The position numbers and the translations under genes are program-made. The notes below the pieces were generated by a model, which had not been told where the DNA came from, made no database searches, and saw only the letters and a list, made by a program, of their open reading frames with translations. A stretch of 64,000 bases of DNA from Bispira polyomma. Its lineage: Eukaryota. Where the stretch lies: contig OZ287752.1 in the NCBI GenBank assembly GCA_965649765.1, positions 11,966,001 to 12,030,000 on the forward strand, written 5' to 3'. Position 1 is the first letter of the stretch; every line of letters begins with the position of its first letter. Of this stretch, positions 1-64,000 are shown in pieces.

Positions 1-149
1 ATCATTTAGTAAAGTTAAAATGAGAGTTTTTTAATATAATTTTACTTCATACTTAGATTTGCAATGTTTGTAAACATACAGTCTCATTTTACTTATAACA
101 TTATAAGTGTTAGTTGGGCCTATAAAATTTGAACTAATATAAACGTCCT

Positions 150-392
150 CAAGGATATTTAGCCTGCAACTGTGGATTGGGTCACTGACAGAGCCAACAT
201 TTCAGGGGTCATGCAAGCCACTAAGCAAATGTGTGCACATTTTTGCCCAATAATATTAAGCCACCAATTAAACTGACAGAGATTAGCAGAAGTCGAATCA
301 GGGACATTCCAATGACCAAACCAACCTCCTAACTGGCCATAAAACCGGTGATCTTCTGATCACCAGACCAACTCTCTAACCACTACAACATG
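150..392 (-). mobile_element. Degenerate tRNA-derived SINE
   Basis: Minus strand begins with an A-box-like TAGTGGTTAGAG; its tail resembles that of the SINE at 30.6 kb. Confidence 0.4.
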
Positions 393-3300
393 ATATACTA
401 CCAAAAGTCCTTGGGTCTACAGTTTACTACAGTCTCTATTAAATTCTAGAATTTCTAGAATTGCACAGAATTATAACTTCAGTTCAATTCAGGCGTACAA
501 ATTTAATGACAAGAAAAAAAAAAAAAAATAAAATAAAACAATTTAAAAAAAAAAAAGAAAAAAAAAAAACAACAACAAAATTAAAATTTCATTTTATTCT
601 GTTTGTTTCAGTAGTAACATTGATTCATGTCATTAATTAATTATTGTTTTGGTACTCCCCAATTACCCAATTAAAGAAAAATATTATGTCGTTGCACCAA
701 ACGTCCCCCCACCCATCCCCCCACACGAATTGAATTTTTGGTAGGACAAAAACCATTCTAATATATTGGTTAAATTTGAGAGTGCCAAATGAAAAATCCT
801 GGCTACTCCCCCTGAAGTCTGAACAACACACAGATGCAATGAAGATTTGTCGGCAACTCTTATTTAAACATCTCAGGAAAGGACTGCCAATAGATGTTGC
901 CATCTCCATGGGGACTGGGCCTTCTGAACAGACAGTAGCTGAGACTGTTCATTAGTTCCCTCTTTACGAAGTTAAATTCTTGTTGTGGCTGTAGTTTTAA
1001 CTTAAGTATTTTAAGGTTTTTATTTGTTTTAGTCCAGACAATTTTTGTGCACGTATGGTTAGGGTTATTTTCAGAGTAATTGGTCATGTTAATTTCATAT
1101 CTATACATGTAATTTTCAAGATAAGGTCACATTGTAGTGGTAATTATAGTGGTAATGCAAATTTAACTATAAAGCATCTGTAAGCTGTATAATTGTGAAC
1201 CTTGTGTGAAAATGAATAGCAGTAGTATGTAGTAGTACCTAACATTATATGTTACCTGTTTTGTTTTATATATGTTTGACTAGGCGAGATTGAAATTTTG
1301 ATTCTGCCTAGGCAAGATTAAAATGCTCATGCTAATTTTAATCTTGCCTAGTTTACAGTGAAATTTTGATTTTACCTAGGCGGATATATAATTTATAATA
1401 ATAGTAATTATATTAATTATTTACATCAGTCTTCCAGCAGTATATTAGCTGATTACTTATAATAGTTTCAATCTTAAAGTGGTTGTGACATTAGAATTTT
1501 AAAATCAGATCCATCAGCACAACGAGTTCCCTTAGACTAATGGAGACATGCTAAAATCTAAGTAGACCTCCTGGGTGATAATGAACTTGTCTTCTCTTCT
1601 TCTTGTCAAGAGATGCTGTGGTTGAAGAATGCTGTAGAATTGTTCCTTCTGATTCATGATTAAACAATGACAGATAATCTTGTGACTAGATGTGCAAAGT
1701 CAAAGAATAGCTAGGCAGCTTTTTACTCAGCTTTTATATGATTCCTGACAAGGCAGATAGATACACGTACTTCACAAGGCTCAAAACAATGCGATAGATT
1801 TACCTATACAATCTGTGAGACTTTCCCCGGCCAAATGAATGTACTGAATCTTTAATATGTTTGGTGTAAATATCAATCTTGGAAGGGTTAAATTTAGTTT
1901 GTATTAAGTTTAACTGTTTACACTGGTTTGAGCATGTGTCTTTACACCACTGCCTTTGTAAACATAAAATATCCAACAGTACACTTCTATATTGTCTTTT
2001 TCAAGCCTTTATTGTGTTTCTTTACCAAAAATATTATGATCACTCATTGTTGTTTGTTAACTTCAATGACACTTTTAAACGAAAAAAAAACAACCCAACT
2101 GGATCTTTTTTCTAACATCAGAGGAAAAATGGAAGCATGAAATATTTAAATGCATGTAATTATAATTTCAAACATATTAATGTTTGGTTAAGTGTGAATA
2201 TTGTATATGTCTTCGTAATACATTGCAATAAGTTTTAATGAAAAGTCAGTCACAATATTGTATTGAGCTTTCTCCTATTTTGGATAAAGTAAAAAAAACA
2301 AACAAGAAAATTAGTTACGATTGCAGAAAATTTTACATGTATTACATGTTATATCAAAACTTGTATGTTTTTAGACTATATAAATACAGTTGCTATGAGG
2401 CACGTATCCTGAATGGGGCAAATCATGCTTGTAAGGAAATTCACAGGAAATATTTACTTACAGTAAACTTTCTAAAAATAATATAAACTTCGTTTGGCAT
2501 ATGTAAAATCATCAAAATCCACATGTTTACAATGAATTAGTGAGTGTATTAATTCTAAGTAACATTTATAACAATATAATATAGCTAGAACGATACTCCA
2601 TTAAATAAGGCAAATACAAATTATACTAATTTGAGTTACATGTTTCAGAAAAGATGGTTATTTATATGCCGAAGGATACAGTAATCTTACTCGCGCCAAA
2701 GGGTCTTTCGCAAATATGTTGAGCAAAGATATATTAAGTATAATATTTGAATGGCAGTAGGGACTTACTTCCCCCACTTCTTGGTGTATGGTATACTTTT
2801 AATACTTCATTTTATTAATACATTGTAACCATGAATAGACCCACTTGACATTAGAGTCGTGTTGTGGATATATTTTACCATTTTCAAACTTCCTTGTTGG
2901 AATATTACATAAATGAAAAAAATATACCTTATTTAAAATACTGCACAGTGAAAATTTTTAACATATTACACCCAAAAATTACCAATTTCAGAGAAAAGGA
3001 TGTTGAATATGGATCTTAACTGTGGATCTAACTATTTGGGAATGAATTGGCGTTATAATATGATCATATTAAGAAAATAAATAATTTTTTAAAATTAGTT
3101 TTTACTTGCCTCTTATAGTAGCTATATTTTATCATGAAGCATTATGACCATTTTAAAGTAAGTATGCTGAATATATATATATACCCTAAGGGCATACAAA
3201 ATTACATATTACATTACAAAAAAAAAACAAATAATTACTCCCATAGAGCAAAATCAATCTGGTGAGCAAGGTTACTTTAGGAGCCTGCTACTTCAGTCCA

Positions 3301-3572
3301 CAACACCTTAATGTTATTTCTACCTTAAAAATGTAACATTACAACACCAAATTTTTAACACCATCCTACGTATAAGCCAATCAGAGAGATGAAAATTCCC
3401 ACCGTTCTAAGTTCCAGTATGTTCAGACATCCATATTGCATTATCAGATTCAAGCACAAACAAGTATTTTTATTTTTTTGCAAACTTGATTTTACGACGG
3501 GTTTTTAATGTTACATTTTATTGATTCATCATACTGTGTATATTACAAGTGTACAAGTGGTCAACTGTGAAA

Positions 3573-4690
3573 ATGGCGAGAGTTCAGAAAACTCATACAC
3601 GCAAGACAAAGAAACCCACGACAAGGAAATCTACAAAAGCACAGGTATTAGGTTCTTTGTTCACTGAACGTCAAGTCACACAGCTAACTCCACATTACCC
3701 ATTCCGACCCCTGATACTAGTGTACTGGCTCCAAGTTCCAGTATTGCAGCCCCTCTTGTGTCAATGAGTCTTAGTGTTCAACACCCGAACGCACCTTGGG
3801 GAGAGCAGCCCAGCGAGATGCTTGCCATCTTAAGACGTCTGGAAATGTCTAATATTGCACTGTCCGAACACATCAACAGGGTAGAAGCTAGAAAAACCAC
3901 TCCGGCTACTTCGGGTGTTTCTTCAACTATGGCTCCACTACAGTTGCCTCTTTTTGGCCAGGGAAGGGCTCCACTCTCGCCTCCTGGGCAGTTGCCAAGT
4001 CATCACAGATTAGGGGCTACGTATATGCCACCTCAGCTACCTCTGACCAGGCAGGAGACGGCTCCACTTCCGATTACCGGACAGTTCCCAGGTCACTATG
4101 GTGTAGGGGCTATGAACATGCCCACGCAGTGGGACTATTCACAGGATGGGATTGTTTCCAACATTGATGTTCTGAGGGTCATGCCCACTGTTCAGTCGGC
4201 TGTATCGCGACAACCAGCCAAGTATGAATCACTAGCACAGAGACAGTTACTTCAAGGTAAGCTCACTTCACGCATTAAGTCAGGCAGATTCAACACACAG
4301 ACTTTACCACAATTGATGCTTGGTTCAGGTGACCCAACGAGGGATGAGTAGCAACTTGGCACGGAAACGTCCAACTTATGATGATCTTACGTTACGTCAA
4401 TTTGCAGCAGGGCAGATATCAAACACGCTGCAGGTCAATGACAACGCTATACTTAGGGACATGTTAAATCAACTGGTCTTTGCTTTAAGGGATGCTGCAT
4501 CCCTCCCATGGCCCGTGGTGAGAACGGCCTGGTCTCTTAATATGCAGGAAATTGAAGAAGTTAGGCTGTCATGGCAGGATAGCACCAATTGGGCAATCAA
4601 CAGATTGAACGCCTTGCAGTTACACAGTCTTCGAATGCAACTTCTAGTAGCAGTGATAACAAGGTAACATGTAAACTATATAACAATGGA
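3573..4690 (+). pseudogene. Gag-like ORF of YR element 1 (frameshifted, cut in the zinc-finger region)
   Basis: QGK..KSGRFN, YDDLTLRQFAAGQ, ASLPWPVVRTAW and WAINRLN are shared with elements 2 and 4; ends at KVTCKLYNNG. Confidence 0.8.
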
Positions 4691-4746
4691 AAGTATATAA
4701 GGGTATAAATACACTTGGGTAAGGGTGTGATAAGAGGGCATACAAC

Positions 4747-5604
4747 TCACACAAACATATTGATGCCTGCAGGGTGTAGGGTAGGGAAGGCCCAGATAAA
4801 ATATAATTCCTGGCGTCTGTGCCTGTCTGGGCAATCTGGGTTGGTGTCCTTCCCAAACCATTGAATAATGCTGAACTCCATGTGTTTCACTAAATGATTG
4901 TTTTGTGAAAAATGTCTGGAGACAGGTGTAGAGTTTTGTAACTTTGAGTTTTGAACACTTCTGTAGTGTTCATTCATTCTATTTTTGAATGGTCGTTTTG
5001 TTTCTCCAATGTATTGGAGACCACATTTAGCACAATTAATAATGTATATGACATTATTTAATTCACAAGTGAGTCTATTTCTGGGAGGAATGTTGATGCA
5101 TGATACTTCACCATATTTCTGGTTGAGGTCTTCCACATACTGAAGTGTAAGTTCTTTTTTACATTTGTTTACACTTTCAGTCCACTTTGTCTTGAAGACT
5201 TCAGATGTGGAGACTGGGGTTGAACATTTAAAGTTACAATGAGAAGTAAACTTCCCACTCTTCAAACTGTCTTTGATGAAGTGAATATTTGATGCAATAT
5301 TCAGCTTCTTTTTAAACAGATTTTTGGCCTTCAAATATAGTGGTTTGGTTTCAGGAGGATAGTTGTCACGACTAAGGCTTCTACCCTCAGTGGATGGTGA
5401 TGAGATTCTTTTTCTCTTTGCACTCTTAACCTTTAGGTCAACTTTGGCCAACTGTTTGGATGCCTCATCTAGTAGTGACAGGGTCTCATTGCTCATCTTG
5501 GTGGTGGGCATTGGGGTACCTGTGTCTGGAGTGTTGAATGCTGTATTCGAGTCCACTTGTAGGTGGTGAATTGCAGAGCTCAGGGCAGTATCACTCACAC
5601 TCAT
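4747..5604 (-). CDS. PLE N-terminal region fused in frame to a GIY-YIG endonuclease, no RT domain
   Basis: TCELNNVIYIINCAKCGLQYIGETKRPFKNRMNEH...PVSRHF...ELYFIW...LHPAGIN is typical of PLE GIY-YIG; uninterrupted 285-aa ORF. Confidence 0.85.
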   Translation of the reverse strand: MSVSDTALSSAIHHLQVDSNTAFNTPDTGTPMPTTKMSNETLSLLDEASKQLAKVDLKVKSAKRKRISSPSTEGRSLSRDNYPPETKPLYLKAKNLFKKKLNIASNIHFIKDSLKSGKFTSHCNFKCSTPVSTSEVFKTKWTESVNKCKKELTLQYVEDLNQKYGEVSCINIPPRNRLTCELNNVIYIINCAKCGLQYIGETKRPFKNRMNEHYRSVQNSKLQNSTPVSRHFSQNNHLVKHMEFSIIQWFGKDTNPDCPDRHRRQELYFIWAFPTLHPAGINMFV

Positions 5605-5673
5605 ATTTACCCAATAGAATAAAGTATAAAGTATATTTGTGTGTGAGAAAGGATTTGTGTTGCTCCAACAAAT

Positions 5674-5740
5674 GCCTAATATATAATGCTTATCACAAGT
5701 ATATATTTCGATTACTCTTTTGGATAATCTCCTCAGAGGC
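5674..5740 (-). ncRNA. Minimal type I hammerhead ribozyme
   Basis: Minus strand: GCCU-CUGAGGA-GAUUAU(ccaaaaga)GUAAUC-GAAA-UAUAUA(loop)UAUAUA-UU-AGGC; complete core, stems I-III, AUU cleavage triplet; located upstream of a PLE ORF as expected. Confidence 0.88.
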
Positions 5741-5899
5741 TGATTTTTTGATTTACAATTTTTACAATACCACTGGCAAGTATATATACTGTCCTATACA
5801 ATTCACACCTAATGGTGCTTTGCACATTGTTGGAACATTTGAGGTAATCATCAGTGATCATAACAAGGAATGCAGTTGACATTAATGGTAAAACAAGAC

Positions 5900-6453
5900 A
5901 GTAGGTTTTCTTGCTTTATTTTCTTCAGATTTTGACTTTTGTGGCCCAGATAGAGAGCCTGTCAATATAACCACAGTTGAAGAAATTTCAAAAGTGGCTC
6001 AGATCATTAGTAATACTGGTCTCCCCAAATATAGGAAAGGCAGAATACCATTAAGTTCTGGTTTGAACATAGGGGCTTGGAAAAAATTTTCAAAAAATTT
6101 CCCAGATAAACTTTTATTGCAATATTTGACTTATGGTTTTTCTTTCTCATTGAGTGAACCAGATCTAATTAAGAATGACAAAGTTAAGAATCACTTATCT
6201 GCACTGCAGTATCCACAGGCAGTTGAGAAATATTTGGATGAGGAAAAAACTTTAGAGGCCATGCTGGGCCCAGAATCAGCAATTAGTACACCTCACTATT
6301 ACTGTTCTCCATTGCTCACTAGGCCTAAGGATACCACCAAACGTAGGGTTATACTAAATTTATCTCACCCCTAGAGTTCATTTTAAAATTTCCCACGATT
6401 GATGACATCACACGTGCCTTGCAACAAACTGAGAACGCAGTCCTATTTAAAGT
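5900..6453 (+). pseudogene. Pol/RT N-terminal part of YR element 1
   Basis: LLQYLTYGF, NHLSALQYP, HYYCSPLLTRPKDTTKRRVILNLSHP; frame continues after the LINE at 13881 (KFDVVRAFRNL). Confidence 0.85.
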
Positions 6454-6751
6454 GTTTTTTTTTATTGTTCTTTTTGGTTTACATATATACAAGTCAAAAA
6501 TACGACACAAATTCAACCTTATTGAGAAAACACATTCAATATAATCACTTAATTACCAATTTTCTATAGTCATTTAGTAGTAATTACATTCGAAAAGAGC
6601 AAAACATCAAATTACCTAGGTACATCTATAAACACACGTACTTATATTTATATATACAGGCAAAAAAACAATACTCTTACACATGTACAACAGTTCTTCT
6701 AATTTTAGGTCTATAAAGGGTTTACAATACAATACATTATTATACCACTAA

Positions 6752-9700
6752 TTATAATTCTAAAAAGATAGCATGCCATGTCAACCATTTCCTTTTAAAT
6801 CCTTCGTATGTATTATTAACTTTTGACAACATCTCCTGTTCAAAATATTTTGTTTCAGCAATTTTTTGTAAATGATATATGTTAAAATCTCTGTTTTTTT
6901 GGGCATTTGTAAAAATATAATGTCTCGTAATTGTTAAGATAAAATTTAGTGGCCAAAAGTTTTGATCTTGTTCTAAAGTACCTAATATTTTGACTGATTT
7001 TTTCATATGGACTTTAATTCCGAGTTTGATTTAATCCAGGATATTACATTATTCCATAACATGTTTGATTTGATGCACTCCGAAAATAAGTGTACCATTG
7101 ATTCAGTATTCTGATTACACAGCCTACATCGATCACTATTAGACAGTTTTATTTTAAATAACAATTCTTTTGTCCCTAAAATTCTATGTAAAATTCGGTA
7201 TTGAAACCATATAAATCCATTATCATTTATAGTATAAAAACAAACTTTATATATTATTTTCCATATGTTTGGAATTTCTTCAATATTTAAAACTAAGCGC
7301 CATTTTGTTTCATTTTTTGGTAAATTGTCACATGATTCTTGCATTTTTAAATAAATATTTTTACTTCCGGTATGGGAGTTTACTAAAATTCTTATATGCA
7401 ATGGAATATATGGTCTTAAAAAAGGACAGACAATATTTTTCGCACTTTGCAGTAAAACTGGCTGAACAAAACGTTTTACCGTAAAGTAGTTAAGAATATT
7501 CACTGGAAAGTTATACCGAAACTTGATCTCTTCCAAGGTTAAGATGCAGCCTTCTAAGTTTACAATATCTCCAATAACATGAATACCATGCTTAAACCAA
7601 TCTGGAAAGAAAAGTTTATCCATACCAATATGGCTATTGAACCAAATACTGCTGCAGTATATGTCTTTAGTAGTGTGAACTTTTGAAGTTCTCTAAAATA
7701 AGTAAGAACTATTTTCCAAAAGGGACCACTCACCCCCTAGAGTAAATAATTTTGTTAGATCTCCAGCTACATGTTTAAGGAGGATAAACCAGTTTTTTCT
7801 TCTTACTGAAATCATACGCTTTATCCAACTTACTTTCAAAGATTTTTCAAAATTATATATATTAACCATGCTGAGCCCCCCCTGTAAATTATTTTTACAC
7901 AGTTGTTTTCTGTTTATCTTGTCTGGTTTCCCATCCCATATATATTTAAATAAGAGATTGTTGATGTCATTGAGAATCTTAACTGGTGTTGGGATTGATA
8001 AAGTGGATAAATTTTGATAATATTATTGTCTTAATAATTGTGATTTTTCCAGTCGGTGTCAGGTATCTGAATCTCCATGATTGGAGTGTGTGTTGGGCTC
8101 TTGTCAATGCTTTCTCATAGTTCAAACTTGGTATTTCAGACAAATCACATGAAAATTTTATTCCTAAAAGATTAAACTTAGAGTCTCCCCAGTGTAGTTT
8201 TGATGTAACTTTCAATTTTTCTTTTGAGCCAATTTTACTACCAATCCAGACAAGTTGAGTTTTTTCAGTATTCATTTTTAGGCCCGACAAATTACCAAAA
8301 ATTTCTAAAACATTCAAAGTTGCCTGCAAAGAATCTACATTGCCATCTAAAATCATTGTTATGTCATCTGCAAATTGTGTGAGCTTAAAAATCTCTTTTC
8401 TAATTTGGAGGCCCTTAATTTTTGAAGATTTCTGAATGAGAAAGCTTAATATTTCGGCTACCAAAAAAAAAAGATACGGAGCAATTGGGTCTCCTTGTCT
8501 ACAGCCCCTTTCTACCGGTATTGGATTAGATAAAACTCCACATTGTATTACGTATGCATTTATATCTCTGTTAACAAGTTTTATCCAGTTAATGAAATTT
8601 TCACAGAAACCAAAATAATTGAGTACTTTATAGAGGAAAGCCCATGAGACAGAATCAAATGCTTTCTCAAAATCAATTAGCATTAATAGTCCTGGAATTT
8701 TATTTTCTTCTGTATAGTTCATTAAATCATATATAAGTCTAGTATTTTCGCCTATGCATGTGCCACTTATGAAGCCAGATTGGTTTGGAGAGATAATATC
8801 CGCTAAAAGTGGTTTTAATCTTTCGGCTATAGAGGCAGAAGCTAGCTTATAGATAACACACAATAGCGATATAGGGCGCCAGTTTTTTAAAAGTTTTTGA
8901 TCCTTATCACCCTTTGGTATACAGGTTATGATATTCTGTCTCATTGAGATAGTTAAAAGGCCTTTGGAGTAGCACAGATTTATAGCATTAGTTATGTAAT
9001 ATTTTAATTTACACCAAAACACTTTTAAAAAGTCAGCTGAAATACCATCGATTCCAGGTGACTTATTATTTTTCATTTTTTTAAGTGCATTGCTTAGTTC
9101 CATGACCGACAAAGCATTTCCTAGTTCTAGCTTTGGAATTTGTTTCAGTCCGGCAAGATCAATTTCCTTACTCGAATTATATTCATCAAGCGCATTGTCC
9201 CTACTTTTGAAGAGATTACGATAAAAAATTTCAATTTCTTCAAATATTTGCTTTTGATCTGTAACAATAGAGCCATTCTTATTTTGCAGTTTTCTTATTG
9301 TTTTTTCAGTAAAATGTTTACTTTCCAATTTACAAAAGAAGGAGGTTGGCTTTTCCCCTTCATTAAGCCACTGTATTCTAGCTCGAGTCATGTATCCTTT
9401 TATTTTTTCTTTTCTAATATTTTCCAATTCTGTTCGCTTGTCATCCAATAAAGTTGTACTATTCTGGTTCATTGGATTACTTTCTAGAATGGCTATGTCA
9501 TTCATTAAATGTTTCTCAAGCAAATTTTGTTTCTTTTTAAAATTTGTTGCAAATTTTATTGTTTCGCCTCGAAATCTTAAGAACAACATTTCTAAGAAAC
9601 TATCGTCGTCAATAGAAAACTTAATGTTATTATTATTTATTTTTAAGTAGTCCAAATTATAAACAGGTAAAGCATATTTTAATTTCTCTTCCTCAATAAC

Positions 9701-10504
9701 TGTGTTGATCAGATTTAAATATTCTTTCTTATTCAAATAGCTATTGTTAAATTTCCATATACCACAGCCATTTTTGAAATTACAAGTATTTAGCTGCAAT
9801 TCTACAATAGAATGATCTGATTTATAGCTCGGTTTTATAACACATGATTCAACAATGTCAGTCATGGAATTCGATATTAAAAAGTAATCTAGTCTTGCTT
9901 GTTTTATCGGAGTTTTTTTTCTCCATGAAAATCGTTTAGCATCAGGATTTAAATATCGAAATATATCCACTAAATTTATTTCATTTAACATATCTATGAC
10001 TTTAGTTCTGGCTTGGGGGTTATTTATATTGACATAATTGTAACAATCTTTTATAGGGTCCATAACAAGGTTAAAGTCGACACAGATTACAACATAGTCA
10101 GCTTCATCATTTTTAGCCAATTGCAAGATTTTGCTAAAAAATTCTGGACTATCCTTATTTGGAGCATAAATATTGATAAGATTTAATTTCATTGTGCCAC
10201 ATGTAATAAGTAATTGCAAAATATTTCACTCTTTGTCCTTGTTCACTTCAGTTATCTTATACTCAAAATTGTTGTTTAGCAAGATTAAGACACCACGGGA
10301 GTTGGTTTTTGTTCCATTAAAATAGCAGTCATGTCAAACTTGTTTCAAAGAGGTCATATCGCTTTCCAGGAGGTGGGTATCCTGCAGACATACAATAGAG
10401 GCATTTGTTTCTTTCAGGTAATTTAGAACATCAATTCTCTTTCTAAAGTTGCGAAGCCCTTGACAATTTGCAGACAACACTTTAATGTTAGATAGATTCT
10501 TCAT
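6752..10504 (-). pseudogene. LINE ORF2: AP endonuclease, reverse transcriptase and C-terminal zinc finger, several frameshifts
   Basis: Starts MKNLSNIKVLSANCQGLR..CLQDTH at 10504; RLDYFL, SDH; KSPGIDG, NWRPISLL, LIDFEKAFDSV, GCRQGDPIAP, QFADD; CRLC..ESMVHLFSEC. Confidence 0.93.
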
Positions 10505-11985
10505 ATTGAATTTTAAATTTCACTTGCAGACAACCAAAATTTTTAATGTTTAGCAGATGTACAACAATGTTCAAACATACCAAAAATATAACGGTACTCC
10601 TTAAAACTTTATCGTGAAAATCGATAAGTGAATGTTTGAAAATCATGTTATGTGAATAACAACAACACTTACTATATTTTTCATGAATCTGTGTCAACAT
10701 ATCTACAAAAATATACAAAATGACATACACACTACAGAAAACACATATATGTACAATCCACCTTTTGGTGGCAAGTTTCATTTTTATGAAACAAGAAAAA
10801 CAAAAGGGGAACTATATACAGTTAGAGTCTACAATATGCACTCAAAGCTATTTAGTATTACAATTAAAGAGGACTGTCTAATGTTAATAATTATTACACA
10901 CAATCTACGTGCTGCAAGAAATAACAATAGCTGTTAGTTTATAGCTGTTTACAACCCTATACTAGTAATAACTATACAACATATAGTGTTGAAATATTTT
11001 TTACTCACAGTGTTTGTCACTGTAATATATATTTAATTTATAGTTGTTTATTCTGAGTGTAATACAGCTGCAGCAAAACTTGTTATTTAACAGATAATAT
11101 GATGCAATAAAACTATAGCCACTGTTTGCCACCAAATGTCATATTACTAAGTTAAAGTTGTCATTCAAATTCAATATGTATTGCAAAAAACATACAGAAG
11201 AAAAAATGAGACAATAAAGTGTTAATAACAGCTAAGAATTTTAGGACTGTACTAAATAACTAATCCCTGAATTCATATTCATAGTAAGTTTCAATTTTTC
11301 AAAATGTAATTTTACCACATCTTTTAACAAAGGTACATCATCAAAGATAATGACATGAAATAATCATGTGTAAAAGTCAATAAATGTGATTTATTAATAC
11401 GATAATATTTGCAATATGTGCTAAAAAAAGTAACACAGATTGTGACTTTAGCACAGTGCTACATCCTCAGGACCGTCATACAGCCACTGTTAATATTAGT
11501 GGTAATTATGTTTAACAATTTACAATATGTGTTTGTGGATAAGGTCAGTCTGTTTCGTTTAATAATAATCGTTATATCACAGAAATTGTGATGCAGTATA
11601 AGATAATCATATGGCTATAAATTGTAATTATATGTTTTAACATATTATATTATCATGCTGTCTTCCGACTGTCATTAAGATTGATAATACATTCATCATT
11701 GAAATATATTCGTAAGACAAACATAATAATTATCACTTTTCAAATATATAATTGGACTACCCCTTAAGGCAGTCGTACATTTGTTGGTAAATTTCTTATG
11801 TGAGGAACAATTGTGGTAAACAAATCAGCTAACCATATGTTAAGCAATTTAACTCTAATTAGACAAAAATAAACAGCTACAAATAGACAGTAGTACTTAA
11901 GTAATTGAATTACAGCCAATAAGGTAAAGTATTACTGACATATAATATGCCATCTGGACAGATTAAGTTAGTATCATAGTATAGG

Positions 11986-13205
11986 TCAGTTTAGTGATGC
12001 TCTTACTTCCATTAATATTTCACCAAGTCTGTTTTTACCTTTCCACTTAGCATTGTCCCAGATATCCTTGTCCTGTAGAGATAGTCCCACCCCACAATAC
12101 GAGTCTCTTGGATTTGCTTCAATTAAGGTTGATTGGCCTGTGTTCTTCAGAAAAGCAGCGAGTTCAGGATTCTGTGTGAATTTTGCATCAATTCCTAACT
12201 TCATATATCCGTCACACACTTTATTCCATTCAGCACTGTTGAAATTTTCTACCTTGTGACCTAGTTTCTTGGCAGTCACCGGGTCATCCGTGCCTAAGAT
12301 TGAAGTAGCTGTCACCTCATCATTGAAGTATTTTGACTTTCTGAACATAAAATGTTGTTCAGCAGAATCAAATTGCAGGCCATCCTTCATGAAGGATGAT
12401 GGATAGTGGTTGGAAAGAATTGAGTGCTTGGTGAAAAAGGCTACAAAATTTCCACTCTTAATTGTTGTCAAGGTATTTGGTTTCAATTCATCATGTAGTT
12501 TATCCAACTCTTTACTGGTGTACTGCTTACCGTTTAAAACTAGCTTATCGAAATTCAACCTTGCTTTGTACTTGCCATTTGAAGTATAAGCTGCTTGTAG
12601 GACAGGAATAAAGTTTTGGCGTTGCTTTCTCACCTCAGATGGAAAATCCTCTGTGATAAAAATTTTGGAATGTTTAAACTTTTCCTTTTCCATCAGCACT
12701 TTTTGACGATCTTTGAAGTGATGAAATTTGACAATGATAGGGCTATCTTTCTGACCAGTAATCCAGAGTCTGTGAGCGCGTTCAATGTCTCTAGGTTGGA
12801 GTACAATACTATGTTTGGAACACAAATTAATGATTAAGTCCTCACAATTCTCAGGTGCTCCTGTTGGGGTTGACTTCTTGATACCAAAAATCTTCAAGTT
12901 ATTCCTTCTTGACCTTCCTTCCATTGAGAGAAGTCTTTCTTCTAACTCATTGATTTTATCTTCATAAGTTTGTAATTTGGCACTCATCATCTTGTTCTTG
13001 GACTCCATATGATTCAGTTTTTCTGTAAGTAGCGTAATTTGATGAACTTGCTCAGAAGTAAATTTTACAGTCTGCTTGACTTGGTCCAAGGGGAAACTAA
13101 CTCATAGTCTCTTTTCAACTGTTTGCTTATTACTCCATTGGTAGTACTAGTTTTGCTGGTGCTTCCACGATTTCCAGCACCCTTATTACTGTCTTTATTA
13201 GGCAT
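11986..13205 (-). CDS. LINE ORF1p: coiled coil, L1-type RRM and CTD, plus C-terminal NADAR (YbiA-like) domain; frameshift or deletion near 13090
   Basis: Likely ATG at 13205 (MPNKDSNKG..KRDYELVSP); RSRRNNLKIFGI, IERAHRL, PIIVKF, ITEDFP; NADAR motifs LSNHYPS, SAEQHFM..K, AKKLG, AKFTQNPEL..L..TG, EANPRDSYCGVG, GKNRLGEILMEVR. Confidence 0.88.
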
Positions 13206-13880
13206 TTTCAATGGTGTTCTGCACTCTATTTGGGATTATTACTGTACCAAGTCTTTATTCAATAAGCATATATATATTATTCTGTTGTGTTATCCTTTTC
13301 TTATGTAACTATAAGACTTGTTTGTTACATTCAGTTGGTATTTCTTATCCTTTTAATCCTTTAAACTGTAACCCCTGTTTGTTATGACACAAGGCATACC
13401 AAACACAATATCACATCTGTTGAAAAATGTACTTGATAAATGTGTTGAAAAGTGTACCTGATGAACCATAACATTCAAATTTACAAAGATCCATTTATTG
13501 TGCTGAAGAAATACCAGGTAGCACTCCACAATATTGATAGACAGGTTCACACCCTCCACAGGTTCAATCAACAGAACACTAGTACATTTCTTTAAATCAA
13601 ATTATCAAGCCAATTTGTGTCATATATGGAATCTGCTGTACACCTCTACTGTATATTCAATATGGCTTGCATATAAATCATCCCAAATCATCAAACTTTT
13701 TGCCTCTAATTTAAGCTGTAATATAGCTTATTTTATTTACTTTTAGTACCAGGGTAATCTATGCACATTTAAAAATCACATTATCTAAAAATAATAGTCA
13801 ATCCTCTTCAATTTCCCACATAAAATCTTATAGACTCCCACAGCTAAAAAATTCACATGTCTCTCTCAGACCTCTCCCAG

Positions 13881-15525
13881 TCCTGGTTAAATTTGACGTG
13901 GTGCGCGCATTTAGAAACCTGCATGTCAACCCTGCGTACGCAATGAAATTAGTAATTTTTTGGCAAGATAAATACTATGTAGACCCTGCTATTGCATTTG
14001 GCTGGGTACATGGAAGCACAGCGTTTCAGCGTTGTATGGACGCCATAACCTCTTACATGTGTGGCCAGGGTTTTAATCATGAAGCAAGTTTCAATCAATA
14101 CTAAGCAGATTATTATATGTCTACAAATGTGTGCATCCAGCACGTATGTTCGTTAATAGACTTCTAGCTTCCTTTTTGGTGCACCACACTAGTAAACGCT
14201 TTAAGGTTACAAATGATATGAAGAGCGATTTGAAATGGTTTATAAAATTTCCGAAGAAATTCAATGGAATTATTTACATTGACCATGACGTTATACATTT
14301 CTCTGATGAGTTACATTTGGATTCCTGTTTAACAGGTTTTGGGGGCATATGGAAAAACGAGGTATATGCTACCCCTTTTCATGACTTATTCGATTGAAAA
14401 CATACAATCGTTCATTTGGAAATGCTTAACATAATTATCGCTTTGAAAATTTGGGCTGAGCAATGGAGATACAAAAGAGTAAGCATCAACTGTGATAACA
14501 TGGCTGTGGTTCTGGTGGTTGAATCACAGAAAACTAAAGATAATTTTCTAGCTTTATGTTTGAGGAATTGTTACGGTCACGGGAGCAAGTGCGGTAGCAA
14601 TTACCGGTTGCTTTCAATTTGTAACAGGAAAACACAAAAAGTTTCACTTAATAAATTTATTTAAGAATTAAAATAACAATTACAGTCAACTGAGATACTC
14701 TTAATAGTTTATACAATAATATAATAAGAAAACCAATCTGACCTGACCAAGCTCCTGTCCCTATAACTAACAGTTAAACAAGTTTGTCCACTGTATCCAG
14801 CAATCTGTATTGAGATGAGTTTGGTGCCCACTAACACACAATGCCTGTATCTTGTTATCTGTTCAGTGTCCACAAACACAAAATGTATATATCCAGAGAT
14901 TCTGCACAACTAAGCTATCCATTCCAGGATGCAAACAATATCAAATATGTAGCAGTGCCACTCTCGGGTAAATCTTTAACTTTATATCCAGTTTACTCCA
15001 ATGAGTTTACCACAAAACGTATATAATAACCAGTATATATCCACTTGACACAGAAATAAAGTGTTTCACAATATAGCAGTCCGCATAGCATACCAACTCA
15101 ACAAATTCTAGTCTGTGGCCAGGCTTTCAACCCTTATATATACTAGACCTATAGAAGGCTCTAGAGTATGTAAACAACAGCTACCAGAAGACTTTGGAAT
15201 TAAATGCAAACAGGTCAACACAACTCCAATAAAAACACTACACAGAACCAGCTTCCAGAAGCTTAGGGGTTTTCCCCAATCTATAAATAGATCACTTTAG
15301 CACAGTGCTATTAAATGTAACAGGAATATTTAGCTGATTACAGCAACATATGATGTAATTTTGAATATTAAGCATATCCCAGGTAAAAATAATACCATTG
15401 CTGACACACTCTCTAGGATTTATTCAGAGAAAGGTGCTATTAGGGAGTTGTTACAACCAATTATGAAGAATATTGACTGGAAACCAGTTCCGTTGGAATT
15501 TTTAAAACTAGATTTTTATATATAA
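13881..15525 (+). pseudogene. RT and RNase H remainder of YR element 1, split by a solo LTR
   Basis: AFGWVHGSTAFQR, HLDSCLTGFGG, HLEMLNI, NCDNMAVV, HIPGKNNTIADTLSR. Confidence 0.85.
14569..15322. mobile_element. Solo LTR (754 bp), BEL/Pao- or Gypsy-like
   Basis: TGTTAC...GTAACA termini; perfect 5-bp TSD GGAAT (14564-14568, 15323-15327); removal restores the RNase H frame CLRN/I. Confidence 0.9.
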
Positions 15526-15531
15526 TTGCAG

Positions 15532-16430
15532 GTTCTACTGGGATCTCTCAGCAGTTCATGGATTCAGCCTGGACACGAATTCACTTTTCGTTAAGGCCTA
15601 AGATAAACTTAGCTCATAATAGACAGTTTAAAAAAAGTTTTTTTAGTTTTCTAAAATTCGCTGGCATTGACAAGATTAGTGTTCATGTAGTCATTGCATT
15701 TCTTGAATATTTGGTACAGAACCAAATTTCTCCGGGAGCCATAAAAAATTATATGGCGGCCCTCAGATTTGTAGCCAATAAATATCAATGTGATCTGTCA
15801 CCATTTATCCACAATTCGGTATCACTTTCTATAAGAAGTTTGTCAACTTCAGGCCAAAACCTAAGGGAATCTTTACAATTCACCAATTGGCAAAAATATC
15901 ACAGGCATGTGAGATCCTGGATGACCCCATTTTATATAGAAAAATTTTTCTTCTAGGATTTTTGAGACTTTCAAATATTTCACCCCATGCTAGAGTGGCG
16001 TTTGATCCCTCTGGGCATTTCTTGAGGCAGGATGTGGTTTTTGGCCATCCTGGGTCCCTCATTATCCTTAAGTGGGCCAATAACCTACAAAATACAACAT
16101 ATACACATCTTATTCAAATACCAGTCTTAAATAACTGTGTCCAGTTACTGCTATTCCTACACTGCTTACGTCTAGGATTGTTTTCCCCACAGCACCACTT
16201 TTTGCAAGTAGCAGTCCCCCTTATCACATTGTGGTGAACTCCCACGTCAGGACAGCCTTGGAAAGAATCTTAAACCACATTGGCTTACAATACAGTTCAC
16301 ATGGCTTCCACACCTTTAGAAGGTCAGGAGCCACTTTTGCCTTCAATAACAATGTTTCCTTACAGAATATCATGACCCATGGTCTCTGGAGATCATCAGC
16401 CGTTGGATATATCTCCAGATATATCTCCAG
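15532..16430 (+). pseudogene. Tyrosine recombinase of YR element 1 (frameshifted)
   Basis: FLEYLVQN..NYMAALRF; GFLRLSN (catalytic R); HGFHTFRRSGA (HxxR); HGLWRSSAVGY. Confidence 0.9.
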
Positions 16431-16963
16431 TGGTACCACTTGCTTTTGCCTCCTCCATTCCCTCCTCCCTTGAGTTTTGCTTGGGTCCTAAAAATTTGGT
16501 AAAAAGTCTACAAATTTTAAGGTTTTACTATTTTTAATATAAATATAGAAATGTATATATGAAACTAATATGTAAAATAAAAGCTCAAATGGAATGTTTT
16601 ACTACCTTCTTCATTAAATACTTCATAAACTTTATCATTCTTGGCCTGAACTTTATTTGACCTTATACATCTGACCTTTCAACTTGGGGACTGTAGTGAG
16701 CAAGGTTACTTTAGGAACCTGCTACTTTAGTCCACAACACCTTTATCTTATTTCTACCTTAAAAATTTAACATCACAACACCTTATTTTAATACCATCTG
16801 TCTATCCTAGGTATAAGCCAATCAGAGGGCTGAAAATTCCCACCTTTCTAAGTTTCAGTATGTTCAGACATCCATATTGCATTATCAGACTCAAGCAGCA
16901 AGTTGCAATGTTAAGTCATAATTGATAAAAAATTCTTTTGTTATAATCTGTTTTGGAAACTTG

Positions 16964-17095
16964 GAGCCCAGACTCTGTGTGGAGGATTCTGTTTACTAAA
17001 CCCCTTCTGAGTTCACGCTAGGGACCAGAGTTGAATAGGAACCCTGGTAAGCAGAATCCTCTGCTAGGCGATTTGGTGCCCTAGGTGTCGGGCTC
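16964..17095 (+). ncRNA. Conserved structured RNA element between A2 and B2 of YR element 1
   Basis: Closing stem GAGCCC/GGGCTC; 18-bp stem 16979-16996/17047-17064; homologues at 59660-59795 and 38275-38361 (-), with compensatory changes in the former. Confidence 0.8.
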
Positions 17096-18409
17096 ACCAA
17101 ACTTCAAGACAGAAAGCGCAAACACAAAACAAAATTATTGTGTTATTTCAAAAGTTTAACCGAGATGAGTTTTCTGAATTTCTGTGTGCTACAATAGGAT
17201 TTCTTCAAGATCTTCAGGTTTATGGGCAGTTTAAGCCGACTCTGTATGGTAGTACAGGTCAGAATGTTGTCAGTTTATGGCAAAATTATGGTGTGTGTTT
17301 GTAGCCAGGGTTAAAACCCTAATGGTATATGACAAATGGATACTGTTTATAATTTGTTTGTGGGTGCAGTTGGCCCTGATGAATCATATTTTATAGTAAC
17401 CAGTTTACGTAAGGTACTATTGTTTATGGCTAGTCGTAATTTTGTGACTGTAAAGAAAGTATCTAGTCAGTATTATATTGAACTTATTTTGATATGATGA
17501 TTGTTGGATAATATGATTGGTTTAATATTCTGCATGGATGGGATATTATATGAAGTTACTCCTGTTTATAGGCTTGTCCTATTTATGTAACTGAAGGTTA
17601 AAACATTAAATTTTTAATAGGTTTTTAATATTAGTGTTGTATTAAGATTTATTGTTAGGCTTATGCAATGCTTGGCTATTGTATACGACCTGGTTGGGTC
17701 CTAAAAATTTGATAAGAAATCTACAAATTTTAAGGCTTTGCTGTTTTTATCCTAAATGTAGAAATGTATTTATGAAACTAACATGTAAAATAATAGGTCA
17801 AATGGAATCTTTTACTACCTTCTTCATTAAATACTTCATAAACTTTATCATACTTGGTCTGAACTTTATTTGACCTTATACATCTGACCTTTCAACTTGG
17901 GGACTGCAGCATAACTCACTATGCTTGGGTATGTTATTGTTATATTAGACAGTATTATAATGACAAAAAAAGGTTATTAGAGACAATGTTACTTTCCTCA
18001 CAAAGATCTTCTATTTGATTGAATATAATATATCTAAGTCACTTTTATTTTGAATTGTATTACAGTTAAAACCATTTACTCATGAATTATAACTTAAATA
18101 GAGGTTAGAAGGAGTTTAAGTTTCAGTCATTCCATTACTATAGTCTTGGTCTATTAATACTTGCTCTGTCTTCAAACACAAATCTTTAGCCAAAAGGGAC
18201 TATAAACATATACTCATGCGTGTTACTTAATTAAATAAAATTATTTGACTTGGAGGTTTAGTAGCATGAAGGTTTATCATTAGATCAGTTCATTTCAAAA
18301 TTGGTTAGCCCTGTGACAAAGCGCTACAACTATTATTATTTCTACTAATAAACTATACTCAGAGTAAAGAAAATATCAAGTATTAATTTATTTGCAGTCC
18401 TAACATTTA

Positions 18410-18849
18410 TGGGGTGTTCGTCTGTTTGTTCCGAGGTTTGATTACCAAGTTACACCTCGTGAATAACGCCACGAACAGTCACAATCTCGTAATCATGGCT
18501 CAGAATTAGAAAGCTCTCAGAGTACTCCCAATCTGTGGCCTTGACCAAAAACACTGACAAAATGGGCTGCCAGTGAATATGGTTTTATGAGATTTACATG
18601 GCGTTTTATTGCAACAGAGATTTTTTATTAAATACTATCAACATAAATCTCCCAAATAATTCAATTAAATTCAACAGGCTTAACTTTTTCTTCATATTTA
18701 CTATAATTTAACTTTATGAATATTTAAGACCACGTGGAAATAGAGAAATTCATGCCTTGTGTGTTTACAAACACACAAACGTTAACTGTTGGTGATCATG
18801 AGCTAACCAGTCGTAATTACCACAATCACGAGTGTGCTCGAATGCCCCA
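18410..18849. mobile_element. PIF/Harbinger-like MITE
   Basis: TIRs TGGGGTGTTCG / CGAATGCCCCA; TTA TSD; absent from the paralogous site TAACATTTAGCCAAACC at 37572. Confidence 0.85.
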
Positions 18850-18962
18850 TTAGCCAAACCAATATTTCCTGACAAACATTTATTTAGTCCAGTGTATTCC
18901 CCAAACAAACTAACCTAGGAGTAGTAGTATTACAAGTTGAAAGTTTATTTGATGTATAAGCC

Positions 18963-19217
18963 CCGGGGCCTGTATTCACTAAAGTTCTCATACTTAGAAT
19001 AAGAATCATTCTTATACTTAGAATAAGAATCATACTTGTACTTAAAAAATTTACTGTGTTAAGAATATTGTTATTCTTATTTTTAGAATAAGAATTTTCT
19101 TAACTGAGAATTGTGAAAAGCAATACATAAGAATGCTACAGGCCGTATTCACTACAGTTCTTTTAAATAAAATACGAATTTTTGGTGTTCACTGAAGTTC
19201 TTATACTTAGAAAAATT
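18963..19217. mobile_element. Truncated MITE-like insertion
   Basis: Starts GGGGCCTGTATTCACTAAAG with internal ATACTTAGAATAAGAATC repeats; absent in units 2 and 3. Confidence 0.6.
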
Positions 19218-19802
19218 CTGGAACACTCAGCTTACATTATTTCAGATAAATAGCTCCAATGTTAAATTTTGAAGGGAATGATTTTGTATGTCCTCTGTAC
19301 TATATAATATACATAGTTATACTGTGTTGCTGTTTTCTTTGTAGTCCAATATTCTTCTAGTAAGCTTCATGCACTTCAAGTGTCCTTTAAATTGGTTCAT
19401 AAATTTCATAATAAACAATAATATGACATCTAATAAATGTTGTATTATTGCATTAAATATTTCAGGATAATTTTGATATACCCTGAACAATGATATGACA
19501 TTTCACAAATGTTGTATTATTGCTTGAAATATATCAGGATTATTTTTAATATACCCTAATCTTTATGTGTACAACCCACAAGATCTCCATGTGTGGGAAA
19601 GTACCCCAAGGTCACTTGAATTAGTTCCCAGTAAAATGTCTCACTTCTACCGTACTTGCCTCTGTTCACTTAATGTGAACTAGAAAGTACATAACTCTTG
19701 GAAGTATTTAAACACCAGTATTGACTACAGTAAACTCTGACAGTGGATTTGTGTATGTTATATATTTAATATTGTTGTGTTCAGGCAACACTTTGTCTAA
19801 AT

Positions 19803-19839
19803 ATGTTGGTATCATTTGCGGAAGTTTGTATTATAACAG
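19803..19839 (+). CDS. Leader (signal peptide) exon, unit 1: MLVSFAEVCIIT-G
   Basis: ATG...ACAG|GTATGT phase-1 donor; conserved at 43440 and 61658. Confidence 0.75.
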
Positions 19840-20388
19840 GTATGTGTTTTGAGTATTTACATGTTACATTAATGGAAGGTTATTAAATGACATATGGTAT
19901 CATACGCACAGAATATGTGTGCATGAATTTGTATGCAACAATTTGTGTACTCTACATCAATCTCATTTTCAACTGGATATTGTAAGTTTGTAATTAGAAT
20001 TTGTATCCTGCATATATTGGGATTATGCAGATTTATTTTTAGGCAGTAAATTTACGTTATTAATATTGGATACTTGTAATAACATGTAACTATTTTGTCA
20101 GTCATTTTAGATGCATGTTATATATTTTGTATCCCAGGATGATTAATTCAAAGTTAAGCCATTTGTACCTGAGTTTTCCTAGTCCAGTCGATTGTTAAAA
20201 ACTTAGTTTCTGGAAACTTAATAATTTTCATTTATCTTAAGTGTTAAGAGGGTGAACTAAGTGATATTATAATTAAAAATGTTGATTCTTTTACTGCAAC
20301 AGCCGTTAAATTCCCTTTAAGCTAAGTGTATTTGTTTCAAGCATTATTTTGGATAAATAATTATGAAGTCAAGATTGTTCAGTTGTAG

Positions 20389-20757
20389 GTCTATTCCAGA
20401 CTGTACAGACTGCTGTGAGTGTGTCCTTGTATACAAACTTCCCAAATTCTGATGATGGTTTCTATGTACTACATGGACATAACATAACACTGGAATGTTC
20501 ATTTAGTTCTGCTGTAGAGATTTATTGGACTATTAATGAGGACACACTTTTCCTGTATGTCAGTACTACTGGCAGAAGTTTTATAGGACGAGGTTTTGAA
20601 AACAAAATTTTAAGAAATGAATCCACAGTTACCACTCAAATCCTAGTCCTTGTTATAGATAAAGCTTCAGATGAAAAAAGCCGTTTTACCTGTTCTGTGA
20701 AAAACTCACCCATTCAACAAGCAGAAACTGGGAGTTTGGAATTGACGGAAATATATG
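20389..20757 (+). CDS. V-type Ig domain exon, unit 1 (open frame)
   Basis: TAG acceptor and GT donor, phase 1-1; ITLEC, IYW, DEKSRFTC Ig motifs. Confidence 0.85.
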
Positions 20758-21759
20758 GTAATGTATGATAGATCTGATATATAACACAAAAGGTACTTTG
20801 TTTTCTACATATATCAACGATAATTCTATTGAAATCCAATAACCTATGTTAAAAGGACTGTCATTATATCCCAAGTGGTTGGATTGATACTTTGAGCATT
20901 TCTTCTATATTATAGAATGTGGTTATAATTTTATGCATGATGAACTAGCAATACATTGTGAAATCTGTGTAGTGTAGAATATATATCAATTTGACAGCCA
21001 TATGGCCTTTCACACCAGATTTACAAAGGCCCTTAACCAAGATTTGGGGAATAACAATAGAATCTTCAATATATCTGTTCTTCAATTGAATAATCCAATT
21101 AAATCGTCAGCAGTTGTGACAATGACAGTGACCAATTTGGAGCTAAAAGCGAGCGTGCCAGATTATCTCTTTTATTAGGATTGTTTTCTGATGTCGGAGG
21201 CATGCCTCTTTCTAAACTATCAGAGTTATTCTTTGTACTTTTGCAGTGTTTTATTTTCTTTTAATCCCAATTTAACAATCACATTGCTAGGTTTTGAATT
21301 CAGTGTTTAATATTTAAAGAGGTTTAAAATCCGATGACGTCATTACTGAGCCAATTAAGTATATATGCAATACTTGACAAGTTTAACTGTGATAAAGCAT
21401 GGACATTACGGTCCACAAAATGCCCTGTCGACCATTTTGTATCACTATTATATACCAGAATTAATTTACCTAAGTTAACAATTTTTCTAGTTATGTCATT
21501 CACAGTGTAAAAGAAAATCGGAAATTCAGTAAATAGGGAGTTGCAAATCGCTTTACAGAATAATGCCAAATATGAATTTTTTGTAGCGACCAAGTACTAC
21601 TACTCAACATCTTTTGTTCTGGAAGGGCTATGTAAGTGATACATAAGTATAGAACTGACACTCAGTTTCATGTTCAATTTTGTGCCCTTTTGGTAGAACG
21701 TACATGTGGTGTTTTTTTTTCTTGTAATGTTTTTTGCCGCCATTGTATGTGCTCCCTAC

Positions 21760-22600
21760 ATATTATATATATTGGTAAAATGGCGACTGTTCTTGCGACT
21801 TCGGGTCTCGGAGCTTTAGGAAATATAACACATAAGTTTATCTAGCTATAAGAAACGATTTGACATGTGTGTAACTCCTATTCTTGACTACAGCTCTGCA
21901 TCTTGGGGATATATAAGTTCAAGCACAATTAATTTCATGCAAAAGCAATGAAATTTTACCTGGGCTTGCATAAACTGTCGCTAAATGATGCAGTTTATGG
22001 GCACCTAAACTGGTTAGGCAGCGAAAACCGGAGAAAATTACAAGTACTTAAAATCTGGAATAAATTATGTATGTTAAATAAAACATGTATAATGTACAAA
22101 GTTTTTAAATAGGATTTCAATTTAAAAAGACGATATTAATGGCGTGGTGCAGTTGGAAAAGTTCTAGAAAAATAAATATGCACTCAAAATTTATAAACCT
22201 CTCAACAGTTGACCTTGATATATGTAAAACACTTCTGTCATCACTTGTTGAAAAACAATGGGCCAAAAACGTAAAATGTAGTTTTATAAACTGAGAAACT
22301 ATTCCTCTTTCAAACATTCACCTGGGCTAGAACAATATGTCTATGAAATATCAGACCGAAAAGAAAGAGCAGTTATAGAAAAACTGCGTTCCAGAACTCT
22401 CCAACTAGAAATTGAGTAGGGCCGTTGGAGAAACGTTTAACCTGAAGATAGAATCTGTAAACTGTGTGATCAAAATGTTGAAGATAAAATTCACTTTGTT
22501 TTTTACTGTACCTACCACAAAACTGAGAAACTTGCATTCTCTCAGAAAATGAATGCCCAATACATTGAATGAAACTCTCTTGAAAATACAAAAAAGTTTG
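21760..22600 (+). mobile_element. Decayed 3' fragment of a non-LTR retrotransposon
   Basis: PILDYSSASWG and LEIE*GRW..DRICKLC..VEDKIHF; similar to the element at 50.7-53.7 kb. Confidence 0.7.
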
Positions 22601-35825: not shown

Positions 35826-37863
35826 CAATTCAATTACCATAACATTGCATGATGGAGTCCCTACTTGCCCACCATACATGAGTACATAAAAGTTTTTCAG
35901 TGACATGGTGGGCATTGGCCATGACATGCACATACATTACACAACAACATTTGGGGAGCAAACATTTATACAATTCTTGCATTCAAGAATTATCTTTTGA
36001 AAATTACACATATCTCATCCAATCTAGACACTAGATCTCACTATTATATTACTAAGTTGAATAAATATTGTGTTGAAATAAAGTCTCGTGATTATAGACT
36101 GACCTACTTCTATGATTTTCCCCTTTTATTTGCCATGAGGCACTTAATGTGAAAAGGACAAATCAGGCACAGGCAATTCACAATGTATTTACAGTGAATG
36201 GGCAGGTTTTTTTTCTGAATTTTCTTCCTAAAAGTGCATATACATTTCAAGTGGCATGTGTGTAATCATTAAAATGTACATGTTTATAATTAAGATAATA
36301 AGAGTGCTATTCAAACCCAAGATACTTTTATAGCCATAAAATCAAAATTGTTTGGTACTTCTCGAAGGATATGTAATTTTATTTATAGATAGGCACACCA
36401 CAGCAAAAGTTTAATTACTTTACACAAGGCAAATATAAATCATATTATGTGCTTGATGTCATATATCTTATTTGAGAAGGGGGGGGGGGGGGTTACTGAT
36501 GTATAAGAAGTTAAAACCTTTCAACTTTTTGGGTCTTTGGCAAATATGTTTAGCTAACATATGAAGTATAATATTTGAATGTCATTAGGGACTTACTTCC
36601 CTCTTCTTGGTGTGTGGCATATTTTAATGCTTCATTTTATTATTGCATTCTAACCATGAATAGAACCACTTAAAATTAGAGTCGTGTTGTATATATATTT
36701 TGCCGTTTTCAAACTTCGTCGATGGAATAATACATAAATGACATAGCACACCTCACTTAAAATACTGCACAGTGGAAATTTTTTCTGTGTTAGATCTCTT
36801 TAAATTACCATTTTCAGAGAAATGGATAATTGAATATGGATCTTAACTGTAGATTTAACTATATGAGAATGTGTTGTAGTTATAATATGCTCATATTAAT
36901 AACAAATTTAGTCTTTTAAATTAATTATTGTTTGCCTCTTATAGTTGCTATATTTTATCATGAAACATTATGGCCATTTTAAAGTAAGTATATATATGCT
37001 GAATATATATATCCTAAGAGCATAAATGTGTTATCATAGGGGAAATAAACAAAACAAATACTTACTCTCACTTAGAGCAAAATTCAGCTTAACTCACTAT
37101 TTGCATGTTATTGTTATATTAGACACTACTATAATAACAAAACGGTTGTTAGAGACAAGGTTAGTTTTCTTACAAAGATCTTCTATTTTGATTAAATATG
37201 ATATACCTGAGTCAATTGTATTTTAAATTTTATTACAGTCACAAACATACACTAATATTATAAGTCGTCTTCAATGTATTTTAATAAATTATAATATAAA
37301 TATAGGCTAGAAGGAGTTTAAGTTACAGTCATTACAATTTTATAGTCTTGAATCTTTGGCCAAAAGGGACTATAAACATATACTTATCTGTGTTACTTAA
37401 TTAAAAAAATGCATTCGATTTTGAGTTTAAGTAGCATAAAGGTTTATGATTAGTTCAGGTCATTCAAAAATTCCATAGCTCTTAGACAAAGCTCTGCACC
37501 ATTATTATTATTTCTAATAATATACTATATTCAGGCTAAAGAGAATACATGTGTCAGTATATTTACAGAACTAACATTTAGCCAAACCAAGGAACTACTT
37601 TTAAAATATTTCCTGACAAACATTTATTTAGTCCAGTGTATTCCCCCAAAAAACTAATATAGGAGTAGTATTATAAGTTAAAAGTTTATTTGATATATAA
37701 GCCACTGGTGTATATTATGGAACACTCAGCTTACAGTATTTCAGATAAATTGCTCCAGTGTTAAAATTTGAAAGAAATGATTGTGTATGTCCTCTCAACC
37801 ATATTATATACATAGTTATACTGTGTTTTTATTTGTAGTTTAATATTCTTTTATTAAGCTTCA

Positions 37864-40800
37864 GTTGCTAAAATCGGAGAGTAGGTGAACTTCAGGTTGA
37901 CCTTGAAGTTGAGAGTTCTGGTTATGGTAACCCATAAGGGTCATGTGATAGAGTAGAGTTGGATGTGGTAAACCAGATGCTGTTTGGGAATATATTAATT
38001 TCTAACTACTGCTTCTATTTACAACTGTACAAGTAAAATGTTAAGATAAAATTTTAAAATGCCAATATGGCTACATAATAAAAACAAAATCCATAACATA
38101 TAACAAGAGTATGTTAGATGAAATTGCTAGGGAGCAATAGTCCTGAAAGAAACGAACAACATAAAAGGTTGTCGTATAAGAAGGTCATAATAAGTGACGT
38201 ATAAGTACCATTATAAAAGGTAACAAAAAAACCGCAGCATAGGTAACTTTACAAGATAACAAGTTAAACTGACTCACAGAGCTCTTATTTGATCCTGGAA
38301 CCCTAGCGTGAACTCAGGGAAGGATTAAGAGACCGGAATCTCCACACCGTTACTGAGCTCCGTTGACCCAATGCATGTGATGTAGCTTGAAGGTAGGACC
38401 AAATAGCAAACAGACCCGTGTTTCTGTATGTGCTGAAGTTTTACATTAGAATAAGGAGCAAGGAAAGCTCGAGAATGTATGGTTTTCAAAGTGGATCTGA
38501 GTTAGGAATCTAATAAACAAATGCATTTGTCAAAAGGGGTGCATTGGAGATACAGCATATTTCCAAAATAAAACTGTAGGTGCTCTAACAGGGCATAACC
38601 AAGGGGCAAACAACACATCAGCCCTTGTGAGGTGTCTGGTGGGGTTAAAGGGGGTTGCTGCAGTGGTAGTGAGGCTAGAAATCTTCAAAAAGCCAAAAAA
38701 TGCAAAAAGCAAAGCAGTCCTGTATAACTGCAAGGTTTTACAACACTGTGAAATTTGAAGTAGTTGGTGTAAGACCCCTTTGACCTGGGGAGTGTATCGA
38801 GAGGTAAGTTCAAGTTACCTTGTGTATAATACCAGTATGGGGTCATATAACCATGTGTTTTGGATATTTAACACTTTGGTGTGGTGCCTCAGAGCAGAGA
38901 GATAATTGTTGATTACTTCATGGAAAATACCTGCCTGTGTTAAAAAGTCCAAAAATGCAATTCAATATTAAAACTGAATGTCTGTTGCAAGTTATAATAT
39001 ACTTTGAAGCTTATGAACAGCCTAAACTGGCTGTCGTACTGTTTCTGTGTCGTAGGTATATGGTTTCATCCTGGTCGTCTTAACGTACCTTGAATTAGAG
39101 AGCCAGCTGAGTCTGAGGCGCCTGAAATTATATATAATTATACAATGTAAAAAGGGAAGGGTATGTCATGCATTACAAATTTGTCAGTAATAAGGTCACG
39201 AATGTAACTGCAGTAATGGTCTAGTTCGTACCAACGTTATAGAGCATCAGAAATGACATTTTCCTTAACAGGGATGTGACTAATACTAAGGTCAATATTT
39301 TTTGTAGCACATATTTGCCAAATATTTTTCAAACATAAGCCTAAAAAATCGTCTTTAGTTTTGGATGACTGCATTTTTAAGGAAATCAAAATGCTGACCA
39401 TTTTAAAATGAACAATTGACAGTGTGTCAGTCACAGAGAGAGGAAGAGGGGTTTAAAACACATTATTATTGCAGATACCACCTATTCCAGATAAACAAGC
39501 ATCAACTTGTGGTAAGGTGCCATAAGGTTTATTTATGTAGTTGTACATCATTGTGTCATTAATAATAATATATCAGACTATTTTAGCACTTTTTTTTGTT
39601 GTAACAATTCTAAGGCGCAAAAAAAAACCACAGCCAGAGTCAAAAAACATAGGTGATAGACAAAAGAATGTCGTCATCCTTAAACTGATTTATAAACCGT
39701 AAAAAAGATAATATATCCTGAGGAAAGTCCCGGATCAAACTGACTGTACTACTTCTAGTAGATTGTCTCCGTAGTGCTAACATTCTGTTCATAAAGATGT
39801 GAGCAGGCTTAATACAACAATGTAAATATAAAAGTTTTTCAAGTAATGATTGATACTTTTGTTTACGTTCATTTTTCAAGGTATTTGAACTCGACACAAG
39901 TATTATTTCTGGACACAAGTTTATCCTTGACAATACTGAGTGTTTTGCTGGTAATATCAATTGTGTTGCTCATGTAAGTGATGCATTTACTTGGAGGAAC
40001 TAGTTTTTGAGAGTAAATGGGTAGATCTAAATCTGCGAGTGTTTCTTGGACGGTGTTGTACGCTAAGCCTGCATTATCTTCAGATTCTATGAGTATGAAG
40101 TCATCGATGTAGTTAAACACTGTGAAACTTTTCTGTTTCAATATATAAGTTAAGCAATCGGATGTCATCATAAAAGCCATTGTACCATGGGTTAAGCCAA
40201 AAGTCAAACTTAAATCAATGTAGTAATTATTTTTCCAAAGATATCCGAGTTTGAATCAATTGTAAGGGTCAATTCTTAAATTTTGAATAGCGCGAGCCAC
40301 GTCCACCTTAGCTAAGTTTGTGTTAGGTCCAATAGTCAAGATATGTGAAGTTATTTGGTCAATAGTCGGTACTATTACTGTACAATCATTCACAGACTGT
40401 CCTGAAGGGTGAGATAAGTTCAATAGCAATCTACGTTGGTTAACATCTTTGGGCACTGTTAATAGTGGTGAGCAATGTATATCTGGTTGGAGGTCACCAT
40501 TCACAGGGCCTATTATTGTGACACGCCTGACTTTAGAGATAAAGTATTTATGTATCGCTTCTGGGAAAGCCTTGGCTGAATAGTAATTTTTGTAATGTGT
40601 AATCTGTCTCTCTCATAGAGGGTAATGGAAAAACCATACTCAATATACTGCAAAATAATTTTATTAGGGTAGTGCCTTAAGTGGTCTTTCCATTTTCCTA
40701 CATTCAGATTGCTCTTAAGTAGGATACAGGCTAGCTTATAGTTTGCAACCTTTGTAGATTTGCTAATGTTGGTCACCTCTACAAGTTTGTCGTATGAGTT

Positions 40801-43107
40801 GATGTCAACTTCTGGTTTGTCAGCATCTGTGAATGTAAAATTGTTCTGACTGTGTGTGATATAACCATAAGCTCTATGATCAGATCTGACAATGTCCTCT
40901 TGTATCTAATTGACCTTGGGAACTACTGGAGAACGTTGTGTTAAAACCTTCTCATTCATAAAGTCCTTGTTGTACCCTGAAAGTGAATGTGTAGAAGTGT
41001 TGTGTGAGTTGTTGGCATGTGTACTGTGTGATACAATCTCAACTTTGGATTCTGAAGTTTGAGTATCTGTGTATGTGTGTTCGTCTTGTTTGCCAATACT
41101 GGCTATGATGTCTGTGTAATACAGTGTGCTGCCTATAGTAGTGCGTGTGTGTGATGCTTTGCATTGTGTTCTTGCGTTTTTTCTCTTGTTGAAAATGCCA
41201 TTAGTAATAACTGGTATATATCCAGTTGCTGAATAAGCTATTAGCCAAATATAGTGCCAGTGGCCTCTGACACACTAAATAACAGGGATCTGACACATTA
41301 CAATATTTGCCACCCAAGTATATATCACCCAACTGGGTGTCAAACTTTAAATCACTACATCCATTGTTCACTTCATCATTGCTATGATGTCTGGATTAAC
41401 AACTGATTTCAAACTGTGTGATTTGGTCATTCGTGAAACTTTTAACACTTAAACTCAGGATGAGGGATGGACTTGTTGTGCAAACGAAAAACAGTTGGCA
41501 CAGATGTGTTTAATTAATTTTCGCCCCTTCGTGATATTTTGAGTGCAGGGCATCTCTTGTTTGTTGGAAGTCGACCCAGTGGAAGAAGAACTTGAAGTAG
41601 TGTTGCTGGAGACAAGTGCCTGAGAATATGATAACCTATTCAAAGTCCACTTAATTTCATTTAAACAGGTTAACCAACTTGCCTTTACATCGTGCATATT
41701 GCACGCATAGGCCCCCTGGGCGACTTGGCAAGATATGTTTGAGGCGTCTTTTAGAGTGTCGACCAGCTCAGTAAACATAGCTTGCGATACATATATATGT
41801 ATATACGATAAGCATATTCTTTACCTCCAGGATGCTCTGTATCTGGCCGGCTGCAAATTGGGGAATGGTTAAATTGTCATCTGAAACACCCTTTTTGTTG
41901 ACCCCTGAAAGACAGGCCTCATTAGGCCAGTGTTTCATAGGATCCGCTACACAAAGATCAGACACATTATAACGTTCTGACTTTCGTTGTGTAAAGCTTA
42001 CCTTGTAGGCTTTTGGCTGCTGCCCAGGCTTCATAACATGGCTATTGCAGTGAAACTTCATTCTGAATCAGAGGTGATTGTTTCAAAACATACGGTGGGT
42101 ATAATAGCATCATTTAACAACTGTTGAGTGGCATCCTGTCAATAGCTGTCTGGCTGATATTGGCGACTCCCTGTGCCTGGGGTTGTAACATGCCTGCTAC
42201 ATGTGGCTGGTGAGTAATCTGAGGTGGATACCCGCTGTGAGGAAGACCTCTATGTATGTCATTGGCACCCGGAAGGTTGTTTGATGTGGATTGTCATGGG
42301 TGCTTATACGTCGGATCTTGGAGAACCAGAGGTTGTTGTAGTGGGGCAAGGAGCTAGAGTGGACCGAGGTGACGGGGCCACTGGTGTAGTACTGACAGCC
42401 GGTAACTGTAGGACAGGGGCTTGAAAACATCGTGAATTGAGATCAGAGACGTCCTCCTGTAGTTTGGACACAGCATTTAATAATGTCTGCATCATGGTCT
42501 GCTGTCTAGCGTGGATGTTTGTATACAAATGTTGTGAACTTACATTGTCAGTTGAGTTGTCAGGAACACTGCTCGCAGTATTGCTGTCGAAGTTGTTGGT
42601 TCTGCTCAAGTCCTGGTCAGTCAGAAGCTCTACTTCTGTCATCAAAGCCTCAGTGATCCTTATGCAACCAATTACCTACTGGGCGAGTGTGAAATATGTC
42701 ACATCTTAAGCACATAGCTGTATTAATGCCAAGTTTTTTCTTTATTTGCCTTCCTATTGTCTTAATTTATCAAAGTGTAGATACACAAAGATACACAATA
42801 GTATGAATGTGATAGTTGTACACTAAAATCACTTGTAAATAAGGTAAAACGGGGATAAGAACATATAAAATATACTTGATTTTCCAAAATTCACATAAAA
42901 AATATATTGATTTTGTTTCTTTGACTGTCAATTAATTAATGCCAATATGGTAAAAAAGGCGGGAAAGGATCTCTCTTAAGGCTAGTGACTGGCTGTGTTA
43001 CTTAAGCTTTCTAAGAAGTGATTGGAGTACTAGGATTAACAATTTCGTAGCGGTAAGTGATACTGTAAGGTGTACAATTTGTCATGCTATTCTAGCAGTG
43101 ACTACAA
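37864..43107 (-). mobile_element. YR retrotransposon 2, heavily decayed
   Basis: Gag ~41455-42700 (LTIPQFAAGQI), RT/RH ~39190-40900 (HCSPLLTVPKD, FGLTHG, NYIDDF, KENVISDAL), YR 38530-39121 (LLFAFFGFLKISSL); empty site AAGCTTCATGCACTTCAAG at 19362. Confidence 0.88.
38275..38361 (-). ncRNA. Partial (5' two-thirds) copy of the conserved YR-element RNA structure
   Basis: GAGCTCAG..GTGTGGAG..CCTTCCCTGAGTTCACGCTAGGG..; 3' arm missing. Confidence 0.65.
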
Positions 43108-43439
43108 CATGCACTTCAAGGGTCCTTTAAATCGGTACATAAATTTCATAATGAACAACGATATGACATTTAGCGAAGCTTGTATTATTACTTGAAATAT
43201 ATCAGGATAATTTTAATATACCCTAATCTTCAAGTGTAGAAAAGTACCCACAAGATCATTTGAATTAGTTTCAAGTAAAATGTCTCACTTCTACCGTACT
43301 TGCCTCTTTTCATGAAATGTGAAATAGGCAGTACATAACTCTTGGACGTACTTACACACCAGAATTGACTACTGTAAACTCTGACAGTGGATTTGAGTAT
43401 ATTTAATATTGTTATGTTCAGGGAAAACTTTATCTAAAT

Positions 43440-44453
43440 ATGTTGGTATCATTTGCTGAAGTTTGTATTATAACAGGTATTTGTTTTGAATATTTACATC
43501 TTGCGTTATTGGAAGGTAACTTAATGACATATGGTATCATAAGCACAGAATATGTGTGCATGAATTAGTATGCAACAATTTTTGTAGTCTATATAAATCT
43601 CATTCTCAACTGGATATTGTTGAGATCATAATTTGTATGCTAGATATATTGGGAATAAATATGCAGTATACAATACCTTTTTTACTTTCAATCAAAATCT
43701 TTTAGCACTATATTACTGGAAAAATTTAATTTATTTTCAAGCAGTAAATTTACATTATTAATATTAGATACTGTAATACCATGTAAATTTATTATTTTGT
43801 CAGTCATTACAGCTGCATGTTATATATTTTGTATCCTAGGATGAATAATTTATAGTTAAGCCATTTGTACCTCGGTTATTCCAGTCCAATTTTCCAGAAA
43901 TTGCATTTTGATAATATAATAATTTTCATTCATCTTAAATATTGAGAGAATACAATAATTGATATTATAATTATAATTTTTCTTCACTGCAGCAGCAGTT
44001 AAAGTCCCTTTAAACTTTTTGATTTTTAATTTTTCATGAATTATTTTGACTAAACTTTATGAAGTCAAGTTTGATCTGTTGTAGGTCTATTCCAGACTGT
44101 ACAGACTGCTGTGGCTGTGTCCTTGTATACAGATTTCCCAGCTTCTGGTGATGGTTTTTATGTATTACACAGACATAGCATAACACTGGAATGTTGATTT
44201 AGTTCTGCTGTATACATTTTTTGGAATATTAAAGATGACCTACTTTTCCAGTATTCCAACACTACTGGTAACAGTTATATAGGACCAGGTTTTGAAAATA
44301 AAATTCTAAGAAATGAATCCTCAGCTACCAGCCATTTCCTAGTTGTTCTTATAGATAAAGCTTCAGATGAAGGAAGTAGTGTTACCTGTTCTGTGTACAA
44401 CTCACCCTTTGGACCAGCGGAAACTGGGACTTTGGAATTGGCGGAAATATATG
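43440..44453 (+). pseudogene. Unit 2 leader exon (43440-43476) and V exon (44085-44453) with in-frame TGA at 44195-44197
   Basis: Intact splice sites, no frameshift, ITLEC*FSS; no C-type exons follow before unit 3. Confidence 0.8.
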
Positions 44454-46166
44454 GTAATGTGTGATTGATCTGATATTATATCACAAGGGGCACTTTTTAA
44501 TATAAAATAAAACAATTTTAATATACTTTATATTATTATTCAATTCACACAACTGTTTTTCACATGTAACAAGGATAATAGTGCTAAAATCAAAACAACA
44601 ATGTTAAGAAGGGATTTCCTCTTGGTTATAACTTGATGTATGATAAACTAGCTATATATTGTGAAATCTGTCTAGTGTGAAATATATATAAATTTGATAG
44701 CCTGTTGGCCCTTTCCACCAGGCTTACACAGGCCCTCAACCAAGCTTTAGAAATAACAATATCTTCAATATATATGTTCTTCGTTTGAATAATCCAACCA
44801 AATCTTCAGCAGTGGGGGAAATGAAAGTGTCTATCATTAGAGTTAAAAAGGCAGGCCAAAATGTTTCTTTTGTTATGATATTCGTTTTTTCTTATGTCAG
44901 AGGCATCCCTCTTTCTCAACTCTTGTAGTTATTCTTGTACTTTCACCCATTTTGAACAATCATGTTACCATACAAGATATATAGAGTCATGGTATTTGGA
45001 CCTTTGACTGTGTCTGTATGTATAGGGTCAGGTTTCTGCTTCCATTATTTGGGTCCAGGTTATTTATAGTAATTATCAAAATTTATTATTATGACTTAAA
45101 CTGGTAGCCTAGGCCTCGTAACTCTGTCTTCAACCGAGTTTAAGGTCACTGTAGTGAGTGATGCAAAGTAAGATTTTTTGTCTTCAGTATAAATTAACAG
45201 TCCCACGCAGAACACTTTCGTGGTCAGATGTAGTTGCCTTTTCTTTCTGAAAATGAAATTGCATTCTTATAGGAGTATGAAGACGTTTTGAATTTAGCAA
45301 TTCTTCTTTGAACAGGTTCTGAATCCCATCACGTCATTCATGTTGCTGATGAGCTGGATATGTGTATATATAGAATACTGACAAGTTTAAATGTAATAAA
45401 TCATGTTAATTGTGGTTCACCAGAGGCTTTACTGAAGATGTTTTTATCAATTTTATGTACCAGAATGAATTAACAATTAGTTTACAATTTTCTTAGTGAT
45501 GTCATCCACAATCTAAAGGAAAACCGGAAATGCGGTAAAGAGGATAAGTGTGTCTTCAATTGTTCCCAAATAAATTAAGATGTGGGTCAACCAGTTTTCC
45601 TGAATTATAAGCTTATTTACAGAGAATCCATGAATTTATTTCTGACATGTTTATCTAGGAGCTTGAAGTTGCTTAACAGAATAAATCCAAATATATATTT
45701 ATTGTAGTTACCATGTACTACAAATTGATATATTTTTTTCTAGAAGGGCTGTGTAAGTGACACATCAGTATACAATTGGCCCTCAGTTTTACTGTCAATT
45801 TTGTTTCCTCTTGATAGGTTATTTTTCAATTGTGTTACCAGTTGATGCTCTACATTGTGTAAATATAAGATTCCATTCATCATTTCTCACAGTACCCCAC
45901 AAGCCTAATTTCATGCTGCAAACAGTATAATACTATATATCTTTAATTAAAAACTATTTCTGAACTTGTTTTATCTGGAAGTTATATTTACAAGACGTTT
46001 GTATCTTGTTGAATTCCAATGCTTGTCTTTTTCAAAGGAAAGAAAATATGATGCAAAATTGAGTTTTTAGGAAGTCTAATATAGGAAACTGGGTGCAATA
46101 TTTCATTTTATACCTGGTGCGTGTAGGTATTTCCACATTTACTATGTGAGGTATGACGTTATGTAA

Positions 46167-49100
46167 ATTTAATGCTTGCTTTATGACAAGCAGCAGGTGT
46201 CAGTTTCCCCAAGTTGGGCTAATTAAATCCACTCATTAGGCCATCACCTTTGGCAGCAAGTTTCCCGCCAGAAATTGTTTACCTGGCTTAAGAATAAACA
46301 AACTACCCTCATTCTGGGAAAAAGCATTGAACTGAGAGCAGCTAAAAAGGACTACAATACTTTTTGGGACAAAATTTTAAACTTTACACATTTTACACAC
46401 ATCCAAAGGATATTTTATCATACATAACTATATAACTACAAGTTTTTAACACAAGACATTGCAGATACAATTACAGTGGTTTTAGAAGTTATATAATAAA
46501 TGGTGTGCAGTGAATAGTGAAGTGGTGTTCTGTAATAAGTGCAAATCACGGCTCGTGGGAGTTAGTTATGGGGCCTAAGCAAACCAGTAAGCAGCACAAT
46601 ACCCAGAGTAAGAACCGAGAGGAGTGCTACAAGTGAAAGTCCAGTCATCAATTGCCAGTAGGACATCTTTGCCTCAGAGAGGGACCCCCGGACCAGACCC
46701 TGCTGTCCTCTGGGTCTGACAACCCAGATCAGTCCAACGCGCCGGGCACATCTAGCCAGCTGCAGGATTTACAGATGACCCACTGCTCCACAACTGAGGG
46801 GATGAACGTGTCGCTGAATCAGTAGGATAAAACCAAAAGTGTCAGCAACACAGAAGTAGTGGCCAAGCTGGATTTGTTTATGACTATGTTCACACAGTTG
46901 GAAGAACGGGTATCTTGACAAGAAGAACGTCGAGACAGTGAGTTGTCTCTCTTAACTAGACCCTCAGCACACAGCTCACCAAAACAGAAAACCACAGGGG
47001 AAAGGGCAGAGAGACGAGGGCAGCCTGGCAAAACTACTAAGCTGCCTTTCCTGGACTTCCTGTGGGGGAACACCACCATTCAGGACAAAGTCGACAGGCG
47101 GTTACGACAGTATCAGGATGTATCCAGAGACGACCTCACAGGTATTTTCTAACAAAAAGTCACTTTAGTCAGGAAGATTACGTGTAGGGGACCAAAAGGT
47201 CAAAGTTTTTCTGCCATGGCCACATCATGGCCACGCTATTGATCTGTCCTGGGCTATGGCCAAGAGAGCACATGCAGCAGTGCTGTCTGAAATTGAGAGA
47301 ACGTAGACAAGTTTTTTAAACAGAAATTAGTTACAAGGCTATGGTGGGGCCTTTAACAACTAGTCCTTTTGAAAAAAGTGTCACTGTTAAAGTCCAGACC
47401 AAAATCTAGCCAAATGGTAATAGAAGAATAATTGTGGACCTTTCATGGCCGCGCGGAAATAGTGTAAACTCATGTATACCTCAGAATTTGGACAATGTTG
47501 AGTATCAGGTTAAGAACCCAATCATTGACAACATAGTGGAGAAAATAGCCAGGCTAGGCCCACAGTGTTTACTTTATAAAATAGACCTCCAAAGGGTCTA
47601 CAGCCAGTTAAAGACAGACCCTTTAGATTATTCTGTGTTAGGTCCTGATTGGCAAGATATATTGTATGTAGACATATCGGTCCCATTTGGCCTTTCCTCA
47701 GGCGCATGCGCCTGCCAAATGATGACAGATTGCATAACTTACCTCATGCACACTAATACTTACTGGGTATGTTCCTGGATGATTGCATTGGAATTGTGCC
47801 TTCCGGAAAGACTAGTCTGGCTTTCAAAACACTGTATAATTTGATACAAAAACTCGGCCTACCAATTAATCAAGACAAAGTGGACACTCCCACAAGTGAA
47901 TTAGTTTGTTTAGGCATACAAATAAATGCACACACAGGACGACTTACAATACCTATAGACAAGTTAATGGAGGTTAAACACTTGTGTGTATACAATGGAA
48001 AACTAGAACAAAAGCAACCCGTAAATGGTTGCAAAGGCTTTTAGGGAAACTCCTTTACATTCACCGGTGTGTAAAACTGGCTAGGTTGTTCGTCAATAGA
48101 ATACTAGGGGTACTTAGGGGACTTCCCCCTTACACAACTGTTTCACTGGATAACGAGTTCTATAAGGATATTAATTGTTTCTGTGAATTCTTAATACAAA
48201 AGTGTCCAAGGGATTCAAAATCCACACTTCTGAAGCCTATCAGGCAAAGTTCAGGCTGTACATAGCCTTCTTAGTGTATTTAAGGGTTAAGTCTCACACT
48301 CACCTTAATTCATTTTTGCTGTTCCTAGAGTTTTTGGCTCAGCAGGGCCACAAGGCTACCACTCTCACAGGGTATATCACAGTATTAAAACATTTTTTTT
48401 CAAATGTATGACCTTCCAGTGGGCGCCTTGTATCACAAAAAGGTAGCCTTGGTCAGAAAAAAAACAGTAGCACATAATACTCCACTTACATACAAGATCA
48501 AAGGCATGTTTTCTACTCATACCCTTCAACAATTAGTTGCCTTGGCAACTGGGTTTCCTGGGGCGAGGCAATACAAGGCAATCTTCTTATTAGGATTTTT
48601 TGGTTTTACAGGTTGGCCACTTTAGTACCCAATACGGCAGCCCAATTTCAGCCAGCTCGATTTCCAACAGAGAGTGACATCATTTAGGGATCACCTGGGG
48701 CACATATCCTTACTAAATGCGCAAAGAACATGCAAAAAATCTGGCCAACTACAAGTGGTGCAGGTCCCAAAGCTTAAAAACTCACCCATCTGTCCCTGAG
48801 AGCCTTGAAACACATCGTACCTAAAGAAACCTCCAATAAGGTCCCCTTTTTCAAATACTTACACAAAGGCACAACTGTTGTCATAACTTCCTACCAGGTT
48901 AGAGAAATCCTTGCTTCACTCCTCAAGCAGCTTGGCCAAGCTGGGGTTTCATGCCCTTCGCCGTTCAGGGCCCTCATGGGCTTTTGATCATAATGTAGAA
49001 TTAGACCATATAAAGGTCCATGGGGATACAATTTGACGCTACCTGCAAGTAAAGTTGCAACCACATTCACACAGCACCTTACACACCAATGTTAATACCC

Positions 49101-49645
49101 CTACTTATTTGGTTTGGTTATTTCAGTATATACATAGATAAGTAAACCTACAACATTAGTGTAAATAGTTAAGTAGAAGAGTAACTAACAAATTAGTGGG
49201 TTAACCTTAAAGCTCAACTTAAGCTTAAGATAATCCTAAAACCATAGTGTAAGGTCACCTTAAAGTCACAGCATAGTGGCCCTTCATGTTAACCTTAACT
49301 TAAGCTAGGGGTAGCAGTTTGACGCATAAGGTCACCATAAAATCACCAGTAAAAGCACGGGCTAGTGCTTTTCCATGGTTAAGCTTCACTCTAGTTAAGG
49401 ACACCTTTGGTTAGCATTAAGGTTACCTTAAAGTCACAAGTTAAGGCCTTGGCCACAGTTTAAGGTGACCTTATGTTAGTAGAGTAGTTATTAACGGTAT
49501 ATGTTATGTATGTATTGATTAAAAGCCCAAAGATGTGATAAACTCGTTATTACTCTGTGTCATATCCATAACCCCCTTTTTTGCAAGAACCACATCACCT
49601 TATCACTCACCTGACAGCTTGGGGAAACTTAAATCACCGCACACC
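46167..49645 (+). mobile_element. YR retrotransposon 3 (different family, internally deleted)
   Basis: RT DLSWPRGNSVN, LYKIDL, VPFGL, FLDDCIG; YR FLEFLAQ, FLLGFFGF, GFHALRRSG; flanks rejoin as paralogous 24053-24330. Confidence 0.82.
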
Positions 49646-49844
49646 AGGGACATTTTGACAAAAGTGTTTGTCTTTGTTCTTGTAACTAATGTAACTATAA
49701 CAGCATTTTTAACAACAAAAATCCTCTGAATTCTATATTCTTTCGGGAGATAATCTTCCATTATCTTTAAAAACACAGAGATTGAATCAAACAAGATAAG
49801 AAAACAGGAAAAACAGGTGAAACTAAAATAGAATACAATATTAA

Positions 49845-50215
49845 TAATACACCAGGTGTTGCCCGTGCGACAGGCACAGCTTTGTAAGTTGGTAGTTTGT
49901 GTAGAGTCAATGTCAGAAATAGTTAACTATAACTTGCAAAAAATCAGGTCAATCTATAAGTTACCCAAAAAAATTTGTCTGTCTATCTGTTGACCTGTCA
50001 ACCTATATGTTACCACAAAGAATTATCTGTCGACCTCTGTACCTAAAACTTATAAAAAAGATCTGTCGACCTACAAGTTACAAAAACTAAACAATTATGT
50101 GTCGACCTGTCATCTTGTTTACCTAAAAGTGAAATAAAAAAATAGTATCTGTCTATCTGTCAACCTATAATTTACAAAAAAAAATAAAAAAATATGTCTA
50201 TCTGTCTACCTAAAA
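49845..50215. repeat. Possible Helitron/Helentron-type non-autonomous element with internal tandem repeats
   Basis: Hairpin-like CCCGTGCGACAGGCAC start and repeated ATCTGTCGACCT units at 49975-50210. Confidence 0.4.
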
Positions 50216-50649
50216 TAATGTGTTTTTTTTAAACAATATTATATTTCACCATTTGAGTCAAAGGTCAGAAACAGTTATTAATATCCTTGTATGGAAGATT
50301 TTTATTTACTTGGTATTCTTCACGATCATCTGACTGTGTACTCCTTGTTCCAATAGAATTATATGCTGTGAAAAAGCAAAATTTGGCCAAATTCTTAATA
50401 ATATCTTTTATTAATAATTCAAGAATAATTAAAGATAAAATATGCCGAAAAAGCTTTTTTGTGTGATGGCTATGCCTTTTGTTTCATCAAAATCTGTCGA
50501 GAAACGGCTGGGACATTTATGTTTAAAATCAGGTACCCATTTTTACTTCCTGGTTTGATGATGACGTAGCTGCAAAATTAGGCCAAACCGATATATTAAA
50601 AACATTTGAGAAAAGAATTGATTTACTGGGTGTGAAATTGTCAGCTGAT

Positions 50650-53600
50650 TTTACAAAACAGTGTTATGATTTAGGGAAGGATTTGAAGAAAGACCTTTTA
50701 AAAAATGGATCAGAGGATCGACTAGATTAAACAACGTGTCACAGACATTGAAAGACAGAATAACTCTACACCAATGAGTGACCCAGTGGATAACCCAGTT
50801 TTAACTATTATGGCCACAAAGGTTTTCCAACATCCAAGTGAGGATCCCATGGAGACAGCTGCTCAGTAAATTGCATCAATAGGCAAAGATGAGCACAACA
50901 AGAAGATATTATCTCAAGTAGTGCTGACAGCAGCTAGACGTCTACCTACCGTCTAGCTACCCAAGAAGTCCTGGCTAACTGAAGATTTTGTTCTCACAGT
51001 TTGAAGATAAGAAGTACATTCTCAGATATAAATCAATGTTGAAGAATGCAGTTGTTGTAAAAGAGTCTTTCTTCGCTCAAGCCAATCACACACAGAATGT
51101 TTACTGCATTTAAACTTTTGGACATTCTTAGAAAAGATGCCATGGGGGAAAAACTACAGGATAGCAGCTAATGGTTGTTTAGTGGAAAAAGGGAACCAAG
51201 ATGAGGCATTGCAAGATCAACCATATCGACGTGTTAGTCACAGGGAAAGTTTGCCTCAAATCCCTGCAGCTCAGTACGTTCAACATCCAGCCAATGTAGA
51301 CTCTGAAGCAATCACCGGTAAAGTAGGATCTACTCAGCAGTCAACAACAGTGACAGGACAACAGTCATCAGGAGCTATACCAAAGATACCAAGATGTTAA
51401 CAGTCTTCTCCAAAACCCAGTGATAAGTTAACTTTATTTGAACAGCCAATGCCCAGCCAATAATGACTTGACTGATTTTGAATGTTTAAAGATATCATCT
51501 TTGAATGTTAACGGTTGGACAGACTCTAACAAACAACTTAGGCTGGCTTTAATTGAAAATGTATCTCCTGATGTACTGTTTTTACAAGAGACCCACCTTG
51601 ATGTAGGACAATCAATTGACCTTGAAAACTATTTGTGGATTGGGCATAAGAGAATGTCAAAGCATGTGAAAGCTAAAAAGGCCAGTGGGGGTATTGGGAT
51701 TCCAAATTAAAGACAGGGTACAGAATCAATACTGTGTTTCTAATATTGATAAATCTTTTGATGGTATACTTGTAATATTTTTACAACATAAAATCACATA
51801 CTTTATTCTAACATTTGCAAATGTTTATTTACCACCAGAGAACTAACTATGGGGCGTAATTCTGAGGCATTTTTTGCACAGTTAGTGTCGGTACTATTTG
51901 TTTCACAAACATCTGATATTATTTTTATATTTGGTGATTTTAATGATATAACTGGCACAGAACTAGACTGTATTGTCGAATTAGATAAAATTCCAAAGCG
52001 CCAAACTCTCGAAACTGTAAAAAATTTCCACGGTGAGTGTTTGATTGAATTTTTAAAAGATATAAAAATGTTTTTTTTAGTGGGAGGATTGGTGATAATA
52101 ATGATAATTTTATATGTATAAATAGAGGTGGAAAAAGTTCATCAAAAAATGTAAAGAAGAGTTTCAAAAATAGAAAACCATACTGGTCAGATGAATTGTC
52201 GATACTTTGGAAATCAATGAGAGATGCAGAAACCAAAGACATTATGGAATTATATAAAAAAATAGGTCCAAGGCCAAGTAGAAAGATACCTATGAAGGTT
52301 AGGATTAATGATGATTTGGTACTGGATAATAAAGAAGTCTTGAATAAGTGGCATCATGATTTCTCTAAATTGTACAATAAACCTACCGAAAATTATTTTG
52401 ATGATACATTTAAACAAAACACATTACAAGCTAAAGAAAACCTTATAAATGACAGGATAGATAATGAATATATAAATAATACAATTACTTTTCACGAGGT
52501 TGAACATGCTACACATTCCTTAAAACTAAAAGAATCATGTGGGTTTGATAGGGTGTCAAATGAAAAATAAGGAAGTAACTATATCTATGAAAGCTTTTTG
52601 GTAGTATTTTTGATTTTAAACTAATACCCTCAGTCCGACTAAATGCAATTATAACACCCATACCAAAAAATGCAAAGAATCTGCATGTTCTTTTGAACTA
52701 TAAGGTGGGGAGGGGGGGGGTGAGTCTTTTAAGTTGTGTTTTGAAGGTGTACTTAGGTATTATTTACAATAGAATAAACAGACATTGTAATGAACATGAA
52801 ATATTCGTCGATGAGCAAAATGGGTTTCGGAAAAATCGTTCCTGTGAAGATTACATTTTTAGTCTACATAGCATAATTCAAACTAATATTGATGTTAACA
52901 AGCCAATATATGCTGCTTTTACAGATTTAGAAAAAACATTTAATTGGATTGACCGGACTTACTTTTTTAAAAATTATTACAAAATAATATAAATGGCAAA
53001 ATCTATAGAGCCATAAAGTTACTATATACTAATACGCTGCCTTGTATAAAAATTAATAGTCAAATTATGGAGTGATTTGAAATATTTAGTGAAGTTCCAC
53101 AGAGGGTCACACTGTCGCCAACACTCTTTGCTTTGTATATTATTGAACTGGCAAGAAAAATGAAACAGTTACGTCTTGGTGTTGATATAAATGGTAGTAA
53201 AGTCAGTATTCTTTTATATACAGATAACATAGTGCTTGTCTCTTATTCTGAGGAAGAGTTACAGTTAATGGTAAACACTAGGTATGAATGGTGTAGAAAA
53301 TGGCGTTTGAGAGTAAATCTCTCCAAAACCATAATAGTACATTTTATGAAAAGGAAATTTCAAAGAACTGCATGTAACTTTTTTATGGGGGTAAAAATAC
53401 AGAACTTGTACATTCATATAAGTATCTGGGTATTATCCTTGATGAATTTTTGCTATATGATGAATGTTGTAGAACTTTAACTGAGTCTGGAGGTAGAGCT
53501 CTTAATGCATTACTCCCAAAATTTAAACATCTTCAAGAAAAAGGTTTTGAAACTTTTACACAGCTTTTTAATTCAGGAGTACAACCGATTTTGACATATG

Positions 53601-53670
53601 GATCCAGTATATGGGGATTTAAAAAAAGATAAAGAAATGAATAAAATATTTAGTAGAGCTTGTAATGTAA
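50650..53670 (+). mobile_element. Decayed non-LTR retrotransposon (ORF1 remnant, AP endonuclease, RT), internally deleted
   Basis: SLNVNGW, FLQETH, FGDFN; DEQNGFRKNRSCED, FTDLEKTFN, LLYTDNIVL, PILTYGSSIWG. Confidence 0.85.
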
Positions 53671-53699
53671 GAAGTGTGAAACAACTGTTACTTCTAAAA

Positions 53700-53878
53700 C
53701 TAATCATTTGAAAGCCATTTTCCTTATTTTTTTGTTATTTAAGTTTGCCAAAAAAGTCACACAAGAGTATTTCCCGGTATTTCTCGATATTTCCCACTTT
53801 TGGAGTATTGGACAGGGCGGTATTTCTCAGTATTTCCCGCCCGGTATTTCCCGCCTGGGAAATACCGTAACAACCCTG
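53700..53878 (-). mobile_element. DNA transposon/MITE end fragment (hAT-like)
   Basis: CAGGG terminus at 53878 on the minus strand and repeated GTATTTCCCG subterminal motifs. Confidence 0.55.
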
Positions 53879-54506
53879 GTCTGGAGACCTTTTCTGTGCA
53901 GTATCTTTTACTTTTCTTGAAACAAAAGTTTGATAGAAGTCTGCACCACATGATGTCAACGATGTATTTTATAATAATAATAAATAATATATCAGACTTT
54001 TTTAGCCTTATTTGATGATGTTATGACCTACAGATGACAAATCTAAGGTTATCACTGCGTCATTGGAATATTATGCTACCCTAGTGTTACTTGAATGGCA
54101 AACAAATATTTATATATTGACCATCATGTTTCAAACTAAATATAACATAATCAGCCACTTACATATTGATGTTACAAAATGCCCCACTTATGTATATTTT
54201 GTATAGCAAGGATAACACACATAATATAACAAGTTTCTTAGTGGCAAGTATGAACAGCACGACCACTTCAGGGGCCTGCTGCCTCAGTTATAAAGTACGA
54301 CTTTAAATCTTTTTAATAAAGTCCTTTCTTGTTTCACCTTCTGTCCATCACACAATACCTCTAAACCATGCTTGGGTGCCATATTGAAAACTCAAACCAA
54401 GGAGGTAACAAGTGGAAAAAGTTATAGACATTATTAATGAGTTATATATATACATGCTTTTATTTTAGTGTAACTTTGTTTTTACAATCATTATACACAC
54501 TATGGG

Positions 54507-55564
54507 ATGTACAAAGAAGACACCCGGCAGTCTAAAAGAAAGACAGCTACAAAGAAAGTGAACAGTCCGGTATCATTATCCGACTCTGTCGCACGTAATT
54601 TGCAAGTTCCTTCATCTGAAACTACCCCGAGTAATTCTATGTCAGCCGGATCAGAGGGGCTATCTGAAGTCATGAGTGTTTTGCGCAGGCTCAAAGCTGC
54701 CAACACTTCTATTAATAGATGTTTAGACCAAGTTGAAGCCAAGGCCACATCTTCAACGAGTGCTCTGCATAACGGCCCAACGTTTGCTACCACTTCGGCT
54801 GAGGCCTCGCCGTTACTACAGCCAGCAGTTCCCCCACCACAGGCTGCGGTGGTGCACACGTCCTATCAAGAATTTCAACTAGATTTCATAGTATCGAAAC
54901 TAGACGTGCTGAAGTTGATGGCTGATGTGAATACAGCTGTTAACCAGAGATTGGCCGCCTATGCGCCAGACTTACCCATGACCTTACACAAGGTAAGCAC
55001 CTATCCAGGCATAGATCCGGGTGATTTAATACAACAGACATCTGCATCATTGAGCCACAGCGTCGTTGGCCCAATGAAGGATGTGTAGGAGGAACTGGGA
55101 AAAAACATCCTGCTTACAATGAGCTTTCTCTTTCCCTGTGGGCGTCGGGTCAGTTATTCAACATTTCACAGATTTCTGATATCACGCTCATGAAGCAGAT
55201 GATCATGCAAGTCACCTACTCATTGAGAGATGCGAAATTTCTTCCATGGCCCACAGTTAGGTCTGCACGGGCCCACAATATGCAGGAGATTGAGGAGAAC
55301 CGGATGGAGTTGGCAGACTCAACTCAGTGGGCTATTAACAGGCTTAATATGTCACAGATGGCGCTAGTTTAATTCACACATCGCACAGGGTACTCAGAAA
55401 CCAAAAGTCACCTGCAAATATTTTAATGTTGGATCGTGCAGTCACGACAGCGATCACAGCCAGTACCGTCATATTTGTTCTCACTGCTTTAAGCACCTCA
55501 ACAAGGAGAGTAATCATCCAGAGTTTAAGTGCGTGAAGGCTAACAGTGATAAGGCCACAAGCTA
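54507..55564 (+). pseudogene. Gag-like ORF of YR element 4 with C-terminal zinc fingers
   Basis: LPWPTVRSA, WAINRLN, CKYFNVGSCSHDSDH..HICSHC..HPEFKC; stops and frameshifts. Confidence 0.82.
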
Positions 55565-56499
55565 GGGAGGTGGTTGACTACCTGGACCACTGCCAGACAC
55601 TGATGTTGACTCTAGTTATAAAAAGTATAAGATTATTAACAGTAATTATAAGTTTAGAGACGATAGTACTAATAGTGCTTACAAAATTGACTATAATTTA
55701 GAATTAAGTACTTTTAGAAATTTAAATGATAATATTATTCCAAAACATACAGACTATAAATGTAAAAATGTGTATAATGTATTTCAGGAATCTGTTGATG
55801 GTATTAATCAACAGTTGGACAGTGTTGCTTATGGCAAAGTCTCTGGTTTAATACTGATACCACAGATCTTAATTATAGTAATCAAGGGCAAACTAGTTAC
55901 ACGGGGATGGGGAAAAATCATATAGGAGCTGATAATTTTCAGAAAGGAAATATGATTCATAATGGGCTTATACAAGTTCTGAACTTTAGTTGCATCTGTC
56001 GTGTCGGTGTTGGAACCACCTAGTTGCTTGATGAATGCTGTTTATCAGCCTATAGTACATATGTACTTTACTATGAATATTTTGACGGATGTAATATTGT
56101 TCTCAGATATTCAGCTGTAGGGCTAATGCCCACTTTTCCAATCAATATTATGTACACAAATAATACTTGGGTTGCTATAGATATGAACACAAACAAAATT
56201 GGTGGTTATACTGCTGACCAGTTGGAGGAAGCCAACTTAGTTTGGTTGAATCACAGTAAAGACACGACATGCTTCAATGAGCACGGATGTGATTATACAG
56301 AACACATCTGCAACATAATTGATAAGCTTACAACTGTCAATTGTCATAATGACATGCATGCAGAGCATGTTAACAAGGGTGAGATTACCACCCATGAGAT
56401 GACCAAGGCTAGTATCACACATACTCCCGTTTGTGGGTTAATGGACAAGTTGGGCGACTTGTTTATTAACGTATCCTCTTCTTCTGAAAACAATCAGAT

Positions 56500-58228
56500 T
56501 AAGGACATTTATGATCACAACAAAACAACAGGTTTTATCAAACTTTCTGATACAAGTTTTGAATTCGTGGTTCTGACAAGGATTCGGTCCACACAAAATC
56601 TGTACAACATTTATGTGAAATTGCAGAGGTTATTTGGAATACAGGCGTGCCAAATTATCAACAGGCTCGTATACTGATTAAGTCGGATCTGAATATTTCA
56701 GCTTGGGAAAGAATTACTCGTGATCATACTGATAAATTGATTATGCAATATATCAAATTCGGTTTTCCACTATTTATTCAGGAACCTGGTTTATTGGTCA
56801 ACACAAACATTACTAACCATGTCTCAGCCTTTCAACATCAAGAAGCAGCAGTAGCTTATTTGACTAAGGAGAAACAAAAGGGAGCTATGTTAGACCCAGT
56901 TGCCAATGTTCCAGATAAAAACTTTCACTGCTCACCTTTACTTACCAGACCAAAGGACACAAATAAAAGGCGAGTGATCTTGAACCTTTCCTATCCTCCA
57001 GGTTGGTCGGTTAATGATCAGTTGCTTCGATGGTACTACCTTTTGTCTAAAATTCCTTAATATTGATGATATTACTTATGCTATTCGAAATACAATCAAT
57101 CCAGTTATGTTCAAGGTCGACGTCGAGCGGGCATTTCATAACCTGCGCATCGATCCTGTCGACGCAGTGAAATTTGGGATTACTTGAAACAATGAGTACT
57201 GCTGATGCCGTGGCATTCGGCTGGGCACACGGTAGTGCTTCTTTTCAGCGATGTTCCGACTTAATAGCAGACTATATGAGTAGTAAAGGGTCAACTGTAT
57301 TGCTACATCGACGACTACATTTGTATAACCACAGAGACTAAGGCAGACAAGGGTTTTTCAATATTATGTAAACTTATGGACAATTTAGGGCTTCCAATGA
57401 ATCCAGACAAAGTATGTCCCCCAGCAGATCACATGACATATTTGAGTATTGACATTGATATCACAAACAGTACAATTAGCATTACCAAAGACAAAATTGA
57501 AGAAATACACTTAGTATGTAAGGAAGCAAGACAGAAATCTTGGCTATCTCGTTCCAGATTTCAATCTCTTCTTGGCAGGCTTTTATACATCCACAATTGT
57601 GTAAAACCTGCCAGGTGTTTTATTAATAGATTATTGGCAGTATTTAGAGCATCCCCTGGTGCTAAGAGATTTAAGGTCACAGACATTGTGAAACAGGATC
57701 TGGACTGGTTTATTAAATTTCTATACCAATGCAATGGAATTACATATATCAACCCCAGATTCATACAAGCAAGCAAAGAATTACACCTCAATGCCTGCTT
57801 AACAGGCATGGGGGCAATCTGGGGCACTAAAATTTATCATACACCCATATATAACATCTATGGCCAACCTTTACATATTACTCAGCTGGAAATGCTAAAT
57901 ATCGTCATTGAACTTAGGGTATGGGGTTCAGATTGGGCCCATCAACAAATTACAATTCATTGTGATAACATGGCAGTGGTCTTGGTGGTCCAGACCGGTA
58001 AGACTAAGGATGCTTTTCTTGCTGCATGCATTAGGAACAGTTGGCTTTTAAATTCTATACATGACATTACACTACACGTCAAACACATTAAGGGTAAAGA
58101 GAACATATTCGCTGACACATTATCGCGGATATATTCTCCACACCCACAGAACCAAGCAGTACTTGATCTCATGGCAAACCATGCACTTAGGGAAGTTTTA
58201 CCACAGTACTTTAGACTGTCATATATAA
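56500..58228 (+). pseudogene. RT and RNase H of YR element 4
   Basis: FHCSPLLTRPKD, KVDVERAF, FGWAHGSA, CYIDDY, LEMLNI, HCDNMAVV, GKENIFADTLSR. Confidence 0.9.
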
Positions 58229-58234
58229 TTGTAG

Positions 58235-59125
58235 GTGCCACTGCTGCCTCAGCTTCAATGGGCCAGGCTGCTATTCTAAGACTGGATTCAGCACTACGCC
58301 CATCCACACAAATGGCCTACAAGAACCAGTTCAAGACATTCCTGGCTTTCTTGCATCACGTGCACATACAGGACATTACTATACATTCTATCCTAGCGTT
58401 TCTAGAATACTTGGTGCAGAACAATTTGTCACCTAGAGTGGTAAATAACTACCTTTCAGCACTTAAATTTATGGCATCTAAGTATGACTTTAATGTGCAT
58501 TTATTTCATCACAATGCAGTGGCACTTTTTACTAGAAGTCTTACACATACTTCCACATTTAGACCTGTTCCAAAAGGGGTGTTCGACATCAAACACATTT
58601 CACTTATCTCAAGCTTGTTCCATATTAGATGACCCTACACACTATAGGGTCATCTTTCTACTGGCTTTTTATGGATTTTTGAGAATGTCAAGGTCAAAAT
58701 TTGACTCTTCTAGACATCTGCTACGACAGGACATAATACTAGGCCCACCTGGTGCCCATGCAGTAATCAAATGGGCTAAGAACATGCAGGACAGGTCAAG
58801 CTCTCATGTGGTCCAGCTCCCTATTATTTCAGCTCCACACGTTTGTCCAGTAAGAGCCATTTCTACACTTCTTAGGTCAAGAGATCTTTTACCCTCACAA
58901 CCTTTGTTTGCTACCTCCTTACCACCACATTTTCCAGTAGTAGATTCACATATCAGAACTGCTTTGAAAAAAGTTCTCCAACATATTGGTATAGATCGAT
59001 CATTTCATGGCTTCCACACATTTAGGCGTTCTGGTGCTACCTTAGCATTTAACAATAACATTTCATTGCAAAATATCATGGCTCATGGTTTGTGGCGCAG
59101 TTCTGCTGTGTAGTCATATCTTCAA
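58235..59125 (+). pseudogene. Tyrosine recombinase of YR element 4
   Basis: FYGFLRMS, KWAKN, VCPV, HGFHTFRRSGA, HGLWRSSAV*SY. Confidence 0.92.
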
Positions 59126-59659
59126 TCTACCTCACAAGCCACTTCCATTATTCCTGCAACTTTTGCCTCCATAATCCCTGCATCTATTTAGCTTGGGTTT
59201 GGGTTCAGTTCAAAAATTCAACCTTGCACTGGAATTTTGGTAACCACTTCTATACTTACCACAACTTGTACATATGCTAACCCTGTACAAAATAATAAAT
59301 CTCCAAATGGTATCTTACTTTTATTAAATTTTTAAACTTTATGGTCATTATTTTCCACATCACTTCTGAAACCTTCATAACTGTGAACAGCACGACCACT
59401 TCATTGGCCTGCTGCCTCAGTTATAAAGTACGACTTTAAATCCTTTTAATAAAGTCCTTTCTTGTTTCACCTTCTGTCCATCACAAAAACCCTCTAAACC
59501 AATCAGCTTAGGACACATGGTCAAACTATGTATTAGGTCCCACACTTGGGTGCCATATTGAAAACTCAAACCAAGGAGGTAACAAGTGGAAAAAGTCTCA
59601 CCACCAAACACCCTTTTTACTACCTCCACATAACTATATTACTTATCATCTTATATGTC

Positions 59660-59795
59660 GGAGCCCAGATTCCGTGTGGAGAGTTCTGTCTCCTAAACCC
59701 CCTCTGAGCTCACGTTTAGGGTGCTAGAGTTGAATAGGAGCTCTGGGAGGCAGAACTCTCTGCTAGGCGAGTTGGTGCCATAGGTGTCGGGCTCC
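59660..59795 (+). ncRNA. Conserved structured RNA element between A2 and B2 of YR element 4
   Basis: GGAGCCC/GGGCTCC closing stem; 18-bp stem 59676-59693/59746-59763. Confidence 0.8.
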
Positions 59796-60839
59796 TTACT
59801 GTGAGAGATTGAGAGATTTAAGCATTAGGGTTCCTGTTATTAGGATTATGAACAACTAGCATTGTGTATTTTCTTTGTACTAAGGACATTACATGTAACG
59901 AGCAGACTGTTAGGGATATATCTGACAAAATGGCATACTAGTGTGGCCTCAGGTCACGTTAACAAAGCTTTATATTTCATGTAACTAAGGGCTAGACCCA
60001 AGGCATTAATGTAATCACACGCAGCGGGCAAGTCCCAGTGCTGTATCAATTTTTTTATGAAGTATGGTATTTTACTTTTATTTAGTCTTGTCTTACTTAT
60101 GCTCGCTTTAGTGGGCTTTACTCTTTTAGTAACCTGTGTGGGTTCAGTTCAAAAATTCAACCTTACATTTGAATTTTGGTAACCACTTCTATACGTACCA
60201 CAACTTGTACATATGCTAACCCTGTACAAAATAATAAAACTCCAAATTGTATCTTGCTTTTATTAAACTTCAAAACTTCATGGTCATTATTTTCCACATC
60301 ACTTCTGAAACCTTCATAACTGAGACTGAAATATATACCTAGAGATGTATAGTTTAGAATAACTCAATTTATAGACTGTCCCTGGGGAAAATCTAAGTCA
60401 CCAATGACTTTCCTACTAAAGAACCAACAAATGGTTTAGGTTTAGTCCTGAAAGGAGTAATGTACGGATGGTTGTGAAGTTGTGTACTGAATAGAAGCAA
60501 GTTGTTCTTTTTTCTTTTTGTAACTAAGCAGCAATGTTGCCTGGTTACTCTTTTTCCTAAACTGTGGACATGTAAGGTTGTAGGTATATTCATTGTTATT
60601 GTTTTGCTGCCATCTAGGATGACCTTTCAGGACCAGGGTACCTGGCGCTAAGCCCACACTGTTGTTGTGTCCCTTGCGAATACTTTCTATCAGTCAGCTG
60701 ATGAGGGCTGAGTCAAAGGGCAGGAATGTACTTATCAAATGGATAGAGAGGAGTTTCACTAACAAAAGAATCCCATGGGGTACATGCCCCTGTCATAGGA
60801 TTCGCAGTAGTACCAGAAAGGTTATTTCCTATGACCACT

Positions 60840-63800
60840 TTCAAAGATCTTTTTTTGACTGTATATAATTAAGTCACTTGTATTCGAAATTTCATTACAG
60901 TCAAAAATTGGAGCATAAACTGATATTGAATCGTCTTCCATGTTTACGTTCCAGTCATATCATTTATGATTATATCAGGTCGTTGAAATTGATTAGCTCT
61001 CTGACAAAGCTCTACAACCATCATTTTTTTCTAATAATAAACTATACTCAGGGTAAAGAAAATATCAAGTATCAGTATATTTACAGAACTAGCATTTAGC
61101 CAAACCAAGGAACTACTTATAAAATATTATCTGACAAACATTTATTTGGCCCAGTATATTCCCCAAACAAACTAATCTAGGAGTAGTAGTATTACAAGTT
61201 AAAAATTTATTTGATGTATAGACCCCTGGTGTATAATATGGAACACTCAGTTTACAGTATTTTAGATATATAGCTCTAGTGTTAAAATTTTAAAGGAATG
61301 ATTGTGTATGTCCTCTTAACCATATTATGTACATAGTTATACAGTGTTGCTGTTTTGTATTTGTAGTGTAATATTCTTAAAGTGTCCTTTAAATCGGTAC
61401 ATAAATTTCATAATGAACAATGATATGACATTTAGCAAATGTTGTATTTTTTATTGAAATATATCTTCATGTGTAGGAAAGTACCCCCAAGATAACTTAC
61501 ATTCGGTCCTAGTCAAATGTCTCACTTCTACAGTATTTGCCAATGTTAATTTGTTTTAATGTGAAATAGGAAGAATCAATTACTGTATACTCTGACAGAG
61601 GATTAAAGTATGTTGTATATTTAATATTGTTGTGTTAAGGCACTACTTTGTCTAAATATGTATGTATCATTTGCTGAAGTTTGCATTATAACAGGTATGT
61701 GTTTTGAATATTTACGTATTACATTAATGGTAATTAAATGGCATATGGTATCACAAGTAAAGAATATGTGTGCCTGGAATTGTATGCAACAGGTTGTGTA
61801 TTCTGTATAATCTCATTCTCAACTAAATATTGTAAGTTTGTGATCAGAATTTGTATGCTTGATGTATTAGGAAAAAACAGTATACAATACCTTCATAACC
61901 TTCAATCAAACTCTTTTAGCACTGCATTACTAGAAAAATTTGATTTATTTTCCAGCAGTAAATTTGCATTATTAATCATGTCTATTGTAATACCATGTAA
62001 ATATTTTGTCAGTCATTACATATGCATGCTATATATTTTGTATCTCACGATAATTAATTCATAGTTAAGCCAGTTGTACCTCAGTTTTCCTAGTCCAGTG
62101 AAATTTTGTGTTTTTGGTAATGTAATAATTTTCTTTCATCTATAATGTTAAGAGGATAAAATAAGTGATATAATAATTATATATGATTATTCTGTCCCAG
62201 CAGCAACTGTTAAACTAACTTTTCAGAGTATTTAAAACAAAAAAACTGTATTTTGGATAAACCTTAGTTTGTTTGGTTGCAGGTCTATTCCAGACTGTAC
62301 AGACTGCTGTGACTGTGTCCTTGTATACAGATTTTCCAGCTTCTGGTGGTGGTTTTTATGTACTGCACAAACATAATTTAACACTGGAATGTTGATTTAG
62401 TTCTGCTGTAGAAATTAATTGGATTATTAACGAGGATGTACTTTTCCAGTATGCCAGTAGTCATGGTATAGGTGCTATAGGACCAGGTTTTGACAACAAA
62501 ATTCTAAGAACTGAATACACAGCTACAAGTCATATCCTAGTTCTTGTTATAGATAAAGCTTCGGATAAAGAAAACAGTTTCTCCTGTTATGTAAGAAACT
62601 CACCCATTCATGTTGAAACTGGAAGTTTGGAATTGATAGAAATATATGGTAATGTATGACAGATCTGATGTTATATCACAAAGGGTACTTTGTCATATAA
62701 AATAAAACAATTTTAATATACTTTATGTTATCATTCAATTCACACACAAGTGTTTTCAACTTTTATCAACAATAATTTTTTGAAATACAATCACCAATGT
62801 TAAACGGGGCTGAAAAGGGGCTGTCCTCCTACCCCTGGTGGTTGCATTTATGTTTTGAGAGATTCTTTTCTAATATTGAATGTGGTTATAATTTTATGTA
62901 TGATCAACTAGCTATACATTGGGAAATCTGTTTAGTGTGGAATATATGTCAATTTCACAGCCAGTTGGCCTTTGCCAACAGGTTTACAACCAAGTTTTGG
63001 GAATAACAATAGAATCTTCAATATATCTGTTCTTCGTTTAAATTATTCAACCAAGTCCTCAGCTATGGAGGCAATGACAGTGCCTAAAATTGTAGCTAAA
63101 AATGTGGTCCAGAATATTTCTTTTATTAGGATATATTTTTTACTTCTAATGTCAGAGGCATGCCTCTTTCTTAACTCTCACAGTTGTTCCTGTACTTTCC
63201 TTGTGTTGTTGTTTTGTGTCAATCCCAATTGAACACTCATGTCGCCATACCAGATATACAGAGAGTCATGGTATTCCGACCTTAGACTGCATCTGCATGT
63301 ATAGGGTCAGGTTTCTGCTACTATTAAGTGGGTGAGGGTTATTCATAGAAATAATTCAAAATATATTATTCTTACTTAAACTGGTATCCTGGGAAAGAAT
63401 GAATATAAATAATTTTATTCCTGGGCTCCTAGCTCTGTCTTTAACCACTTTCAATGCCTCTGTAGGCAGTGATGGGAAGTGATATATTTTGTTTTTAGTA
63501 TTTGTTAACAGTCCCGCGCAAAACACTTTAGTGGTCAGATGTACTTGCATTTTCTTACTAAAAAAAAACCCTGCACTGTAATAGCTGTGCAAAAAGGTAT
63601 GGTTTTGATTTGAACAATAGTATTTAATGAAGTTGATGAACCAGATATGTGTATATGGAATACTTGACAAGTTTAATTGTATTGGTCATTAGGGTCCGCA
63701 AAATGCCATGCTGACGACTTTTTTTATCAATTTTATATACCAGAATTTCATTCATGATTTCTCATAGTTGGTACAAGCCTTAATTCATGCTGAAAACTGT

Positions 63801-64000
63801 TCTGATCAGTTTTAGTATGACCTCTATATTTTTTTAAGCCTCATTCTGGATATACTATTTCTCAGTCCATTACCTCCAGCTTAAAATCAATGAACTATTT
63901 TGTGAAACACATTTATAATGTTCAATTGTAAGGCTTTGTTCTTTTTTGATATTGCCACATTTAAGGTAAAATGCATCGACTGTTTGAGGAAGTTTATTAA
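60840..64000 (+). repeat. Tandem duplication unit 3 (runs off the window end)
   Basis: Collinear with 18000-21500, 23830-24052 and 43120-45910. Confidence 0.9.
61658..62648 (+). pseudogene. Unit 3 leader exon (61658-61694) and V exon (62283-62648) with in-frame TGA at 62393-62395
   Basis: Intact splice sites, one codon-length indel, LTLEC*FSS. Confidence 0.8.

Follow-up and report, generated by a model that had tools for sequence, protein, structure and literature searches.

Conserved splice signals point to a probable Gag-recombinase fusion made from spliced RNA in Ngaro-like retrotransposons of Bispira polyomma

The tyrosine recombinase (YR) of a Ngaro-like retrotransposon lineage in Bispira polyomma is likely made from a spliced RNA, in which a phase-1 donor in the middle of gag is joined to an acceptor located after the pol stop codon. 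Donor and acceptor are both maintained at the nucleotide level and one genomic copy carries the exact in-frame join, so that the comparison of sequences supports the spliced Gag-N/YR product which a preliminary description of this DNA had proposed. Such a splice would leave out pol entirely, together with the 3′ half of gag, and create a Gag(N)-YR protein of about 500-650 aa, while the unspliced RNA would be translated into Gag and, through read-through of a single in-frame UAG, into Gag-Pol. This UAG separates gag and pol, with TAG followed by G in 68/75 copies.

The window, a stretch of 64,000 nt (GCA_965649765.1, contig OZ287752.1, positions 11,966,001-12,030,000 of the forward strand), contains four YR elements, which are all decayed Ngaro-like retrotransposons; a complete Gag(N)-YR fusion is beyond the reach of any of these copies. 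Element 1 (3262..17909, plus strand) has a predicted intron of 11.3 kb because of three nested insertions within it, while the predicted intron measures 2.4-3.6 kb in 65 of 67 copies measured. Element 2 (38518..42116) is on the minus strand; element 3 (46570..49024) of a distant clade and element 4 (54251..60325) are on the plus strand. The genes gag, RT/RNase H and YR follow each other on the same strand, with RT/RNase H motifs recognised by eye in the translation. Split direct repeats of the order A1...B1 A2 B2 are confirmed in element 1 (A1 3262-3456, B1 16478-16696, A2 16696-16897, B2 17691-17909) and element 4 (A1 54251-54422, B1 59197-59386, A2 59384-59596, B2 60136-60325), and were not found in the decayed elements 2 and 3. 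In the L148 family, some copies have A...B alone. As the open frames of two copies (L065, L066) end pol about 35 residues past the last RNase H motif, there is, judged by length, no room for a methyltransferase domain after RNase H, and the sole inverted repeat pair in the window spans two different elements and thus does not represent DIRS-like inverted terminal repeats. By sequence, the elements consequently show neither the methyltransferase of PAT-like and DIRS-like elements nor the inverted terminal repeats with ICR of the DIRS-like type.

The donor CAAG|GTAAGC interrupts the gag codons for Q-G-K in phase 1 in element 1 (4253..4262, GT 4257, plus strand) and is equally present in element 4 (54989..54998, GT 54993, plus strand) and element 2 (GT 42001, minus strand), with ACAG|GTATTT at 47142 in element 3, all as reported in the preliminary description. 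Searched on both strands of the window, CAAGGTAAG occurs three times only, each time at the homologous spot. In element 4 a frame break shortly before the donor causes the long gag ORF (54474-55088) to cross it in phase 0. For comparison, 80 genomic copies, chosen for a long YR frame or nearness to the window elements, were grouped into 23 subfamilies with a median YR DNA identity of 61%, which, as the subfamilies are related, do not equal 23 independent trials. The Gly codon of the donor is GGT in 23/23 subfamily representatives, flanked by CAA and AAG in 22/23 each, and is the sole column to reach ≥0.9 among 126 conserved four-fold columns (next 0.82, median 0.44); the other Gly columns (n=30) range from 0.27 to 0.75. 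Throughout the genome, 1,146 gag-motif sites end with CARGGTAA (reversed control 0) versus 12 gag-motif sites in which Gly is encoded by a synonymous codon (control 1). The preliminary description had named free synonymous variation at the donor as an outcome that would speak against splicing; it was tested for and is not seen. The donor of element 3 is common to the best 30/30 family hits, element 3 counted in, and although the residue after Gly varies in its clade (I, M, T), GT-A is kept in 20/20.

The acceptor, given earlier as ATATATAATT(G/T)YAG|G immediately 5′ of 15532, 58235 and 39121 (minus strand), is positioned correctly at all three sites, the only occurrences of this motif on both window strands and each a homologous one. 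In element 1 (15518..15532, plus strand) it directly follows the end of pol as had been described, with the stop codon TAA at 15523-15525, 9 nt before the exon, and AG at 15530-15531; the exon (15532..16404) is disrupted by internal frame breaks and encodes a SAM-like N-terminal domain with a Pfam match below the curated cut-off. In element 4 the acceptor (58221..58235, plus strand, AG 58233-58234) delimits a predicted intron of 3,242 nt (54993-58234). Its YR exon (58235..59188) matches Phage_int_SAM above the cut-off, starting about 14 residues past the junction, while the catalytic part is in a second frame and Phage_integrase scores below the cut-off. The predicted intron of element 2 comprises 2,880 nt; element 3 is without acceptor because this region is deleted. 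Among the 23 representatives the phase-1 acceptor has the form TT-N-YAG|G, with T at -6 in 22 and at -5 in 23, a free position -4 (A6 G7 T10), exclusively C or T at -3 and AG|G in 23/23; the codon ending in the A of the acceptor encodes S, V, T or A, its final base being invariably A. A free -4 combined with a pyrimidine at -3 is the spliceosomal 3′ consensus. The GT...AG ends, the donor and acceptor consensus and the matching phases are those of a U2-type intron. A search for branch-point motifs noted that positions -30 to -25 hold a TTTAAY-like stretch, which coincides with the conserved F-N codons of pol. The TAG|G at the end of gag was inspected as an acceptor for pol and rejected, being out of frame from the phase-1 donor and without a preceding pyrimidine tract.

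The preliminary description had suggested looking for genomic copies from which exactly the intron is missing, and one was found. This copy (G000:C1:95309325), known from the genome assembly alone, is 97% identical to the full-length copy L148 on either side of the join, lacks exactly the predicted intron with the reading frame kept through 523 codons with one stop, and has both breakpoints at the GT and AG predicted beforehand, which share only AG (2 nt). It starts and stops at the family termini and has no poly(A). Most likely, it represents a reverse-transcribed spliced RNA, which the element's own machinery could have copied in trans and then inserted. Strict patterns for such copies gave 1, 2 and 2 matches that were chance-like, none of the five with the junction, and another pattern, with 100 of 123 matches read by eye and four sequences examined, revealed no join; all these patterns missed the real copy because the exon of its subfamily begins with A. 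Two further patterns (5 and 3 matches) both recovered the same single copy; of the remaining matches, four were without element hits and two were judged by eye to be chance. One intron-less copy is thus found versus about 1,146 donor-bearing sites. Copies with internal deletions are common.

The YR frames of the 23 subfamily representatives, for which the preliminary description had proposed this check, have no start Met in common. Counted from AG|G, the exon encodes 324-325 aa in 19/23, with the open frame extending 2-29 codons upstream. Two long frames were set aside, as the 855-aa YR frame of L103 is a deletion taking out the acceptor and the 513-aa frame of L198 is gag running on. Improbable, while faring best among the alternatives, is that YR is made alone from full-length RNA, by re-initiation at AUGA or from an internal or non-AUG start, and that splicing plays a minor or a regulatory role, such as limiting full-length RNA. 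The L043 group and L037 have an ATG that overlaps the TGA stop, spliced copies are very rare genome-wide, and because a Met is located 9 codons past the junction in 8/23 representatives, or in frame upstream in 3/23, translation of YR in those groups could start internally. However, the codon overlapping the stop is group-dependent (ATA, TTA, GTG, GTA, CTA, CTG, ATG), in 15/23 no Met follows the junction before 27-90, within the SAM-like domain, and purely regulatory splicing would not require a phase match, while donor and acceptor phases agree in all clades.

Still less probable is a Pol-YR fusion for which ribosomes shift frame or read through where pol ends, with the motifs serving this process. 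The YR frame indeed opens in -1 just 5′ of the pol stop in most subfamilies, and Ngaro YR has been described, in the part of the source available, as either sharing the frame of RT-RH or being frameshifted relative to it (PMC3783388). On the other hand, pol and YR overlap by just 4 nt in 6/23 representatives and not at all in one, and a slippery heptamer is present in 3/23. In most, the exon begins 9 nt after the pol stop; L096 and L106 have a spacing of 10 nt, the element-3 clade one of 12 or 13 nt, and L200 and L201 one of 21 nt, and therefore the frame offset is either -1 or 0, the latter in L096, L106 and six copies of the element-3 clade, which disfavours a conserved frameshift. In element 4 pol continues into YR because of a change specific to this copy, its near relatives (L082, L083, L085) keeping the usual pol stop. 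A Pol-YR fusion would also leave the fixed donor 3 kb upstream and the intron-less copy unexplained. That the motifs reflect constraint on the amino acids or some different signal in RNA or DNA, and that a chance deletion or assembly error produced the intron-less copy, is barely credible: QGK is conserved as a protein motif (34/36 motif-bearing relatives from other datasets), internally deleted copies are frequent and a single copy is intron-less, but frozen synonymous positions are confined to the donor, the breakpoints match the GT and AG named in advance and the acceptor follows the spliceosomal pattern.

Three sequencing runs resemble genomic DNA, with a flank depth of about 10 (X1, X3) versus several hundred on the element; the predicted donor-acceptor joint was not among the 15 joints listed, out of 44, from these runs, and none of the contigs listed from them, beyond which there are 355 further pieces, bridges the join of the intron-less copy. 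A fused Gag-YR protein was not found among 121 Gag-N relatives or in a search for longer proteins, a weak null as the database entries look like ORF calls on DNA. In distant metagenome relatives (YR identity 24-31%) the YR frame mostly overlaps the pol end by about 20-35 codons and no such acceptor was seen; viral contigs and a first metagenome scan yielded no relative. The low-confidence structure model of Gag-N (mean pLDDT 61), without PDB match, has a predicted helix (152-175) that ends where the donor falls. Besides the supply of a start codon, the Gag part might, tentatively, load YR into particles, as the preliminary description suggested, and contribute a basic N-terminus for nuclear entry and a predicted long helix for joining Gag particles.

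Gammaretroviruses combine read-through of a UAG between gag and pol with a spliced env RNA, and foamy viruses express pol from a spliced RNA. The elements resemble gammaretroviruses in the in-frame UAG and the predicted spliced RNA for the third gene, but have the donor within gag, so that Gag would be fused to the third protein, a tyrosine recombinase rather than an envelope, have no LTRs, and show no DDE integrase or env. In plant Ty1/Copia elements, according to the part of the report available, a conserved splice leads to a subgenomic RNA alongside the full-length RNA (Oberlin et al., 2017, PMC5580714), as predicted here; that splice yields Gag alone with early termination, while the present one would bypass pol and attach the integration enzyme to half of Gag. 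Ngaro elements of the order DIRS, in the parts of the descriptions at hand (PMC9210276, PMC4157794, PMC3783388, PMC8547959), equal these elements in gag, RT/RNase H and YR on one strand, A1...B1 A2 B2 split repeats and the absence of a methyltransferase after RNase H. Their YR is described as an ORF that is separate, overlaps or is frameshifted, whereas here YR is start-less with a conserved phase-1 intron boundary. The string 'splic' is absent from three of the four main texts and in the fourth is confined to unrelated passages, and no published account of a spliced Gag-YR was found in the literature searched, which did not extend to key papers.

How a start-less YR placed 3′ of pol is expressed is not addressed in the available parts of these Ngaro descriptions, and splicing offers a precise and testable answer. 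If true, annotations of YR ORFs in this lineage lack the N-terminal half of the protein, which matters for biochemical studies of these recombinases, and an LTR-less retroelement employs a retrovirus-like combination of read-through and splicing. More speculatively, and rather doubtful as a whole, spliced Gag(N)-YR could be general in this Ngaro lineage and perhaps in all split-repeat YR retrotransposons, with one RNA yielding Gag, UAG read-through Gag-Pol and Gag(N)-YR, the Gag half docking YR into particle and nucleus, and a packaging signal in the intron limiting spliced copies to roughly one per thousand. The retrotransposon family is common in the genome, and the splice signals are kept in every major branch tested.

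The predicted splice that would join an N-terminal part of Gag to the tyrosine recombinase (YR) is well supported as a real feature of these elements, by strong sequence evidence and by one natural copy in which both parts are joined. Judged by published descriptions of the group (Ngaro definition from the available passages of PMC4157794 and PMC9210276), the window elements fit Ngaro: gag, RT/RNase H and YR follow in this order, all on one strand, pol terminates shortly after RNase H, and elements 1 and 4 carry split direct repeats of the form A1...B1 A2 B2. The family is large: two YR queries gave 7,006 and 5,274 first-look candidates, with 150 scored per query. From these, 60 + 20 copies that have long YR frames or lie close to the window elements were fetched; they fall into 23 groups at 80% YR DNA identity, whose representatives are 56-80% alike (median 61%). 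Within one family, L148, L155, L159, L163 and L164 show only A...B termini and no second A-B pair, which is present in their sisters L135, L157, L158, L161, L162 and L165. In L065, L066 and L093, pol starts with about 340 residues ahead of its RT region, and conservation is weak in the middle of this stretch.

The preliminary description had read the mid-gag donor as a splice site and not as a product of amino-acid constraint, and codon usage bears this out, as free synonymous variation was not found. With one natural copy taken from each of the 23 groups, gag, pol and YR together offer 465 conserved degenerate columns, and the three with the most fixed codons are the donor Gln, Gly and Lys. 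The Gly is GGT in all 23 representatives and is the sole column at or above 0.9 among 126 four-fold columns (the next column stands at 0.82, the median at 0.44); the Gln codon is CAA and the Lys codon AAG in 22/23 each, two-fold columns being less discriminating, with one YR Phe column at 21/22. Of 80 copies, 70 have an aligned donor codon, reading CAAG|GTAAG in 62, the rest being five single-base variants with GT intact, one AT and two apparently misaligned. Genome-wide, the gag motif ending in CARGGTAA has 1,146 matches (control 0), versus 12 (control 1) when its Gly codon is exchanged for a synonymous one. In the distant clade of element 3, whose YR is about 35% identical to that of L065, the top 30 hits, out of 150 scored, carry ACAG|GTATTT as the donor, and in 20 longer copies GT-A is constant and Gly is followed by I, M or T. 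At the protein level only, QGK is retained in 34 of 36 motif-bearing relatives from other datasets.

The acceptor was taken by script as the nearest in-frame YAG, and the weight rests on its place and context, not on its presence. It lies at the expected codon in 76/80 copies; one is off by one codon, another is displaced by a duplication of 10 codons, and a deletion has removed the site from two. Across the 23 representatives, position -5 is T in 23 and -6 in 22, -4 is unconstrained, only C or T occurs at -3, and +1 is G in 23, and the codon ending in the acceptor's A encodes S, V, T or A, yet is always A-ended. The frame from AG|G, in phase with the donor, covers 324-325 aa in 19/23 (two are longer, two stop-truncated), and it is open for 2-29 codons upstream. 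The YR frame has no start codon common to all: 8/23 representatives have their first Met past the junction at position 10 and 15/23 at 27-90, and an in-frame Met upstream of the junction occurs in 3/23. In eight groups a Met stands 9 codons into the exon, where internal initiation is possible. In the element-3 clade, YR falls within the fetched stretch in 16/20 copies, with YAG|G at the same codon in 14 of these and two mis-anchored, and L200 and L201, of a more distant family (gag 28% identical), keep both donor and acceptor. In some element-2-like subfamilies (L134, L140, L148 and relatives), the YR exon starts with A, so that Asp replaces Gly at the junction.

Expression of YR from the end of pol by frameshift is one alternative, and PMC3783388 goes no further than allowing YR to be either in frame with RT-RH or frameshifted relative to it. 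The sequence data count against it: in 6/23 representatives the YR frame opens just 4 nt ahead of the stop of pol, and in 1/23 it opens after that stop, a slippery heptamer is found in just 3/23, and the exon phase is constant while the YR frame relative to pol varies. YR is in the -1 frame where 9, 12 or 21 nt separate the pol stop from the exon, and shares the frame of pol where the distance is 10 or 13 nt (in L096, L106 and six copies of the element-3 clade); irregular stop-to-exon distances in six element-3-clade copies probably reflect decay or mis-anchoring.

The preliminary description also suggested a search for genomic copies with the intron precisely removed, and one, L151/L155, was found (junction G000:C1:95309325 on a genome contig) by a looser two-sided pattern search and refound by a second search. 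Four stricter pattern searches of the genome gave no intron-less copy; the patterns have fixed spacing, which decayed or differently spaced copies would escape. L151/L155 matches the full-length L148 at 97% identity on both sides of the join: the first match ends at the last base ahead of GT and the second starts at the first base past the acceptor AG, with 3,337 nt missing in between and just AG common to both ends. Its frame runs from the ATG of gag through to the end of YR, 523 codons interrupted by a single stop at 97. Since its termini are those common to 11/13 (5' end) and 10/13 (3' end) of the compared relatives, and its ends lack poly(A) and any evident target duplication, it points to an origin via the element's own replication, not LINE-type retroposition. 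Among the 40 scored hits of 278 candidates it alone spans the join; it is a single copy known from the assembly, and no contig listed from three DNA-like read sets bridges its junction.

Unspliced RNA would be translated into Gag, or into Gag-Pol when one in-frame UAG is read through, and spliced RNA into Gag(N)-YR. At the gag end, 68 of 75 copies have a TAG in frame with pol and a G as the next base (L031-L110; window about 55565 in element 4), and a CRA-CYA-like motif 4-6 codons further in most representatives makes this a likely read-through signal. The Gag part starts with basic residues and has a variable linker; a structure model of low overall confidence predicts a long helix (49-84) before this linker and further helices after it that end at the donor. 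It would surely supply the start codon for YR, and might further dock YR into particles or the nucleus. That spliced copies are so rare suggests poor packaging of the spliced RNA; speculatively, a packaging signal could lie inside the intron.

No fused Gag-YR protein was found in the protein databases searched. Fourteen distant metagenome relatives mostly have longer pol/YR overlaps, and by eye an acceptor of this kind was not seen in them; the claim is therefore restricted to this lineage. A literature search, in which passages of PMC7192593, PMC6681497, PMC9341512, PMC4157794, PMC8547959, PMC3783388, PMC3266345, PMC9210276, PMC2632668, PMC9940879, PMC5633606 and PMC5580714 were consulted, listed no description of a spliced Gag-YR fusion; a prior mention elsewhere is possible. 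What would be new is a variant form of spliced subgenomic expression, the retrotransposon group itself being known.

The window alone is insufficient to prove the join, because all four copies are decayed, with copy-specific frame changes and a lost acceptor. CAAG|GTAAGC and the acceptor ATATATAATT(G/T)YAG each occur three times, at the homologous spot of elements 1, 2 and 4, and all positions assigned to the splice motifs in the preliminary description proved correct on rechecking. Element 3 has ACAG|GTATTT at the donor site, and its acceptor region is gone; in element 4 the long gag ORF traverses the donor out of phase and pol continues into YR, both through copy-specific changes. The intron of element 1 contains a GIY-YIG endonuclease ORF (4747-5793, minus strand), presumably Penelope-like by its domain plan, and a LINE endonuclease/RT (7003-10225, minus strand), both nested in and antisense to the element, as well as a NADAR-domain ORF of 371 aa (11986-13101, minus strand; Pfam E 2e-39) inside the insertion block, which has a coiled-coil-like N-terminus and may be carried by a mobile element. 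A decayed LINE-like endonuclease/RT remnant (51440-53480, plus strand) was recognised by eye between elements 3 and 4. A multi-kilobase repeat without an ORF of 150 aa is present three times (about 18200-21200, 43100-45300 and 61000-63600), with a partial fourth copy at about 37350-37850; its copies are 60-90% alike, and each adjoins a YR element.

Follow-up and report, generated by a model that had tools for sequence, protein, structure and literature searches.

A YbiA-type NADAR domain fused to the L1-type ORF1 protein of a LINE lineage, with a possible role in nucleic acid de-ADP-ribosylation

The window, i.e. the whole 64,000-nt stretch of DNA analysed here, contains a LINE of the L1/Tx1 type, present as a dead copy (Table 1). 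The limits of the copy are seen in a blastn alignment to a sister copy on another chromosome (C10), which is 95-97% identical over window positions 13879..6455 and has unrelated flanks. The window copy is bounded by a 13-bp target site duplication (TSD) with two mismatches; the TSD of the sister copy has 14 bp and is exact, and its A-rich tail is longer. Since the TSDs of the two copies differ, there is no sign of site-specific insertion. ORF2 of the sister copy has the APE endonuclease, reverse transcriptase and zf-RVT domains in Pfam searches. In the window ORF2, RVT_1 (E 2e-34) and Exo_endo_phos_2 are matched on 7979-10219 and zf-RVT on 7003-7623, and the frame is split into several pieces by stops and frameshifts. 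The APE-RT-zf-RVT organization of ORF2, the TSD and the A-rich tail assign the element to the L1/Tx1 superfamily; the window copy does not have the intact ORF1 and ORF2 of an autonomous active LINE. The two ORFs are separated in the sister copy by 1487 nt (ORF1 stop to ORF2 start). The sequence occurs in no RNA run. In contigs of three sequencing runs, which do not bear on transcription, no joint with intron-like ends was seen across this spacer. The same contigs show a 3'-to-5' depth gradient that is typical of 5'-truncated copies.

Table 1. Features of the LINE copy in the window, in the order in which they follow on the minus strand
Feature	Position	Strand	Basis
Whole LINE copy, L1/Tx1 type, dead, ~7.4 kb	6455..13878	-	blastn against sister copy, chromosome C10
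5' TSD copy (TTTAACCAGGACT)	13879..13891	-	11 of 13 bases same as in 3' copy
5' UTR	13206..13878	-	alignment to sister copy upstream of sister ORF1 ATG
Stranded ORF1 start: true ATG at 13205 and first ~38 codons, out of frame	13090..13205	-	sister alignment
ORF1p coiled coil, remaining C-terminal part	12910..13089	-	AF2 helix, coiled-coil Pfam/PDB matches
ORF1p RRM domain	12580..12909	-	family profile, Foldseek
ORF1p CTD	12466..12579	-	2ldy profile match, AF2 strands
NADAR domain (YbiA type), joined directly to CTD without a long linker	11989..12465	-	Pfam, PDB, Foldseek
TGT (Cys) in place of the Trp that contacts ADP-ribose (W133 of 8bau); private to window copy	12094..12096	-	
ORF1 stop codon	11986..11988	-	ORF read
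Inter-ORF spacer, ~1.5 kb, AT-rich, without ORF	10505..11985	-	same length in sister
ORF2 (APE endonuclease, reverse transcriptase, zf-RVT), with stops and frameshifts	6752..10504	-	Pfam, sequence read
Short A tail at 3' end	6455..6463	-	sequence read
3' TSD copy (TTTAAATAGGACT)	6439..6451	-	sequence read

The ORF1 frame preserved in the window (11986..13089, minus strand) encodes 367 aa comprising coiled coil, RRM, CTD and NADAR. An earlier note on this DNA had described an ORF1p running in frame into a NADAR domain. The continuous frame of 367 aa bears this out, but ORF1 as a whole is not intact: owing to a deletion of ~112 nt at 13090 (sister positions 1389-1499 are missing from the window), the true ATG at 13205 is now out of frame. 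The deleted letters are present in a public run contig, and the sister ORF1 is intact with 443 aa; its residue numbers are those of the window frame plus 76.

The front part of the protein belongs to the L1-type (type II) ORF1 proteins, having a coiled coil, RRM and CTD homologous to those of L1 ORF1p. The AF2 model of the 443-aa sister ORF1 has a helix at 48-136 and strands at 252-266 (pLDDT 87), and was matched by Foldseek to 2yko with TMt 0.67. A family profile matches human L1 ORF1p 2ykp (E 1.1e-13), 2ldy (E 2.5e-9, over both RRM and CTD) and the RRM 2w7a (E 2.5e-6). When the N-terminal 211 aa were searched as a single sequence, Pfam Transposase_22 (PF02994) was not matched at E<=10, coiled-coil noise being the sole output; the kinship with L1 ORF1p is thus visible only by profile and fold.

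The C-terminal part is a NADAR domain, as the earlier note had recognized from its motif series at these coordinates, although it is encoded on the minus strand and the plus-strand translation of the same positions is full of stops. Residues 221-366 match Pfam PF08719 with E 2.3e-39 (135.7 bits vs a cut-off of 35.1) over model positions 9-162 of 163. Against PDB, the single sequence finds the NADAR structure 8bau (E 4.6e-19) and E. coli YbiA 2b3w (E 1.3e-9), and the family profile raises these matches to E 7.6e-39 and 4.4e-27, respectively. In the AF2 model of the sister ORF1 the NADAR part is predicted with pLDDT >90 and adopts the YbiA-like alpha-helical core fold, with Foldseek matches to 8bau (E 3.5e-12, TMt 0.77) and 2b3w (TMt 0.75). 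The domain lies inside the TSD-bounded element and travels as its cargo, as had been proposed: the sister copy aligns with different flanks, even though the TSD of the window copy is imperfect. We are therefore virtually certain of the overall anatomy, an L1-type ORF1p fused in frame to NADAR within a LINE.

Six residues of the 8bau NADAR are important by mutagenesis or structure, namely E43, K50, E125, W89, D130 and W133 (PMC11543638). The window copy keeps the catalytic Glu (E43, in an AEQ motif), the phosphate-binding Lys (K50, FRK motif) and, in an LIEANP motif, the Glu equivalent to E125. The last position is Glu in the YbiA subfamily, Asp in DarG1/BC4488 and His in phage NADARs (PMC11543638), and the domain does not conform to the DarG1 antitoxins, having Glu instead of Asp; the DarT profile PF14487 is also unmatched in the genome, where a control was equally silent. 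The window copy departs from the family at W133, an ADP-ribose contact (role from PMC11543638) replaced by Cys in its D..WG motif. All nine other family copies in which this motif is readable have Trp, and a public run contig has C at 12094 (plus strand), giving TGG, so that the Cys is a feature of this copy and not of the family, and its attribution to decay of one copy is upheld. The frameshift, the broken ORF2 and the Trp-to-Cys replacement leave the window copy unable to function; as an ordinary dead insertion, it is of interest solely as a pointer to its family.

This family is very large. A first look at the genome gave 2,546 candidates for ORF1-NADAR. The 113 matches that were scored show 41-97% identity, nearly all span residues 1-366 (hence the domain is kept in other family copies, as the earlier note expected), and 68 of them have no stop; ~440-aa frames are intact in many genomic lineages. 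An exhaustive search of public data gave 6,306 representatives at E<=1e-30. Nearly all of the best 150 among them are full-length fusions, and the distinct clusters of such fusions in these data, at 50% identity, number about 150 or more. The layout of ORF1-NADAR followed by ORF2 recurs at another locus (P0021), whose ORF1 is 34% identical to the sister ORF1; the pairing of the two ORFs was examined in one sister copy and one public contig. Relatives in the ESM Atlas are labelled Annelida. One ORF2 relative was binned in a MAG named Candidatus Thiodiazotropha endolucinida, a clam symbiont.

Between lineages, synonymous sites are saturated (pS 0.8-0.98) vs pN of 0.27-0.33 in NADAR and 0.29-0.35 in RRM/CTD. 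Pairwise distances of the ORF1 core and of NADAR give r = 0.075 among 139 representatives, a value that carries no information since all pairs are about equally saturated. The tree of NADAR domains, stand-alone NADARs included, is largely unresolved and agrees with a single capture as well as with more than one. In the same 139 representatives, which are 25-45% identical, E43 is kept in 138, K50 in 131 and E125 in 135, as well as W89 (138), D130 (120) and W133 (110, with Phe or Tyr in another 23). Several contacts to ADP-ribose in 8bau are replaced in this family (R79 by His, D86 by Ser, R93 by Cys) and vary across the lineage.

The decayed state of the window copy could suggest a one-off chimera, an assembly or annotation artefact, or a passenger domain drifting neutrally. 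Such a reading has next to no chance of being correct; it is refuted by the thousands of candidates in the genome with intact frames in many lineages, by the number of full-length fusion clusters in public data, by a pN of about 0.3 at saturated pS, and by the conservation of catalytic residues. The expectation that the domain is not evolving neutrally is borne out by the same pN, pS and residue data. These comparisons of sequences show a very large and old LINE lineage in which the ORF1p-NADAR fusion is the rule and is kept by selection.

The conserved residues also bear on what the domain does. NADAR could serve mainly for binding, as a reader of ADP-ribose or nucleic acid in which catalysis is unimportant and which steers or anchors the ORF1p RNP, for example at ADP-ribosylated DNA breaks. 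Its tight fusion to the nucleic-acid-binding CTD in the predicted structure would suit such a function, as would a second NADAR-like domain of the genome, borne by a polymerase-like ORF and devoid of the Lys and the YbiA-type Glu, which makes a non-catalytic use of the fold conceivable. However, no positions in the entire ORF1 protein are better conserved across the 139 distant representatives than E43, K50 and E125, and conservation of this kind is not expected from selection for binding alone, which makes the binding function quite improbable. We consider that in intact copies the NADAR domain is probably an active hydrolase.

Our preferred explanation combines the selected fusion with de-ADP-ribosylation of the element's own nucleic acids by NADAR, and we give it an even chance. 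In live copies, NADAR would be an active N-glycosidase. As ORF1p is expected to coat the RNA of its own element in many copies, the domain would be present at high local concentration on the RNP, where it would most likely strip ADP-ribose from guanine or cytosine bases. The substrate could be the LINE RNA, the nascent cDNA, or target DNA made single-stranded in the course of target-primed reverse transcription, and removal of ADP-ribose would keep the template readable by ORF2p. Such an activity would serve repair or counter-defence, analogous to that of phage orphan NADARs against DarT1 and of viral macrodomains; a counter-defence role, which we infer, is plausible. For the substrate taken by itself, the odds that it is an ADP-ribosylated nucleic acid are somewhat short of even.

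Examples of nucleic acid ADP-ribosylation have so far come from toxin-antitoxin systems of bacteria and from Streptomyces, butterflies and shellfish. It counts against our preferred explanation that the known substrate of E. coli YbiA is an intermediate of the riboflavin pathway and not a nucleic acid. A general RNA-processing role has been suggested for NADARs of RNA viruses. The latter suggestion matches an alternative in which the LINE domain is an active N-glycosidase with a substrate other than an ADP-ribosylated base: another modified base, an NAD-derived RNA end, or an NAD or ADP-ribose metabolite, on or near the LINE RNA. The conserved catalytic residues would fit any hydrolase role, and some of the adenosine and phosphate contacts are unlike those of 8bau. 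Processing of RNA intermediates was proposed for retrotransposon NADARs (PMC12477816), and NADARs not associated with DarT may have other physiological targets (PMC11543638). No nucleic acid ADP-ribosyltransferase was found in the genome with the profiles of four families (PF14487 DarT, PF22596 Scabin-like/pierisin, PF01375 Enterotoxin_a, PF03496 ADPrib_exo_Tox); because the control genomes were silent too, this blank is weak negative evidence. The earlier note's proposal of a host guanine ADP-ribosyltransferase as partner thus found no match among these profiles, and its link to the clam transferase CARP-1 may not apply to this genome, given the Annelida labels of the ESM Atlas relatives. Against the alternative, W89, D130 and W133, which hold the pyrophosphate of ADP-ribose in 8bau, are conserved in the LINE lineage, and all NADAR families tested so far, the YbiA type included, remove base-linked ADP-ribose from DNA and RNA (PMC12945103). 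A substrate of another kind is accordingly rather unlikely in our estimate, yet it is the strongest competitor of base de-ADP-ribosylation. The latter draws on the finding that ssDNA and ssRNA can be freed of G- and C-linked ADP-ribose by NADARs of the YbiA and other types (PMC12945103), on the reported carriage of orphan NADARs by phages as counter-defence (PMC11825919), and on the recurrence of the ORF1-NADAR plus ORF2 layout at locus P0021. Intact ORF1 copies occur naturally, which allows direct expression and assay of the protein; G- and C-ADP-ribosylated oligonucleotides are already in use in the NADAR field (PMC12945103, PMC11543638).

The polymerase-like ORF mentioned above represents a second multi-copy mobile family in this genome. 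Its products (~1,100-1,800 aa) are polymerase-B-like, of the protein-primed, Polinton type, are unrelated to the LINE ORF1p, and also end in a divergent NADAR, which was not matched to PDB by phmmer. Together with the NADARs of phages and of Ectocarpus Gypsy elements, this family raises the idea that base ADP-ribosylation serves some invertebrates, or their microbes, as a so far undescribed restriction system against mobile DNA and RNA, with NADAR as a recurrent counter-measure that the LINE would deliver by the coat protein of the RNP itself. We hold this wider idea to be speculative and unlikely. If the NADAR of ORF1p does remove ADP-ribose from the RNA, cDNA or target DNA of the element, it would represent the first case of a LINE coat protein with an enzymatic activity against restriction, and would imply that animals use nucleic acid ADP-ribosylation against retroelements.

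Human and mouse L1 ORF1p (2ykp/2yko, 2ldy, 2w7a) share the succession of coiled coil, RRM and CTD with the ORF1p of the window LINE (TMt 0.6-0.69), but the mammalian protein lacks an enzyme domain and stops at the end of the CTD, whereas that of the window LINE adds NADAR; the inter-ORF spacer of ~1.5 kb likewise contrasts with the tens of bases in mammalian L1. The esterase of CR1/L2-type ORF1, PHD and zinc knuckles are, as NADAR is here, accessory domains on a nucleic-acid-binding protein encoded by LINE ORF1, although of other folds and chemistries. Viral macrodomains, the classic ADP-ribose erasers of viruses, also differ in fold and chemistry: their targets are protein-, phosphate- or thymine-linked ADP-ribose, while the bond cut by NADARs is the N-glycosidic one to G or C. 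Phytophthora nicotianae NADAR (8bau) and E. coli YbiA (2b3w) share with the LINE domain the fold, the catalytic Glu, the Lys, the YbiA-type Glu and the pyrophosphate-contacting Trp and Asp. These two are stand-alone single-domain proteins, in contrast to the LINE NADAR, which is tethered to an RNA chaperone and has R79, D86 and R93 of 8bau replaced.

T4-like phage orphan NADARs reported to neutralise DarTG1 (PMC11825919) are, with the DarG1 antitoxins, likewise NADARs on mobile elements, and follow the logic proposed here of erasing base ADP-ribosylation from the element's own nucleic acid. At the position of the YbiA-type Glu they have His or Asp, and they counter a known bacterial toxin, whereas the LINE host is an animal with no known transferase.

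The closest precedent is in oyster. The earlier note had taken NADAR on ORF1p to be unfamiliar, but the fusion is not new, having been mentioned once: in Crassostrea gigas, YbiA-family NADAR domains occur on the ORF1 proteins of several families of Tx1 LINEs (PMC12477816, Genome Biol 2025). That report gives the observation in one sentence and a supplementary alignment, with the authors' guess of RNA-intermediate processing, and, unlike the present work, leaves aside copy number, selection, catalytic residues and distribution. By its published description, the Tx1 ORF1 (Repbase) agrees with the window LINE both in architecture and in the kind of element; the host here, possibly an annelid, appears to be a different animal. 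Ectocarpus Gypsy retrotransposons have likewise acquired a YbiA-family NADAR (PMC12477816), but these are LTR elements with the domain at the N-terminus of Pol, not on an RNA-binding protein, and it is apparently of bacterial origin.

The segment at 11986-12455, described in the earlier note as a NADAR domain at the C-terminus of a LINE ORF1 protein, does encode this domain, with corrections for strand and truncation: the minus strand codes, plus-strand translation being full of stops, and the segment ends a truncated ORF1 frame (see the table). The Pfam NADAR model PF08719 matches residues 221-366 of this frame almost end to end on the model (E 2.3e-39, 135.7 bits against a cut-off of 35.1), and comparison with PDB recovers the NADAR structure 8bau of Phytophthora nicotianae (E 4.6e-19) and E. 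coli YbiA 2b3w (E 1.3e-9). These matches identify the motif series as a genuine NADAR domain and rule out chance. In the first 211 residues of the window ORF1, Pfam finds no Transposase_22 and coiled-coil noise only. The upstream domains were recovered with a profile built from the intact ORF1 of a sister copy of the same LINE subfamily on another chromosome, the window copy, three other lineages of the genome and 22 database relatives. This profile matches human L1 ORF1p across the coiled-coil end, RRM and CTD (2ykp/2yko, E 1.1e-13), the RRM-CTD structure 2ldy (E 2.5e-9), the RRM structure 2w7a (E 2.5e-6), 8bau (E 7.6e-39) and YbiA (E 4.4e-27). When the 443-aa sister protein was modelled with AlphaFold2 (mean pLDDT 87), Foldseek gave strong matches for three structures only: 8bau (E 3.5e-12, TMt 0.77), YbiA (TMt 0.75) and the trimer of human L1 ORF1p (TMt up to 0.69). 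Both profile and fold comparisons thus support the architecture given in the earlier note, a coiled-coil/RRM/CTD ORF1p running into NADAR.

Features of the ORF1-NADAR protein and neighbouring or related elements (counts refer to 139 aligned representatives; residues in 8bau numbering)
Feature	Location	Strand	Remarks
ORF1 open frame, window copy	11986..13089	-	367 codons; 11986-12455 is its 3' end
Long single helix	sister ORF1 residues 48-136		AlphaFold2 model
RRM	sister ORF1 residues ~137-246		AlphaFold2 model
Small CTD	sister ORF1 residues 247-284		AlphaFold2 model
NADAR	sister ORF1 residues 285-443		AlphaFold2 model; joins CTD without a long linker
Conserved Glu	E43		kept in 138/139
Conserved Lys	K50		kept in 131/139
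Conserved Trp	W89		kept in 138/139
YbiA-type Glu	E125		kept in 135/139
Conserved Asp	D130		kept in 120/139
Conserved Trp	W133		Trp in 110/139, Phe or Tyr in a further 23
Intact 1,124-aa ORF	L040:621-3992 = G000:C8:57685420-57688791	+	one of 63 PF03175 matches
285-aa ORF beyond LINE 3' end	window 4747-5604	-	GIY-YIG nuclease, E 8.4e-7, above cut-off
Short-ORF string beyond LINE 5' end	window 14131-16473	+	phage-integrase SAM-like and catalytic domains, weak, below cut-off

Between window positions 13879 and 6455 the sister copy (L002 + L031) is 95-97% identical to the window copy, and its flanks are unrelated. Its target-site duplication is exact (14 bp) and its tail A-rich; the window insertion ends in a run of nine A and lies in a 13-bp duplication whose two copies (13879-13891 and 6439-6451) differ at two positions. 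In both, an ORF2 with APE endonuclease, reverse transcriptase and zf-RVT domains starts ~1.5 kb past the ORF1 stop, a layout that places the element, at the superfamily level, in L1/Tx1. Given these bounds, duplications and ORF2 layout, NADAR is cargo of the element and not a neighbouring gene, as the earlier note had proposed. The inter-ORF spacer (window 10505-11985, minus strand) is AT-rich and without an ORF in the two copies alike; in other lineages it measures ~0.7 kb (L014, L033) or, on the public contig L032, 3.2 kb. Run contigs covering the window LINE contain no joint with intron-like ends. Their summed depth (public run contig sets X1 and X3, window 8000-13900) is ~100-700 in the 5' UTR and ORF1 and climbs to several thousand in ORF2, the pattern that mostly 5'-truncated genomic copies would produce. 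None of the RNA runs contains the sequence.

With the window protein as query, the genome yielded 2,546 first-look candidates, and the 113 matches scored range from 97% down to 41% identity, nearly all covering residues 1-366; 68 have no stop, with usual open frames of ~425-450 aa. One lineage (L014-L021) consists of eight near-identical intact copies with the ORF2 start ~0.7 kb downstream. By Nei-Gojobori counts on a few lineage pairs, which are not a codon model, synonymous sites are saturated between lineages (pS 0.8-0.98), and pN in the NADAR part (0.27-0.33) is no higher than in the RRM/CTD part (0.29-0.35). Outside this genome, 36 proteins of the same architecture were recovered by a word-based search; for one of them, encoded on a 4-Mb contig, an APE-RT-zf-RVT ORF2 follows 3.2 kb downstream. 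When 1.84 billion representatives were searched exhaustively with the profile, 6,306 reached E<=1e-30; the best 150 of these all score at least 366 bits, and nearly all are ~330-530 aa long and match in a single stretch that begins in the coiled coil and runs to the NADAR end. Relatives in the ESM Atlas carry Annelida labels. Three proteins, P0174 (4240 aa), P0175 (1075 aa) and P0255 (1580 aa), have 5-7 separate ORF1-NADAR profile matches each; they are probably gene models stringing several LINE copies together, and less probably true multi-NADAR proteins.

From the best 150 representatives, 139 were aligned (25-45% identical to the sister protein), and 20 of the 34 positions conserved at >=90% fall in the NADAR part, a pattern that argues for a working enzyme over a passenger. 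An assembly artefact or neutral passenger, which would make the fusion a one-off chimera or leave the domain to drift, is hardly credible and is refuted by the 113 scored copies, the saturated pS against pN of ~0.3, the public full-length fusions and the conserved catalytic residues. On these sequence comparisons, the fusion is a family trait under selection. It is already noted in the literature, for ORF1 proteins of several Crassostrea gigas Tx1 LINE families, but uncharacterised: apart from PMC12477816 (Genome Biol 2025), no paper linking 'NADAR domain' with 'ORF1' was found in the literature searched. The same paper describes an Ectocarpus Gypsy lineage with NADAR at the N-terminus of Pol.

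As an insertion, the window copy is dead and unremarkable. Compared with the sister and with a run contig (X3 record 14), ~112 nt are absent at 13090, so that the real start codon (13205) is out of frame, and ORF2 is interrupted several times. Its TGT Cys codon (12094-12096, minus strand), judged consistent with decay in the earlier note, stands at the position of W133 of 8bau, a Trp contacting the ADP-ribose pyrophosphate (PMC11543638). This attribution holds: all nine other family copies with a readable motif have Trp, a run contig carries the base giving TGG, and the change is limited to the window copy. A private Trp-to-Cys change is also present in the otherwise intact sister ORF1 (L002:1273-2601, plus strand, residue 364), at the W89 position, where the window copy and nearly all representatives have Trp. 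W89 is the other conserved ADP-ribose-contacting Trp besides W133. The sister frame is the only fully open ORF1 read from the window copy's own subfamily, and all proteins called intact are natural genomic copies with frames as found, without a consensus.

Searching the genome for protein-primed DNA polymerase B (PF03175) revealed a second mobile ORF family with a NADAR tail. The L040 ORF contains an insert resembling a Vsr endonuclease, and its C-terminus passes the Pfam cut-off for NADAR (44.8 bits, E 2.1e-11); its polymerase identity comes from the genome search, because hmmscan of the ORF did not recover PF03175. The family is multi-copy (1,440 first-look candidates; ~40 scored copies at 57-66% identity), most scored copies include the NADAR part, and some open frames extend up to ~1,800 aa. 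The L040 NADAR is divergent (26% identity to the LINE NADAR over 72 residues), and with Leu at K50, Phe at E125 and Leu at W133 in the family copy read, it may work differently or without catalysis. That NADAR tails occur in two unrelated mobile ORF families of one genome deserves attention. Of the ORFs flanking the window LINE, the GIY-YIG one may represent a Penelope-like element at its endonuclease end, and the short-ORF string looks like remnants of a DIRS- or Crypton-type tyrosine-recombinase element.

L1-type ORF1p forms trimers and coats its own RNA, and known NADAR substrates are preferentially single-stranded. A NADAR fused to this protein would accumulate on the RNP and wherever target-primed reverse transcription takes place; RNA template, nascent cDNA and nicked target are single-stranded there, and with bulky adducts removed from its bases the template would stay readable. 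The ORF1 NADAR of intact copies is probably an active hydrolase, judging from its residues, and we tentatively propose ADP-ribosylated nucleic acid as its substrate, by analogy with NADAR and YbiA types, which likewise undo ADP-ribosylation of cytosine in ssDNA and ssRNA (PMC12945103). A different N-glycosidic or RNA-processing target is rather unlikely, and a mainly non-catalytic reader role, set against the conservation of the catalytic positions, is more improbable still. For the guanine ADP-ribosyltransferase whose co-occurrence the earlier note had suggested, the DarT, Scabin-like/pierisin, Enterotoxin_a and ADPrib_exo_Tox profiles have no match in the genome, which is weak evidence because the control genomes gave no match either and introns interrupt the genes. 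Homologues of CARP-1 are reported mainly for bivalves and for some Cnidaria, Porifera and further Bilateria (PMC12945103); the host of this LINE may be an annelid, going by the labels of its ESM Atlas relatives, which weighs against the clam link of the earlier note. A de-ADP-ribosylation mechanism for the LINE RNP is a plausible proposal.

T4-like phages encode orphan NADARs that defeat DarTG1 (PMC11825919). Mapped onto 8bau (chain index equal to the paper's residue number + 2, an offset applied here), the window domain keeps E43, K50, K75, G78, W89, E125 and D130, with Y84 changed to Phe, R79 to His, D86 to Ser and R93 to Cys. Because of the Glu at the E125 position, the ORF1 NADAR is assigned by sequence to the YbiA subfamily, whereas the DarG1/BC4488 subfamily has Asp and the phage NADAR subfamily His at the same position.
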